64,000 nucleotides of DNA, taken from Chloroflexota bacterium. GTDB taxonomy: Bacteria > Chloroflexota > UBA11872 > VXNJ01. The position numbers and the translations under genes were made by a program. Of the stretch, positions 1 to 64,000 are shown piece by piece (position 1 is the first letter of the stretch; the number at the start of each line of letters is the position of its first letter). The notes beneath the pieces were generated by a model. The model was not told the origin of the DNA and ran no database searches. It worked only from the letters and a program-made list of their open reading frames with translations. The stretch is taken from contig JAPOWW010000001.1 of assembly GCA_026707405.1 (NCBI GenBank), positions 192,136 to 256,135 of the forward strand. The letters run 5' to 3'.

Positions 1-1902
1 TCCCTGAAAGTCCTGGCGCTCGAGGGCGAGTTTGCGATGACGGAGGGACACGCCCAGGAGCTCAAGACGTCGGCTCTCTCGCAAAAGGTGGGCAAGCGAC
101 TTCGCATCCTGCTCTCCTACAACAACGCCGGAATCGACGACAGCCTTGTCGGTGGAGTTATCGATTCAAAGTTCGATGCTTACGATCTGGTCGGTCAATG
201 GGTCTCGTATGGATGGAACGTGTTCCAGATCGACGATGGAAACGACTTCGACCAGGTAATGGCGGTGCTGAAGGCGATGGAGGACTGGCCCCAGAGCGAC
301 CGGCGGCCGATGATCGTTATCGGCAACACGGTCAAGGGCTGGTGGCCGGGCGCGGTGGATGGCAAGGTCAACGGTCAGGACCAGCTTGTCGGCTATCCGA
401 GCCATCCGTACGCGATGAAGATGAACAGCGAGTATTTCGTATCGCTGGCTCGGAGCTTCGAGCAGCGCTACGGGGTTGAGTTCCAGGGCATCGACGACGG
501 TCCGGTGACTGACGAGCGCGAAAGGCTGATCCAGTTCAAGACGAACGTGGACGTGGCCCTGTCGGTCATGGACTCGCAGCCCGGTCTGCGCGAGTGGATC
601 GCGAACAGGCTGGTTGACATCGCGGAAGAGGTTCCCGCCGATCTCCCGGTCCGAATACCGACCGAAAGCGATCCCTTCCTCGACGACAGGCTAAGGCCGG
701 CAAACCTGCCGGAAGAGCCGCAGTCGCTTTCGCTGGAGGACCCGGCTACTGGGGAGCGGGTAGAAGGAAGCGTGGAGCTGTTCAAGCAGGCTGGAGATGT
801 TGCCGGAACACGCCGGGCCATCTCCGAGATCGGCAAGTGGCTTAACTACGTGACCGAGAATCGGTTCCTGACGGTGGCCGCCGACCTGTCCGATTCGATT
901 AACGTCGAGCACGCCCACTTCCTGGATCACTACGATCCGGACAGCACCTTCGCGGGCACCAAGATCAAGGCTCCGATCCAGGAAGCCGTGAACGCGTCCA
1001 GCGTGGTCGGCCTTGTGGGCCAGACGGTTTCGTCCGATCCCAACATGCATGCCGGCGTATGGGGACTGAGCGGGACCTACGGTGCATTTACTCCGCTGAT
1101 GTACACGCCGGTGCGCGTGTTCAGCCAGCAAAACCAGGACAGCCCGTTCAACCTCGGCGTCCTGACGGTTCTTGCCGGGCACTCCGGACCCGAGACAGCC
1201 GCCGACGCGCGTACTCACTTCGGTATCTTCGCGCCGCAGGTGTGGACGTTGTTCCCTCGCGGCGAGGTGATAAACCTCTATTTCTGGGACTACAACGACG
1301 TTGCGCCGGGATTCTTCGCGGCTGTCGAGCATTCCGCTCGAACCAAAGAGGCGGGACTGATCGTCATTCACGTAGCGAGGCCCGACTTCCCGGTGGCAGA
1401 CAGGTCGATGTTCGCAGATTCGGACGTGAAGGCCGCCGCGAAGGGCGTCTACCTGTTGCGCGACTACGATCCGAATGCCGAGAAGATGGGGAACGTGTTC
1501 GTGCAGGGATCGAGTTCCACCTTCAATCTGGTCAGCATCTTGCCTGAGCTCGAGAAAGAAGGCATCAACGTTCGAGTCTCGGCGGTTATCAGCGAGGACC
1601 TGTTCAGGCTTCAGCCGCGTTCGTACCAGGAATCGATTCTTCCGGATGAAGCGAGATACGACTCGATGTTCGTCACCACGATGACGAAGCGCGTGCCTCA
1701 GCTGGCGAATATGGGACCGCTGACCGAGGAGTACTCATTGACCGCCGATTGGGATGACCGCTGGCGCACGGGCGGGTCGGAAGCGGACGTGATCGCGGAG
1801 TCTCGCCTGGACGCGGACTCGATTCTCGCGGGAATCATACGGTTCGCGCGGGATCGTGACGAGAGGTTGCAACGGCAGCGCGGCGCGCTGTCCGCCTTGT
1901 AG
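1..1902 (+). CDS. Transketolase-family thiamine-diphosphate enzyme, 5'-truncated by the window edge
   Basis: Frame 1 is open from nt 1. The motif LEGEFAMTEGHAQE...RLRILLSYNNAGIDD matches the transketolase TPP-binding signature GDGxxMEGxxxE...LIxxYDDNxISIDG. Downstream, AGHSGPETAADARTHFG resembles the GEDGPTHQ pyrimidine-binding motif. The protein is about 160 aa longer after the TPP motif than E. coli TktA. Confidence 0.6.
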   Translation, partial: SLKVLALEGEFAMTEGHAQELKTSALSQKVGKRLRILLSYNNAGIDDSLVGGVIDSKFDAYDLVGQWVSYGWNVFQIDDGNDFDQVMAVLKAMEDWPQSDRRPMIVIGNTVKGWWPGAVDGKVNGQDQLVGYPSHPYAMKMNSEYFVSLARSFEQRYGVEFQGIDDGPVTDERERLIQFKTNVDVALSVMDSQPGLREWIANRLVDIAEEVPADLPVRIPTESDPFLDDRLRPANLPEEPQSLSLEDPATGERVEGSVELFKQAGDVAGTRRAISEIGKWLNYVTENRFLTVAADLSDSINVEHAHFLDHYDPDSTFAGTKIKAPIQEAVNASSVVGLVGQTVSSDPNMHAGVWGLSGTYGAFTPLMYTPVRVFSQQNQDSPFNLGVLTVLAGHSGPETAADARTHFGIFAPQVWTLFPRGEVINLYFWDYNDVAPGFFAAVEHSARTKEAGLIVIHVARPDFPVADRSMFADSDVKAAAKGVYLLRDYDPNAEKMGNVFVQGSSSTFNLVSILPELEKEGINVRVSAVISEDLFRLQPRSYQESILPDEARYDSMFVTTMTKRVPQLANMGPLTEEYSLTADWDDRWRTGGSEADVIAESRLDADSILAGIIRFARDRDERLQRQRGALSAL

Positions 1903-2006
1903 ACCGGATCCGGCTGCGCACGCCGGACGCAGCGCTGGTCGGAACTGCGGTGTAGCTGGCTGGGTCGGGTTGGCTTTGGCTTGGCGTCGTTAGGCGAGAC
2001 GGCGAG

Positions 2007-3065
2007 CTATCCGCAGACTTGCTCGAACAGCCGCAGGTGGTTCAGGCCCATGACCTTGGCCAGGTCGTCGTCGCTCCAGCCGCGGTCTGACAGGCCTTCG
2101 GCAATCTGCTGAAAGTCTCCGGCGTCGGCCATTACGTCGCCGCCCCCGTCGAAGTCCGACCCGATCCCGACGCAGTCGATTCCGCCGACTTCGGCGAAGT
2201 GCTCAACGTGGTCTAGAAACCTGTCGAGCGATGGGGTTTCGGGGTCGACGAAATATGGAACCAAAGTCGCGCCAATTACTCCCCCTCCGCTGGCTATCGC
2301 GCGTATCTGGTCGTCGTCGAGGTTGCGGGGATGGTGGCTCAAGGCGCGGCAGCAGTTGTGAGTCCCGATCAGCGGCGCGCTCGACACGTCGACCGTGTCC
2401 CAGAATCCGCGGTCGCTGATGTGTGAGATATCCACGAGCATCCCGATGTCGTTCATGGCGCGCACGAGGCTCTTGCCGAACTTGGTCAAACCGCCGCCGG
2501 TCGCGTTCTCGAATGCGCCGTCGGCGGCGTCGGCCCGGTAGCTCCAGGTCAAGGTGATCGCTCTTACGCCAATCGAATAGAGCGCGGGCAAGACGTAAAG
2601 GCTTCGTTGCAGGACATCGGAGTTTTCCACGGCGAGCACCGCGGCTATACGGCCCTCGGAATGCAGCGCGTTGATTTCGTCGGTAGTAGTGGCGATGCCT
2701 ATCTGATCGGAATGGGCGTTCACCTCGGCGAGAAACCATCCGAACCCGTCGAGCGCGAACAACAGATGGTTGCCCAGCGCCCGAGTAACGTCGATTGCGA
2801 AATAGGCCACGTCGACCCCGCCGGCCTTCAGATTGGGGATGTCGACCTGGATAGGGGCGGCATCGCGACCTAGCGGATCGCGCAGCTCCGCGACTATGCT
2901 GGCGGGTTCGTCGATCGGCGGCGCTTCCGCTCCGAGGGGATCACGAACCGCAGCCACGCGCCGGGCGGGAGCGTCGGGTCCGGCGAGGCTTTGCCCGCCT
3001 CTCCTTATGAGGCTTACGATCGCGTCGTTGTGCGAATCGACGACGATGCTCGAAGAGTTCAGCAT
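2007..3065 (-). CDS. Membrane dipeptidase (peptidase family M19, renal dipeptidase-like)
   Basis: N-terminal VVDSHNDAI matches the M19 zinc-binding DxHxD motif, and the length (352 aa) fits the (beta/alpha)8 fold of this family. Confidence 0.8.
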   Translation of the reverse strand: MLNSSSIVVDSHNDAIVSLIRRGGQSLAGPDAPARRVAAVRDPLGAEAPPIDEPASIVAELRDPLGRDAAPIQVDIPNLKAGGVDVAYFAIDVTRALGNHLLFALDGFGWFLAEVNAHSDQIGIATTTDEINALHSEGRIAAVLAVENSDVLQRSLYVLPALYSIGVRAITLTWSYRADAADGAFENATGGGLTKFGKSLVRAMNDIGMLVDISHISDRGFWDTVDVSSAPLIGTHNCCRALSHHPRNLDDDQIRAIASGGGVIGATLVPYFVDPETPSLDRFLDHVEHFAEVGGIDCVGIGSDFDGGGDVMADAGDFQQIAEGLSDRGWSDDDLAKVMGLNHLRLFEQVCG

Positions 3066-3156
3066 TTCCGATTTTCCTCCTGACCGGTCTTGAGCCAGGC
3101 GTGCGGAAGCGAGCTTGCCGCAGCGTCAAGACTCGGACTGACACCGGTCAATTCAG

Positions 3157-4182
3157 CTATAAACCATCCGGTTCGTCGGAGACCTTTATCAGCAGTTTCC
3201 CGAAGTTTTCACCTTTCAGGAGTCCGAAGAATGCCTCGGGCGCATTTTCGAGCCCCTCGACGACATCCTCCTTGTACTTGATCCGTCCTTCATCGATCCA
3301 TTCCGCCATCTGCCGCCGGCCGTCGGGATATTGCTCCTCGAAGTCGAACACGAGGAATCCCTCCATGCGCGCGCGGCGCACTAGAAGCTTCCGCGTTGGA
3401 CGCGGCGCGATCTCGGGGGTGGGCAGGTTGTATTCCGAGATCATCCCGCAAATCACGATGCGAGCGCCGACATTGATGTTCTGGAGGGTCGCGTCGAGAA
3501 TCTTGCCGCCTACGTTGTCGAAGTACACGTCCACGCCGTCGGGACAGAGACGTTGAATCTCGCGCTTAACATCAGCGGTCCGGTGATTGATAGAGGCGTC
3601 GTAACCGAGCTCATCGGCGACGTAGGAGCACTTGGCCTCGGTCCCGGCGATGCCGACTACCCGGCAGCCCTTGATCTTCGCAATCTGGCCGACCAGGCCG
3701 CCCACCGCGCCCGAGGCCGCCGAGACCAATACGGTTTCAGCGGATTTGGGTCTACCGACTTCCAGGAATCCGAAGTACGCCGTCATCCCCGGCATCCCCA
3801 GGACGCCGAGCGCGGTAGAAATGGGCGCCAGCGAAGGGTCAACCACCCGCACTTCTTCGCCGCTCAGCACTGCGTATTCCTGCCAGCCGATACGGCCCTG
3901 GACGATTGAGCCTTCCGCAACGTCGGGATGCCGGGATGATTCCACCACTCCAACGGCGCCCGCCTCGATCACGTCGCCGATCTGGTTGGGAGTGGTGTAA
4001 GACGGGCCCGGCCTCATGCGCCCCCGCATGTACGGATCGAGTGACATGTAGATCGAGCGGACCAGGACCTGTCCCGGGCTGGGCTCCGGGATAGGTGCGG
4101 TCGCGAACTCGAAGTTGTCCAGGCTTGGCTCGCCAGTCGGATAACTGGCGAGCAGCCAGCGCCGGTTGACTCGATCCGCCAT
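3157..4182 (-). CDS. NADP-dependent oxidoreductase, medium-chain dehydrogenase/reductase family (YncB / prostaglandin-reductase-like)
   Basis: 341 aa. The cofactor loop AASGAVGGLVGQIAK and overall MDR architecture are present, with no catalytic zinc ligands. Confidence 0.8.
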   Translation of the reverse strand: MADRVNRRWLLASYPTGEPSLDNFEFATAPIPEPSPGQVLVRSIYMSLDPYMRGRMRPGPSYTTPNQIGDVIEAGAVGVVESSRHPDVAEGSIVQGRIGWQEYAVLSGEEVRVVDPSLAPISTALGVLGMPGMTAYFGFLEVGRPKSAETVLVSAASGAVGGLVGQIAKIKGCRVVGIAGTEAKCSYVADELGYDASINHRTADVKREIQRLCPDGVDVYFDNVGGKILDATLQNINVGARIVICGMISEYNLPTPEIAPRPTRKLLVRRARMEGFLVFDFEEQYPDGRRQMAEWIDEGRIKYKEDVVEGLENAPEAFFGLLKGENFGKLLIKVSDEPDGL

Positions 4183-4298
4183 CAGCCATACCTCCCGAAA
4201 CCGTTTTTGAACGGCTGTCCTTCGCGACGCCGCGCGTGCGAATCGTATAACGTTACGTCGATCTTAGTAGACAGCCGCACCGGATTGCGGGAGATCCG

Positions 4299-5978
4299 AT
4301 GAGCACCAACTATCCGACGAGAATGGACCTAGACGTCCGCGTCGCGATGCGGGACGGAGTGGAGCTCTCGGCGGACATCTACCTGCCCGATTCGCCGGGT
4401 AAATATCCGGCGCTGCTAAACCGGACGCCCTATAGCAACAACGAGGACGATACGGTCGAGCGCGCGAGGTTCATGGCGGGACAAGGCTATGCGGTGGTGG
4501 TGCAGGATGTTCGGGGGCGGTGGGACTCGGACGGCGTCTACTATCCGTTCACAGACGAAGCTGACGACGGTTTCGACACCCAACAGTGGATCGGCGAGCA
4601 GCCCTGGTCGAACGGCAAGATCGGTACCTACGGCTCTTCATATGGAGGGATGGTCCAGTGGCAGGCGGCTCCCCAAGCGAGCCCTTATTTGACATGCATG
4701 GCGCCGCGGGTCGGGCCCTCAGACTTCTGGGACCACTGGGTCTACTCGCATGGAGCATTCCAGCTCGGGTTCATGGGGACATGGGGAATGACGACCAACT
4801 CGCGCACCAATCAGAATATCGATTTCCACGACTGGGCAACGGTGTTCAAGTCACTACCCATCGCCGAGACCGACGAAGCCGCGGGGCGGAGCGTCGGTTT
4901 CTGGAAGGATTGGGTGGCGCACAGCTCCTATGACGACTACTGGATGCGACTCACCAACCGGGGCAAATATGGACAGGTGAAGGCTCCCGCCTACAACTTG
5001 GGTGGGTGGTACGACATCTTCGTGGCCGGCACGTTCGAGAACTTCAGCAGCATGAGAAAACATGGAGGTTCACCGGAAGCCCGAAAAAGCAAGCTCCTAT
5101 GTGGTCCCTGGATGCATCCGATCGGCACTTCAACCAAGACGGGTGATATCGACTTCGGGGGGCATTCGCTTGTCGATATCGGGGCCGAGGAGCTGCGCTG
5201 GTTCGACTACTGGCTCAAGGGCGAGGACAACGGCATCGCCGACGAGCCGCCGATCCGGCTGTTCATCATGGGAAGCAACGTCTGGCGGGATGAGCACGAA
5301 TGGCCGCTCGACCGGACCGATTGGCAGAAGTGGTACCTGCACTCGGGCGGCAACGCGAACACTCTTCACGGAGATGGGACGCTCAGCCCGGACACTCCTT
5401 CGGACGAGCCGGCGGATACGTTCGTCTACGATCCGATGGTGCCGGTCCAGACGCTCGGCGGAAACAACTGCTGCAATCCGGAGATAGTTCCGTGGGGGCC
5501 TTACGATCAACGGCCCGTCGAGATGCGAGGGGACGTGCTCTGCTACACCAGCGCGCCGCTTGAGAAGGACGTCGAGGTTACGGGGCCGATCAAGCTGACG
5601 CTGTTTGCGGAATCGGACGCGCGCGACACCGACTGGACGGGAAAGCTCGTAGACGTTCGACCTGACGGGTACGCGCTGAACCTGTGCGACGGTATTGTCC
5701 GCGCGCGGTTTCGCGACGATCCCGTCAATCCCACGCTCGTCGATCCGGGGAAGGTCTACGAATACCGGCTTGATCTGGACGTAACGGGAAACGTGTTCAA
5801 GCGCGGTCACCGGATCAGGATCGACGTGTCGTCCAGCAACTTTCCGCGGTTCGACCGCAACCTCAATACGGGGGGAGTCCTGGGACGGGAGCTGGAGTTC
5901 CGGACGGCTCGGCAGACAATACATCACTCGTCGCGCTACCCGTCGCACGTTACGCTGCCGGTTATCCCGCCAGCGTAG
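4299..5978 (+). CDS. CocE/NonD-family alpha/beta hydrolase (S15 X-Pro dipeptidyl-peptidase-like)
   Basis: MRDGVELSADIYLP...NRTPY is the typical S15 N-terminus. GSSYGG is the nucleophile elbow. A C-terminal beta-sandwich domain follows. Total length is 559 aa. Confidence 0.8.
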   Translation: MSTNYPTRMDLDVRVAMRDGVELSADIYLPDSPGKYPALLNRTPYSNNEDDTVERARFMAGQGYAVVVQDVRGRWDSDGVYYPFTDEADDGFDTQQWIGEQPWSNGKIGTYGSSYGGMVQWQAAPQASPYLTCMAPRVGPSDFWDHWVYSHGAFQLGFMGTWGMTTNSRTNQNIDFHDWATVFKSLPIAETDEAAGRSVGFWKDWVAHSSYDDYWMRLTNRGKYGQVKAPAYNLGGWYDIFVAGTFENFSSMRKHGGSPEARKSKLLCGPWMHPIGTSTKTGDIDFGGHSLVDIGAEELRWFDYWLKGEDNGIADEPPIRLFIMGSNVWRDEHEWPLDRTDWQKWYLHSGGNANTLHGDGTLSPDTPSDEPADTFVYDPMVPVQTLGGNNCCNPEIVPWGPYDQRPVEMRGDVLCYTSAPLEKDVEVTGPIKLTLFAESDARDTDWTGKLVDVRPDGYALNLCDGIVRARFRDDPVNPTLVDPGKVYEYRLDLDVTGNVFKRGHRIRIDVSSSNFPRFDRNLNTGGVLGRELEFRTARQTIHHSSRYPSHVTLPVIPPA

Positions 5979-6002
5979 ACTTCGCGCGGCGAAGCTCCAG
6001 GG

Positions 6003-6683
6003 CTAAAGCGGACCGAGCGCCTTGTAAGTGGTCCTGTCGGAGATCTTGGCGTCGATAAACCCGCGTCTGCGCTCGCCGCACTTGCCGCAGATTCCGCAGT
6101 GCTCGCCGTCGACCGGGTCGGCGCACGAGAGCGATAGCTCGATGGGGAAGCCCCGACCTGCGCGAAGGACGTCGGACTTGTGCATGTCGAGAAGGGGGGT
6201 GAGCACATGGAGCTCACAATCGAGCGCGAGTCCCGCCGCCCCTTCAAGGCTCCGCAGAAACTCAGGCGTGGCATCGGGGAATGGATTGCTCTTGAGAATG
6301 CCTATCGCAATGTTCGGGACGTCCGCGATCGATCCGTAGGTCGCGGCGACGCTGAGCAGCAGGAGATTCCTGCCCGGCAGGAAGAAGTCCGAGTCGGGAG
6401 CCATCGCATCGGGTACGGCTTCGCCTCCGGTGCTCCAATGTCCGCTGTAAAGTCCGCCCCGGCCGAATTCGAGCTCCGCGACCGGCCTTACATGCTCGGC
6501 GTCGAGCGCCTGGAAAAACCTGCCGAGCGCGTTCAGCTCGGCGTCCTCCCACTTCAGGCCGGAGCGAATGAACAGCGGGGTTATCTCTCGATAGGTTCTC
6601 GCCAGCAGGGCGGTCATGATGCAGCTATCGAGTCCGCTCACAAGCGAGATGACTCGGCTGTTTGGTTCTGGGCGGTCATTCAT
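6003..6683 (-). CDS. queC: 7-cyano-7-deazaguanine synthase-like PP-loop ATPase (QueC family, divergent P-loop)
   Basis: SGLDS is a PP-loop variant of SGGxDS. LPGRNLLLL matches the QueC motif VPGRNILFL. The C-terminal zinc motif CGICGKCGERRRGF is present. Confidence 0.65.
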   Translation of the reverse strand: MNDRPEPNSRVISLVSGLDSCIMTALLARTYREITPLFIRSGLKWEDAELNALGRFFQALDAEHVRPVAELEFGRGGLYSGHWSTGGEAVPDAMAPDSDFFLPGRNLLLLSVAATYGSIADVPNIAIGILKSNPFPDATPEFLRSLEGAAGLALDCELHVLTPLLDMHKSDVLRAGRGFPIELSLSCADPVDGEHCGICGKCGERRRGFIDAKISDRTTYKALGPL

Positions 6684-6819
6684 GCGTGTGACCCCATCGA
6701 TATCCGCCTTGTGACGCGAAGGCGCGGAGCGCGCGTGGTAACTTAGGTTCGGTTGCTCCGGGCGGTTTGCCGCGCGGTCTCGCGGCCGGCAAAGAGACCC
6801 TACTCCTCAGAGATCGCGA

Positions 6820-7554
6820 ATGAAGCTTGACGGCGCTACGGTGGTAGTCACCGGGGGTGCGCGGCGCGTCGGGCGGCACGTGGCCCGGCGGATGGCCGAA
6901 CGCGGCGCGAATATCGTGGTCAACTACCGTACTTCGGCAGACGAGGCCGCCGAAGCCGTCGGGGAGTTCAAGACGCTGGGCGTCGACGCGCTCGCAGTTC
7001 AGGGGGACGTTTCCACCTACGACGGAGTTGCGGCGGTGCGCGATGCCGCCATTCACAGGTTTGGCTCGGTCGAGGTGCTGGTCAATAACGCGTCGATCTA
7101 TTATCCGACTCCCATAGACGAGCTTACCGAGGACGATTTGGACCGCAATATCGCGGTCAACCTGAAGGGGCCGTTTCTCGGCTGCTGGCTTTTCGGGTTG
7201 CACATGCGTGACCACGGCGGGGGAAAAATAGTCAACGTTGCGGACTGGGCGGTGGATCGTCCGTACAAGAACTACGCACCCTACTTCGCAGCAAAAGGCG
7301 GCGTCGTTGCGTTGACGAAAGTCATGGCCAAGGAACTCGCTCCAACCGTGCTTGTAAATGCCATAGCTCCGGGGCCAATCTTATTGCCGGAGGACTTCAC
7401 ACCCGAAATGATCCGGGGCGTCGAGAGGGCCACGCTTGTCAAGCGAATCGGGAATCCTGAGGATATAGCGCAAACGGCGCTGTACTTGATCGAAGGCACC
7501 GACTTCGTGACCGGCGCCGTGATTACCGTCGACGGGGGACGGCAAGTCGTTTAG
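6820..7554 (+). CDS. folM: SDR-family pteridine/dihydromonapterin reductase (FolM-like)
   Basis: TGGARRVGRHVA and NYRT match E. coli FolM TGGGRRIG and SYRT. VNAIAPGPILLPED matches FolM VNSIAPSLILF. VTGAVITVDGGRQV matches FolM VTGRSFPLDGGRHL. The catalytic YxxxK (YFAAK) is present. Confidence 0.7.
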   Translation: MKLDGATVVVTGGARRVGRHVARRMAERGANIVVNYRTSADEAAEAVGEFKTLGVDALAVQGDVSTYDGVAAVRDAAIHRFGSVEVLVNNASIYYPTPIDELTEDDLDRNIAVNLKGPFLGCWLFGLHMRDHGGGKIVNVADWAVDRPYKNYAPYFAAKGGVVALTKVMAKELAPTVLVNAIAPGPILLPEDFTPEMIRGVERATLVKRIGNPEDIAQTALYLIEGTDFVTGAVITVDGGRQVV

Positions 7555-7564
7555 TGATGATTGA

Positions 7565-8032
7565 GTGGACATGATGTATGAGATCGTAAAACGTGTCGAT
7601 TTTTCGTTCGGTCACCGACTCGTCGACTACCAAGGCAAATGCAACCGGCCTCACGGCCATAACGGCGTAGCGGAGATCCGTCTTGCCACCGATACGCTCG
7701 ACGAAGCCGGCATGGTGGCGGATTTCGGCGACGTTGGCGACGCGGTAGGCGGCTGGATAAAAGCCCATCTCGACCATCGAATGATCCTACGGGCGGACGA
7801 TCCTCTGGCCAGGGCGGTGGCAGCGCTTGGTGACGACGCGTATCTCATGGCCGAGGAGCCAACCGCCGAGAACATGGCGAGAATGATCTACGGCAAGGCC
7901 TCTGAGATGGGACTGCCCATAGTGAGCGTAACCATGTGGGAGACTCCCGACTCGCGCGCGACCTATGCCCCATCCCAGACGGAGTCCAAGGAGGGCGACG
8001 GAGTGGTCGAGAGGAGTGCGGCGCTAGTTTAG
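7565..8032 (+). CDS. queD: 6-carboxy-5,6,7,8-tetrahydropterin synthase (QueD / PTPS family)
   Basis: The CxxxHGH motif (CNRPHGHN) and the N-terminal zinc His (FSFGHRL) are present. Size is 155 aa. Confidence 0.8.
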   Translation: MDMMYEIVKRVDFSFGHRLVDYQGKCNRPHGHNGVAEIRLATDTLDEAGMVADFGDVGDAVGGWIKAHLDHRMILRADDPLARAVAALGDDAYLMAEEPTAENMARMIYGKASEMGLPIVSVTMWETPDSRATYAPSQTESKEGDGVVERSAALV

Positions 8033-8346
8033 ACGCGACGCATCATGTGTGAATGTTGAAGCGACGCGAGTAAATCGGAGTGAGGCCGCGCGCCGGGCGA
8101 ATTGTGTGACATAATATGTTGACGGTCCGAAGCGGGCCGTCTTGTTTGTGTTTGGCGGGAGCGATTCGAAGTGCCGTCGAGAGACGATAGGTCAGTTATC
8201 ACCCTGGCTTGCGGGGAATGCAATAGGCGCAACTACGCCACCACCAAAAATCGCCGAAACAATACGGGCAGGCTCCAGCTAAAGAAATATTGTCGTTGGT
8301 GCCGGCAGCATACCGACCACCGGGAGACGCGTTAGGCTAATACCTG

Positions 8347-8604
8347 ATGGCAGTCGCGAAGCGAAGAAGCAAGCGCCGGACTAGACGCCGGTCTTCCGCC
8401 GGCGGCTTCAGGTCATTCCTCGACCGCGGGCCGTTCCGGTTTGTACGCGACACTTATGGCGAGCTTCGCCGCTCGCACTGGCCTTCGCAGCAGGAGACGA
8501 CCAGACTTACGCTAATAGTTCTCGGCGTATGCCTGCTGCTTGCGGCTATTTTGGGGACCTTCGACTTTGGACTGTCCCGGTTGAGTGAATTGATATTCGG
8601 CTAG
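8347..8604 (+). CDS. secE: Preprotein translocase subunit SecE
   Basis: A basic N-terminus is followed by a single C-terminal transmembrane helix. The gene lies immediately upstream of nusG, which is the conserved position. Confidence 0.8.
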   Translation: MAVAKRRSKRRTRRRSSAGGFRSFLDRGPFRFVRDTYGELRRSHWPSQQETTRLTLIVLGVCLLLAAILGTFDFGLSRLSELIFG

Positions 8605-8623
8605 ATATGTTGAGGCGGTCGAG

Positions 8624-9190
8624 TTGATTGACGAAGACAGAACACGCGGACAGTGGTACGTCCTAAACACGTATTCGGGCTACGAAAACAAAGTGAATGA
8701 CAACCTCCGGCACAGAATCGAGACGATGGAAGCCGAGGACAAGGTGTTCGAAATCGTAGTGCCGGAGGAAGAGGTGGAGGAAGTCCGGCAGGGCGAACGG
8801 CGGCGTGTCAAGCGCAAGATGTATCAAGGTTACGTCCTGGTGCGGATGGAGATGGACGACCAATCGTGGTTTGTCGTCAGAAACACTCCGGGCGTTGTGA
8901 ACTTCGTCGGGACCGGCAACCGGCCGACGCCCTTGCCTCAGGCAGAAGTCGATGAGATCTTTAAGCAGATCGCCGGCGAAGTCGCGCGTCCGCAGGTGAG
9001 CCTCGCGGTTGGCGAAATGGTCAAGATCATCGACGGTCCGTTCTCCGAGTTCCTGGGCACGGTGGACGAAGTCAACCAGGACAAAGGCAGAGTCCGGGTA
9101 ATGGTCTCGTTCTTTGGCCGCGATACCCCTGTAGAGCTGGACTTTCTGCAGGTGGAGCGTGTTAAAGGCGGATCGCCCATTCCGGGTTAG
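8624..9190 (+). CDS. nusG: Transcription termination/antitermination factor NusG
   Basis: An N-terminal WYVLNTYSGYE NGN domain and a C-terminal KOW motif (GEMVKIIDGPFSEFLGTV) are both present. Confidence 0.9.
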   Translation: MIDEDRTRGQWYVLNTYSGYENKVNDNLRHRIETMEAEDKVFEIVVPEEEVEEVRQGERRRVKRKMYQGYVLVRMEMDDQSWFVVRNTPGVVNFVGTGNRPTPLPQAEVDEIFKQIAGEVARPQVSLAVGEMVKIIDGPFSEFLGTVDEVNQDKGRVRVMVSFFGRDTPVELDFLQVERVKGGSPIPG

Positions 9191-9223
9191 AGCGACAATT
9201 CATTAACGAGGAATAGCTGAGAT

Positions 9224-9652
9224 TTGGCGAAGAAAGTTCTGACAGTGGTAAAACTCCAGCTGTCAGCCGGCGAGGCGACCGTAGCACCGCCGGTTGGCCC
9301 AAGCCTGGGGCAACATGGTGTAAACAGCGTTCAGTTTTGCAAGGAATACAACGAGCGGACCCGAGCGCAGCAGGGATCGATTATTCCGGTAGAGGTAACC
9401 ATCTTTGCCGACAGGTCGTACTCGTTCATAACCAAAACGCCGCCGACCAGCGATTTGCTCAGAAAGGCTGCCGGCGTCGAAAAAGGAAGCGGCACGCCCC
9501 GTAATGAGATCGTGGGAAGCGTTTCCAGGAGTCAACTGCGCCAGATCGCCGAAGTCAAGATGCCCGATCTCAACGCAATGGACGTGGAAGCGGCCGAAAA
9601 GGTGGTCGCCGGCACGGCTCGCAGCATGGGGCTGAGAATCGGCTCGGAATAG
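9224..9652 (+). CDS. rplK: 50S ribosomal protein L11
   Basis: [25 protein letters not shown] is the canonical L11 N-terminus. Confidence 0.9.
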
Positions 9653-9699
9653 GCAAGAAATAGACGGAGGTCGAGTAACCGTGAGATCGGAAATCGAGG

Positions 9700-10413
9700 G
9701 TGTCTAGAAAGGGGAAGCGCTACAAAGGCGCCGTGGAGCTCATAGAGAAGGACAAGGCGTATTCGCCGGAAGAGGCGCTGGAGCTCTTGCCTGAGACCTC
9801 CATCACGAAATTCGACGCTTCGGTCGAGCTACACCTGAATCTGGGAGTCGATCCCACTCGTCAGGACCAGCAGGTGCGTGGCACCTTGACGCTCCCTCAT
9901 GGAACCGGCAAGACACAACGAGTGGTCGTATTCGCAGCCGGCGACAAAGCCAGCGAGGCGATGGAAGCGAACGCCGACGAAGTGGGCGCTGAGGACCTCG
10001 CGAAGAAGATTCAAGGCGGATGGCTGGAGTTCGACGCAGCTGTTGCGACGCCGGACATGATGCGCATCGTCGGCCCGTTGGGCCGCATTCTGGGACCGCG
10101 AGGTCTGATGCCGAATGCGCGGGCGGGCACGGTTACGCAAAACGTGAAGCAGGCCGTTACCGAGTTGAAGGCCGGCAGGGTTGAGTTCCGCGTCGACCGG
10201 ACTGGCAACGTGCACATGCTCATTGGACGCGCCTCGTTTGCGACCGAGCAGCTTCGCGAGAACCTTACTGCCGTGCTAGGCGCGATCGTCGCCGCAAGGC
10301 CGTCGGGCGCAAAAGGCACGTATGTAAGATCGGCTACACTGGCGTCGACTATGGGACCGGGTATCCCGCTGGACGTTCAGGAGTCTCTGGCCATGACCAG
10401 GTCTGTCAACTGA
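9700..10413 (+). CDS. rplA: 50S ribosomal protein L1 (GTG start)
   Basis: [25 protein letters not shown] is the canonical L1 N-terminus. Length is 237 aa. Confidence 0.9.
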
Positions 10414-10568
10414 TCTCGTCACCCGGTCGCAGTCGTAAGTACGGAGAAGCCTAGACGGGAAAAGACGACACAACTCAAAACGATTACGCCGAAGACGACG
10501 GGTGCGCCTGAATTGCTTAAACCGATACAACCCGTCCAGGCGGGACTAGTGAAGGCCCGGCCTTCGCA

Positions 10569-10596
10569 CCGCGCGGCGTAACCGCGCGGTTTTTTT
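10569..10596 (+). terminator. L10-leader attenuator / intrinsic terminator hairpin between rplA and rplJ
   Basis: CCGCGCGG-cgtaa-CCGCGCGG forms a perfect 8-bp GC stem, followed directly by TTTTTTT, with the rplJ start 24 nt downstream. Confidence 0.7.
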
Positions 10597-10619
10597 GTTT
10601 CAAGCGAAGGAGGAGCTTA

Positions 10620-11150
10620 TTGGCAAGTAGAGCGGTAAAACGCGCGCAGGTCGAGGAGATGAAGACCCTGATGACCGACGCCCCTTTGTGGATGGTGAGC
10701 GATTTTCGGGGATTGGGGGTCGCGGATCTTCAGGCATTGCGGCGACGGATCAAGGAAAGCGGCGGCAATATTCGTATAGCCAAGAATTCGCTGGCACGTC
10801 GGGCCGCCGACGGCGTCGGCCTCGAACCCGCGAAAGCGCTATTTGAAGGTCCGTCGGCGATAACAGATTGTCGCGAGGATCTCGTCGGTCCCACCAAGGC
10901 GCTCTGGCAGAACTTCACTGCTGACGAACGCTGGGTGATTCGGGGCGGTGTTCTCAACGGAGAACTGATTTCGACGGACGAAGTGCGCCGAATCGCGTCG
11001 CTGCCGGGTAGGGATCAACTGCTTGCGCAGGCGGTTTGGGGGATCGAGTCGCCCATTTCGAGTTTGGTGCATAGCCTTGAGGGGATCATCGCGAGTTTTG
11101 TTTACGCCCTCCAGGGGCGGATCGATCAGCTTGAAGAGTCGGAAGCGTAG
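10620..11150 (+). CDS. rplJ: 50S ribosomal protein L10 (TTG start)
   Basis: The L10 fold signature, including NIRIAKNSLARRA, is present, and the gene sits upstream of rplL. Confidence 0.85.
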   Translation: MASRAVKRAQVEEMKTLMTDAPLWMVSDFRGLGVADLQALRRRIKESGGNIRIAKNSLARRAADGVGLEPAKALFEGPSAITDCREDLVGPTKALWQNFTADERWVIRGGVLNGELISTDEVRRIASLPGRDQLLAQAVWGIESPISSLVHSLEGIIASFVYALQGRIDQLEESEA

Positions 11151-11177
11151 GCTTCCTTAGGAATAGGAGTTTTACAG

Positions 11178-11579
11178 ATGGCCGCAAAAGGCACTGCAAC
11201 GGGGAGTTCGGTTGACAGCATTATCGAGACTATCGAATCGATGACCGTTCTTGAGCTGGCAGACCTCGTGGAAAAGCTCAAGGACAAATTCGGCGTCTCG
11301 GCAATGCCCGCGATGGTGGCGGCACCGGCCGACGCGAACGGAGCCGCGGCAGCGGAAGTCGAAGAGCAGACCGAATTCGACGTACATCTCGCCGAAGTCG
11401 GCCCCAACAAGATTCCGGTTATCAAGGTCGTGCGTAAGGCGACGGGTCTCGGACTTCGGGAAGCGAAGGCCGTCGTCGACGAGGCGCCTGGGCCGGTGAA
11501 GGAAGGTATTTCGAAGCAGGACGCCGAGGAGCTTGCCAAGCTTCTCGAAGCGGAGGGCGCCAAGATCGAAATCAAGTAG
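11178..11579 (+). CDS. rplL: 50S ribosomal protein L7/L12
   Basis: An Ala-rich hinge separates the N-terminal and C-terminal domains. The C-terminal domain [22 protein letters not shown]...EGAKIEIK is highly conserved. Confidence 0.9.
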
Positions 11580-11799
11580 CCTGATCCATCCGCCGGACGG
11601 AGTGGCAGGTCTCCAGGCACTCGCGAAGGTCTTGCCGCCGCCGGCGACGGGCCGTAACTTTAATCTCGTATTTCGCGTTCTCTACAGTGATCTTGCAGGT
11701 CGAATCATGTGACCGTGCCCTGATAGGCTTTGCCCTCCGGGCTCGGCGTAGTTCGCGGGGAAAGCCGATTCAGACAGGACCGATGCCGATTCTCTTCGA

Positions 11800-13926
11800 G
11801 TGGGAGTAATGGCGGGCTTCGCTACTCGGTTCATTCCCGCTTTTGGTCGAGGCGCTTACGTGCGCTTGAGCGGTGTGCGACTCAAACCGAGAGTCGTGGT
11901 CACGCTGGCGGCTCTAGTGGCGCTGTTCCTGAGAACGTGGCAACTGCCGGAGCTCGGCGACTTCGATTTCGATGAGGTGGCGAGCGTTTGGTACGCGCGT
12001 CTGGTCGCCGTCGACCTTCTACAAGCCATTAGCACAGCGCCGTTCGAGCACCCGCCGCTCTACTATCTGACGCTTCATTACTGGACCAAACTCTTCGGCG
12101 AGCATGAGCCGCTCGTACGGCTGCTTTCGGTGCCCGCGGGGGTCGCGCTCGTGCCGGTGACCTATGCGCTGGGAGCGCGTCTTTTGGGCACGCGCTCGGG
12201 GATGGTCGCTTCGGTCATCGTCGCAACGTCCCCGACCCTCATCTTCTACAGCCGTGAGGCGAGGATGTATATCTTCGCCACGCTGTTCGGGTTTCTCGCC
12301 TTGTATCTGCTGATTCGCGCATTCGAGCGCGGGGGGATCCGCGCCTGGCTTGCGTACGGTCTTGTTTCGCTGGCCGGGGCGTTCCTGGACTACTCGGCGT
12401 TGATGGGGGTTCTAGCCGGGAATGTCTATCTGCTTTCAAATTGGAAGCGGAACAAGTGGGTCGTAGTGAGGCTGCTGGCGGCGCAGGCCGTAGTGATTGC
12501 GGCGCTCTTCAGCTGGATGCTCACCTCCCCGGGAGTGCAAGCGAGCGTGGGGGCGTTCGGAAAAGGGACGCTGACCTACGGCCTTATTAGCCATGCCGCG
12601 CACGAGGGCTGGTTGAATATGACCACCGGTATCGGCAACGTTCGGGGCGGGCGGGCTTCGGTTGGGATCGCCGTCTTGCTGGGAGGGACCGCGCTGGTCG
12701 GCTTCATCCTGGCCGCGTGGAGGCGGCGAGCCGGGTCCCTCCATGCATATGCGGTTCTTGCAGGGATCGGTCTCTTGATACTGCTGCTCTTCGGGCAGGA
12801 ATATCAACCGCGCTACTTGATGATGGGCATTCCCATCATCGCTCTCTTTGCCGGCTACGCCGTAACGCGGCTGAGGTTGCCCGATCTTGCGATTGCGGGT
12901 TTGGCAGCGGTTTTGTTCGCCGCAGGGCCGCTGTACGCCTCCAGGTTCTACTACCTGGGATACGAGCGCGGCGACTACCGAGCCATTACGTCGGCCATAA
13001 ACGAGCTATCGCTTCCAATGTCCGAATCTGAAAGACCTGGCAAATTTCGTGACGCGGTGGTTCTGGCCGGCCCCTGGCAAGGCTGGTTTTGGCGGCACTA
13101 CTACCCGGAATTTCTGGAAACAGTTGATGTTTGGCTGCTGCCGGATAAGGTGCCGCCCGCTGTGACCAAGGAAGAGGTCGAAGCGAAGCTGGGACGGGCC
13201 GCCGAGAGTCATAGGCGGGTGTGGGTAATTCTTAGCGCGCTGAATCAGTCGGACCCAAACGGTTATGTCGAGGACTGGCTCAATTCCCGTTTATGGAAGG
13301 CCCGCGACTCGGCCTACAGAAACGGAATGTTGTTGCTTTACATAACTAAAGCAAGCGACATGGTGATACGTGAGCAAGGTTTTATTGCCTTCGAGGGAGG
13401 GCCTGACGTGCTGTCGATCGAGTTTGCCGGTGCTCGGGAGGATCAGCCTCCCAAGGAAACCGGCAACGGGATCCGCTTTACCTTCCGGTTGTTCTCAAAC
13501 GGCCCGGCGGACCCCGATCTTGCTATCAGAGCCTGGCTGGAAGGTCCCGACGGCCGAATCTACGAACGCATCTTCCGACCACTGGCGCAAGACGCCCGAA
13601 AGCCACATCACTGGATCCCGGGTGAGCGGATAGTTGCCAAGACCGCGGTATGGATTCCCGCAGGCGCGCCGGCCGGGAATTATGAGGCGTATGCGAGCTT
13701 CATCCACGCTGACCGCGTGCCTATCGACCTGGACGGTAGATTGACAGGCGTTTATCAGAACGAGCCCGGGATCTTGCATCTGGGGCCGGCTGAGATCGTC
13801 CCGTCGTCCCGCGGCCTGCTCGATGACTCGGAGATATATGAGAAATTCGGCGCGCCGCTGCACGAGCGCACAATGGAGGACGTTGAGAGCCGCAGCATCT
13901 ATCACGGCTCGCTGCACGAACGCTAG
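11800..13926 (+). CDS. GT-C fold glycosyltransferase, family 39/83 (PMT/ArnT-like), with a large C-terminal extracytoplasmic domain
   Basis: Multiple N-terminal TM helices are present. The DE motif sits in the first loop (DFDFDEVASVWYA). A soluble domain of about 300 aa follows the last TM helix. Confidence 0.65.
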   Translation: MGVMAGFATRFIPAFGRGAYVRLSGVRLKPRVVVTLAALVALFLRTWQLPELGDFDFDEVASVWYARLVAVDLLQAISTAPFEHPPLYYLTLHYWTKLFGEHEPLVRLLSVPAGVALVPVTYALGARLLGTRSGMVASVIVATSPTLIFYSREARMYIFATLFGFLALYLLIRAFERGGIRAWLAYGLVSLAGAFLDYSALMGVLAGNVYLLSNWKRNKWVVVRLLAAQAVVIAALFSWMLTSPGVQASVGAFGKGTLTYGLISHAAHEGWLNMTTGIGNVRGGRASVGIAVLLGGTALVGFILAAWRRRAGSLHAYAVLAGIGLLILLLFGQEYQPRYLMMGIPIIALFAGYAVTRLRLPDLAIAGLAAVLFAAGPLYASRFYYLGYERGDYRAITSAINELSLPMSESERPGKFRDAVVLAGPWQGWFWRHYYPEFLETVDVWLLPDKVPPAVTKEEVEAKLGRAAESHRRVWVILSALNQSDPNGYVEDWLNSRLWKARDSAYRNGMLLLYITKASDMVIREQGFIAFEGGPDVLSIEFAGAREDQPPKETGNGIRFTFRLFSNGPADPDLAIRAWLEGPDGRIYERIFRPLAQDARKPHHWIPGERIVAKTAVWIPAGAPAGNYEAYASFIHADRVPIDLDGRLTGVYQNEPGILHLGPAEIVPSSRGLLDDSEIYEKFGAPLHERTMEDVESRSIYHGSLHER

Positions 13927-15491
13927 CGGGAACCAGTCCGGATAGCCTGGTACGCCGAGACCAGTTCTCCGCGGCTGACGCCGCCGGTGGCAAACGTAAC
14001 CGCCGCGTAGGCGACACCACCGGCGACGGCTCCTGCGAACCAGCCGAACGAGCCAACCGGGATCGCGATTCCCGCCATCACGGCCGCTGCGAACGCGGGC
14101 TTCAGCAGCGGGCCGGGCACTCTCCCCAGGAGACCTCTTCCGCGCAGAGCCGCACCGTAGAGAATCAGGAGAGCAATTTCAGCGATAACCGTGGCGTAGG
14201 CGGCGGCGACTATGCCGAATACAGGCAGCAACGTGAGGTTTAGCGCCAGATTCAACGCGGTCGCCACAACGAACGAGGTCGCGATAGTGCGAAGCCTATC
14301 GATTGAAATGAGCACCTGCTGAAACATGGCGTTAAGCAAAGCAAATGGCAGGAACCAAATGAATGTCCGCAGCACGTCGCCGCCTTCCGGCAGAAACTGC
14401 TCTCCCCAGAAGCTGCGTACGATGCCGTCCGCGAATACCGTAAAGACAACCACGATGGGCAGTCCGATGAGTACGAGGAATCTCCACGCTCGTACGAACC
14501 ACCGTCCAAGCTCTTCCGGGTTCGACGCGGCGCGAACCAGCGCCGGAAACAAAGGGAGCGCAACGGCGACCGGTATAACTGTGAGCGCGGCGATGAATTT
14601 GTACGAGGCATTGTATTTCCCGACCATCTCGGTGCCTTGCAGCGATTGAATTACGAGTATGTCGATCTGGAAAAAGACGTTTGCCAGCAACTCATTGAGC
14701 ATTAACGGGGTCGCGCTGCGGGCCATTTCACCCAACTCCCGGCGGGCGGCCAGCTTATACGTGCCGAGCAGCTTGTAGCCGAGCGGGCGCGCGAGCGTCG
14801 CAAACGTCAAGACGCCACCGGCTATCGCGACCGCGCCGAGCCCAATCAAACCTGCGCCTATTAACAGCGCCAGCACTCCGGCTCCAACGGTAAACAGCGC
14901 GGTCCCTATCGCGACCGCGCCGCGAAAGTCGGCGCGCTCGAACCCCGCATACACCGCCGCGTAGGCCTGGTTTATCGAGCTGGGTATCAGAGAGATTGCG
15001 ATCAGGATAGTCACCACGACCGTGACGTCGGAAATCGAATCCCCGACACGGTACGCAACCGCCAGGAGAACCATCACGGGCGCGCCCGCCAGCAGAACCA
15101 GGAGCCTCAAGACAAGCGCGTTGCCAAAGATGGTGAGGAGGTCCTCCCGTCTTCGGGCGACCTCCCGCGAGACCAGCGTGGATAGCCCAAAGTTCGTGAC
15201 CGCGGCGAAGTAGACGAACAGATTCGTGGCGAAGGCGTACTCGCCGTTTCCGGTCGGACCGAGGATTCGCAGCGCGACGATCCAAAACCCCCAGAACAAC
15301 GCCCGTTCCGCTATTCCCGAGACGAACAGGATGGCTGTATTGCGGGCCGAACGCTGGGCCACTGAGAAGTCGGAGAGGCTTGGATGAATGTCCAGACGCC
15401 TTCCGGACAGCCACGCCATGTAGACAACACTGAATACCGTGGCGGCGGCGGCGATTATGCCGGCTGCGATCCGAGCTGCCTCCGGCAACAT
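13923..15491 (-). CDS. Polysaccharide biosynthesis protein / Wzx-type oligosaccharide flippase (MOP superfamily)
   Basis: 522 aa with about 14 predicted TM helices and the typical Wzx N-terminal region. It is translationally coupled tail-to-tail with the GT39 gene by a 4-bp overlap. Confidence 0.65.
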   Translation of the reverse strand: MLPEAARIAAGIIAAAATVFSVVYMAWLSGRRLDIHPSLSDFSVAQRSARNTAILFVSGIAERALFWGFWIVALRILGPTGNGEYAFATNLFVYFAAVTNFGLSTLVSREVARRREDLLTIFGNALVLRLLVLLAGAPVMVLLAVAYRVGDSISDVTVVVTILIAISLIPSSINQAYAAVYAGFERADFRGAVAIGTALFTVGAGVLALLIGAGLIGLGAVAIAGGVLTFATLARPLGYKLLGTYKLAARRELGEMARSATPLMLNELLANVFFQIDILVIQSLQGTEMVGKYNASYKFIAALTVIPVAVALPLFPALVRAASNPEELGRWFVRAWRFLVLIGLPIVVVFTVFADGIVRSFWGEQFLPEGGDVLRTFIWFLPFALLNAMFQQVLISIDRLRTIATSFVVATALNLALNLTLLPVFGIVAAAYATVIAEIALLILYGAALRGRGLLGRVPGPLLKPAFAAAVMAGIAIPVGSFGWFAGAVAGGVAYAAVTFATGGVSRGELVSAYQAIRTGSR

Positions 15492-15541
15492 TGGTCAGAT
15501 GGTGTGCGGCGGCACGCAGATTAGCGAGTCAAAGCAGAGGG

Positions 15542-16531
15542 CTAACCCGTGGGTATAGCCATTTCCGCTACGTCGACGATTGGGGCGAAGACGGGATGGC
15601 TGAGGTACCTTTCACCGGTGTCGGGAAGAATGGCGACGATCAGCTTGCCTTCGTTCTCGGGACGGCTCCCGACTTCGACGGCCGCGGCGACAGCCGCTCC
15701 CGCCGATACGCCAACGAAGAGTCCATCTTTTTCGGCAAGTTCGCGGGCCATGGCCTCGGATCTGTCGTCGGAAATCGGCAGGATCTCATCGAGAATGTCT
15801 ACGTCCAGAACTCCGGGAACGAAGCCCGCGCCGATTCCCTGGATGCGATGCGGGCCTGCTTGCTCACCGGATAGCACGGCGCTGCCTTGCGGTTCGACGC
15901 CCACCACTTTGACGGTGGACTTCCTCTCTTTGAGGACCCGTCCACACCCGGTCGCCGTGCCGCCAGTGCCGATGCCCGCCACCAGAATGTCGATTTCCCC
16001 GTTGGTGTCGTCCCAGAGTTCGAGGGCGGTCGTTTGCTGGTGCACCTTTGGGTTGGCCGGGTTCTCAAACTGCTGCGGAATCCAGGCGTTCGGGATCTGG
16101 TCCCGCAACTGCTCCGCCTTTGTTATTGAACCGTTCATCCCGGCCGGACCCGGCGTCAGAACGACTTCAGCGCCAAGGAGCATCAGGAGCTTGCGCCGTT
16201 CGAGGCTCATCGTTTCCGGCATCGTGAGAACGCAACGGTATCCGCGGGCCGCGCATATCATGGCGAGCGCGATGCCGGTATTTCCGCTGGTCGGTTCAAC
16301 GACTACGGTCTTGCCGCGCTGGATCAGCCCGCGTTCCTCCGCGTCGCGGATCATTGCCAGTCCGATGCGGTCCTTGACGCTGCCGCCGGGATTAAAGGCT
16401 TCGACTTTGCCGACTATGATCGACTTGCAGCCTTCGGCCGGACTGTTTATCCGTACCAAAGGAGTGTTGCCGATCAAGCCCGTAACGTCTTCGGCTATCT
16501 CCGGCAAGTCTTTTCCTTTGATCCTTGCCAT
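15542..16531 (-). CDS. cysK: Cysteine synthase A (O-acetylserine sulfhydrylase)
   Basis: LIGNTPLV is present, the PLP lysine is in [13 protein letters not shown], and the TSGNTG loop is present. Confidence 0.9.
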
Positions 16532-16770
16532 TGTTCCTCACTTTGATTTTGACCGAGCCGGGCGCGGGTTATCGTGAGTTCGGCCGCAGCCTGAGTCGTA
16601 AGGCGGGAGTAAGTATTCCTACAACACTCAGCATAGCCTGACTGCTGCGACAATCCGTCGCGGGAGCGGGTCCGAAGTCCGAATTCGAGTGACGGTCTTG
16701 CGACGAACCGGCGGCCTGTAAGTCGTCGAGGCAGTGCGACTCGCACCGCTCCGCCGTCGAAGCCCCTGGA

Positions 16771-17928
16771 CTAGCGAATAGTTATAGGCACGCCCGAGTC
16801 GGCGAAGTTCCACATCCACTTGGAGTCCCACAATGTCATGTTTACGCATCCGTGGCTCATCTCGGTGCCGAAGTTGTTGTGCCAGTATGCGTAATGCAGA
16901 GCGTGCCCTCGCCACGTGAAGTACTGGGTGAAGTAGACGTTGGAAAGGTCGTAATAGTCATCGGTCCCGAACTCGCCCCCGATCATCCGCTCGTTTTCCA
17001 CGCGGCGGAGGATTGGGAAGATCCCAGTCGGCGTTGGCGTTAGCTCGCGGCCGGTCGACACCAGTACGTCGTAGACGCGCTTGTCTCCTTGAAACGCGGC
17101 GAGCCGTTGACGCGAAAGGTCGATCTCGATCCTGCGATCCTGGACCCTACCGATTGGAACCGGATTGCTAATACCGTCGAACAGCAACGCGCCAGGGTGC
17201 ATTGGGACCCGGCGAGTATCGAGCTTCAGCTCGTCGGCCATCCACTTGCCCAGGGGCGAGATGCTGACGTCATCGTTGTCGCTCAGTTCCAACCGGGTGT
17301 TTTGATACCACTGAACCCGCGTTCCGGAATCCTGCACGAGATGGGAAATTGGATACCCAAACACAAACACGCCGCCACCGTCCAGGAATGTTTGCCAGAG
17401 CTGAGTATGCGTTCCGAATTTCGTCTGCCAGAACCAGTAGCTCGCGGACGAGTCGCCGCGGCGCGGGTTTCCGGAGCCCATGAAGCGTGCAGCCAACGTA
17501 GATCCGACGGGCAGGATATTGACCTTACCAGGGAGTGGAGGGGTCAGCCAGTACTCCAGATCACGGTAAAGCACACCATTTCGAAACGCCTGATACTCGA
17601 TGAAACGTTTTGTGGTGGGCTCCGAAACTGGCGGGCCCAGTGTGACCATGCCTCCCGTCCGTCCCCACATGCGGAGGTATTCTCCGGAGAGGTGGTGACC
17701 GGTCTCAGGAAAGTACAGCATCCGGTCGTTGGTTGGATCACTTGCATTGGCGTCAAAATAGAGTGCGGTGGCGCCTGCCGTTGCCGGAGCCGCAACGGCG
17801 GAAGCAGCGAACAACCCGCTCGCCATGAGAAGTCGCCGGCGGGAAATGGGATTTGGAAATCTACTGTTCAAGGGAGGGAGGTCCTCCTTAGCTAACGAGC
17901 TGAACTCGTTCTGACTCAGACTACGCAA
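16771..17928 (-). CDS. L,D-transpeptidase (YkuD domain) with Tat-type signal peptide
   Basis: N-terminal SRRRLLMASGLFAASAVAAPA resembles a Tat signal. The C-terminal YkuD catalytic motif SHGCVNM is present. Confidence 0.8.
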   Translation of the reverse strand: MRSLSQNEFSSLAKEDLPPLNSRFPNPISRRRLLMASGLFAASAVAAPATAGATALYFDANASDPTNDRMLYFPETGHHLSGEYLRMWGRTGGMVTLGPPVSEPTTKRFIEYQAFRNGVLYRDLEYWLTPPLPGKVNILPVGSTLAARFMGSGNPRRGDSSASYWFWQTKFGTHTQLWQTFLDGGGVFVFGYPISHLVQDSGTRVQWYQNTRLELSDNDDVSISPLGKWMADELKLDTRRVPMHPGALLFDGISNPVPIGRVQDRRIEIDLSRQRLAAFQGDKRVYDVLVSTGRELTPTPTGIFPILRRVENERMIGGEFGTDDYYDLSNVYFTQYFTWRGHALHYAYWHNNFGTEMSHGCVNMTLWDSKWMWNFADSGVPITIR

Positions 17929-18111
17929 GCCTCCCTCGCGGCTATTCTAATAGACACTATATGTGATGCGAAAGGGAGGGATTGCGGGAGAATCTGGATT
18001 CCCTTCCCGAGGAACATTGCCGGTTGAGCGCGGCGCGTCGCCGTCGTTGGCTGCTAGGTCCAATTGGAAGGGTGTGACAAGTGATCGGACAAGAGACATG
18101 CAGGTAGGGAA

Positions 18112-18981
18112 ATGACGGCAACGCTGTTGCTAGGGGCGGGCTCGATCTGGTACCACGCCGATCACATCGATCCCGGCAGCGGATTCACGGCTTGGAATCT
18201 GGATCCCATTTTGCTGGGTGCGGTGATCCTGGGCGTAGGTTTGTACCTGTACGTCATTGGACCCTATCGAGAACGCCGCCGGCTGGGGGCGCCGTTATCC
18301 GGGTACCGGATCATCGCCTTCACGAGCGGGGTGTTCGTGATTTTCCTCGCACTGGCCTCGCCGATCGACTCGATTGGGGAGCATTATCTTTTTAGCATTC
18401 ACATGGTCCAGCATCTGGTGCTGATGTTCGTCGCGGCGCCGCTGGTCGTGATGGGAACTCCACCCTGGGCTATAAGGCTATTTCCCTATAGCAGCGCTAT
18501 CCACTCGGTGACTCGATTCTTGACGCTGCCGATGGTGGCGTTTCTGGCCTCATCGGGGGTCTTCCTCATCTGGCATGTACCGCTGTTTTACGAATCCGCG
18601 CTAGAGATCAAGCTAATCCATGATTTTGAGCATCTGACCATCCTGGGCGTGGGAATGCTCATGTGGTGGCCGGCGTTGAGCCCGGTCAGGGCGCTGCCGT
18701 CTCTGTCGGCGCCAGCGCAGCTACTCTATTTCTTCGTTCTGCCAATCCCGACTTCCATTGTTGGCGCCCTGATCACCTTTATGGACGAACCGCTCTACTC
18801 CGCTTACGTGGAAGCTCCGCGACTCTGGGGGCTTTCGGCGCTTGTAGATCAGGAGATGGCGGGACTGCTCATGTGGGTACCTGGCAAGCTGGTTTTCTGG
18901 GCGGCCATGGCCGTGGCCTTTTTCCGGTGGTTTAGCGATGCGGACGCGCCGGATTCGCCGCGTTTGCGCCGAAACCTCTAG
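18112..18981 (+). CDS. ctaG: Caa3-type cytochrome oxidase assembly factor CtaG-like integral membrane protein
   Basis: About 7 TM helices, with the conserved HMVQH and LLMWVP motifs typical of PF09678-like proteins. This is a family-level call. Confidence 0.5.
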   Translation: MTATLLLGAGSIWYHADHIDPGSGFTAWNLDPILLGAVILGVGLYLYVIGPYRERRRLGAPLSGYRIIAFTSGVFVIFLALASPIDSIGEHYLFSIHMVQHLVLMFVAAPLVVMGTPPWAIRLFPYSSAIHSVTRFLTLPMVAFLASSGVFLIWHVPLFYESALEIKLIHDFEHLTILGVGMLMWWPALSPVRALPSLSAPAQLLYFFVLPIPTSIVGALITFMDEPLYSAYVEAPRLWGLSALVDQEMAGLLMWVPGKLVFWAAMAVAFFRWFSDADAPDSPRLRRNL

Positions 18982-19763
18982 ACGGCCGTCCAGCCGCCGT
19001 CCACGACGAGCGTGTGGCCCGTAATCAGATCGGAGGCCGATGAGGCGAGAAATACCGCAACACTCGCCACTTCCTCCGGAACGCCCAGCCGACCGATTGG
19101 CATCTTCGGCAGCATTTCGGCAAGAAAAGCCCTCGAATTTACGCGCTCGGAGTTGAAGTCCGTCTCGACGTGAGTCGGAGCTATAGCGTTGACTTGAATC
19201 CCATGGGGGGCCCATTCGGCCGCCAGGGCGCGCGTTAGCTGCTCTACACCGCCCTTAGCTGAACAGTAGGCTGCTCTGCCGGGATAGCCGACCGAGCCGA
19301 ACTGGGACGACATATTGATGATCTTGCCGGCGCCGGCTTCCACCATTACCTCCGCCGCAGCCTGGCATCCGTAGAACGCGCTGGTCAGGTTTCCGTCGAT
19401 GAGCGCGCGCCACTCGTCGGGCTGCACCTCAAGCGACGGCTTGCCAGCTAGCGGAATACCGGCGTTGTTGATCATGACGTCCAGCCGGCCAAACTCGCGC
19501 ACGGCCGCGCCGACGAGGCTCCGGCACTGCTTTCTATCGGTCATGTCGGTGGTAATCGCGATGGCCCGTCCGCCCGCAGAGTTGATCTTATTGGCCAGGT
19601 CGAGAATCGCCTTAGTCGTTCGCGCGGCTAGCGCAACCGAAGCTCCCGCCTGGGCGCAGGCTAGCGCTATAGCCTCACCCAGTCCTCGGCTGGCACCCGT
19701 GACGACGACGACCCGATCCTCCAGGGAATAGGAGAGCTTTTCGCGGTTGAGGCCGAAATCCAT
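18978..19763 (-). CDS. SDR-family oxidoreductase (3-oxoacyl-ACP reductase-like). The longest ORF extends to 19913, but the likely start is the internal ATG at 19763.
   Basis: TGASRGLG is the Rossmann motif. The first 50 aa of the longest ORF are Arg/Ser/His-rich and non-protein-like. A start at 19763 avoids overlap with murJ. Confidence 0.75.
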   Translation of the reverse strand: MDFGLNREKLSYSLEDRVVVVTGASRGLGEAIALACAQAGASVALAARTTKAILDLANKINSAGGRAIAITTDMTDRKQCRSLVGAAVREFGRLDVMINNAGIPLAGKPSLEVQPDEWRALIDGNLTSAFYGCQAAAEVMVEAGAGKIINMSSQFGSVGYPGRAAYCSAKGGVEQLTRALAAEWAPHGIQVNAIAPTHVETDFNSERVNSRAFLAEMLPKMPIGRLGVPEEVASVAVFLASSASDLITGHTLVVDGGWTAV

Positions 19764-19809
19764 GATGTCAGATTCTAAGGTCTCTTCACGTACCCGAATG
19801 TCGGTAAGA

Positions 19810-21392
19810 TCAGGGTGGGGAGGATGGGCGAAGTAATCGCCGTGCGCTGGCCGTAATCGTTTGGACTGCCGTTCGTGCTTCCTGGACCCTGAAGAGCCAT
19901 AGTCCGGTCGCATACGCAGCCAGCCCTATCGAGCCGGCAATCGCGATTGTCACGATGCTTGCTTCGGAGCGCGGTTCGGCCAGACCGGCGACTTGAGTTC
20001 CCACGAAAACCCCCGTCGCCAACGCCAGGGTCGCGAGCAGCATTCTGGCGGCGAACCCGAGCATCGCCGCGTCGGGCCTTGCACGAAGCGCCCGCCACAG
20101 CAGAAGACCGAGCACGAGTCCGTGAAAGCTGTTCTGGATCGTATTGGCCCAGACGAGGCCGTGAAACCCCGCGCTTCCAACCAGCGGCAGCGCAACCGCG
20201 AGATAGACGAATCCTCCGGCGATACCCATGAGCACGGGAGTGAGCGTATTGCGAGCGGAGTAGTAGGCGAATATGAACATCTGATCCAGCGCGACGAGAG
20301 GAAGCTGAAGCGCGTAGATGATGACAGCAATCGAGGTAGGGCCTGTTGCAGCAGCGACGAACTCGCCTCGTTGGTAAACGAACCGGACTAGCGGCTCCGA
20401 CATACCGATCACCAGTACTGTTGCGGGAATCACGAGAAGAAGCATGTAGCGGATGGTCCCGCTCAGGACCTGCTTGAAGTCATGCGCTTTGGGAAGGTCC
20501 GCGAACCGGGCCGGCGCCGCGCGAGACAGGGCAGGCAGCGCCGCCAGACTCACGGCGGCAACCACGATCCCCAGCGGGAATTGCTGCAGCCGGGTGGCGA
20601 ACCGCATCATCGCCAGGCTTCCTTCACCCGCGTCTGAGGCAAGCCGAGTATCTATCGACGTTATGAACTGCGTGAAAATCAGTCCGCCCAGAACAGGAGC
20701 GTAGAGCAGCATCGCAGTCCGGAGATCGGGGTTGCCAAACGGGTTGGGACGGGATCGCGGGATTTTCTCGGCTATCAGGCCGGGAATTTGAATCGCAAGG
20801 TGCGCCGCCGCCCCGGCCAGATAGCCGAGCGCCACGCCAGGCGGTCCGACCAGCGGAGTAAGGGCGAGCGCGCCAACGACCAGCGTGCCGTTCAAAGCGG
20901 AGACGCTGAATGCCGGAAAGGCGAACCTCTCGGCGGCGTACAGCCGTCCTGAGGCCACCGCCGAAATACCCAGCAGAATCACCGCGGGCAAAGTTATTCG
21001 AAGCATGGTCACAGCCATGTTGTGGGTTTCGTCGGAAAAGGCGGGTGCCAGGAGAGTTACGAAGGGATGCGCCAGCGCGATCAGCGCTCCGGCGACGGCG
21101 GCGATCAGGACTCCCACTATCAGGAGAAGGGTGTAAAAGAGCCTGGCGGACCGCTCTCTATCATCGGCGAGTCCGCTGAAAACAGGGACCAGGACCGCGG
21201 AGATCGCGCCACCAACAACCACGTCGAACAGCATGTTCGGGACTCGCGTGGCAACTTCGAACGCGTCGGCCGTTCCCGTTGCCCCGAACAGGGCCGCGAT
21301 GACAGGTTCACGGATAAAACCGAGCAGCCTGCTTAGAACGTTTCCCGCGGCGACCAGCGTAGCCGCGAATGCTATCCGCTTACCTGTTTCAG
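19810..21392 (-). CDS. murJ: Lipid II flippase MurJ (start uncertain, ORF extended upstream of the listed Met)
   Basis: Reading upstream of 21234 on the minus strand continues in frame as ...ATLVAAGNVLSRLLGFIREPVIAALFGATGTADAFEVATRVPNMLF.... This contains the MurJ N-terminal DAF..A..VPN motif. About 14 TM helices are predicted. Confidence 0.75.
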
Positions 21393-21897
21393 CCTTGATC
21401 GGTGGGATCTCGCGGAACGGTGGCGGATGCGCGGCGGAACATGTCTGATGACGATGCGCCCGGAATCAATTTGACGAAGCGGAGCTTGCACCCGGCTTTG
21501 GTCGCGGACTCCAATTCGGGAAGCGGCCGGTCGCCGGAGGCCGGATCGTACTCAGCCCCTTTTACGTAGACGTTCGGTCGCACGACCTCGATCAGGCGTC
21601 CGGCGGTCAACTGCGGAAATATGACGACGAGATCGACCCACCTGATCGCGGCGAGGACTTGGGCACGTTGATCGGCCGTAAGGACGGGGCGCCCCCGCCC
21701 CTTGAGCGTGGTGACGGATTTGTCGTCGTTCAGGCCAACTACGAGAACGTCGCCCAGCGCCGCGCACGCCTGCAGAAACCGTATATGGCCGTGGTGAATC
21801 AGATCGAAACAGCCGTTCGTTAGTACGACCGTTTGCGACGAGCGCCTCGACGCTTCCAGGTACTTGCCGGCGTCGACAAGCTCGACGACAGGAGCAG
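21389..21897 (-). CDS. hldC: D-glycero-beta-D-manno-heptose 1-phosphate adenylyltransferase (RfaE domain II-like cytidylyltransferase). The longest ORF extends to 22030.
   Basis: The TNGCFDLIHHGH nucleotidyltransferase motif is present. The first 40 aa of the longest ORF overlap the kinase gene and are Arg-rich junk. The likely start is a GTG near the kinase stop. Confidence 0.7.
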
Positions 21898-21905
21898 AAG
21901 CGGAG

Positions 21906-22916
21906 TCAGTCACCGGCCGCTTCGAGCATCGCCGCCACTTCTTCCGGGCGGGTTGTCGACGCGCCGAGCCTGGAGACGACGGCCGCTCCCGCCGCGTTGG
22001 CGATCTCCGCCGCCTCGACAGGGTCGGCATTGCCCAAGAGCGATAACGTGAAAGCCGACGCCACGGTATCTCCGGCGCCGGTGGCGTCGACCAGTCCAGG
22101 CACCGAGTGCGCCGCCACCCTCTTCATGGGCTCGTCACGGCTAAAGAGCGCCAATCCGTTGCCGCCGAGTGTTATCAGGAGATGAGTGCAGCCCAGGCGT
22201 GCTCGCAGCTCGTTGCCACCCGATTCGAGCGCTCTGTCGTCGTCCATCGACATGCCGAGCTCGGCCTCGGCTTCCGGTTGATTGGGAGTTACCGCGGTCA
22301 CTCCCTGAAAGCGCGCAAAGCCGCCGTGGGAATCGACGATAACTCGCTTGCCGTGTCGCTCGGCGCTGGAGAGGACGTATTCGAGGATCGGGGCGTCTAC
22401 GACGCCGCTTTCATAGTCCGAGATGATCACGGCGCCGTATTCGGGAATAGCTCCTTCCAGATAGAGCAGCAACTCTTGCTGGGATTGCTCCGACATGGGT
22501 TCGCGATTGGACACGTCCACGCGGGCAACCTGTTGATAGTGCATCTGTCCGGCACCGCCCGCCCATACGCGGAGCTTGACACTGGTTGGCCGCGACGGCT
22601 CGGTGGCCAGACCGGCGGTGTGGATTCCAGCTTCGTCCAGTATCCGGCGAAGTCGATCTCCCATCTCGTCGTCGCCCACGAGTCCACAGACCGAGACATC
22701 CGATCCGAGGCTCCGGGCGTTGTATGCGGGATTAGCGGCTCCTCCCGGAACGAACAGATGCCCTCGCCGCTCGATGACCGGAACCGGGGCCTCTCGGGAC
22801 AATCGGGTCGAATGTCCGATGATGTGCTCGTCCACGACCATGTCGCCCACCACCAGCACGCGCGTCCCCTGCGCCGCCGCGAGGATTTGACGACAGCGCT
22901 CCGCAGATATGGTCAC
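21906..22916 (-). CDS. hldA: D-glycero-beta-D-manno-heptose 7-phosphate kinase (RfaE domain I, PfkB family)
   Basis: The PfkB ribokinase-like fold is indicated by VLVVGDMVVDEH and the C-terminal GAGDTV motif. The gene is adjacent to the adenylyltransferase. Confidence 0.75.
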   Translation of the reverse strand: MTISAERCRQILAAAQGTRVLVVGDMVVDEHIIGHSTRLSREAPVPVIERRGHLFVPGGAANPAYNARSLGSDVSVCGLVGDDEMGDRLRRILDEAGIHTAGLATEPSRPTSVKLRVWAGGAGQMHYQQVARVDVSNREPMSEQSQQELLLYLEGAIPEYGAVIISDYESGVVDAPILEYVLSSAERHGKRVIVDSHGGFARFQGVTAVTPNQPEAEAELGMSMDDDRALESGGNELRARLGCTHLLITLGGNGLALFSRDEPMKRVAAHSVPGLVDATGAGDTVASAFTLSLLGNADPVEAAEIANAAGAAVVSRLGASTTRPEEVAAMLEAAGD

Positions 22917-23105
22917 TGCCCGACTCCGACTTCGCGCTGACAGTTCAATAACTTACAAACCGATTGCCGAGTAATGCGTGACGCTCCTGTCCTCGTCGCT
23001 GCACACCTAAGTACCCAAGAGTGAATCGAAATCGGTTACCGGAAATGGTTCGCAGCCGACGAGCGCGGCTTGAGTCGCCGATTCGAGCCTCGCTCATCAC
23101 GAGCG

Positions 23106-23876
23106 TTAATGCAGGTAGGATCTTAGATGGTCGGAGGAAAGTCTTAGCTCAGCGACTGGAGGTCCATCCGCCAGCCGGCACTCCAACGCCATCGCTCCGT
23201 CAAACCCGATCGACTTCAAAGCCCGCATACCCGGTTCGAAATCAGTATGCCCTCGTCCGGGATTCAGTCTGTTCGAATCGGCCAGGTGAACGTGCTTGAT
23301 CCAGCTTCCCGCGGCCGTGATGCTTTGAGCGATGTCGGCTTCCTCGACGTTCATGTGAAAAAAGTCGGCCATGATGCCTACGCCCGAACTGCCGACGGAC
23401 TCGGCGATTTTCACGGCCTGCTCCAAACGGTTGACCAGATGAGTCTCGTACCGGATCAGCGGCTCGATCACGACGACCATGCCCTGCGACTCCGCGTGCT
23501 CACCCACAGCCCTGAGCGCGTCGCAATACCGATCGATCTCTTCCTGTTCAGTTACACCTTCCGCGAGAGGTCCCCGTACGGGGACAGAAACTATCCGCTT
23601 GACGCCAAACTGGCCGGCAAAATCGATGGTCTCCTTGAAGAAGGAGATTCTGGCGGCGAGGTCCGTGCCAACATCGCCGAGGTCGTGCTCAAGCGAAGTG
23701 CACATGCTCAGGGCCTCAATCGGCGAATCGGCGAGCGCGGACCTGGTTTCTTCAGGCCGATGTATTGTGAAACGGTGTACCAGTTCGACAGCCTCGTACC
23801 CGCAGTTTTCGAGATTCCGCAACTGCTCGGCGACTGACTCACCCGGTACTATCGACTCCTGGGCGGCTAACTTCAT
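23106..23876 (-). CDS. Sugar phosphate isomerase/epimerase (xylose isomerase-like TIM barrel)
   Basis: 256 aa, with the metal-binding His/Asp/Glu pattern in EPLIRYETHLV and HVHLADSNR typical of AP-endonuclease-2 / TIM-barrel isomerases. Confidence 0.7.
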   Translation of the reverse strand: MKLAAQESIVPGESVAEQLRNLENCGYEAVELVHRFTIHRPEETRSALADSPIEALSMCTSLEHDLGDVGTDLAARISFFKETIDFAGQFGVKRIVSVPVRGPLAEGVTEQEEIDRYCDALRAVGEHAESQGMVVVIEPLIRYETHLVNRLEQAVKIAESVGSSGVGIMADFFHMNVEEADIAQSITAAGSWIKHVHLADSNRLNPGRGHTDFEPGMRALKSIGFDGAMALECRLADGPPVAELRLSSDHLRSYLH

Positions 23877-24087
23877 GAGTACCTTTGCGCTTAGTAACTA
23901 CTCGGGGACAATCCCAAACATCGACGGGAACGTATCAAGGTTACCCTTTCCGCCCTAGCGCCAGGTTCATCATTGGTATCATTGCCACGCGCGATCAAAG
24001 TAGCAGCGTGTAGCCCATTCGAGTCCGTCCATCGCCAACCGTGAATCCTAGAGGCCTGAGGCATCCAGGCTTTGGCGGAAAGCACCT

Positions 24088-25386
24088 TTGTTCGATATCC
24101 AGACCCTAGATAATGGTCTCCGGGCCGTCATCACGCCGGTTGCGCATACCCGGGCAGTGACGATTCAGTTGGCGGTCGGGATCGGATTCGGCTACGAGTC
24201 GGAGCGCACTCATGGACTCGCCCATTTCGTCGAGCACATGCTCTTCAAGGGCACGGAGTCGCGTCCCACATTTTCCGACATCACGGGGTTAATCGAGTCG
24301 CTTGGCGGATCCATTAACGGCGCGACCGACAAAGAGATGACGTTCGTATTCGTGAGGTGTCCATCAGTCCACTTCGAAACGGCGCTCGAGATCTTGTCGG
24401 ACGTAGTACAGAACTCGAGGTTCGATCCGGAGGAGGTCGAACGCGAACGCCGCGTGCTGATCGAAGAGGCGACGATGTCGCATGACACACCTGATGAGTG
24501 GGCCATGCAGCTATTGGAGCAGCTCTTGTGGCCCGGACACGGTCTCGGCCGGCCGATTTCCGACAATCTGGACGTGACGCGGAATACGACTCCGGACACA
24601 CTGCGCAGCTATGCGGCACGCAACTTCGGCGCCGCCAACGCGGTGGTCTCGATAGCCGGCGCCGTCGAGCGGGAACGGGCCTTGGAATCCATCGAAACCC
24701 GCTTCCACGGCTATCGATCCGGAGAAAGGGCCGAGTGGCCCAAGGTGGACTCGTCGAACCGTCGTCTGGAATCCCGGCTGACCATCGAGGAGCGCGACGT
24801 GATGCAAGTCAACGTTGCGCTCGGAACGCACTCGCTCTCCCGAACCGATCCCGACCGTTATGCGCTTGAATTGCTCAACGCAGTTCTAGGCGAGGGGATG
24901 TGCTCAAGACTGTTTGCCGAAATCAGGGAGAGACGTGCGCTTACGTACGATGTCTTTTCATACACTTCGCAGAATCGGGAAGACGGCTCGATCGCCATTT
25001 TCGCCAACACCAACCCTGAAAATGTTGGAGCAATGACGGGCGCCATCATCGAGGAATGCGAGCGTCTGAAAACTCAACCTCCGTCCGATTGGGAGCTGGA
25101 GCGCGCTCGCGAATACGTCAAGGGCGGTCTCATTCTTGGCTTGGAGGAGAGTCACAACGTGGCGTCCTGGTACGCTCGCGAAGAGCTTCTTGAGTCGGAG
25201 AGGATGACCGTCGATGCGGTCATACGACGCTTGAACTCAGTGACTGCGGACGACGTTTCGCGTGTCGCGCAACGCATATTCACGGGAGACTGGGCGCGGC
25301 TGGCCGCGGTCGGACCTGTTGAGGACGACAACCCGCTGACCCAAATAGTTGGAAGCGGATATACCTCACTCGAATATGTCTCCTAG
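24088..25386 (+). CDS. M16-family zinc metallopeptidase (pitrilysin-like)
   Basis: The inverted zinc motif HxxEH is present (HFVEHMLFKG), with a downstream Glu. Length is 432 aa. Confidence 0.85.
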   Translation: MFDIQTLDNGLRAVITPVAHTRAVTIQLAVGIGFGYESERTHGLAHFVEHMLFKGTESRPTFSDITGLIESLGGSINGATDKEMTFVFVRCPSVHFETALEILSDVVQNSRFDPEEVERERRVLIEEATMSHDTPDEWAMQLLEQLLWPGHGLGRPISDNLDVTRNTTPDTLRSYAARNFGAANAVVSIAGAVERERALESIETRFHGYRSGERAEWPKVDSSNRRLESRLTIEERDVMQVNVALGTHSLSRTDPDRYALELLNAVLGEGMCSRLFAEIRERRALTYDVFSYTSQNREDGSIAIFANTNPENVGAMTGAIIEECERLKTQPPSDWELERAREYVKGGLILGLEESHNVASWYAREELLESERMTVDAVIRRLNSVTADDVSRVAQRIFTGDWARLAAVGPVEDDNPLTQIVGSGYTSLEYVS

Positions 25387-26719
25387 GAAAATCGTCGATC
25401 AGGCGCACCAGCTTCTCGACGGCGGCGACCCCGACGGCTGCATGCGCATCATCGGTTACGTGCTGGATATTTTCCCCAACTACTACCAAGCGCGACTGGT
25501 ACGCGCCCTGGCTTTCGAAACGCTGGCGCGGATGTCCGACTCCGCCGACGATGCGGCTTTCGTTTTGGGCGTCGTGCCGCACAACGGGACCGCGCTCCTG
25601 CTGAGCGCGCGCCTGCAAAGCCGAAAGGGTGACGGTCAGCAGGCGCAGAAGCTGTGGACCCGCGCCGCGGAGACGGATCCCTGTCATGCGGACCTCGGTA
25701 ACACGATCGATGGAGTGAACCTCACCCCTCGCATAACTCACGGCTTGCTCGGCTACACGTATCTGCGCTCTGGATGGCCTGAACTCGCGGAGCGTCTATT
25801 GAGAGCTGCCATCGAGTCCGACTCGGTCCGGACCGACATCCGCCTGGCGCTGGCCGAGTCGCTCTGGAGCATCGGCAGGCTCGAGGACTGCCGGCGTCAT
25901 AGCCGCACCGTGCTGGACCACCATCCGGATTGCCTGAAGGCGCTCCTGATGATGGCTCATATTTTTACTGAGATCGGCAGAACGAATCACGCGGCTGAGC
26001 TACTCGACCGAGCTTCGTCTCTGGACCCCGAACAGCGATTGGCCCGCGAGATGTACGGTCGCCTTGAATTCGATCGCATGAGCCTGGCGGAGCCCGCGTC
26101 GATAGCGCCGCCGCCGGGCGTAAGCGACCGGGCCAAGATCGACGCCGAAGCTGGCGAGCGAGATTGGATAGCCTCACCGGAACAGGACTCGACGCCAGAG
26201 CAACCGGTGAAATCTGTAGCTGACAGTGCAGAACCCAAAGAAGTGAAAACCGTTGTACCACCACCTTCAACTGGGCCTCACCTTCACGATACGTCCGCTC
26301 CGGTCGCCCCTGACCCGGAAGCCGCCGAGCAAGAGCAGATGGCGGACGCGTCCGCGGCAATCGATAGTGGCGGCACGGATGTGGGGATATCCGAGGAGCC
26401 TATTGTCCCAGCGATGGAGGCACAGTCTCCTGTAACCGAAGAGCCACTTCCACCCTCCGCGATCGCGGCGATCGAACTGGCCAGAGAAGGGTATTGGGAC
26501 GAGGCGATGAACCTCGTGAGAGTGCATTCCGCCGAAGATGACTTGCAGGCTTGGGAAGCGGCGCTCCGTGAGATTTGCGGCCTTGACGAAGCGCCTGCAA
26601 CCGCCTGGGAGATTTTGGGCGATGTATATATGCGTCAGAGTCTCCCCCAAGACGGGGCGCGTGCCTATGCGCAGGCTAACGAATTGAAGGAGCAAGCTCT
26701 TAACCGTGATGGATCCTGA
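25376..26719 (+). CDS. TPR-like repeat protein with an acidic/Pro-rich low-complexity C-terminal half
   Basis: The N-terminal half is predicted helical-repeat. The central region is rich in Pro, Glu, Ala and Ser. The start is chosen at the internal Met (MSPRK) to limit overlap with the M16 peptidase gene. Confidence 0.45.
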   Translation: MSPRKIVDQAHQLLDGGDPDGCMRIIGYVLDIFPNYYQARLVRALAFETLARMSDSADDAAFVLGVVPHNGTALLLSARLQSRKGDGQQAQKLWTRAAETDPCHADLGNTIDGVNLTPRITHGLLGYTYLRSGWPELAERLLRAAIESDSVRTDIRLALAESLWSIGRLEDCRRHSRTVLDHHPDCLKALLMMAHIFTEIGRTNHAAELLDRASSLDPEQRLAREMYGRLEFDRMSLAEPASIAPPPGVSDRAKIDAEAGERDWIASPEQDSTPEQPVKSVADSAEPKEVKTVVPPPSTGPHLHDTSAPVAPDPEAAEQEQMADASAAIDSGGTDVGISEEPIVPAMEAQSPVTEEPLPPSAIAAIELAREGYWDEAMNLVRVHSAEDDLQAWEAALREICGLDEAPATAWEILGDVYMRQSLPQDGARAYAQANELKEQALNRDGS

Positions 26720-27083
26720 GATTGGACTGGCTGAGTCGCTGGCCTCTCTGGAGGGAGTCCGATCAGCGGTCGTATGGCGGTTGGGCGGAGTACCGGTTAC
26801 CGCTCATAGTCATGAAGATTTCTCGTCCCTGCGGGGCAGAATGCTGTCGGCTGCAGTCGGCGCCTTCGATACGGATATCGACAGGCTTGGCTTCGGTCAG
26901 ATCAGCCAGATCTGGTGGCAATCCGACGACGCGCAGTGTGTCGGATTCCGGGCGGGCGAGTGGCAGGTTCTGGTCGTGGCCGGGGCCGAGCTTGGCGTAG
27001 CGACTCTGAGATCAAACGTGGCTGAAACCGTCGGCAAATTCTGGGATGAAACTGCAAAAAGAGACGAGAATGGAGTCAACTGA
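26706..27083 (+). CDS. Roadblock/LC7 (MglB-like) domain protein
   Basis: 125 aa. LASLEGVRSAVVWRLGGVPV and the alternating hydrophobic pattern through QVLVVAGAELGVATL match the Roadblock/LC7 fold consensus. Confidence 0.5.
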   Translation: MMDPEIGLAESLASLEGVRSAVVWRLGGVPVTAHSHEDFSSLRGRMLSAAVGAFDTDIDRLGFGQISQIWWQSDDAQCVGFRAGEWQVLVVAGAELGVATLRSNVAETVGKFWDETAKRDENGVN

Positions 27084-27084
27084 A

Positions 27085-27537
27085 ATGGAACAAACGTTTG
27101 TGCTTCTCAAGCCCGATGCCGTGCAACGCGGTCTGGCAGGAGAGATTCTTGCCCGGTTCGAGCGGCGCGGATATCGCGTTGTGGCCTTGAAAATGCTCCA
27201 AGCGGACCGGGAACTCGCCGAAAGACACTACGAAGTGCATAAGGGCAAGTTCTTCTTCGAAGGGCTTGTACAACATCTGACTTCCGGTCCGGTCGTAGCG
27301 ATGATCCTAGAGGGAGAAAATGTAATCCAGGCGGTGCGGACGATGGTCGGTTCCACCATCCCGAACCAGGCGGCGGCCGGCACCATACGGGGCGATCTGG
27401 CGGTCGCCGGCCTGCGAAACCTTGTTCATGCGTCGGATGCGCCCGAAAGCGCCGAACACGAGATGTCGCTTTATTTCGAAGATGTGGAGGTCTTGGAGTA
27501 CCAGCGGGATCTGGACCGCTGGGTGTTCGAGTCCTGA
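27085..27537 (+). CDS. ndk: Nucleoside diphosphate kinase
   Basis: QTFVLLKPDAVQRGL and the active-site region NLVHASDAPESAEHE are canonical. The start is set at the Met that matches the NDK N-terminus. Confidence 0.9.
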   Translation: MEQTFVLLKPDAVQRGLAGEILARFERRGYRVVALKMLQADRELAERHYEVHKGKFFFEGLVQHLTSGPVVAMILEGENVIQAVRTMVGSTIPNQAAAGTIRGDLAVAGLRNLVHASDAPESAEHEMSLYFEDVEVLEYQRDLDRWVFES

Positions 27538-27589
27538 ACGGCCCGCTGTGTCAACATACGCGGGGCACGAAGATAGCTAGGAGCGAGCG

Positions 27590-29335
27590 ATGGCGGTAGA
27601 GCGTGAAAACGAGAACATCCGCTACGAACCGGATGAGAACCCGCCCTCCCCAATAACGGTTGGCGCCGGCCTTCAGGCCGCGGCGATCATTCTGACGCCG
27701 GTGGTATTGACCGTTGTGATTGTGTTTCGGATCGCCGACCAGCCCGATTCGTACGTGTCGTGGGGCGTCTTCGCCGCACTCATAGTCAGCGGAATTACCA
27801 CGGTTCTCCAGGCCGTCCGGGTGGGACGGATTGGAGCCGGACACGTGTTAATCATGGGAACGTCGGGGGCCTTCATCGCGGTGTGCGTCGCGGCTCTGGT
27901 CGAAGGCGGGCCGGCCACCATGGCGAGCCTGGTAGTAGTGTCGTCGCTGTTTCAGTTTGCGCTAGCGGCGCGGCTCTCGCTGCTACGCCGGATATTCACT
28001 CCAGTCGTCTCCGGCACGGTGATAATGCTGATCACCGCCACGGTAGCGCCGGTTGTATACGACACGATGGTGTCCGTGCCTGAAGGCACCTCCGCGGCTG
28101 CCGCTCCACTCGCTACGGTGGCGACGCTGGTGGTTGTCGCGGCGCTTGTGCTACGCGGTCCTCCGGGATTGCGGCTATGGTCGCCCGTCATCGGGATAGC
28201 CGTGGGTTGCGTGGTGTCTGCCCCCTTTGGGCTGTACGACTTTCAGCAGATACTGGACGCGCCCTGGGTGGGTGTTTCCTTTGGCTCCTGGCCGGGATTC
28301 GACCTAACTCCTGGTCCGGAGTTCTGGGCGCTATTGCCGGCGTTCGTGGCGGTTACTCTCGTTGGCGCCATCGAGACGATTGGTGACGGAGTGGCAATTC
28401 AACGGGTTTCTCGACGCAAGCCGCCGGCAACCGATTTCCGCGTAGTGCAGGGGGCCCTCAATGCCGACGGCGTGGGAAATCTCTTGTCAGGAATCCTGGG
28501 AACACTCCCCAACACGACCTACTCAACCAGCGTTGCCCTCCCCGAGGTGACCGGAATCGCCGCGCGGAGGGTGGGCGTGATTATCGGCGTGATCTTCCTG
28601 GTGCTGGCCTTCCTGCCGAAGGTCACGGCCATATTGATAGCCATCCCCGCCCCCGTTGCCGCCGCCTACATCATGGTTCTTCTAGGACTGCTCTTCGTCC
28701 AGGGCATGAAGATCATCATTCAGGATGGGGTCGATCACCGTAAGGCCGCCGTTGCCGGACTGGCGTTCTGGATCGGCGTGGGCTTTCAGAATCAATGGAT
28801 CTTCGCCGAGCAACTGGGGGATGGGTTTCTGAGCGTACTGCTCGGGAACGGCATGACTTCGGGAGCCATCGTCGCGATCATCATGATGGTGTTCCTGGAG
28901 CTGACGGGGCCCCGGCGCAGGCGCCTAAGCATCCCGCTAGATTCGGAAGCTTTGCCCAAGCTCGTGGAGTTCCTTCGCGAGTTCGCATCAAAAGCCGGAT
29001 GGAACGAGGCTTCGAGGGAGCGTGTGGTCCTGGTTGGGGAAGAAACACTGGCGAGCCTGTCATCTGAAGAAGACGAGGACGTGGAAAGGACGCGAGCGCG
29101 GCGGCTAATCGTGACCGCCCGCCCCGATGGCCGTGGAGCCGAGCTGGAGTTTGTATCGGGATATGAGGGGGAGAACCTGGAGGACCGGCTGGCGTATCTA
29201 GGTGAAACGCCGGACATACGGGACGACCGGGAAATATCGTTCCGCCTGCTGCGTCACTACGCATCGTCGGTGCGCCACCAGAAGTACCATGGCGAAGACG
29301 TGGTAACGGTACGGGTGGAGAACCCGCGCAAATAG
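27590..29335 (+). CDS. NCS2/SulP-like permease with a C-terminal cytoplasmic domain of unknown function (about 140 aa)
   Basis: An N-terminal transmembrane domain of about 430 aa contains a ...LPNTTYSTSVALPEVTGIAARRVG NCS2-like signature. The hydrophilic C-terminal domain (ALPKLVEFLREFASKAGW...VRVENPRK) has no transporter homology recognisable by eye. Confidence 0.55.
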   Translation: MAVERENENIRYEPDENPPSPITVGAGLQAAAIILTPVVLTVVIVFRIADQPDSYVSWGVFAALIVSGITTVLQAVRVGRIGAGHVLIMGTSGAFIAVCVAALVEGGPATMASLVVVSSLFQFALAARLSLLRRIFTPVVSGTVIMLITATVAPVVYDTMVSVPEGTSAAAAPLATVATLVVVAALVLRGPPGLRLWSPVIGIAVGCVVSAPFGLYDFQQILDAPWVGVSFGSWPGFDLTPGPEFWALLPAFVAVTLVGAIETIGDGVAIQRVSRRKPPATDFRVVQGALNADGVGNLLSGILGTLPNTTYSTSVALPEVTGIAARRVGVIIGVIFLVLAFLPKVTAILIAIPAPVAAAYIMVLLGLLFVQGMKIIIQDGVDHRKAAVAGLAFWIGVGFQNQWIFAEQLGDGFLSVLLGNGMTSGAIVAIIMMVFLELTGPRRRRLSIPLDSEALPKLVEFLREFASKAGWNEASRERVVLVGEETLASLSSEEDEDVERTRARRLIVTARPDGRGAELEFVSGYEGENLEDRLAYLGETPDIRDDREISFRLLRHYASSVRHQKYHGEDVVTVRVENPRK

Positions 29336-29344
29336 ATTGACTCC

Positions 29345-31636
29345 TTAGGCGACACTCCGCCTTAGCACGTTGAGGGCTGATCCGGCCCAAATCCACTCTA
29401 TCTGTTGCTCGTTTAGCGTGTGCGCCAACTCGATGGCGTCGGTTATTCCGTCGGCGTGTCGAAGCACCGCGGTTACGGCTTTGCCCGGGGCCAGCTCGTC
29501 GATGTCCACGAGGTCGATCCGGTCGGTTTTTTCGATCTTGTCGTAGTCGTCGGGATTGACGAACGTAAACGGCAGCAGGCCCTGCTTCTTGAGGTTCGAT
29601 TCGTGGATTCGCGCGAAGCTTCGCACGATGATCACGGAGCCGCCCAGGTGCCTGGGCGACATGGCCGCGTGCTCACGGCTGCTTCCCTCGCCGTAGTTCT
29701 CGTCGCCGACGGCCACCCAGCGCAACCCGCGCTCGTTGTAGGACTTGGCTATCTCGGGAATCGACTCCTCGTCGGCCCCTGAAATCTGGTTGTAACCCGT
29801 CCCCGGCGTTTCCGAGAACGAGTTGTTAGCGCCAGTGAACATATTGTCGCTCAGATTGGTCAGATGGCCACGGAACCGCAGCCACGGTCCCGCCGGGGAT
29901 ATGGCGTCCGTGGTGCACTGTCCGGCGGCTTTGAGCAGCACGGGCATGTTTTGGAAATGCTCCGGGGATTGCTCGTGAAACGGTTGGAGAATCTCCAGTC
30001 GCTTGCTCTCTGGATCGACCTTGACTTCGACCGATGACGCGTCGCTGCTGGGAGGTTCGTATCCATAGCCTTTCCCGGTAAACCCGTCGGCCGGGACTTC
30101 AGGCGCGGGAGCGGGAGGATCGAGCCGGAACCCATCGGAGCCGGAGGATTCGATCCGGTCGACAAGCGGGTTGAACGAAAGTCGCCCGGCCAACCCGTAA
30201 GCGACGGCGATCTCCGGGCTTACGAGAAACGAATGTGTGCTGGCGTTGCCGTCGTTGCGGCGCGGGAAGTTGCGGTTGAAGGACGAGATGATCGAATTGA
30301 CCTTGACCGGCCGGCTTCCATCTGGGCCGGCCTCCCTCCTACGCCACTGGCCGATACACGGACCGCAAGCGTTTGCGAGAACCGTGGCTCCAATAGATTC
30401 GAGGACTCCGAGCTGACCATCACGCTCTATGGTCGCGCGCACTGTTTCGGAGCCGGGCGTGACCAGCAGCGGAGTAGGCGCCCGAGCGCCGCGCGCCGCG
30501 GCCTGAGCGGCGACATCGGCGGCGCGCGATACGTCTTCATACGATGAGTTCGTGCAACTGCCTATGAGCGCCGCAGAAAGCTTGTTTGGATAATCGTTGG
30601 CTTCGACCGCCGCCGCCATCTCGGATATCGGCCGCGCCAGATCCGGCCGGTGCGGACCGACGACGTGCGGCTCAAGCTCACTGAGATCGATTTCTATGAC
30701 CTCCTGATAGAACCGTGTTGGGTCGTCGTGGACCTCCTCGTCCACAGTGAGCAGGTCGAGGGCCTGGCCGGCCAAGTCCGCCAGTTCACCGCGACCGGTG
30801 GCTTGCAGATAGGTTGCCATTCGTCCGTCGTAGGGAAATACGGAGCTTGTAGCGCCAAGCTCCGCGCCCATGTTGGTTATCGTCGCCTTGCCGGTGCAGG
30901 AGAGAGATCGAGTTCCCGGACCGAAGTATTCGATAACCCGGTTCGTCCCGCCGCTGGTCGTCAAAATCCCGAGCAGCTTTAGGATCACGTCTTTGGGAGC
31001 GGTCCAGCCGCTCAGCTCACCCGTGAGTCTTACGCCCACGACGTGCGGGTTCTTCACTTCCCAGGGGAATCCGACCATCGCGTCAACCGCATCCGCTCCA
31101 CCCACGCCCACGGCCAGCATTCCGAGGCCGCCGGCGTTGGGCGTGTGCGAGTCGGTCCCGATCATCAGACCGCCGGGAAACGCGTAGTTTTCGAGCACTA
31201 CCTGGTGGATTATTCCGGCGCCCGGTCTCCAGAATCCGAGTCCGTACTTCCGAGAGACAGAGGCGAGGAACTGGAATACTTCGGCGTTCTCGGTGCGGGC
31301 GACGTGCAGGTCCGATGCGGACCCGTTATGCGCGCGAATTAGGTGGTCGCAGTGGACGGTGGTCGGCACGGCCGCCTCCTCGCGGGCGGCCAGCATGAAC
31401 TGGAGCAGCGCCATCTGCCCGGTCACATCCTGGAGCGCAACCCGGTCGGGTCGAAGCTGCAGGTAACTGTCGCCGGGCGTCAGGTCGTCTCCTGATGGAT
31501 CGTCCAGATGGCCGAAGACGATCTTTTCAGCCAGAGTCAGCGGGCGTCCCAGGCGCGTCCGCACGATCTCCAACGTCTCACGCATCCGCGCGTATATTTC
31601 CGCTACTAACTCGGGGGTCGACTCGATGGTTGGCAT
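29345..31636 (-). CDS. acnA: Aconitate hydratase (AcnA / mitochondrial-type)
   Basis: 763 aa with canonical aconitase N-terminal motifs and the downstream IGSCTNSSYEDV cluster-binding Cys region. Confidence 0.9.
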   Translation of the reverse strand: MPTIESTPELVAEIYARMRETLEIVRTRLGRPLTLAEKIVFGHLDDPSGDDLTPGDSYLQLRPDRVALQDVTGQMALLQFMLAAREEAAVPTTVHCDHLIRAHNGSASDLHVARTENAEVFQFLASVSRKYGLGFWRPGAGIIHQVVLENYAFPGGLMIGTDSHTPNAGGLGMLAVGVGGADAVDAMVGFPWEVKNPHVVGVRLTGELSGWTAPKDVILKLLGILTTSGGTNRVIEYFGPGTRSLSCTGKATITNMGAELGATSSVFPYDGRMATYLQATGRGELADLAGQALDLLTVDEEVHDDPTRFYQEVIEIDLSELEPHVVGPHRPDLARPISEMAAAVEANDYPNKLSAALIGSCTNSSYEDVSRAADVAAQAAARGARAPTPLLVTPGSETVRATIERDGQLGVLESIGATVLANACGPCIGQWRRREAGPDGSRPVKVNSIISSFNRNFPRRNDGNASTHSFLVSPEIAVAYGLAGRLSFNPLVDRIESSGSDGFRLDPPAPAPEVPADGFTGKGYGYEPPSSDASSVEVKVDPESKRLEILQPFHEQSPEHFQNMPVLLKAAGQCTTDAISPAGPWLRFRGHLTNLSDNMFTGANNSFSETPGTGYNQISGADEESIPEIAKSYNERGLRWVAVGDENYGEGSSREHAAMSPRHLGGSVIIVRSFARIHESNLKKQGLLPFTFVNPDDYDKIEKTDRIDLVDIDELAPGKAVTAVLRHADGITDAIELAHTLNEQQIEWIWAGSALNVLRRSVA

Positions 31637-31885
31637 TACATCTACCTCTTCACCAATTGTGTGCGGTCCACAGAGTAAGCGTTTTCATCGGCGCACGGCG
31701 GCGCCAGTCTCTCAGTCTATCGCCTGCACGATGCGACCTCCGGACCCGATAGCCGTACCTTTTGCGATTCACATTTCACCTAATTGTGTCCAATCCGACG
31801 CGGTCTGCGGCTCACGCCAACACGGCATGGATAGCGCGGGTATCATTTAGCCCGGCATCGTCCTAACTCACTACAAACGGACCAC

Positions 31886-32971
31886 ATGACATATAACGTC
31901 ACACTAATTCCCGGCGATGGAACAGGCCCGGAGATCGCCGAAGCTATGCGTCGAGTCCTCGACGCGACCGGCGTCGAATTCAACTGGCATATCCAGAACG
32001 CCGGAGCCGAAGTCGCGGAGAAAACCGGAGAGCCGCTGCCGGAGTCGGTACTAGATTCGATTCGAGAGAACAAGCTTGCCATCAAAGGACCACTAACAAC
32101 TCCCGTGGGAACAGGCTTTCGCAGCGTGACCGTGGCCATGCGCAAAGAGCTGGATCTCTACGCATGCCTGCGTCCCTGCAAGATGTACAAGGGGGTCCGC
32201 TCGTTCTATGACGAGATCGATCTTGTGATCGTTCGTGAGAACACCGAAGACCTCTATGCGGGAATCGAGTTCGAGAGAGGGTCCGAGGCCGCGTCGGACT
32301 TGATAAGACACCTGGGCAGCCTGAACGGGTCGGCCATTCCGTCGGACTCGGGCATCAGCATCAAACCGATATCCGTGGATGCGACCGACCGCATCGTCCG
32401 TTTCGCCTTCGACTACGCAATCGCGAACGGCCGTAAAAAGGTAACGGCCGTTCACAAGGCCAACATCATGAAATTCTCGGACGGGTTGTTTCTCGAAGTG
32501 GCCCGCGACGTTGCGCGGGACTATCCCGAAGTTGAATTCGAGGACCGGATCGTGGACAACATGTGCATGCAGCTTGTCCAGAAGCCGGAACTCTACGACG
32601 TGATGGTCTTGCCGAACCTGTACGGCGACATCGTTTCGGATCTGTGCGCGGGGTTGATTGGGGGACTCGGCGTCGCTCCCGGAGCGAATATCGGAGACGA
32701 TTTCGCAGTATTCGAGGCCACGCACGGAAGCGCGCCCCGCTATACCGGTATGAACAAGGTCAACCCGCTCGCCATGATCCTGTCGGGTCTAATGATGCTG
32801 CGCCACATTGGCGAGACCGCCGCCGCCGACAGGCTCGATAGCGCCATCGCGCGGTTGATCGAGGCCGGGGATTCCGTGACGTACGACATGAAGCCCAACC
32901 GCGACGACCCGACCGCGGTGGGTACGTCCGACGTTGCGGACGCTTTGATCAGGCTCATGCACGACGCTTGA
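31886..32971 (+). CDS. icd: NAD-dependent isocitrate dehydrogenase (IDH3-like, beta-decarboxylating dehydrogenase family)
   Basis: [12 protein letters not shown]...[10 protein letters not shown]...DLYACLRPC aligns closely with eukaryotic IDH3 alpha. The metal site [17 protein letters not shown] is present. Confidence 0.8.
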
Positions 32972-34101
32972 AGCTCCACGAATACCAGGCGAGAGCGCTG
33001 TTTGCAGGGGCCGGCATCCCCGTACCGGCGAGCAATGTAGCCTTCTCGGCCAGTGAGGCGCGAGGCGTTGCGGAGGAGATAGGCAATCCGGTCGTCGTCA
33101 AAGCGCAGGTCCTGGTCGGCGGACGGGGCAAGGCGGGCGGAGTGAAACTGGCCCAGACTCCCGCCGCCGCGCAGGAAGCGGCGGAGAAGATCCTCGGGCT
33201 CACAATCGGAGGCTATCCGGTGGAGAAAGTGCTGGTCGCCGAGGCTTCGGATATAGAGCGGGAAATCTATCTAGGCGCGATCGTAGACCGCGATGCGAAA
33301 CGCATCCTGCTAATGGTCAGCGGCGAGGGTGGAGTCGAGATCGAACAGGTCGCGCGAAATAATCCGTCCGCGATTCACAGGGAATTCGTTCAACCATCCA
33401 GCGCGCTGGATGCTCACCAGGGACGCCGTCTGGGGTTCATGCTTGGTCTCGACTGGAGGCAGGTCCGTCAGTTCGAGTCGATAGCCCGCTCGCTGGTAAA
33501 GCTTGCGGTGCGGATCGATGCTTCACTGGCGGAGATCAATCCATTGATCGTCACGCCGGAAGGCGACCTCCGGGCCATCGATGCCAAGGTAAACATCGAC
33601 GACAACGCGCTCTTCCGGCGGCCGGAACTAGCAAAGCTCCGGAATTCCGAAGAGGAGACGGGGCCTGAGCGTCGGGCGCGAGAATCGGGCATCAGCTACG
33701 TCAAGCTCGACGGCGATATCGGCTGCATGGTCAATGGGGCGGGGCTGGCGATGGCGCTGCTGGACGTGATAAAGCTCCAAGGAGGCGAGCCTGCCAACTT
33801 CCTCGACGTCGGGGGTGGAGCCGACGCCGCGCAGGTGCGTACGGCCATGGAGATCATCCTCGCCGACCCAGCGGTGAATCTGGTACTGGTGAACATCTTT
33901 GGCGGGATTACCCGATGCGACGAAGTCGCGCGCGGCGTCGTGGCGGCGACTAGCGGTCTGGACCGCGACGTTCCGCTGGTGGTTCGGTTGGTCGGAACCA
34001 ATGAAGAAGAGGGGCTGGCAGTCCTCCGCAGCGCTGGAATCTCAGCGTATACCGGCATGGTTGACGCCGTAAACGAAGCGGTTGGTCGGGCGGCCGCTTG
34101 A
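32968..34101 (+). CDS. sucC: Succinyl-CoA synthetase beta subunit
   Basis: [13 protein letters not shown] and the ATP-grasp domain are present, followed by the CoA-ligase domain. The gene overlaps icd by 4 bp. Confidence 0.9.
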
Positions 34102-34970
34102 GCATTCTCGTCGACGCCGACACACGAGTGCTCGTGCAGGGCATTACGGGCAATCAGGGTTCGTTTCATACTCGGCTCATGCTGGACTACGGCGCCAACG
34201 TCGTGGCGGGCGTGGTGCCAGGACGGGGCGGGCAGTCGGTCCACGACGTGCCGGTGTTCGATACGGTTGAGGAAGCCGTCGACCGCACCCAGCCGAACTG
34301 CGGAATTATCTTCGTACCCGCGTTCGCCGCGCCCGATGCGATTTTGGAACAGGCTGCGGGAGGGGTTCCCCTTATCGTCTGTATCACCGAGGGCATTCCG
34401 GTGATCGACATGATTCCGGTCTATCACCGGGTGAGGGCGGCGAAATCGCGTTTAATCGGACCGAATTGCCCTGGCGTGATATCACCCGCGCACAAGGTCA
34501 AAGTCGGAATTCTGCCCGGACAGATTCACCTGCCGGGGCCGGTGGGGGTTGTCAGCCGCAGCGGGACGCTAACTTACGAGGTCGTTCAGTCTCTTTCGGC
34601 CTTGAGACTGGGACAGAGCACGTGCGTGGGCATAGGCGGTGACCCGATTATCGGCACGTCCTTTATAGAAGTCGTGGACATGTTTGAGCGCGATCCGTCA
34701 ACCGAAGCGATTGTCGTAATCGGCGAAATCGGTGGAACGGATGAAGAGCAGTGCGCCGAATTCATCGCCGACAACGTGAGCAAACCCGTCTTCGCATTCA
34801 TCGCCGGACGCACCGCGCCGCCGGAGAAACGCATGGGGCATGCGGGAGCTATCGTTTCGGGGGGATCAGGAACGGCGGTGGAAAAAATCAAAGCGTTTGA
34901 GAGCGCGGGCGTGCGAGTTGCGACTATACCGGACGAAATCGCCGCTGCCGCTCGGTCTGCGCTCTCTTGA
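34098..34970 (+). CDS. sucD: Succinyl-CoA synthetase alpha subunit
   Basis: [14 protein letters not shown] and the phosphohistidine loop MGHAGAIV are present. The gene overlaps sucC by 4 bp. Confidence 0.9.
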
Positions 34971-35104
34971 TGTTTCGCGATTGCGGCGCTGAGACTGGCG
35001 GCATTTGGCAAAATCGACCAAAATCACCGGTGTCATCTTTCTGGGCTCATTAGTGGAGCATTTTTCAGCATGACGATCTGGCTGACGAAAGGCGCGCGGC
35101 GCTG

Positions 35105-36790
35105 ATGCTCGAATTTGACGTAATAGTTGTCGGCGGCGGTGTTGCGGGTATGCGCGCGGCTCTCGCCGCTTCGGCATCCGCCGAGGTCGCGTTGATATCG
35201 AAAGACCATCCTGTCCGATCAGGTTCGACGTCTTCGGGAGGCGGCATCAACGCGCCGCTCGATCCTTCGGACGATCCGGAAACTTACGCGACCGATACCG
35301 TTCGGGCGGGAGACTTTCTTTCCGAGAGGGATGCAATCGAGACGCTTTGCGCGGACGCCGCAAGCGCCGTTATCGAGATGGAAAACAGCGGCGTCGCGTT
35401 CGATCGCGATCCGACCGGCCGCCTTGCGCTTCGCAGGTTTGGTGGTGCGAGCCGGTCCCGCGCGGCCCATGGAGCCGACTGGACAGGTATTCTCCTGGCT
35501 CAAACTCTGTGGGCAGAACTTGTCAAAGCGGGCGTCACCGTTCTGGACGAATGGTACGTAACACGCTTGGTGGTGCGCGACGAGGAAGTCCTGGGCGTGG
35601 TCGCAACGGACTTGCGATCAGGCGAGCTGCACGCGGTCGGGGCTCGGGCGGTCACACTAGCCACGGGAGGCGCGGCGGGGCTTTACGAGATCAACACAAG
35701 CCCGGTTACCAACACCGCTGACGGCCTCGCGCTGGCGTACCGCGAGGGACTTCCCCTGCGCGACATGGAGTTCGTTCAATTCAATCCGACGGGCCTTCAC
35801 GCCGCCGGGAACGCGCTTGCCCGCGGGATATCGATAACCGAGGCGGCACGGTCGCACGGATCGCTGTTGCGCAATTCGGATGGCGAGCGTTTCATGGAGC
35901 GCTACGCTTCCGAAAGCCTGGAGCTAGCGCCCCGCGACATCGTTTCCCGCGCGGTGCAGACGGAAATCAATGCGGGCCGTGGCGTAAACGGCGGATGCGT
36001 GAGTCTCGACGCGAGCGGCAACGGGGATATGGCCTCCTCGCTGCCGAATTTCCAGCGCCTCTGCGGGGACCTGCTCGGTCTCGACCCTGCCGAGAGCCCC
36101 GTTCCCGTCGTTCCTTCCGCACACTCCAGCGCAGGCGGGATACCCACCGACCTTGAGGGCGCTACGGCTGTAGGCGGGCTATATGCGGTTGGCGAATGTG
36201 CAAGCACTGGAGTCCATGGAGCCGGTCCGCTGGCTGGAAACGGACTGGCCGAGGCGCTTGTCTTTGGCCGCCTGGCCGGCAACGCAGCCGCCAACCGGGC
36301 ATCGGGAGGAGTTCTCCACTACGCTGACTTGAGCGCCACGCGCGACGACGAGGCCGATCGGGTCGGCCGGTTGGTGGCGCATCCGGGCACGGAGAGAGTG
36401 TCGACGCTGACGGGTGAAATGCGTTCGGTCATGTCATCCCACGTCGGAGTCTTCCGCGATAGTGAAGGGCTGGCAAGCGCTCGAACCGCTCTCGACTCAA
36501 TCTCCGACAGACTCGCCGACATCGGCGTGAGCAACAAGTCCAAGCGGTTCAACCTGGAAGTGAGGGCGGCGCTCGAGCTGATAAACATGGTGGAAGTTGC
36601 GGGAGTCGTGCTGGACGGCGCAAGCAACCGCACGGAATCGCGCGGCAGCCACTTCAGGCGAGACTATGCCGACCGAGACGATGAGAACTGGCGACTCCAC
36701 ACGCTCGCCTATCGAAATTGCGAGGGGACCCGAATCGAAACCGGTAAGCTTGCGGCAAAGACCGACGATCCCGACGCGAGGGCTTATTGA
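35105..36790 (+). CDS. sdhA: Succinate dehydrogenase/fumarate reductase flavoprotein-like subunit, non-canonical (covalent-FAD histidine replaced by Gly)
   Basis: The FAD-binding N-terminus is present. The C-terminus RGSHFRRDYADRDDENWRLHT matches SdhA. At the position of E. coli RSHTVAAQGG the sequence is RSGSTSSGGGINA, so the His is replaced by Gly. Confidence 0.8.
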   Translation: MLEFDVIVVGGGVAGMRAALAASASAEVALISKDHPVRSGSTSSGGGINAPLDPSDDPETYATDTVRAGDFLSERDAIETLCADAASAVIEMENSGVAFDRDPTGRLALRRFGGASRSRAAHGADWTGILLAQTLWAELVKAGVTVLDEWYVTRLVVRDEEVLGVVATDLRSGELHAVGARAVTLATGGAAGLYEINTSPVTNTADGLALAYREGLPLRDMEFVQFNPTGLHAAGNALARGISITEAARSHGSLLRNSDGERFMERYASESLELAPRDIVSRAVQTEINAGRGVNGGCVSLDASGNGDMASSLPNFQRLCGDLLGLDPAESPVPVVPSAHSSAGGIPTDLEGATAVGGLYAVGECASTGVHGAGPLAGNGLAEALVFGRLAGNAAANRASGGVLHYADLSATRDDEADRVGRLVAHPGTERVSTLTGEMRSVMSSHVGVFRDSEGLASARTALDSISDRLADIGVSNKSKRFNLEVRAALELINMVEVAGVVLDGASNRTESRGSHFRRDYADRDDENWRLHTLAYRNCEGTRIETGKLAAKTDDPDARAY

Positions 36791-37548
36791 TGACGGAACA
36801 ACGACTCGGACTGCGGATCATCAGGTACGATCCCGAAACGTACGACAGCTCTGAAACGCGTGAATATGAAGTTCCCACGAGAGATTCCCTGACCCTTCTC
36901 GACGCCCTGGTATCGATACACGAGGAACAGGACTCGTCCCTGGCGATTCGTTACTCCTGCCGGGGCGGGTTCTGCGGAGCCTGCGGGGTACAGGTCAACG
37001 GCCTGCCCGTGCTCGCGTGTCGAACACGCGTATCGTCCCTCGATTGCAACGGGTCCCCCGTCGAGATAGCTCCCTTGCAAAACCATCCGGTTATCCGGGA
37101 CCTCGTCGCCGACTTCGATCCCACCTTCCTGACGCTCGGGGCGGGGGAGCCCTGGATTCAATCCGATGAAGGATCGCCGGGGAGCGGCATGGACTCGGAC
37201 ATGACGCAGGAGGAGGTTGACCGTCTGGGACGGTCCCAGGCGTGCATTTCCTGCGGCCTTTGCGATGCGGCCGTGCCCCACGCACATGTGTCGGCAGGCT
37301 TCGTCGGCCCCGCAGCGCTCGTTCGGGAGTTCCGGTTGGCGGCTGACGTGCGCGACGGCTCCGACCGCGACCGCCTCGAACGGGTCAACACGAGCGGCGG
37401 AATTTGGGACTGCGATCCCGACAATTCATGGGACGACGCGTGCCCCGTTGGAATAGACCCGGCAAACAAGATCGAGCTGCTTCGCGAAGCTTCGATTGCA
37501 AACAAGATCGGCGGTCGCAAACGGGTCGAGTCCGAAACGGCCGCGTAG
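36787..37548 (+). CDS. sdhB: Succinate dehydrogenase/fumarate reductase iron-sulfur subunit-like protein, with degenerate [3Fe-4S] ligands
   Basis: The [2Fe-2S] motif CRGGFCGACG...C is intact. The second motif is CISCGLCDAAVP (CxxCxxCxxxVP, with the fourth Cys replaced by Val). The third motif is CDPDNSWDDACP (the middle Cys replaced by Trp). The start overlaps the sdhA stop (ATGA). Confidence 0.8.
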   Translation: MMTEQRLGLRIIRYDPETYDSSETREYEVPTRDSLTLLDALVSIHEEQDSSLAIRYSCRGGFCGACGVQVNGLPVLACRTRVSSLDCNGSPVEIAPLQNHPVIRDLVADFDPTFLTLGAGEPWIQSDEGSPGSGMDSDMTQEEVDRLGRSQACISCGLCDAAVPHAHVSAGFVGPAALVREFRLAADVRDGSDRDRLERVNTSGGIWDCDPDNSWDDACPVGIDPANKIELLREASIANKIGGRKRVESETAA

Positions 37549-37613
37549 ACCAATGCAAATGAGCGCGGACAGGCGTGTTGGCCCCGGTATTGGAAGATTG
37601 ATGCGGAGGAAGT

Positions 37614-38543
37614 TTGGCACGCACTAAGGTAACCGTCGCCGGCGCGGGGCAGACCGGGGGATCTATCGCCCGTCGGGTAGCCGAGAGAGGTTATGCCGAC
37701 GTCGTGATGATCGACGTGGTCGAGGGGTTTGCCGCTGGCAAGGCGCTCGACCTCAATCAGACCGGCCCGCTGATGGGGTATCCACCGAACCTGATCGGCT
37801 CGACGGGCTATGACGAGTCCGAGGACTCCGACATCTGCGTGATTACGTCGGGGTTTCCGCGGCAGCCCGGAATGTCGCGCGACGACCTCCTGCTGAAGAA
37901 CAAAGAGATCGTCGAGGACGTAGCGGGCAAACTGGCAGAGAAGTCTCCCGACTGTAAGTTCATCGTACTGACCAACCCGGTCGACGCCATGGCCCAGCTC
38001 GTCCATTCCGTCACGTCGTTTTCCAAGGAGCGCGTGATAGGACAGGGCGGCATTCTGGATTCGGCGCGATATCGGACGTTCATCGCCTGGGAACTGAGCG
38101 TGTCGCCTCAAGACGTGTCGGGATTCGTTCTCGGAGGGCATGGGGACGCGATGGTGCCGGTGCCTCGTTACACGTCCGTGGCGGGCGTCCCTGTCGGCGA
38201 GCTGCTGCCCCAGGACCGTTTGGATGCCATTATCCAGCGGACGCGGGACGGGGGAGCCGAGATAGTAAAGCTCCTGCAACGCGGCAGCGCTTACGAGGCT
38301 CCGGGCGAGGCCGTGATGCTGATGATCGATGCGATTGTCTTGGACCAGAAACGGCTATTCCCATGCTCGGTCCTGCTCGAAGGCGAATATGGGATAAGCG
38401 GCACGTTCGTGGGAGTGCTGGTGAAGCTGGGGGCGCAAGGCTACGAGGGGCTGATCGACGTTTCCTTGACTGAGGAAGAGCTTGCTGCTTTACATAAATC
38501 TGCGGACGGCGTGCGCGAACTCGTGGAGATAATGGGCGTCTGA
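37614..38543 (+). CDS. mdh: Malate dehydrogenase (LDH-like, NAD-dependent)
   Basis: KVTVAGAGQTGG is the Rossmann motif. The catalytic LGGHGD and the substrate Arg are present. Length is 309 aa. Confidence 0.85.
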   Translation: MARTKVTVAGAGQTGGSIARRVAERGYADVVMIDVVEGFAAGKALDLNQTGPLMGYPPNLIGSTGYDESEDSDICVITSGFPRQPGMSRDDLLLKNKEIVEDVAGKLAEKSPDCKFIVLTNPVDAMAQLVHSVTSFSKERVIGQGGILDSARYRTFIAWELSVSPQDVSGFVLGGHGDAMVPVPRYTSVAGVPVGELLPQDRLDAIIQRTRDGGAEIVKLLQRGSAYEAPGEAVMLMIDAIVLDQKRLFPCSVLLEGEYGISGTFVGVLVKLGAQGYEGLIDVSLTEEELAALHKSADGVRELVEIMGV

Positions 38544-38635
38544 CCGCGACTCCCGACAGATAAAATCGAACGGTCCCTTGATTACCGGTCGCGGCTCGGT
38601 TGGTTACGATCCCGCAATGCAAAGGATACGAATTG

Positions 38636-40048
38636 ATGGCAACACGCACTGAGCGCGATCCGCTCGGCGAAGTCGAGGTCCCGTCCGAAGCGCTTTACGG
38701 CGTTCAGACTCAGCGGGCGGTCGATAATTTCCCAATCTGCGCAATAGGTCCGCATCCGGCGTTCGTCTGGGCGACGGTGCTCATCAAGAAGGCGGCGGCC
38801 GTTACGCATCGTGAGACGGGGCGCCTGGACCCGAAGCTTGCCGACGCGATTATCCAGGCGGCGGACGAAGTGCTGGACGGGCTGCACGGCGATCAGTTCG
38901 TGGTGGACGTTTTCCAGGCCGGAGCCGGCACGTCGCACAACATGAACGCGAACGAATTGCTCGCCAATCGCGCAAATGAGCTGTTGGGCGGTTCGCGCGG
39001 CGACTACGATCCCGTGCATCCCAACGACCACGTAAACATGGCGCAGTCGACCAACGACATCATCCCGACCGCCATCGCGCTAGCCGCGCTGCATCTCTTG
39101 CAGCCGCTGTACGAGGCGCTTGACGAACTAGCCGATTCGCTGGAGCAGAAGGCGCAGGATTGGGACGGGATCGTCAAGTCGGGCCGCACGCACGTGCAGG
39201 ACGCCACCCCAGTCCGCCTCGGGCAGGAGTTCGGGGCCTATGCAGTCGCCGTGCGACGCGGCCGCGAGCGAATCGCGGCGGCGGAAGTAGATGTCCAGGA
39301 GCTGAGCGTCGGCGGGACCGCCGTGGGAAGCGGTCTCAACGCGGAGCCTCGGTATCAAGAGCGGGTGGTCGAGGTGCTGGGCGAGCTGAGCGGATTGACC
39401 GTACGGCGGTCGGAGAATCTGTTCTACTCGATGCAGAGCATGTCGCGGTTCGCGATGCTATCGGCGGCGCTCAAGGCGCTGGCGGTCGACCTGGGCAAGC
39501 TGGCCAACGACATCCGCCTGCTGGGATCGGGACCACGCACGGGGATATCCGAGCTCAGGCTGCCGGCGGTCCAGCCGGGATCGTCGATCATGCCGGGCAA
39601 GGTCAACCCGGTGATGGCCGAGTGCCTGAACATGATTTGCTTTCAGGTGTTCGGAAACGACCTCGCCATCACGATGGCGGCGGAGGCCGGGCAGCTTCAG
39701 TTGAACGTGATGATGCCGGTGATAGCCCACAACCTCTCGCAATCGATCGACATCCTGGCGAACGGCTGCAAGCAGTTCGACGAGCTTGGCGTGCGCGGTC
39801 TGGAGCCGGACAGAGCGATGATCCGACACTGGCTGGAGCGCAATACGATGTTGGCGACCGCTCTAGCTCCAAGGATCGGCTATGCGGCGGCAGCTGAAAT
39901 CGCCAAGGAAGCGGTACGGACAGGTGAGAGCATCCCGGATGTCGCTGGACGCATGACCGATCTGTCAGAGGACGAATTGGCTCAGGCGCTGGATCCCGCG
40001 CCGATGACCGAGGCCGGCATTCGCGCCGGTGGTGGAGGCGGCGGCTAG
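38636..40048 (+). CDS. fumC: Class II fumarate hydratase (FumC)
   Basis: The GSSIMPGKVNP signature is present. An SD sequence AAGGA lies 11 nt upstream of the ATG at 38636. The C-terminus carries an unusual Gly-rich tail (GGGGGG). Confidence 0.85.
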   Translation: MATRTERDPLGEVEVPSEALYGVQTQRAVDNFPICAIGPHPAFVWATVLIKKAAAVTHRETGRLDPKLADAIIQAADEVLDGLHGDQFVVDVFQAGAGTSHNMNANELLANRANELLGGSRGDYDPVHPNDHVNMAQSTNDIIPTAIALAALHLLQPLYEALDELADSLEQKAQDWDGIVKSGRTHVQDATPVRLGQEFGAYAVAVRRGRERIAAAEVDVQELSVGGTAVGSGLNAEPRYQERVVEVLGELSGLTVRRSENLFYSMQSMSRFAMLSAALKALAVDLGKLANDIRLLGSGPRTGISELRLPAVQPGSSIMPGKVNPVMAECLNMICFQVFGNDLAITMAAEAGQLQLNVMMPVIAHNLSQSIDILANGCKQFDELGVRGLEPDRAMIRHWLERNTMLATALAPRIGYAAAAEIAKEAVRTGESIPDVAGRMTDLSEDELAQALDPAPMTEAGIRAGGGGGG

Positions 40049-40096
40049 GCTTCCTCGCGCCGCATTGCTCCCGGGCGACGCTGATGTGAGAAATCG

Positions 40097-41581
40097 CTAC
40101 CAGGGCCAGGCTTGCGGTTCGCCGGTGTCCATGTCGAGCGTCCAGGCCTCAAACGACCGTCTGATTAGCTCGTTGCGAATCGGGTCTCGACCAGGCTCAA
40201 GCCAAAGATCGTCGAACTCATGTGGGTCGTTATGGAGATCGAAAAGCTCGCCCAATCCGGCGCCGTGATAGCAAACTAGCTTCCAGCGCTCGTCGCGGTA
40301 CATCGTTGCGTAGGCGGGTATTCCTTCCGGGGAATGGTAGAAGTACTCGCATCGCACGAACTCCTTGTGATGATCAGGAGACGCGCCGCCGGTGAGAATA
40401 GGCAGCAGCGACCGTCCCTGAACGTGGGCGGGAACCGGCAGACCGGTGATCTCCAGAAGCGTCGGCACGATATCCACAAGCTCGACTAACGCGTCGCTCT
40501 TCAGTCCCGCCTTCGCTCCGGCGGGAAAGGACCATAGCAAGGGCACTCGCACAAGTCCTTCGTAAAACCTCGCTCCCTTCATCACAAGCCCGTGGTCGCC
40601 CAGCGCCTCGCCATGGTCGCTGGTGAAGATGATGACGGTGTTCTCGCGAAGACCGGCCGATTCGAGCCAGTCCAGCAGCCGTCCTATTTCGTGGTCGATA
40701 AGCTCGATCATCGCGTAGTAAGCGGCTTTTAGCTGGCGGGCTCTGATCACGTCGAGCGGGTACGGTCCCACGGCAAATGGGACTTGCGCTAAACGCTCCT
40801 GCCGGTGGAGATCGCTATCGCGAAAGGGGGGATCGCTCAACGTCTCCGGCGGATAACGCTTGTAGTAGTCCCAGGGAGGATCCGAGGGAGGATGCGGGTC
40901 GAACGCATTGACGCTGAGGAACCAGGGGCGCTCGCGGGGCTGGGATATGAACTCGATAGCCTTATCGGTACACCACCTGGTCTGGTGCAGCTCCGGCGGC
41001 GCATTATCCGAACCGGGCGTGGGTACCTTTAGTCCAGCCCATCCGTTTTCAGGAGTTACCACCCTCAAACCGGGCGAGTCGTATGTGTCGATTGCGTCAA
41101 CGGGATCGTGGCCCTGAAGCCGTACCCATTCGAGGTATGAATCGCCATCTGGCCAGTACCGATAGGGCATGTGGCTGTATTGGAAATAATCGAAGCCGTC
41201 GTCGCGGCGGTTCTCGGGTCCGTTGTGCGCGCCTGCCAAGTGCAGCTTGCCGATCAGACCGCAGTCGTAACCGGCGTCGGACATGATACGGCTTATGAGT
41301 TTGTCGACAAGGCTCGCGGGGTAGGTCTCGCACCCGTTGCGAATGACGTGATTGGCGCTCGGGTACATTCCGGTCAAGAAGCTGGCACGGCTCGGCGTGC
41401 AGACGGGGTTCTGGCAATAGGCATGGGTGAAAGCCGCGCCCTCGGCCGCCAGCCTGTCGAGATGGGGCGTGCGAATCTCGGAATTGCCGAGAGCGGCTAT
41501 TGTGTCAAAACGCTGCTGATCGGTGCAATACAGCAGTATGTTCGGACGCTCGTTAGGGCCGCCTTGCCCGGAGACTGCCAC
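40097..41581 (-). CDS. Cys-type sulfatase (arylsulfatase family S1)
   Basis: The CTPSRASFLTGMY formylglycine motif (C-x-P-x-R) is present, with the N-terminal metal-binding PNILLYCTDQQRFD. Confidence 0.9.
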   Translation of the reverse strand: MAVSGQGGPNERPNILLYCTDQQRFDTIAALGNSEIRTPHLDRLAAEGAAFTHAYCQNPVCTPSRASFLTGMYPSANHVIRNGCETYPASLVDKLISRIMSDAGYDCGLIGKLHLAGAHNGPENRRDDGFDYFQYSHMPYRYWPDGDSYLEWVRLQGHDPVDAIDTYDSPGLRVVTPENGWAGLKVPTPGSDNAPPELHQTRWCTDKAIEFISQPRERPWFLSVNAFDPHPPSDPPWDYYKRYPPETLSDPPFRDSDLHRQERLAQVPFAVGPYPLDVIRARQLKAAYYAMIELIDHEIGRLLDWLESAGLRENTVIIFTSDHGEALGDHGLVMKGARFYEGLVRVPLLWSFPAGAKAGLKSDALVELVDIVPTLLEITGLPVPAHVQGRSLLPILTGGASPDHHKEFVRCEYFYHSPEGIPAYATMYRDERWKLVCYHGAGLGELFDLHNDPHEFDDLWLEPGRDPIRNELIRRSFEAWTLDMDTGEPQAWPW

Positions 41582-41652
41582 TCTCTACGCCGCCCACGCG
41601 GACGGCGGCGGCACCGGGATGTTTGCGGGGGCGGAACGGCAAGGCGGCATGG

Positions 41653-42543
41653 CTATCCCTTGATTCCCGTCAGAGTAACGCCCTGCGTGAAATAGCGCTG
41701 CGCAAAGCCGAATACGACCACCATGGGCGCGACGGAAGCGAAAGCCGCGGCCATCATGAGGTTCCAGAACTGGATGTCCTCGCCCGTCGCGTCGATCATG
41801 GCGCTGAGGGCGATGCTTATCGTCCACTTCGTCCTGTCGGTCAGAAAGACGAGCGGGTAGAGGAAGTCGTTCCAGACGTTGGCAAACGCGAATATGCCGA
41901 TGGCGATCAGCACCGGCCTTGACAACGGCACCATGATCTGCCACCAAATCCTGAACTCCGACGCGCCATCGACCCTCGCGGCGTCGGAGAGCTCCTGTGG
42001 GATCGTTCGATAGAACTGCCGGACGAAGAAAATGAAATAGGGCGTGCCGAAGAAAGCCGGCACGATCAACGGCAGGAAGGTGTTGACCCAGTTCATCCAC
42101 TTGAAGAGCAAGAACGTCGGTAGCAGTCTGACCGCCAGCGGAACGATCATCGTGCTGATCATGACTATGAAGAGGAAGTTCCGTCCTGGCGCGCGCAGCC
42201 GTGCAAAACCGTAAGCGACGAAAGAGGCCGACAGAACATCACCGACGATCACGAGCGCTGAGATCAGCGTCGTGTTGAAGAAGTATTGATGGAACGGCAG
42301 GAAGGTTAGCGCCTCAACGTAGTTCTGCCATACGACCGGACTGGGTATGTAGACGGGCGGGAAGCTCTCAACCTGGGTCGCTTCCTTGAGCGAAGTCGAC
42401 GCCATCCACAGGAACGGCAGGGCGAAGATGAACGCCACAATGAGAAGAACAAAATGGATGGCGGCGTGGCGCCCCACTCCGGGCGCGGACTGGAATAGTC
42501 CGCGCCGGACGTGCGTGGCGATTACCGCGACTCGATCACTCAT
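41653..42543 (-). CDS. Carbohydrate ABC transporter permease (MalG/UgpE-like)
   Basis: 6 TM helices and the EAA-like loop (LSDAARVDGASEFRIWWQIMVP) are present. Confidence 0.85.
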   Translation of the reverse strand: MSDRVAVIATHVRRGLFQSAPGVGRHAAIHFVLLIVAFIFALPFLWMASTSLKEATQVESFPPVYIPSPVVWQNYVEALTFLPFHQYFFNTTLISALVIVGDVLSASFVAYGFARLRAPGRNFLFIVMISTMIVPLAVRLLPTFLLFKWMNWVNTFLPLIVPAFFGTPYFIFFVRQFYRTIPQELSDAARVDGASEFRIWWQIMVPLSRPVLIAIGIFAFANVWNDFLYPLVFLTDRTKWTISIALSAMIDATGEDIQFWNLMMAAAFASVAPMVVVFGFAQRYFTQGVTLTGIKG

Positions 42544-43466
42544 GTCTCGTAGTGCACCCAGTGCCGGCTTGTGCCGAACGTAATTCCGGTTACGGCGAGC
42601 ACCAAAACGAACAGCACCGTCGCCATGGCCGACGCGTAGCCCATCTCAAAGTTCTTGAAGGCGTAACGGTAGAGATAGAGGACGTAGAAGAGCGTCGAAT
42701 TCAAAGGCCCGCCCCGCGTCATGATGTACGCGAAGGTGAAAACCTGGAAGTGCGTGACGAGACCGATTACGAGTAGAAAGAAGGTCGTAGGACTGAGCAT
42801 CGGGATCGTTACGTGCCACATGCGCCGCAGGACGTTGGCCCCGTCGATGGACGCCGCTTCGTACAGGTGGGTCGGGATGTTCTGCAAGCCCGCCAGCATG
42901 ATCACCATCGTCTGACCGACATACCAGAACGAGAGCAGAATTATTCCGGGCTTTGACCAGTTCTCGTCTTGAAACCAAAGCGGGCTTGGAATTCCGAATA
43001 CGTCCAGAAGGTGCTTCACTACCCCCAGCTCAGCGTGCAGCAGCCACAAGAAAATCACCGAAGCGGCGGCGTGCGGCACGATCATGGGGAGATAGAACAG
43101 CGTTCGGTAGGCGCCTCTGCCATGAATACGGGTGTTGAGGAACATCGCGAGCGTGAACGCGATCAAAAGCTGTCCGGGCACGGATATCACGACGAAGTAG
43201 ATGGTATTGAGCAGCGTGATGGTGAAAAGGCGGTCGTCGGTGAAGATGCCGACGTAGTTTTCCAGCCCAACCCATTGCGGCGCCTTGAAGACGTTGTAGC
43301 GCGTGAAGCCGAGATAGAAGACGGCCACGATGGGGCCGGCGGTAAACACCAGGAACCCCAGCAGCCACGGCGAAAGGAACGTATAGCACCAGAGGGCCTC
43401 TCGCCGGCTTGCCGAGAGGCGGACCTTGCCGCCGGCCTGAGGCGCGGAAGCGTCTACAGTCGCCAT
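42540..43466 (-). CDS. Carbohydrate ABC transporter permease (MalF/UgpA-like)
   Basis: 6 TM helices and an EAA loop (YEAASIDGANVLRRMWHVTIP) are present. The gene overlaps the downstream permease by 4 bp. Confidence 0.85.
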   Translation of the reverse strand: MATVDASAPQAGGKVRLSASRREALWCYTFLSPWLLGFLVFTAGPIVAVFYLGFTRYNVFKAPQWVGLENYVGIFTDDRLFTITLLNTIYFVVISVPGQLLIAFTLAMFLNTRIHGRGAYRTLFYLPMIVPHAAASVIFLWLLHAELGVVKHLLDVFGIPSPLWFQDENWSKPGIILLSFWYVGQTMVIMLAGLQNIPTHLYEAASIDGANVLRRMWHVTIPMLSPTTFFLLVIGLVTHFQVFTFAYIMTRGGPLNSTLFYVLYLYRYAFKNFEMGYASAMATVLFVLVLAVTGITFGTSRHWVHYET

Positions 43467-43588
43467 GGCATGGTCCGCCCCTGTACGGCTACGCCGATAG
43501 ATCCCTTAAGCGCCCGCTGATACACGGCCGCGGCGCAACTCTCAGAAATCGAAGGCAGTGTTGGTTACAGAAGGGTTCGACGCTATAT

Positions 43589-45142
43589 CTAGCCTCGCTG
43601 CTCCCACCACTTGTCGACTTCTTTCTGGGACTCGGTGGCGCCCCATTCGACGGCATCCTCGGGCGTGCGCTTGTGCAGCAGGGCCTCTTCCTGCATCTGA
43701 ATCGTGATATCGTTCAGCTTCTCTTGAACTGGCGATGCCGGGGAATGGACACTTAGATCCATTACTTCAAGCGCGAGTTTCCATTCGTCCGGGAAATTCT
43801 CGCCGAAGCGCGGGTCCTTATTGAATTCCTTAACCGGCGACGGTCTGACCTGTGCGATAAAGAACTCGCGGTTGCCCTCGTCGGTCGTGGTCCATTTGAG
43901 AAACTCCCAGGCCCCGTCGGGGTTCTTTACCCCAGTGGGCATGGCGTATCCCCACCCGCCTTCGATCATGTATTGGGTCTTGGCCGCCGGATTCCGGTCG
44001 TTGTAAGGAACGTGGGCGACTCCCCAATCGACGTCGGGAGCCTGAGCTCCCATGATCAGGAACATCCAGATACCGTCGAAAAGGCTCGACACCTTGCCTT
44101 CGAGGAAGGAGTTGCGGAATGCCGAGCCTCCGCTCACGATTGGCCGCACATTCTCGAATCCGCCGTAGGTGGTGTCATAGAAATCGACGAGCCAACGCAG
44201 CGCGCCCTTGCCCTCGTCCGAGTTGTAGAGCACCTGCTTACGGTCGGGGCTGCTGATGCGTCCGTTGTTCATAAATGTCCACGCGCGGAACCAGTAGTTC
44301 GAGCGGACACCGCCGAGCAGCGGATCGACGCCGACTCGCTCCACCTTGTCGCCATCGAGCACCGTCAGCTTTTCCGCCGCTTCTTCCAACTCGCTCCACG
44401 TTTGCGGCTGCATGTCGGGATCGAGGCCCACTTCCTGTGCTTGGGCTTTATTCCAGAAGAACAGGTTCACATTGGTGCTCGTGGAAAACGGAGCGGCGAA
44501 CATCTTGCCGTCCCAGGTGTAGACGTCGACCTCGTAGTCGAACCAGGTGTCCTTGGAAATGTTGTCGATTCGCAGCAACTCGTCGAGCGGCGTCAGCACG
44601 CCGTTGTCGGAGAATGCTACAAGGTGACGCTGGCCGTGGAGCATGATCACGTCGGGCGGATCGCCGCCGGCGATCGCGGTGAGGTACTTCTCGTCCATAC
44701 CTGTTTGCGAGATGAGCGTATGGCGGACTTTGATCTGGGGGTTAAGCTCCTCGAATCCCGCCACCTGGTCCTCGATCAGGGGCAAGCGGGGACCGCCCCA
44801 GACGTGCCAGTAAGTCACCGCCTGAGCCTTGACCATGGGCGCGGCTTCCCGAACAACCTTGGTGACGACTTTCTCGACGACCGTCTCTTTTTCGACTTCG
44901 ACGACCCTCTCGACCTCTACGACTTTCTCGACTTCCTTTTCGACCTCGACGGGGACTTCCTTGACGACCTCCCTGGTCACGACCCGCTCGACCGGCACCT
45001 CCTTGGTGACGACCTCGACGACCCGCTCGGTGACCGTCTGCACCTCGCCGCATCCGGCGATTGCAGCCGTGGCGAGTCCCAAACCGCCCGCCGATCCGGC
45101 AAGAAACCTGCGCCGCAAGATCTGGTTTCGCGAGTTCATCAA
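43589..45142 (-). CDS. Extracellular solute-binding lipoprotein (family 1 sugar SBP) with an N-terminal V/E/K-rich repeat tether
   Basis: A Tat/lipoprotein-type signal (RRRFLAGSAGGLGLATAAIAGC) is followed by about 60 aa of (V/E/K/T)-rich imperfect repeats, then a periplasmic-binding fold. Confidence 0.8.
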   Translation of the reverse strand: MMNSRNQILRRRFLAGSAGGLGLATAAIAGCGEVQTVTERVVEVVTKEVPVERVVTREVVKEVPVEVEKEVEKVVEVERVVEVEKETVVEKVVTKVVREAAPMVKAQAVTYWHVWGGPRLPLIEDQVAGFEELNPQIKVRHTLISQTGMDEKYLTAIAGGDPPDVIMLHGQRHLVAFSDNGVLTPLDELLRIDNISKDTWFDYEVDVYTWDGKMFAAPFSTSTNVNLFFWNKAQAQEVGLDPDMQPQTWSELEEAAEKLTVLDGDKVERVGVDPLLGGVRSNYWFRAWTFMNNGRISSPDRKQVLYNSDEGKGALRWLVDFYDTTYGGFENVRPIVSGGSAFRNSFLEGKVSSLFDGIWMFLIMGAQAPDVDWGVAHVPYNDRNPAAKTQYMIEGGWGYAMPTGVKNPDGAWEFLKWTTTDEGNREFFIAQVRPSPVKEFNKDPRFGENFPDEWKLALEVMDLSVHSPASPVQEKLNDITIQMQEEALLHKRTPEDAVEWGATESQKEVDKWWEQRG

Positions 45143-45173
45143 CCTACCTCCTCATCGCCGGGAACCCGGCAGC

Positions 45174-45506
45174 CTACTCTTTCAAGACCAGATAGATAAT
45201 CACTTTGACCTCTGGATCGGAGCCGTCTAGGTCCGCGCTGAGGCGGAGCCATCCTCCAAACTCCCGGAGCTTTATCGAGTAAAGTCCTTCCTCGCGCATG
45301 ACGGGCAGCTCGGTCCCCTCGTCGATCCAAAACATGCCGTCCGGCGAAATCTGCACTCGCGCCCTAAGCTCGGCGCCTTGTCTGATGCTCAGGATTCGCA
45401 CGAACCATCTGGCTTCCGACGCCCAGGCGCACTCGTGAGGCTCGGTGTCGAAACTCGAAGTGAAGACCGAGTTTCGTTCGACTACCGCGGTGTGGGACGT
45501 TCTCAC
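45174..45506 (-). CDS. Hypothetical protein (110 aa), no recognisable family
   Basis: The ORF is same-strand and tightly spaced within the SBP / unknown / HIBADH operon. Its composition is protein-like. No motif match was found by eye. Confidence 0.4.
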   Translation of the reverse strand: MRTSHTAVVERNSVFTSSFDTEPHECAWASEARWFVRILSIRQGAELRARVQISPDGMFWIDEGTELPVMREEGLYSIKLREFGGWLRLSADLDGSDPEVKVIIYLVLKE

Positions 45507-45511
45507 GCTCG

Positions 45512-46465
45512 CTACCAGTCGGCCGAAATCAGCAACGAATCGACGTACAGGAAATTGCGAACCGGCACCCGCGTACGCACGTTGATCTCAAGATTCAACA
45601 AACGGGCGAGCCCCCAATACGGAGAGTCGTGCACGGGTACAGGGATGTCGCGAAGGTCCATGACCTTGTCGTTGACCTGAAGCTCGACGTTGCGGCCCCT
45701 GCCGATGTCAAACACCCACCGCAGGTAGTGCCAGTTCACTTTGGACGGAATCTCGTTGTAGCAGAGCGGCTGATATCCGTCAGGAACATCCTCCCAGTCG
45801 GCCGGGTCCTGCACCTGGAAGTCCTCGAGCGGATGCTCAAGGTAATCGTCGGGGAACATGTCTCTGATCGTCCTGCGCGTTACCTGCAGCGACGTTTTGT
45901 ATTTCCAACGCCGAATCAAGTTGCCCTGAGCATCGGCGTTGACGTAGCGAAGCGCGCAGTGAGTTCGCCGTCCCTCGTCGTCGATTTGAATGTCGTTACC
46001 GATCATGATGTCGCCGAACTGCGCTTCCGAGGGATGGTAGTTTCCATCCCATTCCCGTCCGCCTTCGGGCACCGGCTCGAAGTTCCATTCGGACTTGTAG
46101 CTGAAGTACATCTCCATTTGCACCGGCCCAAGGTCTTGCCACGTGAGTCGCTTGCACAGTACCGCCATATGGTCGGGAACGGGCCGGGTAGCAGCCTTGA
46201 GGGCGTATGTACCCGACATCGGCCCGTGCGTGCCCTGGTCGAAGTACGTGCACGTGCTCAACTGGGCGGGATGAAAGTCACGGACGTAGCGAGCCATGTT
46301 GTCGAGATTTCCGTCTGTGTTGCCGATCAGCTCGCACCAGCCGTTGACGCCGTTGTCGAAGTCGTCGAAGCACAGGATTCGCGGGAGGGGATTGAACTTG
46401 CTCAGCTTCGGATCGGCCCGAAGCAACGCCAGCCTGAGGGCGTCTGCATCGATCACTCGGCGCAC
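45512..46465 (-). CDS. Hypothetical protein (317 aa), no recognisable family; candidate enzyme of the sulfatase locus
   Basis: A well-behaved ORF, Trp/Asp-rich and predicted beta-rich, sits between the HIBADH-like gene and the SBP gene on the same strand. No motif match was found by eye. Confidence 0.45.
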   Translation of the reverse strand: MRRVIDADALRLALLRADPKLSKFNPLPRILCFDDFDNGVNGWCELIGNTDGNLDNMARYVRDFHPAQLSTCTYFDQGTHGPMSGTYALKAATRPVPDHMAVLCKRLTWQDLGPVQMEMYFSYKSEWNFEPVPEGGREWDGNYHPSEAQFGDIMIGNDIQIDDEGRRTHCALRYVNADAQGNLIRRWKYKTSLQVTRRTIRDMFPDDYLEHPLEDFQVQDPADWEDVPDGYQPLCYNEIPSKVNWHYLRWVFDIGRGRNVELQVNDKVMDLRDIPVPVHDSPYWGLARLLNLEINVRTRVPVRNFLYVDSLLISADW

Positions 46466-46533
46466 CTCCCGCCTTCAAGTCGTTGGGGCTGCGAAAGTAG
46501 CGCACACTCCTCCAAGAATGTCAAGCAAGAATG

Positions 46534-47433
46534 TCAAGCGCTGAGCTCTACTCCCGCGACCTCCTCCCAAAGCCTTACCGCAGAGGTGAAGTTCTCCTCA
46601 CCGAAACCCTTGGCGGTCGATGCCGTGAACATCTGTTGAGTCACGGCGGCGTAAGGGGTTATAGACCCAATCCGAGATGCAAGCTCAGTCCCCAGGCGGA
46701 CGTCCTTCAAAGCGTGGCGAGTGAGAAATCCGGGCTTGAAGTCGCGCTCGAAGACCGAGCCTTCGAATACGGCTTCGAGCGACCTGTTCCAGACGACCGT
46801 CTTTCGGAACAGGTCGACCATGAAACCGATGTCCAGGCCAGCCTTGGCGCCCAGCGTCAGAGCCTCGGCGTCGGCCAGGATGATCGTAAACGCGAGCATG
46901 TTGTGGATCAGCTTGAGCGTCGACGCGGTCCCGAGCGGGCCGCAATATACGATCTCCTCGCTTAGCCGGTCCATGACGTGACGAACTTCATCCAGATCGG
47001 CCTCGTCGCCGCCCGCCAGGAGCCGCATGGTGGCGTTCTCGGCATCACGCGAAGAGCCGGTTATCTTGCACTCAAGCATTCGCACATCCTCCAGGCGAAG
47101 GCGCTCGGCAACGCGCAAGGTGGTGTCGGGGTCTACGGTGCTGAGGTCGATTAGCATCCGTGGCGGCTCTTGGGCACTCGCAATTCCGTCTTCACCGGTG
47201 ACGGCGTCATCCAGATGCTTGGGTTCAGGCAGCGCGGTCATCACGTAGTCAGTCTTCTCCGCCGCAAGTCTGGGCGAGGCCGCCGCCCTGCCGCCGGCCG
47301 CGGCCAGCTTCCCGGAGCGCTCCGATACGAGATCGAACCCAACAACGTCATGGCCTGCCTTCAGAAGGTTCTTGGCCACGCCGGAGCCGATAGCTCCGAG
47401 GCCGACAAAGCCGATGGTGAGACTCCGTTCCAT
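46534..47433 (-). CDS. NAD(P)-dependent 3-hydroxyisobutyrate dehydrogenase-family reductase (tartronate semialdehyde / sulfolactaldehyde reductase-like)
   Basis: IGFVGLGAIGSGVAKNL is the Rossmann motif, and the catalytic Lys lies in the GTASTLKLIHNM region. The longest ORF begins at 47457; the start is placed at the internal Met (MERSL). Confidence 0.8.
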   Translation of the reverse strand: MERSLTIGFVGLGAIGSGVAKNLLKAGHDVVGFDLVSERSGKLAAAGGRAAASPRLAAEKTDYVMTALPEPKHLDDAVTGEDGIASAQEPPRMLIDLSTVDPDTTLRVAERLRLEDVRMLECKITGSSRDAENATMRLLAGGDEADLDEVRHVMDRLSEEIVYCGPLGTASTLKLIHNMLAFTIILADAEALTLGAKAGLDIGFMVDLFRKTVVWNRSLEAVFEGSVFERDFKPGFLTRHALKDVRLGTELASRIGSITPYAAVTQQMFTASTAKGFGEENFTSAVRLWEEVAGVELSA

Positions 47434-47457
47434 TACTGCAAGCTCCTGCAAGGGCAA

Positions 47458-47582
47458 CTCTTAAGTTCGAGCCGAGATCCCGCCAGAGTGTACCCAAGAC
47501 GGAGAACAGGACGAGGCGGCCTGGGATACTATTTCCCGGCTATGGCAGTGCCAAATCACGAGTACCGGGTGGTTTTGGCTGA
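47458..47582. promoter_or_regulatory. Divergent intergenic region between the HIBADH/ABC operon and the sulfatase-dehydratase operon
   Basis: A 125-bp non-coding gap separates two back-to-back operons. It is the likely position of bidirectional promoters and a regulator binding site. No consensus elements were identified. Confidence 0.3.
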
Positions 47583-49151
47583 TTGCGGCGCGCCCGCCGA
47601 GTCGAGAGGCCGTCTTCCGTGACGAGTAGCGCCCGGCCCAACATCTTGTGGTACTGCACCGATCAACAGCGTTTCGACACGATCGGCGCGCTCGGCAATC
47701 CACACGTGCATACCTCCAATCTCGACCGGCTGGTGGAGGGGGGCGTTGCCTTCACCCACGCGTATTGTCAGAGTCCTATCTGCACACCCAGCCGCGCCAG
47801 CTTTCTAACCGGGATGTACCCGAGCGCGCTCCACGTCCACAGCAACGGGTCGCTGTACTTCCCCAGCGAACACACAATGGTGACCCGAATGCTCGCGGAC
47901 TCGGGCTACGACTGCGGCCTGGTTGGGAAGCTTGGGCTGGCGAACGGCGACGGCGCCGGAGAACCGCGGGTCGAAAGCGGATATCGATACTATGAATATT
48001 CCAACGGCCCGAAGGTGGGGCGGTCCAATGGCAACGATTATCTGAGGTGGATTCGTGAGAAAGGGCTTGATCCTGTCTCGATCCTCGGTCCGCCGTCGGA
48101 CATCGAACGATACGACCGCGCCGCATTTGCGGGATTCACGTCGAGCCTGCACCGCGGCGGACTGAAGTTGCCGACGCCCGACAAAGACAACGCGCCCGTC
48201 GCCCATCACCAGACGACGTGGTGCACGGAAAAGGCCGTCGACTTCATCTCGGAATCGCAGTTGTCCGACCAACCGTGGCTGCTGTCGGTAAACCCGTTCG
48301 ATCCTCACCCTCCGTTCGATCCGCCGTGGGAGCACTTCCGCCGGTTCGACCCGGAGACGATGCCCGGACCGCATTTCAGGGAGAGCGACCTGGGCCAGCA
48401 AGAACGCTTGAAGAACATCGACTTTCAGACCAAAGCCCGCAACCCGGAGGAATTTGACGCCCGCTCGGTACAGGCCGCTTACTACGCGATGATCGAGCTA
48501 ATCGACGATCGGCTTGGCGCCATTCTGGACGCCCTGGACGAGACCGGTCAGCGCGAGCGCACTGTAGTGGTGTTTACAACCGATCACGGCGAGGCCCTGG
48601 GAGATCACGGACTGTTGCTGAAGGGTTGCCGATTCTACGAAGGGCTTGTGCGGGTGCCGCTGATATGGTCGTGGCCGGGACACTTCAGCGCGGGATTGCG
48701 CAGCAACGCGCTGGTCGAGCTGTTAGACATCGCGCCTACACTGCTGGACCTGGCCGGACTCTCGATTCCGGAACGAATGCAGGGACGGAGCCTTCTGCCG
48801 GTTCTCGGCGGCAGGGCCGATCCCGATGAGCACAGGGATTTCGTCCGAAGCGAGTATTACGACGCGCTGCCGCTTCCCGATGGAACCATGGCGACCATGT
48901 ACCGCGACCGGCGATGGAAGCTTGTCGTGTATCACAGCCACGGTTTCGGGGAGCTGTTCGATCTGCAAGTCGATCCGCATGAGTTCGAGAATCTATGGGA
49001 CGATCCGGCGTGCCAGGCGGTGCGGGAGGACCTCTTACTCAAGTCCTACGACGCCTCGGTGATGGCCATGGACTGGGGGCCGCCGCTGGTTCAGAAGTAT
49101 GAGGACCGGCCAGCCTTTCGGCGGCCGCTGGGCAGGTGGGGCCGGAGATAG
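47583..49151 (+). CDS. Cys-type sulfatase, paralogue of the 40097-41581 gene
   Basis: CTPSRASFLTGMY and PNILWYCTDQQRFDTIGALGN are near-identical in motif to the first sulfatase. It is divergently transcribed from the ABC operon. Confidence 0.9.
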   Translation: MRRARRVERPSSVTSSARPNILWYCTDQQRFDTIGALGNPHVHTSNLDRLVEGGVAFTHAYCQSPICTPSRASFLTGMYPSALHVHSNGSLYFPSEHTMVTRMLADSGYDCGLVGKLGLANGDGAGEPRVESGYRYYEYSNGPKVGRSNGNDYLRWIREKGLDPVSILGPPSDIERYDRAAFAGFTSSLHRGGLKLPTPDKDNAPVAHHQTTWCTEKAVDFISESQLSDQPWLLSVNPFDPHPPFDPPWEHFRRFDPETMPGPHFRESDLGQQERLKNIDFQTKARNPEEFDARSVQAAYYAMIELIDDRLGAILDALDETGQRERTVVVFTTDHGEALGDHGLLLKGCRFYEGLVRVPLIWSWPGHFSAGLRSNALVELLDIAPTLLDLAGLSIPERMQGRSLLPVLGGRADPDEHRDFVRSEYYDALPLPDGTMATMYRDRRWKLVVYHSHGFGELFDLQVDPHEFENLWDDPACQAVREDLLLKSYDASVMAMDWGPPLVQKYEDRPAFRRPLGRWGRR

Positions 49152-49178
49152 CAGCCGGCGGCCGGTAAGGAGGCTTCG

Positions 49179-50351
49179 GTGATGGGAGCACAGAGACGAC
49201 CGACGATCACCCGAATCGAGGCCGTTGAGTTCTTCGTGGAGTTGGAGAATCTGGGGATGACGCCCGACGGCTGCGAAATGCAATATCAACCGGGCGAAAC
49301 GCTGCGGGCCATGCGCTACGCGCTCACGATCGATTCCGATGCGGGCGTGCGAGGAGAGTTTGTCGGTCGAAGACCGGAAAGCTACAACCAGCTACAGCGA
49401 GTGGCCGGGAGGATGCTAGGGCGAAGCGCTCTCGACCGCGAAGGGATTTACGGCGAATTGAAGCGCCAGTTCAGGGCGACGATCAATTTGGCCGTGGCTC
49501 CCCTCGATATCGCGCTTTGGGACCTCGCGGGCAAGCTGTACGGAGCGCCAGTCTACGAATTACTGGGGGGCAGCGACCGTCCCCTGCCGGCATACGCCAG
49601 CACCCACTTCGGGGACGCCAGCGGAGGACTTGACAGCCCCGAGGCGTTCGCCGATTTCGCGGTCCGCTGCAAGGAGATGGGCTATCCCGCCTTCAAGATA
49701 CATAGTTGGGGCGCTCCCATCGAGAGGGAAGTGCGGCTGGTGACCACCGTCCGCGAGGCAGTAGGCGACGGAATGCAGCTCATGCACGATCCGGGCTGCA
49801 CGTACCGGACGTTCCTCGAAGCCTTGACCGTGGGTAAGGCGCTCGACGAGGCGAACTACCTCTGGTACGAGGACCCTTACATGGACGGCGGCATGTCGGC
49901 GTTCGGCAACAAGAAGCTGAGAGAGCTGCTCCGAACTCCAATAATGATTACGGAGCATATCCGCGGACTGGAGCAGCACGTGGACGTGATCGTCGCCGGT
50001 GGAACAGACCTCGTGCGGGTCGACGCGAACCTGGATGGCGGGCTGACGGGGGCGCTCAAAATCTGCCACGCCGCCGAAGGCTTTGGGTTGGACGTCGAGA
50101 TACACTCGCCCGGCCCGGCGCACCGGCACCTTATGGCGTCGATCCCCAACTCGAACTACTACGAAATGTCACTGGTCCACCCCAAGGCGCCTACTCATAA
50201 CGGAAAGGCGTACCTCGACTACGAGGACGAACTGGAGTCCATCGACGCCAACGGATGCGTATCCGTACCGACTGGACCGGGCCTGGGCGTGTCGATCGAC
50301 TGGGACCTTGTAAGCAGGAACCAGACCGGCGGGTTCTTGTTCGAGGCGTAG
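49179..50351 (+). CDS. Enolase-superfamily enzyme (mandelate racemase / muconate-lactonizing family, probably a sugar-acid dehydratase)
   Basis: An N-terminal capping domain is followed by a TIM barrel carrying metal-ligand-like acidic residues (LMHDPG, YEDPY, the KIHSWG region). It lies 27 bp after the sulfatase gene. Confidence 0.7.
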   Translation: MMGAQRRPTITRIEAVEFFVELENLGMTPDGCEMQYQPGETLRAMRYALTIDSDAGVRGEFVGRRPESYNQLQRVAGRMLGRSALDREGIYGELKRQFRATINLAVAPLDIALWDLAGKLYGAPVYELLGGSDRPLPAYASTHFGDASGGLDSPEAFADFAVRCKEMGYPAFKIHSWGAPIEREVRLVTTVREAVGDGMQLMHDPGCTYRTFLEALTVGKALDEANYLWYEDPYMDGGMSAFGNKKLRELLRTPIMITEHIRGLEQHVDVIVAGGTDLVRVDANLDGGLTGALKICHAAEGFGLDVEIHSPGPAHRHLMASIPNSNYYEMSLVHPKAPTHNGKAYLDYEDELESIDANGCVSVPTGPGLGVSIDWDLVSRNQTGGFLFEA

Positions 50352-50409
50352 TTAGGCTCAGATGGTTGCCCGCTGGTTTGCCGCTCGTTTATTTTGATTG
50401 TCTGGGTAA

Positions 50410-50485
50410 GCCCCCGTAGCTCAGTGGACAGAGCAACTGCCTTCTAAGCAGTGGGTCGTGTGTTCGAATCGCACCGGGGGTACCG
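50410..50485 (+). tRNA. tRNA-Arg (anticodon TCT)
   Basis: The cloverleaf was read by eye. The acceptor arm is GCCCCCG/CGGGGGT (with a G-U at position 1-72). The D arm is GCTCAGTGGACAGAGC. The anticodon loop is CTTCTAA. The T arm is GTGTGTTCGAATCGCAC. The discriminator is A. No CCA is encoded. Confidence 0.85.
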
Positions 50486-50801
50486 GACCGTACAGAATCA
50501 AGAATCTTGACTTTTTGGCTCAGATTGGCACCGTAAGGCGCTCGCTGTCGCGGACGCTTGGGCAGCCTCGGTCGTCCCGACCATAAGGCCTGCCTGGCCG
50601 GGCTCCAGGGGCACAGGAGATGTCGATGGATCCCGGTGGGACCGGGTTGACAGGATGGCACGACTAAAGCATCTGAGAGAATGGAACACGCCGCTCCGCA
50701 CCGAACGAAGGGGGCCGCAGTCCGGACGGGAGCCGGAGATGTGGGCCGTGACTCGGCGTACTCCCCGGTGGATGGGGCTCGGTTAAGGGGGGCATGAGTC
50801 C

Positions 50802-51935
50802 GTGACCGCGCTGTCACCGAGCGGCGATCCGTGGTTGCTGACTCCGGGGCCGCTCACTACCTCACCGGAAGTAAAGGAAGCGGCGCGGCACGACTACGGA
50901 TCTCGCGATCACCGCTTCATCGACATCAACCGGCGAGTGCGCGAGCGTCTCGTCGACGTCGTGGGCGGGCACGATACTCACGTCTGCATTCCGCTCCAGG
51001 GCAGCGGCACGTTCGTGGTCGAGGCCATGCTCGGCTCTTTTGTCCCCCGTGACGGCAAGCTGCTGATCCTCGTCAACGGTGCCTACGGCCGGCGGATGGC
51101 GAAGATCTGTGAGGTAGCGGGCCGTCGCAGCGTCCTGGTGGAGACGGGAGAGGACGTGCCCAACGACCCGCGAGCGCTCGACCGCGCGCTGGCGGGCGAC
51201 GCAGGCGTATCCCACGTGGCGGCCGTCTATTGCGAGACTACCTCGGGCATCCTGAACCCCATCGAGGCGATCGCCCGCGTCACCGCACGCCACGGCCGTG
51301 GTCTTCTCATCGACGCCGTGAGCGCCTTCGGAGCCCTGGCTCTCGACACGTGCACGGTGCGCTTCGACGCGATGGCAGCTTCTTCCAACAAATGCCTTGA
51401 GAGCACGCCGGGCGTGGGCTTTTGCATTGCACGGCGCGGGGCCCTCGAGCACAGCGCCGGCAATGCCCACTCGCTCAGCCTCGACCTGCGAGACCAGTAC
51501 CTCGCGATGGAGAAGGACGGTCAATGGCGTTTCACCCCACCGGTCCAGGCCATTCTCTCCCTCGACCGTGCTCTTCATGAGTTCGAGGCCGAGGGCGGCA
51601 CCGCGGGACGCGGCGCGCGCTACCGGGAGAATCTGCACGTTCTGGTGGAGGGCATGCGCCGGCTCGGCTTCGAGACCCTGTTGCCGGACGCCGTGCAGGC
51701 GCCCATCATCGTCACCTTCCACATGCCGGCCGATCCGCGTTTCGCGTTCGAGGCGTTCTACGAGCGCTTGCGGCGTCGGGGCTACGTCATCTATCCCGGC
51801 AAGCTCACTGCCGCCGCCTCCTTCCGCATCGGTTGCATCGGTCGCCTCGGGGTAAAGGAGATGCGCGGCGCCCTCGCCGCGGTAGAATCCATCCTCGATG
51901 AAATGGGAGTCAAGAGTGGCGCGCCCGCCGGATGA
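50802..51935 (+). CDS. phnW: 2-aminoethylphosphonate--pyruvate transaminase
   Basis: The N-terminal LLTPGPLTTS hallmark is present. The class V aminotransferase fold is present. phnX lies directly downstream. Confidence 0.8.
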   Translation: MTALSPSGDPWLLTPGPLTTSPEVKEAARHDYGSRDHRFIDINRRVRERLVDVVGGHDTHVCIPLQGSGTFVVEAMLGSFVPRDGKLLILVNGAYGRRMAKICEVAGRRSVLVETGEDVPNDPRALDRALAGDAGVSHVAAVYCETTSGILNPIEAIARVTARHGRGLLIDAVSAFGALALDTCTVRFDAMAASSNKCLESTPGVGFCIARRGALEHSAGNAHSLSLDLRDQYLAMEKDGQWRFTPPVQAILSLDRALHEFEAEGGTAGRGARYRENLHVLVEGMRRLGFETLLPDAVQAPIIVTFHMPADPRFAFEAFYERLRRRGYVIYPGKLTAAASFRIGCIGRLGVKEMRGALAAVESILDEMGVKSGAPAG

Positions 51936-51959
51936 CAGGCGGTCCGGGCCTCGGCATCA

Positions 51960-52832
51960 TTGGCAAAGCAACGGAGACAGGAATTGGCCCTAAACGGCGA
52001 CTTCGTTTTCAACCGCAGCTACCGCGGCAGGGTCAAGGCCGCGATCCTCGACTGGAGCGGCACAACCGCGGACGCCTACGTGCTCGCTCCCGCGGTGGTG
52101 TTCGTCGACGTGTTCAGGAAGCACGGAGTCGAGATCACGATGCCGGAGGCACGGGGGCCGATGGGCCTGCGCAAGGACCTGCACATCAAGGCCCTCACCG
52201 AGGTGCCTGAGATCGCCGAGCGCTGGGAGGGTGTGCACGGCAAGCGCCCGGGCCAGGCGGAGGTCGATGCGATGTTCGCCGACTTCGTACCGATGCAGAT
52301 CGCCTGCCTGCGCGAGTACACCACCCTGCTGCCCGGAGTCGCCGAGACCACCCAGCGCCTGCAGGCGGAGGGGATCAAGCTTGGCAGCACCACCGGCTTC
52401 GTGCGCCCGATGGTGGATATCCTGGAAGCGGATGCGAAGAAGCAGGGCTACGTGCCCGATGCCTCCGTGGCCGGCGACGAGGTGATCAACGGCGCCCGTC
52501 CCAAGCCCTTCATGGTCTACCGCAACCTCGATCTCCTCGACGTGCACCCCATCCAGTCAGTGGTCAAGGTCGACGACACCGTGACGGGGGTGGGCGAAGC
52601 ACTGGAGGCGGGCTGCTGGGGGGTGGGCATCGCACGCTACAGCAACTATATGGACATCGACAGCCTGGAGCACGCAGAGAGCCTCTCGGAGGCGGAGATG
52701 CAACGCCGGCTCGCGTACACCCGGGAGATCCTGATCAAGACGGGCGCCCACTACGTCATCGACACACTCGACGAGCTGCCGGCAGTGATCGACGATGTGA
52801 ATGCCCGCCTAGCGAGGGGTGAGAGGCCCTAA
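51960..52832 (+). CDS. phnX: Phosphonoacetaldehyde hydrolase (phosphonatase, HAD family). The probable true start is near 52032.
   Basis: HAD motif I is ILDWSGT. Motif III/IV are present (GSTTGF..., VKVDDTVTG). The first roughly 24 aa of the longest ORF are probably not translated. Confidence 0.8.
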   Translation: MAKQRRQELALNGDFVFNRSYRGRVKAAILDWSGTTADAYVLAPAVVFVDVFRKHGVEITMPEARGPMGLRKDLHIKALTEVPEIAERWEGVHGKRPGQAEVDAMFADFVPMQIACLREYTTLLPGVAETTQRLQAEGIKLGSTTGFVRPMVDILEADAKKQGYVPDASVAGDEVINGARPKPFMVYRNLDLLDVHPIQSVVKVDDTVTGVGEALEAGCWGVGIARYSNYMDIDSLEHAESLSEAEMQRRLAYTREILIKTGAHYVIDTLDELPAVIDDVNARLARGERP

Positions 52833-52914
52833 CGGCGGTACGCTTTCCTGCGGCGGCGGCGCGGCTGGAGCGAACGCCAATGGCGCCCGTGGGAGTTCCG
52901 TCAGATAGACGCCG

Positions 52915-54070
52915 TCATCTGAGCCATGGGCCGTAGCGACCTTCCCTGGAATGCGCGAGGATGCCTTCGTCGAGAAGCGGCTCCACGAATTCCGGGGCGT
53001 AGCGGGTAGCCCGGTAGACATTGACATATTGATCGCCGAAGAACGGCGAGTAGTAGTCCCAAACCACGTCGCCCTCCATAGTTACTTCGAAGATGCGACC
53101 GCAGTCCGCTTCGCAAATGAGCGTGTTGCCGTTGGGGAGGCGCTGCTGTCCCGCCCTAAACGGGCTGAAGAAGCCTTCGGGGTCGCTGTATTCCCAAAGG
53201 AAGTCTTCCGGCTCGCGGGGGTCGAATTCCAAGACCCTGGAATATCCGCGTAGAGTGCCGTTGTCGAAGAGCAGGATATTGCCATTGGGGAGCATCTGAG
53301 GCTGATGCTGCCTCGAGCACGCCGATTCCCCACGCCCAGACGATCTCGCGGGAGTCGCTATCGACGACCGAGATGATGTCGATGCATCGGTGGCTGAGCA
53401 GGTAGTTCCCGGCCCGGAATCGCTTGTCGGCGCGTCCGACCGGCGTGTCGGGCAGGACGGTGAGCGTGTTGGTGTGCGACCAGTCAGCGGCGGGTCTCGG
53501 CAGCTCCAGACCGGCAAGATCCACCAGCTCGTCGACGTGGTCGCTGAGCCACCATTCCCAATGGACGAACGTCTTGCGGTCGACTTTCATTATCAGATCG
53601 TCCTCGACGGGACCTCGCGGGAATATGTCGGGGCGGTCGCGGTCGCGTTGGTACAACGTAAGAAGCGTGCCGTCGTCGAAGCGGTGAAAGTCGTGATGAA
53701 CCCGCCCGTACCACGCCCAGGTGACGTTTCCCTCAAAGTCCGACTCGAACAGGCCGCCGAAGCATCGATCGCGGTCCTCGTTCCAATCCGTGAAGTTGTC
53801 CCAGAACAGGCTGCCGTCGCTGTCGAGCTCAGCCCACTGGCTCCTGACGACGGGCCAGGTGTGAACGACCCGGCCGTTCATGTCGATGAGGTATTCGGTG
53901 TAGCCGAATGCCGGCGAGAAGAGCGTGTAGCCGGGCCAGGCGCGGGCGCGGTCCCAAACACGGACTCCACGGAGTCCGTTGTCGACGCGCGGAGGCAGCG
54001 GCGCGGGGAGTTCGCCGTAATCTCGCGGGGGATTCCCTCCAACTTCCGACTTTGACTGCTCTGTCCCCAT
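52915..54070 (-). pseudogene. Arylsulfotransferase (ASST)-like beta-propeller protein, interrupted by a frameshift near 53325
   Basis: Two overlapping minus-strand ORFs (53156-54070 and 52915-53517) are each protein-like only on one side of about 53325. The recurring blade motif (LPNGNILLFDNG, LPNGNTLICE) continues across the frame change. The shift coincides with a CCCC run. Confidence 0.5.
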
Positions 54071-54235
54071 GGTGCGACCTCTCCGACCGGCTGACTAGTC
54101 GAACGCGAGCTGGACTCATTATGAGCGATTCCGAGCCTGCCGGGCAGCCGTAAGGCCAGAGGCGGCGCTCATCCATCGCGGCGCTGCAGCCGCATTGGCA
54201 AGATAGACTAATTGTCGTTCACAAGGAGCTTGACG

Positions 54236-55123
54236 ATGCCGGTTTTCAACGACCGCGATTTGGCGTTTTGGGAAGAGAACGGGTACGTGGTGCTACATGA
54301 TGCCGTGCCCGCGCAGCAGCTTGACAATCTCGTCGAGGTCATCTGGGACTTCCTGGAGATCAATCCGGATGATCGGGACGACTGGTACAGGTGGGAGCCG
54401 TTCGAATACGCGGACCCGCAAACCCCAATTGGCGAGGCGGGCATGGTGTCGCTGTACCAGCACCAGGCGCTATGGGACAACCGGCAGTATCCACGGGTGT
54501 ACGAGGCGTTTACGGAGATTCTGGGGGCCAGGAAGCTCTGGGTCTCTCTGGATCGGGCAAACATGAAGCCGCCGGCGCGCGCCGACCGGCTGGAGTGGGG
54601 GCACACGGGAATGGTGCATTGGGACGTGGATACGTCGCAACGGCCGATACCGTTCGGCGTTCAGGGAGTGCTGTACCTGACCGACACGGCGGAGGACCAG
54701 GGCGGTTTCCAATGCGTTCCGGGTTTCCAAAATATTTTCGATGAATGGGTCAAGACGCAACCGCCGAACCGTAACGTCAGGGTTCCGGCGCTTGACGGGT
54801 TGGAGGTCAGGTCGATAGCGGGAAAGGCCGGGGACCTGCTGATTTGGGACCAGATGCTGCCACACGGCAACGGACACAACAGGTCCGATAAACCACGGCT
54901 GGCGCAGTACATAACGATGAGGCCCGCGGAAGAGGAAGACGACGGGCTGCGGGAGATGCGGATCGAAGCATGGCGGCAGCGCAGGCCGGTTGCGAAGTCG
55001 GCAGCGAGGGGCATCCGCTGGCCGAGCGATCCGAGAGACAAGGAGCATATGACCCAGGCTCCGGCACTGCTGACCGAACTCGGCCGGAAGCTGTTAGGCG
55101 TGGACTCGTGGGGAGACGCTTAA
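54236..55123 (+). CDS. Phytanoyl-CoA dioxygenase (PhyH)-family Fe(II)/2-oxoglutarate oxygenase
   Basis: LAFWEENGYVVL is the typical PhyH N-terminus. The HxD...H facial triad candidates are HWDVD and LPHGNGH. Confidence 0.65.
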   Translation: MPVFNDRDLAFWEENGYVVLHDAVPAQQLDNLVEVIWDFLEINPDDRDDWYRWEPFEYADPQTPIGEAGMVSLYQHQALWDNRQYPRVYEAFTEILGARKLWVSLDRANMKPPARADRLEWGHTGMVHWDVDTSQRPIPFGVQGVLYLTDTAEDQGGFQCVPGFQNIFDEWVKTQPPNRNVRVPALDGLEVRSIAGKAGDLLIWDQMLPHGNGHNRSDKPRLAQYITMRPAEEEDDGLREMRIEAWRQRRPVAKSAARGIRWPSDPRDKEHMTQAPALLTELGRKLLGVDSWGDA

Positions 55124-55314
55124 CCCTCGAAGATCCGACTCTGGGTCTCGTGCAGATAGAGCGACCGTCCGCTTTCTCGTTTGGCCGCCCTATCTGATTT
55201 CCGCCGACGGCTGCGTGACCGCATGAGCCGGCAGAAGGCACGGATGACCAGACCGCCCGATGACGCGAGGCGGCTAGACACGTTTGTAAGAGCTCGGGAC
55301 ACACGGGAGTCGCG

Positions 55315-56183
55315 ATGAGTCAAAGCATCCTTGAGCGTGCCGAGGAGTTCATCTGGAAGAATGCCCGGCTGCTCGAACGGCGGCTGTTCGCCGTCCACTT
55401 CAAGGACGGCTCGCCTGACTCCGTAATAGATGCGCTGCGTCCCTATCAGAATGCTGACGGCGGATTCGGACACGCGCTCGAGCCGGACATCCGCTGTCCG
55501 GACAGCCAGCCCGTGCCGGTGGAGCACGCGCTTCGGATCCTGGATAGAGTCGGGTTTGACGGAGAGATTGTGAAGGCCGCTTGTGATTACTTGACGTCCA
55601 TCACGACATCTGAAGGCGGCGTGCCGTGGCTCCTACCCTCAGCGCATGGGTACCCGCGGGCGCCCTGGTGGAATACCGATGACGCGCCTCCGGCGTCCGT
55701 GAACCCGACGGCCGCCATCGCCGGAATGCTGCACCGGAACCGCTTTGAGCATGAATGGCTGGAAGGGGCCACGTCATTTTGCTGGTCGAAGATCGCGGAG
55801 ATGGAACTTACCGACCCCCACGACATGGCAGAGGTTCTGACGTTCCTAAACAACGTACCAGACCGTGAGCGGGGGCCGAATCTGAACTGACGCGCGTTGT
55901 CGATCAACTATTCTCGTTCGGTCTTGTGGCTGACGCGGATGCGGAAGGGTATGTGTCCAAACCTCTGGACTGGGCCCCAACGCCCGATCATCCGCTTCGG
56001 AAGCACTTTCGAGACGAGGACATCGACGCGAATCTTGACGTCCTCGTCGCGGGGCAGCAGGAGGACGGGGGTTGGAACATTACATGGGAGCCGATCAGCC
56101 CAGCCTGTGAGATCGAGTGGCGCGGCGGCGTTACGCTCGACGCGCTGTTGACGCTGCGGGCCAACGGGCGGCTCAACGCGTAG
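55315..56183 (+). pseudogene. Alpha/alpha-toroid (prenyltransferase/terpenoid-cyclase-repeat-like) protein, apparently frameshifted near 55865-55875
   Basis: ORF 55315-55890 (YQNADGGFG repeat) and ORF 55926-56183 (QQEDGGWN repeat) are in different frames. The downstream frame is open back to 55869. A GGGGG run lies at 55871-55875. Confidence 0.45.
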
Positions 56184-56499
56184 CTGCCCCGGCGTGGATC
56201 CGTGGGGAACCGCCTAACTCCTGACTAGCCGAAGCAAAGTCCGGCGCGCCAGTCGACCAGGCGCTAGCGATGGCCCACGCCAGCCACATCACGCAGTGTG
56301 TCAATCTGAGGTCAGATCCAACTTCGTTCCGAGGTGTGTCGAGGAATATTGCACTGGCAGCGCGGTGCCCTCGGCGAATAGGCACCTGCGGGCATCCTGG
56401 TGGATTACCCATGGCTCGCATGCCACATCCGTGACTTGGACGGCCGTGATGGCAACGCGAAACATGCAGGCCACCGCGCCGTCGCGGCTGAGAAGTAGC

Positions 56500-56600
56500 C
56501 GCTTACTATTGCTTCTGCGAATGATTCTCATTACTATACGTGGCGGCATTGAAATTATGTGCATCTTTTAAATCATCGATTCTGGGGATGCGAGGAGATT
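56500..56600 (+). promoter_or_regulatory. AT-rich putative promoter region upstream of the dpp-like operon
   Basis: cgaatgattctcattactatacgtggcggcattgaaattatgtgcatcttttaaatcatcgattc is a local AT spike in a genome of about 65% GC. It contains TTGAAA and TTTAAAT hexamers upstream of the SBP gene. Confidence 0.3.
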
Positions 56601-56611
56601 CGAGGAGACTT

Positions 56612-58339
56612 ATGGATTTAATCGAAAAGCCTGCCAGACGGAGATCGCGTCGCTGGATGCTAACCGCGGCCGCGGGCTCTGCCGCTCTTGGGGCCGCTGC
56701 CCTAGTCGGCTGCGTGGAAACCGAGGTCGTCGAGGTCGTCAAGGAAGTCCCGGTCGAGAAGGTCGTAACGCAGGAAGTCGACCGGGTCGTCGTCCAGGAG
56801 AAGGTTGTAACGCAGGAAGTCGAACGCGTCGTTACGCGAATCGTGGAGAAAGTCGTCGAACGATCGCCTGACGACGCACGTGCGGATGAGCTCGTCTGGG
56901 TGAATGGCGAACTCTTTTACGGGCTCGATCCCGTACACGAATACAGTTCGGGCTACATGTTGCCGGTAGGAGTAGCTGAAACGCTAATGACGGTCGGTGA
57001 TGATGGCTCGATCATCCCGTGGCTGGCGCAGTCTTACGAGCTAGTTGACGCGAACACGGCCAAGATCACGCTTAGGCAGAACGCCACATTCTGGAGCGGC
57101 GCGCCGGTCAACGCCGAGGCGGTGAAGGCGAGTCTAGAAAGATCGATCGAGCTGGCGCCTCCGGCGGCGGCTCTTCTCAAAGGGATAACGATTGAGGTCG
57201 CCGGCGAATGGGAATTGCGATTTGCGAGCGACGCTCCCATTCCGCAGCTGCCGTTCAATCTGACCGACGCATGGCTCGCCATACACAACGCGGCGTCGTA
57301 CGGACCCGAGGACAACGCGTTCGATGTCGAAGCAGCAGACCTGACCGGCCCGTACCGATTGGTCGAGTTCAAGCCTCGCGAGGAGGCCCTGCTCGAGCTT
57401 TGGGACGGCTACTGGGGGCCCAAACCGCAGTTTTCCAGAATGCGCTACCGCGAGGTGCCGGACCCGCAGGCGAGGGCCCTGATCGCCCTCAGCGGAGAGG
57501 CGGACGTCGTAAAGAAACTGCCAGCTGAAACCGCCGCCCTGGTACGCGCGAGCGATAAGGTCGACCTGGCGCTTCAGGTCTCAACCGGTACCGCGAGCAT
57601 ATATCTCAACTTGCAGCGTCCGCCATTCGACGAGCCAGCCGTGCGGGAAGCCGTCGGGTGGGCGCTTGATCGCAACGAGATAGTGGAACTCGCCTGGAGT
57701 GGATTGGCGAAACCGGCGTCGAGCTGGCTTTCCACGAATGCAGCCTATCCGGAGGCCGCCGAGATCGGGTTCATGAAGTATGACCCGGAAAGGGCCGCGC
57801 AGATACTGGATGAGGCCGGCTGGGTTGTCGGAGGCGACGGCATCAGGGCCAAGGACGGCAATCAACTCAAGTTCCGGAACCTCTGGTGGGGTATCGAAAA
57901 GCCCGTGTCAGAGGTAATTCAAGAACAGCTGAAGCGGATTGGCATTTCGGTAGAGGTCATCGGTTCGCCCGACTACGGCGTGCTAGACGGGGCGCGCGCC
58001 TCTGGCGATTGGGAAGCGCTCGTCGAAGGATGGGGCCATTTCGGAGACCCATTCGGTCCGCTCCATCGACACTTTGGGCCGACTGGCGATATCAACTACG
58101 GGCGATATCGAAGCGACGAAATGGATGCATTGTTCGCGCAATTCGATGATGCGATAAGTCTCGACGAACGAAGGAAGATCGCCGTGGAAATCAACGAACT
58201 GGTTTTCAGAGACGTGATCATTATTCCTTTGTACGCGAGGGCAAGCGTCGGGGCAATTTCCAGATCGCTCGCCGGATACAAGCTGCCCACCGAAGAGTGG
58301 CGCGTTACAGAGGTGACACCGGAACTCTCTCGCAGGTAA
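56612..58339 (+). CDS. ABC transporter substrate-binding lipoprotein, family 5 (peptide/nickel, DppA/OppA-like) with a V/E/K-rich repeat tether
   Basis: A GAGGAG SD lies 7 nt before the ATG at 56612. The signal RRRSRRWML...ALVGC is a Tat/lipobox type. About 50 aa of tandem repeats follow (VVEVVKEVPVEKVVTQEVDRVVVQEKVVTQEVERVV), then the family-5 SBP fold. Confidence 0.85.
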   Translation: MDLIEKPARRRSRRWMLTAAAGSAALGAAALVGCVETEVVEVVKEVPVEKVVTQEVDRVVVQEKVVTQEVERVVTRIVEKVVERSPDDARADELVWVNGELFYGLDPVHEYSSGYMLPVGVAETLMTVGDDGSIIPWLAQSYELVDANTAKITLRQNATFWSGAPVNAEAVKASLERSIELAPPAAALLKGITIEVAGEWELRFASDAPIPQLPFNLTDAWLAIHNAASYGPEDNAFDVEAADLTGPYRLVEFKPREEALLELWDGYWGPKPQFSRMRYREVPDPQARALIALSGEADVVKKLPAETAALVRASDKVDLALQVSTGTASIYLNLQRPPFDEPAVREAVGWALDRNEIVELAWSGLAKPASSWLSTNAAYPEAAEIGFMKYDPERAAQILDEAGWVVGGDGIRAKDGNQLKFRNLWWGIEKPVSEVIQEQLKRIGISVEVIGSPDYGVLDGARASGDWEALVEGWGHFGDPFGPLHRHFGPTGDINYGRYRSDEMDALFAQFDDAISLDERRKIAVEINELVFRDVIIIPLYARASVGAISRSLAGYKLPTEEWRVTEVTPELSRR

Positions 58340-58483
58340 GGCTCGGAGGGATGCCGATCCATGGCGCTGCGTGACCGCGGCGACTAGCGAAATGGCTGTG
58401 TCAACAGCACATGCGATGAAGTCGCCGCCAAACGCGGTTGAGCCGTCACGTTTGGCGGCGAGCTATGTCCGGCAGCCGGCGAA

Positions 58484-59443
58484 ATGCTGAAGTACGCACT
58501 GCGACGAATTCTGGTCGTGTTTCCGACTCTTGTTGCGGCCTCGCTGATCATTTTCGCGCTCATTCGATTTGCGCCCGGTGATCCTGTTGACATCATGTAC
58601 GGACCCGCGGGGATGGGTCATTCGACCGCCACCATAAGTCAGGAGGCGCGAGACAAAGTCAGGGGGCAACTGGGCTTATTGGAGCCCCCTCCCATTCAAT
58701 ATGCAATCTGGCTCGGCAGAGTGGTGCGGCTCGATCTCGGCACCACGTTCAAAACTCGCCGACCGGTCGTTGATGAACTCGCCGAACGCCTGCCAACCAC
58801 AGCAAAACTGGCGTTCCTTTCGTTCGGTATTTTGCTGGTAACCGCTATTCCGCTTGGAGTCGTGTCGGCAGTAAATCAAGGCAAGGCGGCCGACCACGGC
58901 GTGCGGTTCGTCGCGCTGGTGTTTTCAGCGATGCCGAGTTTCTGGCTCGGCTTGCTGCTTCTGTACCTGCTCGGCGTTCAATGGGATGTCATCGACATTT
59001 CGGGGGGGTCCGAGCTCAAACATCTGATACTTCCCGCGGCCGTGATGGCGCTTGGTATCGTGCCTACGATTTCGAGGCTGCTGCGGGCAAGCCTGATCTC
59101 CGAGCTTGGTCAACTCTACATAGTATTTGCTCGCGCACAGGGGCTCTCCGATGGGGTGGTCCTCTGGCGACATGCGGTAAGAGTCGCGGTCCTGCCCATC
59201 ATGGCACTTCTGGGTCTCTATCTCGGCGGGGCTCTAGGAGGATCGGTGATCGTTGAGTCCATATTCTCGATACCCGGTGTCGGCAAATGGGTCCTGGACT
59301 CAATCCTCGGCCGCGATTTCCCGGTCGTACAAGCCTACATGCTGCTCGCCGTGGTCATCATTGCCACCGCCAACCTTGTTGTGGATTTGAGCTATGCGGT
59401 TCTCGATCCGCGAATCCGGTTTGGAGGGCGCCAGGTTGCTTAG
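58484..59443 (+). CDS. Peptide ABC transporter permease (DppB/OppB-like)
   Basis: MLKYALRRILVVFPTLV is the typical N-terminus. 6 TM helices and an EAA loop are present. Confidence 0.85.
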   Translation: MLKYALRRILVVFPTLVAASLIIFALIRFAPGDPVDIMYGPAGMGHSTATISQEARDKVRGQLGLLEPPPIQYAIWLGRVVRLDLGTTFKTRRPVVDELAERLPTTAKLAFLSFGILLVTAIPLGVVSAVNQGKAADHGVRFVALVFSAMPSFWLGLLLLYLLGVQWDVIDISGGSELKHLILPAAVMALGIVPTISRLLRASLISELGQLYIVFARAQGLSDGVVLWRHAVRVAVLPIMALLGLYLGGALGGSVIVESIFSIPGVGKWVLDSILGRDFPVVQAYMLLAVVIIATANLVVDLSYAVLDPRIRFGGRQVA

Positions 59444-60299
59444 GGTAGTGGCAGGTCCCCTGCTAAATCGATTTGCAGCTCGAACGAACTTCCTCATTGT
59501 CATAGGCGGGGCAGCGCTAGGACTAATACTCCTCGCGGTGTCGATAGGACCGTTGGTGATGCAAACTGACGCACTTTCGTTCGAGCGAGGCAAGGAGCTT
59601 CTGCCTCCATCGGCGGATCACTGGTTCGGTACGGATCGATTCGGTCGCGACTTCTTCGCCCGAGTCCTAGAGGGAGGCCGAGTTTCGTTGACCGCCGCAT
59701 TTATAGCCATGTCGCTGATCCTCGCGATAGGAATAACGCTCGGCGCCATCGCAGGGTATCTAGGTTCGTGGGTCGATGGAGCCGTCATGAGAATCGTGGA
59801 CGTTTTGCTCGCACTGCCGCCGTTTGTTGCGGCAATCGCAATTGCCGGGCTGTTCGGCACCGGGTTGCAGGTAATTCTCATCGGAGTCGTCACCCTCTGG
59901 TGGGCCTGGTATGCGCGAATTACCCGGGGAATCGTGCTGCAGGTCAAGGAACGACTTCACGTAGACGCCGCGAAGGCCGCGGGCGCGACGACATTTTCGA
60001 TCGTATTTCGCGAAATCGTGCCCCTGGCAGCCGGGCCGGTGATCGTGGTTGCAACGCTTGATCTGGGCAGTCTGATTCTCACCATAGCCGGCCTGTCGTT
60101 TCTCGGACTCGGAGAACAGCCGCCTAATCCGGAATGGGGAACGCTTCTGTCCGAGGGCCGAGCATATTTCCTAGTATCTCCCCACCTGACTTTGTTCCCG
60201 GGACTGATGATATTTCTTACGGTTCTGGCGCTGAACCTCCTTGGGGAAGGTCTCCATGAGCGCCTAGATCCATATAACCTAGCCGGCCGAGGGGGATAG
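59394..60299 (+). CDS. Peptide ABC transporter permease (DppC/OppC-like); the start is probably downstream of the listed one
   Basis: TM helices and an EAA loop (AAKAAGATTFSIVFREIVP) are present. The 50-nt overlap with the upstream permease suggests a later start codon. Confidence 0.8.
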   Translation: MRFSIRESGLEGARLLRVVAGPLLNRFAARTNFLIVIGGAALGLILLAVSIGPLVMQTDALSFERGKELLPPSADHWFGTDRFGRDFFARVLEGGRVSLTAAFIAMSLILAIGITLGAIAGYLGSWVDGAVMRIVDVLLALPPFVAAIAIAGLFGTGLQVILIGVVTLWWAWYARITRGIVLQVKERLHVDAAKAAGATTFSIVFREIVPLAAGPVIVVATLDLGSLILTIAGLSFLGLGEQPPNPEWGTLLSEGRAYFLVSPHLTLFPGLMIFLTVLALNLLGEGLHERLDPYNLAGRGG

Positions 60300-62336
60300 A
60301 TGGTCATGGAGACGCTAGCTACTTCCGGTTCGAATCTCGTCCGGCTTACCAACTTTTCCGTCGGTTATCCGACGAGCAATGGGGTTGTTCCGGCGCTGCG
60401 CGACATTTCCCTAGACATTTGCGAGGGAGAGTCGTTGGCGCTTGTCGGTGAGAGCGGGAGCGGCAAGAGCACCCTGGCCAGGGCGCTCATCGGCTTAGTT
60501 GAAGCTCCCGGCCGTGCCACCGGGGGAGAGATCGAGCTCGCCAGTTTAGGCAGATCGACAAGCGCTGACCGTCGGACGGGGGTTGCGGGCAAGATCATGA
60601 CCATGGTGCTCCAGGAGCCACGTGACTCGCTGAACCCCGTTTTGTCGATCGGAAGCCAGATGGGAATGGTGCTGGCCCGACGTGGAGTCCCCAGGCGGGA
60701 GCGTCGGTCAGCGGCGTCGGAGTTGCTGCGGAGCGTGCGACTCGAGGACGCGTCCCGAGTTCTTCGTTCGTATCCCTTTCAGCTCAGCGGAGGCATGTGC
60801 CAGCGAGTCGCGATCGCAATGGCGCTCGCGGGCCAAGCGAAGCTGCTGATTGCGGACGAGCCGACCACGGCGCTGGACGTCCGCGTGCAAGCCTCGATCC
60901 TACGGCTGCTCAGTGAGCTGCAGCGGGAACACGGGTTTGCGCTGCTGCTTGTATCCCATGATTTCGGCGTGGTTGCCGAGGTGTCGCAGACAGTGGCCGT
61001 AATGTATGCGGGACGGCTAGTCGAGTACGGTCCGACCACCGAGGTTCTGGGCAATCCGCGACACCCCTATACCGCCGCACTGCTAAACGCACGCCCGACT
61101 CTTGGGGCAGGATTGCCAATACGTCCGATCGGGCAGGCGCCCGATGCCGGCAAGGTCCACGATCAGTGCGCGTACATTCCGCGCTGCCAGCACGCGGACG
61201 CGCTGTGCTCGGAAAGCCCGCATCCGCTGCCGGACGGTAGCCTGTCTCACAGCGCGGCATGCTATCACCCAATCGAGTTCGTCGGTGAAAGGAGCGTGGA
61301 CGCAGCCGCCGCGCGGCAATCACCAGAGATTCCGAAGCTGCCGCTCAAGCCGGCAAAACTCCTTGAAGTTCGAGATCTAAACAAGCGATTCCGCGTGGGA
61401 GGAGCGCTCGGCAAGCAGAGCGTTCAGGCACTCACGGATGTGTCGCTAGACGTGTCTCCAGGTGAGATCGTCGGCATAGCCGGTGAAACGGGATGCGGGA
61501 AGTCCACGCTGGCCAAATGCGTTCTCGGCCTCGAATATCCCGATTCCGGCTCAATTCGGATCGATGGAGTCGATTTAACGAAATTGGGTAAATCCGAAGT
61601 ACGCAAATTACGGCGCCGAGTCCAGGCGGTATTTCAGGATGCCAGGGCGTCGATGAATCCGAATCGGAAGATAATCGACGTCGTGCAGGAGCCGTTGAGG
61701 AACTTCGGGATCGGCGATCGGCATGAACGGGCGGAACGGGCGCGAGAGATGCTCTCGCGAGTTGGACTTAGCGACGACCTCTTTGAGCGTTCGCCAGGGC
61801 AATTGAGTTCCGGTCAGTGCCAGCGCGCTGCGCTCGCTCGAGCGCTTGTCCTAAACCCCAGGCTTCTGATTTGCGACGAGCCGTTCTCGTCATTAGACCT
61901 GTCAGCGCAGGCTCAATTGATGCATTTGCTGAGTGATCTACAAGCGGAATACGGCTTCGGATTGCTTCTGATATCGCACGATCTGGCTGTACTGACATCG
62001 CTCGGCAGCCGCATCGTCGTAATGCTGGGGGGGAGGATCCTGGAGGTACTGCCGGCCGGGCAAACCGAGCATCGTATTGTTCACCCCTATACAGGTGCGC
62101 TCCTGCAATCCATCCCGGGGTTCAGCGGCAATGAGCGTCGTGTTGGTCGACCTCACTCTGCGGCCAAGAAGATTGAACTGTCAGGCTGCCCGTTCGTGTC
62201 GGATTGCGACCTGGCGATCGATCTGTGCGGCGAGGTTATGCCGGCCATGTCGACTACGGCGGCGGGCCACGAAATGGCCTGTCATCGCTCCGCTGACCTG
62301 CCGGACCTCCAACTCGTTTCGACAGCTCACCTCTGA
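60300..62336 (+). CDS. ABC transporter ATP-binding protein with two fused nucleotide-binding domains (DppD-DppF-like)
   Basis: There are two Walker A motifs (GESGSGKST and GETGCGKST) and two signature motifs (LSGGMCQRV and LSSGQCQRA). Cys-containing C-terminal oligopeptide-ATPase extensions are present. Confidence 0.9.
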
Positions 62337-62445
62337 AACAGCATCGGTCCGATCGAACCATTGCCGACGTTGTTCTCCGGTTGTAGCTGCTGATCAGCTT
62401 GGCGGGCCGTGCTAGAGTCGCCCGCGAGTCGGAAATCGGGAGCAC

Positions 62446-64000
62446 ATGAAGCCGCCAAATATTCTCTTTGCCTTCGCCGACGATTGGGGGCGATACGCCA
62501 GCGCCTACCGCCGGTATGAGGGCGATAACTCGCTCAACGCGCTCATCGACACTCCTACTTTCGACCGGATCGCTAGGGAGGGGGCGCTCTTCCTCAACGG
62601 CTTCGTTCCGGCTCCGAGCTGCACTCCTTGCCGGAGCTCGATCCTCTCTGGACGGTACTTCTGGCAAACGGGGATGGGAGCCATCTTGCAGGGGGCGGTG
62701 TGGGACGAGACGATTCCAACCTATCCCCTCATTCTCGAGGAGGCGGGCTACCACATTGGCTACACCTACAAGGTGTGGTCGCCGGGGCGCAATGTCAACG
62801 CGCCCTATGGCGGCGATAGAACCCAGTACGAACGAGAGGGCAAGCTGTTCAACTATTTCTCCCACGTCGTAACGGAGACAGCTCCCGAAGTGGGCGTCGA
62901 GGGAGCGAAGCAGATGCTGCTAGACGAGGTGCGGGGTAACTTCGACTCGTTCCTGGAAGCCAGACCCGAAGGCGCGCCGTTCTGCTACTGGTGGGGGACT
63001 ACCAACACCCACCGGACTTGGGAGCGCGGATCGGGGAAGGCGCTATGGGGAATCGAGCCGGACGACCTCGAAGGGCGACTTCCAGAGTTTCTCCCGGACG
63101 TGCACGAAGTGCGTGAAGACGTTGGCGACTATCTGGGCGAGTGCATGGCTGTAGACGCCGGACTTGAGGTGCTGGTCGAGCGTCTGGAGGCCATCGGCGA
63201 GCTTGACAACACTCTGATCGTAGTTAGCGGCGACCACGGCATCCCCGGATTCCCTCGCGCCAAATGTAACCTTTACGACATCGGCTGCGAGGTTGCCCTG
63301 GCCGCCCGCTGGCCGGGCCGCATACCGCCGGGGCGCGTGGTGGAGGACTTTGTGAACCTGATGGACCTGGCGCCGACGTTTCTAGAGGCGGCGGGCGTGG
63401 ACGGTCCTGACGGCGTGACGGCCACCAGCCTGATACCGGTACTCGAGAGCGATCGCAGCGGACAGGTCGATCCCGAAAGGACGGCGGTCGTCACGGGACG
63501 GGAGCGTCACGTGGCGGCGGCGCGGGAGGGGAACCTGCCCTATCCAATGCGGGCGATTCGCACCCGCGACTTCCTGTACATCCGTAACTTCGAGCCGGAC
63601 CGCTGGCCGTTGGGGGATCCCGGAGGACTAGACGACTTGGAAGCTGAAGCGCCTTCCCATGAGGACCTCTGCTGGGATACGCATGTGGTGCTAAAGGACC
63701 TGGACGCGGGGCCGACAAAGGCGTGGCTGGTGCTCAACCGCGCCCGCGAGGACGTGAAGCCGCTGTTCGAGGTAGCCATCGGAAAGCGCCCTCTCGAAGA
63801 GCTGTACGACCTTCGCATCGATCCCGACCATATGAACAACGTGGCCGACGATCCCGGCTACGCGGATATGCGCAAGGAGCTCGCCGGCAGACTGGAGGCC
63901 GTGCTTAGAGACAACGACGATCCCCGTGTGAATGAGTCGCCGTGCAGGTTCGAGCTGCCGCCGTTCGCAGCCCCGCCTGAGCGGCAGGGGCAAGAGCCGC
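62446..64000 (+). CDS. Cys-type sulfatase (third copy, different subfamily), 3'-truncated by the window edge
   Basis: It is absent from the ORF table because no stop codon falls inside the window. A manual translation from the ATG at 62446 is open to nt 64000. The motifs are NILFAFADDWG and PSCTPCRSSILSGRY (C-x-P-x-R). Confidence 0.8.
   Translation, partial: MKPPNILFAFADDWGRYASAYRRYEGDNSLNALIDTPTFDRIAREGALFLNGFVPAPSCTPCRSSILSGRYFWQTGMGAILQGAVWDETIPTYPLILEEAGYHIGYTYKVWSPGRNVNAPYGGDRTQYEREGKLFNYFSHVVTETAPEVGVEGAKQMLLDEVRGNFDSFLEARPEGAPFCYWWGTTNTHRTWERGSGKALWGIEPDDLEGRLPEFLPDVHEVREDVGDYLGECMAVDAGLEVLVERLEAIGELDNTLIVVSGDHGIPGFPRAKCNLYDIGCEVALAARWPGRIPPGRVVEDFVNLMDLAPTFLEAAGVDGPDGVTATSLIPVLESDRSGQVDPERTAVVTGRERHVAAAREGNLPYPMRAIRTRDFLYIRNFEPDRWPLGDPGGLDDLEAEAPSHEDLCWDTHVVLKDLDAGPTKAWLVLNRAREDVKPLFEVAIGKRPLEELYDLRIDPDHMNNVADDPGYADMRKELAGRLEAVLRDNDDPRVNESPCRFELPPFAAPPERQGQEP

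Follow-up and report, generated by a model that had tools for sequence, protein, structure and literature searches.

Streptobacillus and Streptococcus import sulfated glycosaminoglycan disaccharides through ABC or PTS transporters and process them in the cytoplasm with an unsaturated glucuronyl hydrolase, an isomerase and a reductase, which leads to KDG. Bacteroidota rely instead on PULs for sulfated glycans, which combine SusC/D with periplasmic S1 sulfatases and GHs. Modified glycosides can also be cleaved with the help of redox chemistry. For example, the C-glycoside deglycosidases CarBC and DgpBC work together with an oxidase of the GMC or GFO/IDH/MocA type, and the Bacteroides DUF1080 '3-keto-disaccharide hydrolase' is an earlier case of a ConA-like fold that acts on oxidised glycosides. 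The ConA-like fold also hosts GH16, GH7, GH11, GH12 and several PL families. Released sugars may then enter non-phosphorylative routes, which for L-fucose and L-rhamnose consist of a sugar dehydrogenase, a cog3618 or SMP-30 lactonase, an MR/MLE dehydratase and an SDR with a hydrolase or aldolase. Such pathways are reported to be expanded in marine Chloroflexota; cultured members (SAR202) carry MR/MLE and dehydrogenase paralogues in non-phosphorylative sugar routes and lack fucosidase and rhamnosidase GH families (PMC10444878).

In this study, we focus on a sulfatase-bearing locus of a Chloroflexota bacterium, located within a 64,000-nucleotide stretch of DNA (the window). An earlier note on this DNA had read the locus as a single module for the import of a sulfated sugar and its breakdown through a sugar-acid route, with two unknown proteins on the side. 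Our analysis places these two proteins at the conserved core of the system. Present in at least eight phyla, within operons for sugar breakdown, the pair may be an undescribed carbohydrate-processing enzyme.

Organization of the locus and its importer

Analysis of ORFs, Pfam and NCBIfam families bore out the previously proposed order and strands of all nine genes. The minus-strand genes begin with a HIBADH-family beta-hydroxyacid dehydrogenase (46534..47457; NAD_binding_2 and NAD_binding_11), followed by a 317-aa DUF6772 protein (45512..46465; PF20562, E 3e-109) and a small partner protein of 110 aa (45174..45506; DUF6385-like, from a weak Pfam match). Next come a CUT1 solute-binding lipoprotein (SBP; 517-aa ORF, 43589..45142; SBP_bac_1 and SBP_bac_8), the MalF/UgpA-like ABC permease 1 (308 aa, 42540..43466) and the MalG/UgpE-like permease 2 (296 aa, 41653..42543; both BPD_transp_1). 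Sulfatase A is the last gene (494 aa, 40097..41581; Sulfatase, E 1e-51, and SGSH_C). In this order the gaps measure 68, 5, 31, 122, -4 and 71 nt, the two permease genes overlapping by 4 nt; a site scan found no terminator-like site in the 71-nt gap between permease 2 and sulfatase A. The plus strand encodes sulfatase B (522 aa, 47583..49151; Sulfatase and SGSH_C) and, 27 nt further on, an enolase-superfamily enzyme of the MR subgroup (390 aa, 49179..50351; MR_MLE_N and MR_MLE_C). Both sets share an intergenic region of about 125 nt (47458..47582), in which a promoter scan gave a sigma-70-like match for the minus-strand genes at 47554-47526, a consensus match only. Gene spacing and family content fit two divergent operons. 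Sulfatases had been placed at both ends of the cluster: this holds for sulfatase A, whereas sulfatase B is followed by the enolase-superfamily gene.

The SBP translation starts with a twin-arginine-like signal (RRRF) and an AGC lipobox, and a repetitive tether of about 65 aa, rich in V, E and K, separates the lipobox from the SBP_bac_1 domain. Its best PDB relative is 4R9F ('MBP1', E 5e-38) and the remaining relatives are sugar SBPs, in agreement with the proposed sugar importer. In NCBIfam, permease 1 matches UgpA and MalF, and permease 2 matches UgpE, GlcU and MalG, all under cut-off. These features support a carbohydrate system of the CUT1 (oligosaccharide) type. As noted before, the cluster encodes no ABC ATPase by ORF and Pfam analysis; one ABC_tran gene is present elsewhere in the window. 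Also missing from the cluster, by Pfam analysis and a motif scan, are a lactonase, sugar 1-dehydrogenase, aldolase, kinase, FGE and regulator. At a distance of 2.6 kb downstream there is an arylsulfotransferase-like gene, and in a relative's locus (L001) such a gene adjoins the enolase gene.

Sulfatases, dehydratase and reductase

BLASTP aligns the two sulfatases at 54% identity over 488 aa, somewhat below the 60% or so estimated earlier by eye, and the inverted repeats formed by their genes at the DNA level are conserved coding blocks only (75-88%). The formylglycine motif reported for both is present in each translation as CTPSRAS, and reading the translations revealed no signal peptide in either protein. 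Being Cys-type formylglycine enzymes, of type I in the case of sulfatase A, and lacking signal peptides, the sulfatases therefore act in the cytoplasm, after import. The earlier note had also suggested looking for an FGE or anSME; no motif of either was found within the window.

Among solved structures, the two proteins come closest to the promiscuous arylsulfatases SpAS1 and SpAS2. Sulfatase A is nearest to 4UPL, 4UPI, 7OZ8 and 9IHK, and sulfatase B is about 30% identical to SpAS1 (4UPI), as judged by eye from the printed alignment. The C-terminal halves, on the other hand, find their matches among carbohydrate sulfatases, for example 5G2V, 7P24 and 6HR5. No NCBIfam equivalog is reached: the sulfatases score 201-204 bits against the choline-sulfatase model (curated cut-off 433) and 275 and 260 bits against the arylsulfatase model (curated cut-off 481). 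With scores this far under the cut-offs, the sulfatases are not assigned to a non-carbohydrate subfamily; such an assignment, together with an SBP specificity unrelated to sugars, is what the earlier note had named as speaking against its reading.

The enolase-superfamily enzyme (best PDB relative 1RVK/4HCD, E 3e-48) keeps D204/E231/E259, K173-x-H175 and D282/H309, that is, the metal ligands and acid/base residues of the MR subgroup. It is probably an acid-sugar dehydratase, as first proposed, although every NCBIfam dehydratase equivalog scores far under cut-off. The HIBADH-family enzyme similarly reaches no NCBIfam equivalog, falling under the cut-offs for tartronate-semialdehyde reductase, HIBADH, sulfolactaldehyde reductase and L-threonate dehydrogenase, and its PDB relatives are generic.

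A conserved pair across eight phyla

The longer of the two supposed unknowns is a clear DUF6772 member with 697 homologues, which are 54-60% identical across phyla; for the two proteins taken together, identity outside the window's lineage is 52-60%. The shorter one is less readily placed: its DUF6385 match reaches 20.7 bits where the gathering score is 26.8, although PF19912 (DUF6385) is the label of some homologues. DUF6772 adjoins the small protein in 83 of 84 fetched loci, with a gene gap between -1 and about 70 nt (5 nt in the window). These loci span Chloroflexota, Actinomycetota, Bacillota, Pseudomonadota, Acidobacteriota, Planctomycetota, Verrucomicrobiota and Spirochaetota. This adjacency makes the two proteins a conserved core rather than accessories. 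Moreover, they are the only part of the cluster conserved across lineages; the cluster is not one conserved module. From one DUF6772 lineage to another, SBP and permeases are no orthologues (25-35% identity), and synteny is limited to very close relatives (87-98% identity).

We counted neighbours over 78 non-redundant DUF6772 loci. Importers (CUT1, Dpp-type or SSF), sought within 7 kb, accompany the pair in at least 43 loci and are absent from 35; oxidoreductases (MDR, SDR, AKR, GMC, GFO/IDH/MocA) are nearby in at least 43. Some loci consist of the pair and one oxidoreductase only, and in many the pair has one oxidoreductase beside it but lacks a dehydratase. Amidohydro_2 or SMP-30 lactonases recur as neighbours, most loci have a LacI or GntR regulator, UxuA shares the operon in an Anaerolineae MAG (L025), and a DHDPS-family aldolase adjoins the pair in Opitutales. 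On all four alphaproteobacterial plasmids, an MR/MLE gene lies directly ahead of the pair or of its permeases. Its product is only 26-30% identical to the window's enzyme, so the dehydratase was recruited independently. Many CUT1 operons with the pair encode no recognised glycoside hydrolase. Several loci place GH-like genes beside it (GH51-like, GHL6, BNR_2, beta-helix), so the pair need not be the glycosidase.

Sulfatases are found near the pair in 6 of the 78 loci (under 10% of lineages). They share its operon in a Chloroflexia MAG (L010) and in Paenibacillus thalictri (L037), and lie nearby in two Rubrivivax MAGs (L012, L021), a Phycisphaerae (L020) and another Chloroflexota (L073). Same-operon cytoplasmic sulfatases thus occur in two lineages of Chloroflexota and in Bacillota. 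The best reading is that the sulfatases and the window's dehydratase are lineage-specific additions to the core.

This patchiness raises the question of whether the neighbours belong together at all. The ABC/DUF6772/reductase operon could serve an unsulfated carbohydrate, while the sulfatases and the enolase-superfamily gene act on unrelated substrates, possibly non-carbohydrate sulfate esters such as aryl sulfates. The absence of sulfatases from most DUF6772 loci would then be expected, as would the narrow synteny and the spread of the window's enolase subfamily, which is widespread and usually not beside sulfatases. The SpAS1/SpAS2 relationship and the arylsulfotransferase-like gene would fit aryl sulfates. 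We nevertheless consider such a chance arrangement quite unlikely. Sulfatase A lies on the operon's own strand, 71 nt after permease 2 with no terminator-like site between, and the two operons share their 125-nt control region. In addition, L010 and L037 repeat the same-operon association in two other lineages, Alphaproteobacteria independently recruited an MR/MLE gene beside the pair, and both sulfatases carry SGSH_C, their C-terminal halves resembling carbohydrate sulfatases.

Predicted folds and proposed mechanism

AF2 models DUF6772 (pLDDT 82) as a concanavalin-A/L-type-lectin-like beta-sandwich. The top Foldseek matches are Emp47p, legume lectins and GH16 (probability ~1, E 6e-6 to 4e-4; TM 0.4-0.48 normalised to the target). 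Structural matches are remote overall (TM 0.3-0.48, 5-12% identity) and mostly to non-catalytic lectins; no DUF1080-annotated entry is among the top ones. A profile search found no solved relative, and no GH16 ExDxxE motif was noted on reading the alignment. The alignment does reveal an invariant polar core: D76, K90, E118, R173, N176, N237, K242, W245, Y247, D253, R303 and D309. The 110-aa protein (pLDDT 93) is predicted to be an all-beta jelly roll, resembling CBM, XepA-C and PirA-like jelly rolls in Foldseek, with no relative in PDB, PHROG or PADLOC. An exhaustive HMM search returned no fusions or remote relatives of the pair, and we found no biochemical characterisation of DUF6772 or DUF6385 in the literature.

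DUF6772 is a candidate catalytic subunit. The best structural matches of the pair, lectins and carbohydrate-binding modules, could also point to a cytoplasmic binding pair for sensing, sequestering or chaperoning the imported sugar, or for regulating the transporter; the window's cluster has no regulator gene of its own, and in Alphaproteobacteria the pair is inserted between SBP and permease genes. We regard this non-catalytic role as improbable: 52-60% identity over eight phyla with dense invariant charged residues would be more usual for an active site, a LacI or GntR regulator is already present at most loci, and the pair also occurs without any transporter.

Our preferred reading, to which we give about an even chance, is that the locus breaks down a small, carbohydrate-type sulfate ester in the cytoplasm, with the DUF6772/small-protein cassette at its centre and a mechanism that probably includes glycoside cleavage. 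The SBP and permeases, energised by an ATPase encoded elsewhere, would bring the compound in intact. Desulfation in the cytoplasm would fall to the paralogous sulfatases, which would serve either two positions or two related substrates. DUF6772 and its translationally coupled jelly-roll partner may form a heteromer and supply the step for which the operons have no recognised enzyme, most likely cleavage of a glycosidic or aglycone linkage. The freed sugar would follow a non-phosphorylative route (oxidation to a sugar acid, then dehydration by the MR-subgroup enzyme), and the HIBADH-family enzyme would carry out a carbonyl/hydroxy-acid redox step. The original proposal of sulfated-sugar import and a sugar-acid route is thus partly supported, by the importer, the sulfatases, the dehydratase residues and the sister loci, where DUF6772 pairs have lactonases, UxuA, MR/MLE dehydratases and sugar dehydrogenases as neighbours; the single module is not.

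Alternatively, though we judge it unlikely, the pair may act late, on the dehydratase product (a sugar acid or its 2-keto-3-deoxy form), for example by cleaving a C-C bond, by isomerisation or by dehydrating it a second time, downstream of an importer for a monosaccharide-sized sulfated sugar. To our knowledge, such chemistry has no precedent in a lectin-like beta-sandwich. Gene order lends the late role some credit: on four of four alphaproteobacterial plasmids the pair is flanked by an MR/MLE gene directly upstream and an SDR gene directly downstream, and Rhizobium Q54 has an SDR, an SMP-30 lactonase and an MR/MLE gene with the pair and no aldolase or hydrolase, so the pair could complete its pathway. 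Transport is compatible as well, since CUT1 systems may carry monosaccharide derivatives and the pair follows an SSF symporter in Bryobacterales, SSF solutes being usually monosaccharide-sized. At L025, however, KDG from UxuA needs only central enzymes and no late step is missing; in Opitutales the aldolase is present in addition to the pair, and many loci have one oxidoreductase next to the pair but no dehydratase at all.

Comparison with known systems

Like Bacteroidota PULs, the locus co-locates S1-type formylglycine sulfatases with carbohydrate uptake and catabolic genes, but it lacks SusC/D, sulfatase signal peptides and any recognised GH or PL, and its uptake is by an ABC importer in a Chloroflexota host. 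With the glycosaminoglycan route of Streptobacillus and Streptococcus it would share import of an intact small sulfated saccharide, cytoplasmic processing and a reductase leading to a keto-deoxy sugar acid. GH88, GH105, KduI/DhuI, KdgK and KdgA are nevertheless absent from the cluster, and bond cleavage would fall to the unrelated DUF6772 pair.

Non-phosphorylative pathways are matched by the MR-subgroup enzyme with intact catalytic residues and the NAD(P) oxidoreductase, to which sister loci add Amidohydro_2/SMP-30 lactonases, AKR/SDR/MDR dehydrogenases, UxuA and a DHDPS-family aldolase. Unlike those pathways, the cluster lacks a lactonase, a sugar 1-dehydrogenase, an aldolase and an FAH-type hydrolase, its dehydratase matches no characterised equivalog and its importer is CUT1 rather than a monosaccharide system; conversely, known pathways have neither the DUF6772 pair nor sulfatases. 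DUF6772 is predicted to share the ConA-like lectin/glucanase fold of L-type lectins (legume, Emp46/47, ERGIC-53) and GH16 glycanases, but it is a cytoplasmic protein with an obligate small partner. CarB and DgpC are built as TIM barrels (xylose-isomerase-like) instead of jelly rolls, DUF6772 is related in sequence to no solved protein by profile search, and its partner oxidoreductase family differs by lineage. Even so, CarBC and DgpBC resemble the pair in organization: a large and a small subunit encoded beside a sugar importer and an oxidoreductase (GMC, GFO/IDH/MocA, SDR or another).

Organization of the locus and its flanks

ORF calling combined with Pfam and NCBIfam searches recovered all nine ORFs claimed in the earlier note, each in the same position and orientation. 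In transcription order, the minus-strand operon begins with a HIBADH-family oxidoreductase (46534-47457), followed by a 317-aa protein of the DUF6772 family (45512-46465), a 110-aa protein (45174-45506), an SBP_bac_1 binding protein (43589-45142), two BPD_transp_1 permeases (42540-43466 and 41653-42543) and a sulfatase (sulfatase A, 40097-41581). The spacers between these genes are, in the same order, 68, 5, 31, 122, -4 and 71 nt. On the plus strand, Pfam and NCBIfam identify a second sulfatase (sulfatase B, 47583-49151), and an MR_MLE enolase-superfamily protein (49179-50351) begins 27 nt past it. About 125 nt separate the two divergent operons, and a promoter scan of this stretch found a sigma-70-like match.

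The flanks are housekeeping genes. Directly upstream of the cluster are sdhA/B-like genes, mdh and fumC (35105-40048, plus strand), a central-metabolism setting; aconitase, isocitrate dehydrogenase and succinyl-CoA ligase families are encoded in other parts of the window. A class-V aminotransferase, a HAD hydrolase and an arylsulfotransferase (ASST)-like gene follow downstream. A 142-aa ORF between the enolase-superfamily and aminotransferase genes (50389-50817, minus strand) gave no Pfam, PHROGs or PADLOC match and may not be a real gene. The nearest genome is the chromosome of a Chloroflexota MAG (OZ242360.1), whose DUF6772 protein is 98% identical to that of the window; an exact-sequence database look-up returned no record of the window's own protein.

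Importer and sulfatases

The binding protein and the two permeases give the locus the composition of a CUT1 importer by Pfam. The closest solved relative of the binding protein is 4R9F (‘MBP1’, E 5e-38), a manno-oligosaccharide binder, and its other matches are likewise sugar-binding proteins. As the earlier note had remarked, the ATPase is missing: no MalK/MsiK-type gene occurs among the cluster genes or in the immediate flanks. The translated N-terminus of the binding protein (RRRF...AGC) reads as a twin-arginine lipoprotein signal. The lipobox Cys is joined to the binding domain by a repetitive V/E/K-rich tether of the VEKEV type (residues ~36-101; window 44840-45040, minus strand). A similar tether is carried by a PstS homologue of another Chloroflexota genome (L039:5928-7103, minus strand), and it may be a lineage-typical spacer of lipoprotein binding proteins.

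Sulfatases A and B are 54% identical over 488 aa (BLASTP), and the DNA-level inverted repeats formed by their genes are conserved coding blocks only. Both match PF00884 (E 1e-51 and 2e-43), carry an SGSH_C domain and contain the motif CTPSRAS, which has the S1 formylglycine form C/S-x-P-x-R. Inspection of the translations revealed no signal peptide on either. None of the long ORFs in the 64-kb window has an FGE or radical-SAM (anSME) motif. Scores fall below the cut-offs of both the choline sulfatase BetC model TIGR03417 (200.9 and 204.2 bits against 433.45) and the arylsulfatase equivalog PRK13759 (275.2 and 259.8 bits against 481). The top solved relatives are the Ruegeria arylsulfatases SpAS1/SpAS2 (4UPI, 4UPL; identity to 4UPI about 30%, estimated by eye from the printed alignment). 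Next come 7OZ8, 9IHK (labelled S1_30A) and S1_11-type entries, with comparable scores, and several carbohydrate sulfatases. By domain and motif the two proteins are predicted type-I formylglycine sulfatases, and on these scores and solved relatives they are predicted to be neither choline nor alkyl sulfatases. One alternative is that their juxtaposition with the importer is fortuitous and that they act on non-carbohydrate esters, which the arylsulfatases at the head of the list of solved relatives would favour. A sulfoquinovose pathway was also considered and is unsupported, with no equivalog at its cut-off in NCBIfam.

The ASST-like gene (52933-54070, minus strand) is broken by a change of reading frame near 53300-53330, and is thus either a pseudogene or the product of a sequencing frameshift. 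Its homologue is whole (386-388 aa) in three related loci (L001, L005 and L007), and an ASST gene near the sulfatases is seen repeatedly in relatives. In L001 (14879-17410; DUF6772 95% identical), both sulfatase A and fumC are split into several ORFs, probably through assembly frameshift errors.

Probable dehydratase and reductase

The enolase-superfamily protein has both the N- and C-terminal MR_MLE domains of the MR subgroup (Pfam). The metal ligands D204, E231 and E259, the strand-2 K173 and the strand-6/7 dyad D282/H309 are invariant in our alignment (A5), and the subfamily has a K-x-H motif in which His175 replaces the second Lys of KxK. Since the metal ligands, the strand-2 Lys and the Asp-His dyad are all kept, the protein is a predicted competent MR-subgroup enzyme. 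The galactonate, mannonate (ManD), rhamnonate, talarate/galactarate, arabinonate and gluconate dehydratase equivalogs all score far below cut-off, the best of the named dehydratases reaching 97.8 bits against 750 (NCBIfam). The best PDB relative is 1RVK/4HCD (E 3e-48). The protein belongs to a very large subfamily, with E ≤ 0.001 for 6,224 of 8,000 scored candidates; identities of 55-60% are common among the relatives listed, and many of these come from Chloroflexota. Two contexts of the subfamily sampled elsewhere, one from Mesorhizobium and one from a metagenome, had no sulfatase.

The oxidoreductase belongs to the HIBADH family (NAD_binding_2, E 1.5e-35; NAD_binding_11, E 1.5e-24) and reaches no NCBIfam equivalog cut-off of any family. 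In particular, it stays below those for sulfolactaldehyde reductase (167.3 against 348), tartronate-semialdehyde reductase (187.7 against 340.75) and L-threonate dehydrogenase (147.5 against 350).

The DUF6772 pair: family and distribution

The two proteins left without a role in the earlier note form a widespread couple. The 317-aa protein matches Pfam DUF6772 (PF20562) at 364.9 bits against a threshold of 27 (E 3e-109). The small protein scores 20.7 bits against DUF6385 (PF19912), under the gathering threshold of 26.8, and several of its homologues, 47-57% identical to it, carry a precomputed PF19912 label. Neither protein has any match in NCBIfam, PHROGs or PADLOC, so a phage, defence or binary-toxin reading of the pair was dropped. 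Profile searches of all PDB sequences (E up to 10) gave no meaningful solved relative of either protein, and our literature search found no paper mentioning DUF6772 or DUF6385. When 1.84 billion representatives were searched exhaustively by HMM, only 276 hits came back, mostly fragments and all from the family itself, with no fusions or remote relatives.

The database holds 697 DUF6772 homologues, and those outside the window's own lineage are 54-60% identical to it whatever their phylum. Loci encoding the couple number at least 492 among 185,579 representative genomes (one per species). By tblastn, a small-protein homologue lies immediately downstream of DUF6772 in 83 of the 84 loci fetched. 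The sole non-adjacent case (L074, 1146-6062) has a 1005-aa right-handed beta-helix protein (Beta_helix, NosD) inserted between the two; a GFO/IDH/MocA gene lies upstream in that locus. The carriers span eight phyla, including Chloroflexota, Acidobacteriota, Planctomycetota, Verrucomicrobiota, Spirochaetota, Actinomycetota (Nonomuraea, Streptosporangium, Acidimicrobiia) and Bacillota (Paenibacillus thalictri); proteobacterial carriers are Alpha- and Betaproteobacteria. A divergent DUF6772 subfamily (33-38% identity, about 290 aa) occurs on alphaproteobacterial plasmids of Terrarubrum, Roseomonas, Chelatococcus daeguensis and Rhizobium sp. Q54 (L086-L089). Here too the small partner is kept, at 46% identity to that of the window.

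Predicted structures

The DUF6772 model is a beta-sandwich (pLDDT 82, pTM 0.81) that Foldseek places with ConA-like proteins: Emp46/47p, legume lectins and ERGIC-53, with GH16 O-glycanases ranking lower. These similarities are remote (target-normalised TM 0.4-0.48, identity 5-12%), and searches with Pfam, NCBIfam and PDB sequences gave no homology to CAZy GH or PL families. The small protein is modelled as an eight-stranded jelly roll (pLDDT 93) resembling carbohydrate-binding modules (CBMs), the XepA C-terminal domain (TM 0.72) and PirA. Both DUF6772 subfamilies share an invariant polar core (D76, K90, E118, R173, N176, N237, K242, W245, Y247, D253, R303 and D309), and the family has the signature motif CYNE-x-x-TK-x-NWHY. 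The pattern suits an active or ligand site and does not by itself identify a chemistry. Less probably, the pair has a non-catalytic, lectin-like role; lectins are among the nearest folds.

Genomic neighbourhoods of the pair

To survey the surroundings of the pair, locus ORFs were called, clustered and spot-annotated with Pfam; the counts below are lower bounds in 78 non-redundant loci. An importer is present in at least 43 of them (CUT1 in 21, Dpp-type in 17, SSF in 6), and a clustered oxidoreductase likewise in at least 43 (MDR 20, SDR 11, AKR 9, GMC 6, GFO/IDH/MocA 5). Lactonase-type Amidohydro_2 genes occur in at least 8 loci, and a sulfatase within about 10 kb in at least 6. Many of the CUT1 operons with the pair have no recognised glycoside hydrolase.

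The arrangements differ between lineages. An Anaerolineae locus (L025) reads LacI, binding protein, two permeases, GFO, DUF6772, small protein, Amidohydro_2, MDR, SDR and UxuA. In Tagaea and Devosia the order is GntR, binding protein, DUF6772, small protein, two permeases, AKR, Amidohydro_2 and MDR (in Tagaea, L024, the AKR was assigned from its position and by comparison with L028 rather than by a Pfam scan of its own). Chelatococcus has LacI followed by DUF6772, small protein, binding protein, two permeases, SDR, cupin and GMC. Acidobacteria have GMC, Gluconate_2-dh3, an esterase, DUF6772 and small protein; Opitutales have a Dpp-type importer, DUF6772, small protein, an unknown gene and a DHDPS-family aldolase. 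A mannoside substrate, hinted at by UxuA/UxuB-like neighbours and by the match of the binding protein to 4R9F, was considered and is not supported. An alginate- or uronate-lyase logic with a DEH reductase was attractive as the reductase families vary; it has no sequence or fold evidence.

Sulfatases share the operon of the pair in a Chloroflexia locus (L010) and in Paenibacillus thalictri (L037), the latter with GHL6, a 756-aa FAD_oxidored protein and an AraC/HK pair. In a Rubrivivax MAG (L012) a sulfatase lies a few kb from the pair, adjoining mannitol-dehydrogenase-family and enolase-like genes. Further sulfatases near the pair occur in a second Rubrivivax locus (L021), in Phycisphaerae (L020) and in Chloroflexota (L073).

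On the alphaproteobacterial plasmids, all four loci run FadR/GntR, MR/MLE, (two permeases), DUF6772 and small protein, and an SDR belongs to the operon in three of the four. The Rhizobium Q54 locus additionally has an SDR, an SMP-30 lactonase and a CUT1 system. Between the plasmid MR/MLE proteins and that of the window, identity is just 26-30%. A single dehydratase orthologue common to DUF6772 loci is thus rejected, and an acid-sugar dehydratase appears to have been recruited beside the pair on more than one occasion. Our main alternative, in which the pair acts later than the dehydratase, is favoured by the tight order MR/MLE, pair, SDR; the oligosaccharide-type importers and the many operons lacking a glycoside hydrolase point to a step at the imported glycoside itself.

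In one Chloroflexota MAG clade (L039, L042, L044-L049, L053-L057, L078 and L080) the pair and a 342-aa MDR/quinone-oxidoreductase-like gene form a minimal unit. These units adjoin the phosphate regulon (phoR/phoB, pstSCAB) and large LRR proteins, and have no sugar importer nearby.

A proposed role for the pair

The earlier note read the locus as a module for import, desulfation and breakdown through a sugar-acid route. As a pathway, with the desulfation placed in the cytoplasm, this is reasonable, and the comparative data back its sugar-acid part. Work on cultured SAR202 Chloroflexota, in which MR/MLE and dehydrogenase paralogues serve non-phosphorylative fucose/rhamnose pathways in strains without the matching GH families (PMC10444878), points the same way. 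The idea of a fixed module needs revision: across lineages the transporter is non-orthologous, sulfatases occur in a minority and the dehydratase was recruited independently, so the cluster is, on comparative sequence grounds, most plausibly a lineage-specific assembly in which the DUF6772/small-protein couple alone is constant. The gene content of the locus and its carbohydrate context are solid.

Because the couple alone persists, it would perform a step that the annotated enzymes leave uncovered. Cleavage of the glycoside after its import is the likeliest such step, given the oligosaccharide-type importers, the many operons without a glycoside hydrolase, and the ConA-like fold with its CBM-like partner. 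The released sugar would then be processed by the variable oxidoreductase, lactonase and dehydratase, and the two sulfatases of this genome would suit the system to substrate that carries sulfate. What the core pair does, and on which substrate, is our inference. Our tentative proposal, which as a whole we consider possible rather than probable, is that the pair represents a new two-subunit carbohydrate-active enzyme family, with a ConA-like catalytic and a CBM-like subunit. It would carry out the missing cytoplasmic cleavage or conversion of a widespread small glycoside, sulfated in some habitats, and supply sugar-acid pathways of the non-phosphorylative type in at least eight phyla, among them Chloroflexota that are poor in GHs and live in marine or host-associated settings.

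Operons for sugar-acid catabolism carry the pair in bacteria ranging from soil actinomycetes to marine planctomycetes. Knowing its activity would close a gap in many predicted pathways and might explain how GH-poor Chloroflexota reach bound sugars. Culturable carriers (Paenibacillus thalictri, Devosia enhydra, Chelatococcus, Nonomuraea) make the question directly testable.

Comparison with known systems

Sulfated glycans are a large, slowly turned-over carbon pool, and the known bacterial systems for their use are mostly Bacteroidota polysaccharide utilization loci (PULs), which combine sulfatases in the periplasm with glycoside hydrolases of classified families. The SusC/SusD pair typical of such PULs is absent from the cluster and its flanks. 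In contrast to those PULs, the locus described here would combine ABC import with cytoplasmic desulfation in a Chloroflexota host. It has no recognised glycosidase, and at its centre stands a strictly paired, highly conserved and uncharacterised couple. Viewed whole, the locus is a version of systems already known for the use of sulfated carbohydrates; the uncharacterised two-protein cassette is its more interesting element.

Follow-up and report, generated by a model that had tools for sequence, protein, structure and literature searches.

The two genes described here lie side by side on the minus strand of a stretch of 64,000 nucleotides from a Chloroflexota bacterium (hereafter, the window). 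They belong to a minus-strand operon in which a HIBADH-type reductase gene is followed by the pair itself, a gene for a solute-binding protein (SBP), two permease genes and a gene for an S1 sulfatase. The features of the locus, in order of position, are the following:

40097..41581, minus strand: S1 sulfatase with a CTPSR motif and without a signal peptide, last gene of the operon (Pfam Sulfatase and SGSH_C)
43466..42540 and 42543..41653, minus strand: two ABC permease genes (Pfam BPD_transp_1)
43589..45142, minus strand: CUT1-type solute-binding lipoprotein with a Glu/Val-rich linker (Pfam SBP_bac_1)
45506..45174, minus strand: gene for the 110-aa DUF6385-like partner (open reading frame; sub-threshold match to PF19912; predicted jelly-roll)
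46465..45512, minus strand: gene for the 317-aa DUF6772 protein (open reading frame and Pfam PF20562; predicted soluble, concanavalin-A-like beta-sandwich)
46534..47457, minus strand: HIBADH-type NAD(P) oxidoreductase, co-directional with the pair and upstream of it (Pfam NAD_binding_2 and NAD_binding_11)
47583..49151, plus strand: second sulfatase, divergent, with a CTPSR motif and without a signal peptide (Pfam)
49179..50351, plus strand: enolase-superfamily (MR_MLE) enzyme, divergent (Pfam; closest solved relatives 1rvk and 4hcd, E 3e-48)

Both open reading frames are genuine conserved genes. The 317-aa frame opens with a GTG codon that has a GGAGG sequence 8-9 nt upstream, and the 110-aa frame, which also starts with GTG, begins 5 nt after the DUF6772 stop codon. 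An earlier description made from the letters alone (the sequence-only reading) had given the coordinates and strand of both frames correctly and had placed them between the HIBADH-like reductase and the transporter genes, an arrangement confirmed by the Pfam-annotated neighbours; the gap of 6 bp that it reported between the two frames is one nucleotide too long, while its estimate of about 30 bp to the SBP gene agrees with the 31 or 34 nt obtained when TTG at 45142 or ATG at 45139, respectively, is taken as the start codon. The larger protein was also rightly described as rich in Trp, Asp and Tyr, as it holds 10 Trp, 14 Tyr and 33 Asp residues. Sequence and hydropathy analysis indicates two acidic, soluble proteins, each lacking a signal peptide and any hydrophobic segment, and a cytoplasmic location is predicted for both.

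The HIBADH-type gene is probably the first of the operon, and a promoter-like site lies ahead of it at 47554-47526. Its product shows NCBIfam similarity, below the cut-offs, to tartronate-semialdehyde and sulfolactaldehyde reductases, and the closest solved relative of the SBP is 4r9f (MBP1; E 5e-38). Since both sulfatases are devoid of a signal peptide, desulfation would be expected to take place in the cytoplasm. In the wider window, TCA-cycle genes are found upstream, and an aminotransferase, a HAD hydrolase, an arylsulfotransferase-like gene, a PhyH dioxygenase and an Opp-type ABC system are found downstream.

The 317-aa protein is a full-length member of the Pfam family DUF6772 (PF20562), to which it aligns from residue 13 to residue 317 (model positions 3-284 of 284) with 364.9 bits against a cut-off of 27 (E 3.4e-109). 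The 110-aa protein reaches 20.7 bits (E 4.5e-4) with Pfam DUF6385 (PF19912), below the cut-off of 26.8; a remote relationship to this family is nevertheless likely from sequence comparison, because several of its orthologues carry the PF19912 label in precomputed annotation. Searches of Pfam (E<=10), NCBIfam, PHROGs and PDB sequences and profiles with both proteins returned nothing beyond these two DUFs, which are catalogued families without known function or solved structure, and a literature search on the two family names yielded nothing relevant and no biochemical or genetic evidence. The sequence-only reading had found no recognisable family for either protein. This view has to be abandoned for the larger one and qualified by a sub-threshold match for the smaller; it stands in the sense that neither protein could be assigned to a functional family, and its failure to match any characterised family was reproduced by the profile searches.

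Homologues of both proteins are widespread. At E<=1e-3 we recovered 697 homologues of the 317-aa protein and 166 of the 110-aa protein, the latter number rising to 4,698 when a profile was used as the query. The expectation of conservation in relatives was borne out, with identities typically of 50-60% across about ten phyla; the phyla and classes concerned include Chloroflexota, Actinobacteria, Acidobacteriota, Verrucomicrobiota, Planctomycetota, Spirochaetia, Firmicutes and Proteobacteria. DUF6772 is encoded on at least 579 matched stretches of a collection that holds one genome per species, and the nearest relative in public data, the Chloroflexota MAG OZ244593.1, shares 95% protein identity and the gene order. 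A search of 1.84 billion representatives clustered at 50% identity with the DUF6772 profile gave just 277 hits. Apart from many fragments, these are essentially a single full-length cluster and about a dozen divergent subfamilies, full-length and 283-321 aa in size. Among these 277 hits there was no extra domain, no informative fusion and no fusion to the partner. Upstream extensions of some DUF6772 reading frames were considered as candidate fused domains and discarded, as they have no Pfam match and correspond to stop-free read-through in GC-rich DNA. A Tat-like N-terminal extension (MKRRGFLHGAMALGA...) present in a few homologues was likewise set aside as a sign of periplasmic location, being ambiguous, with a short hydrophobic core and no clear cleavage site.

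Conservation at the residue level is pronounced. The alignment of the 317-aa protein contains 53 invariant columns, many of them polar, and the residues K90, K105, R106, E118, D158, R167, R173, Y174, N176, N237, K242, Y247, D253, R303, D309 and S310 are kept in all subfamilies. With seven basic residues, four acidic ones and two Tyr, this set is markedly polar and mostly basic in character. Conservation extends to the exact C-termini, which end in ...VDW or ...DW in the larger protein and in ...LKE in the smaller one.

The AlphaFold2 models of both proteins are confident and all-beta, with a pLDDT of 88.5 and a pTM of 0.89 for the 317-aa protein and a pLDDT of 95.9 for the 110-aa protein. When compared with Foldseek, the model of the larger protein matches L-type lectins (Emp46p/Emp47p and ERGIC-53), legume lectins and glycoside hydrolase family 16 (GH16) with E values of about 1e-5 and probability 1.0; these matches have TM scores of only 0.35-0.5 at about 10% identity, and the top ones are lectins, which are non-catalytic. 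Based on these models, the 317-aa protein is predicted to adopt a concanavalin-A-like lectin/glucanase sandwich, so that the beta-sandwich resemblance proposed for it by the sequence-only reading is supported at the level of the predicted fold. Its N-terminal strand carries the motif DDFDxGxNGW, which is similar to the first strand usually seen in the concanavalin-A-like superfamily. The concanavalin-A-like lectins and glucanases are the closest structural matches of the model, but the 317-aa protein is 70-100 residues longer, and the cytoplasmic location predicted for it contrasts with that of these relatives, which are secreted or lumenal.

Membership in GH16 was rejected, given that the ExDxxE catalytic motif of that family is absent from the 317-aa protein (it appears in only 4 of 53 aligned sequences) and that no GH16 Pfam match was obtained at E<=10. 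With regard to beta-jelly-roll polysaccharide lyases such as PL7, there was no Pfam hit, and the 50 best Foldseek matches include no lyase; the residues conserved across the subfamilies include Arg, Tyr and Lys. More generally, no catalytic motif of a known family could be recognised in the pair by Pfam, NCBIfam and PDB sequence searches or by inspection for the GH16 motif.

The Foldseek comparison of the 110-aa model gave XepA (6i56) as the best match, with a TM score of 0.69 and an rmsd of 2.9 A, followed by PirA, GOLD, carbohydrate-binding module (CBM) and TNF/C1q-like structures, and the protein is accordingly modelled as a predicted generic jelly-roll. It shares this generic fold with XepA, PirA (3x0t) and the p24 GOLD domain (5gu5), but bears no sequence relationship to them, and their biology (phage lysis, toxin and cargo receptor, respectively) is unrelated.

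The most constant property of these genes is their pairing. We scanned 86 related loci and the window, 87 in all, with our own HMMs for both proteins, and found both genes on one strand in 87 of 87 loci, a sample whose 86 related members are not phylogenetically independent, with many from Nonomuraea, Bryobacterales and marine Chloroflexota. Measured from the DUF6772 stop codon, the start of the small gene falls in the interval from -8 to +20 nt in 77 of the 86 related loci, and the two genes overlap in 10 of these. There are seven exceptions, apparently all from Opitutaceae and other Verrucomicrobiota, in which the partner lies about 1.2-9.2 kb downstream within the same locus. A subfamily that is only 33-38% identical is carried on plasmids of Chelatococcus, Terrarubrum, Rhizobium and Roseomonas; in the two loci of this subfamily that were examined (Chelatococcus and Terrarubrum), the partner, a homologue of 111 aa (E 1e-32 to 1e-34), is present, and its start codon overlaps the DUF6772 stop codon. 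As judged from the retention of a homologous partner by so divergent a subfamily, the association is older than the subfamily split. This age, together with the translational coupling of the two genes, argues for a stoichiometric complex of their products, which we infer would form in the cytoplasm. The obligate pairing of DUF6772 with its small partner and its systematic linkage to uptake systems seem to be undescribed in the searchable literature.

The surroundings of the pair are far more variable, as nothing else is constant across loci. A transporter is encoded within four genes of the pair in 71 of 86 loci and an oxidoreductase in 48, and the adjacent co-directional gene encodes a transporter or a NAD(P)/FAD oxidoreductase in 69 of them. 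The transporters are of the CUT1 ABC type in Chloroflexota, Spirochaetia and Alphaproteobacteria and of the Opp/Dpp ABC type in Actinobacteria; an SSF symporter gene lies immediately upstream in Bryobacterales, genes for an ACS-type MFS protein (the 'D-galactonate transporter' subfamily) and a GFO/IDH/MocA dehydrogenase occupy this position in Opitutaceae, and TonB receptors are found near the pair in several loci. The oxidoreductases belong to the SDR, Zn-ADH, GFO/IDH/MocA, AKR, HIBADH, GMC (sometimes with a Gluconate_2-dh3 subunit) and DAO families, and the regulators are of the LacI, GntR or IclR type. In a pooled Pfam scan of 127 neighbours that were still unannotated, no enzyme occurred more than three times and no classical glycoside hydrolase was recurrent. 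In the actinobacterial operons (pair and Opp-type ABC system) and in those of Bryobacterales (SSF symporter and pair), the two proteins are the sole non-transport products. A phage or defence origin was rejected, because there was no significant PHROGs match and all contexts are catabolic or transport operons.

The sequence-only reading had assigned the pair to a putative sulfated-sugar pathway. The link to sulfatases, present in the operon of the window, does not belong to the pair as such: in the wider set, only 11 of 86 loci have a sulfatase gene within 8 kb, and only 3 have an MR_MLE gene. Sulfatases do occur near the pair in unrelated lineages (Paenibacillus, Phycisphaerae, Opitutaceae, Bryobacterales, Occultella and the locus L089), and in L089 an FGE-sulfatase fusion is encoded directly downstream of the pair and a DUF1080 gene lies 4 bp upstream of DUF6772. 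Across the homologous loci, it was the pairing that proved constant, and proximity to an uptake system that proved recurrent.

One arrangement recurs in Devosia, Tagaea, Rubrivivax and an alphaproteobacterial MAG, where the pair is inserted between the genes for the SBP and the permeases and the operon continues with genes for an AKR and an Amidohydro_2 enzyme, to which a Zn-ADH gene is added after the latter in Tagaea and Devosia. The closest solved relatives of this AKR are L-galactose dehydrogenases, and the sole solved relative of the Amidohydro_2 enzyme is 4dlf/4dnm/4do7, which we take to be the L-fucono-1,5-lactonase BmulJ_04915. The trio of AKR, Amidohydro_2 enzyme and Zn-ADH presumably matches the L-galactose pathway of Bacteroides vulgatus. 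Across all neighbouring SBPs, MR_MLE, AKR and Amidohydro_2 proteins, the solved relatives pointed only to an L-galactose/L-fucose-type oxidative pathway, and this in one subset of loci.

Taken as a whole, the genomic context of the pair is supported as one of carbohydrate or sugar-acid catabolism, and a reaction that cleaves or transforms the compound as soon as it has been imported agrees better with the data than one restricted to sulfated sugars. The reading that we prefer, with a probability of roughly 0.4, is that the two proteins constitute a cytoplasmic, cofactor-independent enzyme of two subunits that processes carbohydrates or sugar acids right after their uptake. According to this proposal, DUF6772 and its DUF6385-like partner would assemble in the cytoplasm as a hetero-oligomer acting on the solute delivered by the adjoining uptake system, as the first step after import. 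We infer catalysis rather than binding, which would proceed by acid/base chemistry of the lyase, hydratase or hydrolase type in the cleft of the sandwich. The substrate would probably be an acidic or otherwise anionic sugar, a sugar acid or a small glycoside: an anionic ligand, either a sugar or a sugar acid, is suggested by the predominance of Lys and Arg among the conserved residues, by the ACS-type sugar-acid transporters, by the regulators of the GntR/FadR type and by neighbours such as MR_MLE enzymes and sulfatases. The enzymes encoded nearby vary greatly among loci, and a single substrate is therefore hard to name.

The product of the putative enzyme would then pass to the adjacent NAD(P)-dependent oxidoreductase, a hand-off to a reductase or dehydrogenase that is weakened by those loci in which no oxidoreductase is found nearby. 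In the window, a cytoplasmic pathway for sulfated sugars or sugar acids would comprise import by the ABC system, two cytoplasmic sulfatases, the pair, the HIBADH-type reductase and the enolase-superfamily dehydratase. We put forward more tentatively a broader possibility, namely that DUF6772 and its partner represent an unrecognised two-subunit family of carbohydrate-active enzymes, for instance a non-Koshland lyase/hydratase or a glycoside-cleaving enzyme acting on an acidic or L-galacto-configured sugar, which would supply a missing and widespread catabolic step after uptake in at least 579 species-representative genomes of about ten phyla.

The pair could instead be a non-catalytic, lectin-like carbohydrate-binding complex that binds, senses or chaperones the imported solute in the cytoplasm or modulates the adjoining pathway. 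We consider this unlikely, even if it is the alternative that fares best: the larger protein is structurally closest to lectins (Emp46p/Emp47p and legume lectins), the smaller one resembles CBMs and TNF/C1q-like binders, and no catalytic signature was recognised in the pair. Against binding alone, the many charged residues conserved across subfamilies are more typical of an active site, and the association with five unrelated transporter classes in catabolic operons, in which the pair is often the sole non-transport gene, fits an enzyme better. A sensing role is further countered by the dedicated LacI, GntR and IclR regulators that are already present in these loci.

A somewhat less probable alternative is that of a mutarotase, pyranase or isomerase that would ready the anomer or ring form of an imported monosaccharide, such as L-galactose or L-fucose, for the first dehydrogenase. 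RbsD/FucU, RhaU/RhaM and GalM play such a role in other transport operons, and mutarotase genes in ABC operons have precedent. The operons of Devosia, Tagaea, Rubrivivax and the alphaproteobacterial MAG, with their L-galactose-dehydrogenase-like AKR and Amidohydro_2 enzyme, would suit this function, and the presence of SSF and MFS transporters nearby points to substrates the size of a monosaccharide. The known mutarotases, however, are single small proteins, and neither protein of the pair gave a match to GalM, RbsD/FucU or RhaM in Pfam (E<=10) or NCBIfam. Moreover, a two-subunit and highly constrained protein seems elaborate for a reaction that is also spontaneous, and an accessory anomerase makes little sense as the sole enzyme of the transporter-and-pair operons of Actinobacteria and Bryobacterales.

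The sequence-only reading had named isomerase, mutarotase, lyase and aldolase-like functions as candidate activities, within a putative sulfated-sugar pathway. That the two proteins serve specifically such a pathway, as marked out by the sulfatases of their operon, appears improbable: the operon of the window and its close relatives (L004 and L007) do join the pair with two cytoplasmic S1 sulfatases, and sulfatases recur beside it in several unrelated lineages, but they are missing from the 8-kb surroundings of most loci, and pairs 55-60% identical to that of the window sit in sulfatase-free operons. The remaining probability, after the enzyme reading and these three alternatives, goes to functions outside the four.

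If the two proteins do form a carbohydrate- or sugar-acid-processing enzyme, they would represent a new family of carbohydrate-active enzymes and close a gap that annotation pipelines leave blank in oxidative pathways for sugars and sugar acids, and they would allow a better reading of the sulfatase-rich loci of marine Chloroflexota. Ligand binding alone would be of less interest. The unusual conservation of the larger protein, the constant pairing and the location beside uptake genes, in bacteria from soil, from the sea and from sponges, set the pair apart from an ordinary hypothetical protein. We regard it as a well-defined and testable target for enzyme discovery rather than as a surprise in itself, and culturable carriers such as Devosia enhydra, Paenibacillus thalictri, Kribbella, Nonomuraea and Chelatococcus make direct testing possible.

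Two known systems offer points of comparison. The two-subunit C-glycoside deglycosidases DgpB-DgpC and CarB-CarC act after a glycoside 3-oxidoreductase of the GFO or GMC type, and their catalytic subunit is a metal-dependent, xylose-isomerase-like TIM barrel and not a beta-sandwich. They resemble the pair in that a larger protein and a small subunit are encoded side by side, near GFO/GMC oxidoreductases and sugar transporters. This likeness is one of organisation alone, as no homology was detected with Pfam.

The second comparison concerns the DUF1080 proteins. Homology of the 317-aa protein to DUF1080 (PF06439) was rejected, since Pfam gave no match and an hhalign comparison with the L089 member of that family reached a probability of only 0.7%. 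DUF1080 enzymes work as single proteins without a dedicated small partner, in contrast to DUF6772, and, unlike the DUF1080 setting, many DUF6772 loci have no oxidoreductase nearby. On the other hand, the concanavalin-A-like sandwich of DUF1080 proteins is also predicted for the 317-aa protein, both occur near GFO/IDH/MocA or GMC oxidoreductases and sugar transporters, and the cofactor independence of DUF1080 enzymes is also proposed here for the DUF6772 pair. In this regard, concanavalin-A-like DUF1080 proteins have been shown to be 3-keto-glucoside 1,2-lyases and glucal hydratases working together with GFO-type dehydrogenases, and the authors of that study anticipated varied operon architecture and distant similarity (bioRxiv 10.1101/2024.03.25.586180). 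By analogy, these lyases and hydratases may be regarded as a mechanistic precedent for the pair.

Both S1 sulfatases of the window carry the formylglycine motif CTPSR:

40097-41581, minus strand, S1 sulfatase with CTPSR motif
47583-49151, plus strand, S1 sulfatase with CTPSR motif

Since a signal peptide is present in neither, both enzymes should act in the cytoplasm. Neither a formylglycine-generating enzyme (FGE) gene nor an anaerobic sulfatase-maturase gene was found among the annotated neighbours. Directly downstream of the pair formed by DUF6772 and its partner, the locus L089, in which a DUF1080 gene lies upstream of DUF6772, encodes a 1182-aa fusion of an FGE domain with a sulfatase.

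Two further features lie next to the pair:

46513-46538, minus strand, tandem repeat inside the 68-nt spacer from the stop of the HIBADH oxidoreductase gene to the DUF6772 start
43589-45142, minus strand, solute-binding lipoprotein (SBP) gene with SBP_bac_1 domain and lipobox

The repeat consists of two tandem copies of the 13-nt unit CTTGACATTCTTG, each with a perfect TTGACA hexamer inside it. The first copy and the HIBADH stop codon overlap, and a TACTTT hexamer lies 19 nt past the second copy. The repeat could serve as an internal promoter or operator; a spacer limit of 18 nt kept the promoter scan from flagging the site. The SBP, in turn, combines a twin-arginine-like signal and lipobox (RRRFLAGSAG...AGC) with an SBP_bac_1 domain; between the two, at residues ~35-100, runs a linker some 65 residues long that consists of little else than Glu, Val and Lys repeats (VVEVVTKEVPVERVV...).

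The wider surroundings of the sulfatase island include the following gene groups, with a TCA-cycle run lying directly upstream of it:

29348-40048, TCA-cycle run: aconitase; isocitrate/isopropylmalate dehydrogenase; succinyl-CoA ligase beta and alpha subunits; succinate dehydrogenase/fumarate reductase flavoprotein; class II fumarase
50802-55120, downstream of the MR_MLE gene: class-V aminotransferase, HAD hydrolase, arylsulfotransferase-like protein (weak Pfam match), PhyH-family dioxygenase
56540-62333, following the previous set: Opp-type ABC system

The 50802-55120 genes may contribute more functions in sulfur-ester or organosulfur metabolism, and the same set occurs in L004, the 95%-identical Chloroflexota relative. 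At 14879-17410 of L004, gene calling breaks the downstream sulfatase and the fumarase into several short pieces (SGSH_C, 161 aa; Lyase_1, 129 and 88 aa), which suggests contig frameshifts or assembly errors and not true pseudogenes.

The DUF6772 and partner genes lie apart, by ~1.2-9.2 kb, only in seven loci from Opitutaceae/Verrucomicrobiota (L051, L066, L071, L072, L073, L075 and L084), where a gene for a large beta-helix/GH141-like protein is among those in between. In these loci the genes upstream of DUF6772, for a GFO/IDH/MocA dehydrogenase and an ACS-type MFS transporter, are translationally coupled to it. Alphaproteobacterial megaplasmids carry a divergent subfamily of DUF6772 (33-38% identity, ~295 aa) that is accompanied by a partner of its own and represented by L087 (Chelatococcus daeguensis pTAD1), L088 (Terrarubrum plasmid) and the homologues H3 and H5-H7. 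Its conserved operon reads GntR / MR_MLE-permease-permease-DUF6772-partner-SDR, plus two divergent SBP genes.

In a few DUF6772 homologues (P0067, P0071, P0087 and that of L089, 8001-8100), the N-terminus is extended by 15-25 residues that start M(K/Q/N)RRGFLHGAMA... and look like a twin-arginine signal; because the hydrophobic core is short, this reading is uncertain. If the signal is genuine, DUF6772 might carry its signal-less partner along as a co-exported hitch-hiker. In two Acidobacteriota loci (L047, 8280-9863, and L040), the pair is preceded by genes for a GMC oxidoreductase, a Gluconate_2-dh3 small subunit and a BD-FAE-type esterase, the first two being laid out as in membrane-associated FAD sugar dehydrogenase complexes.
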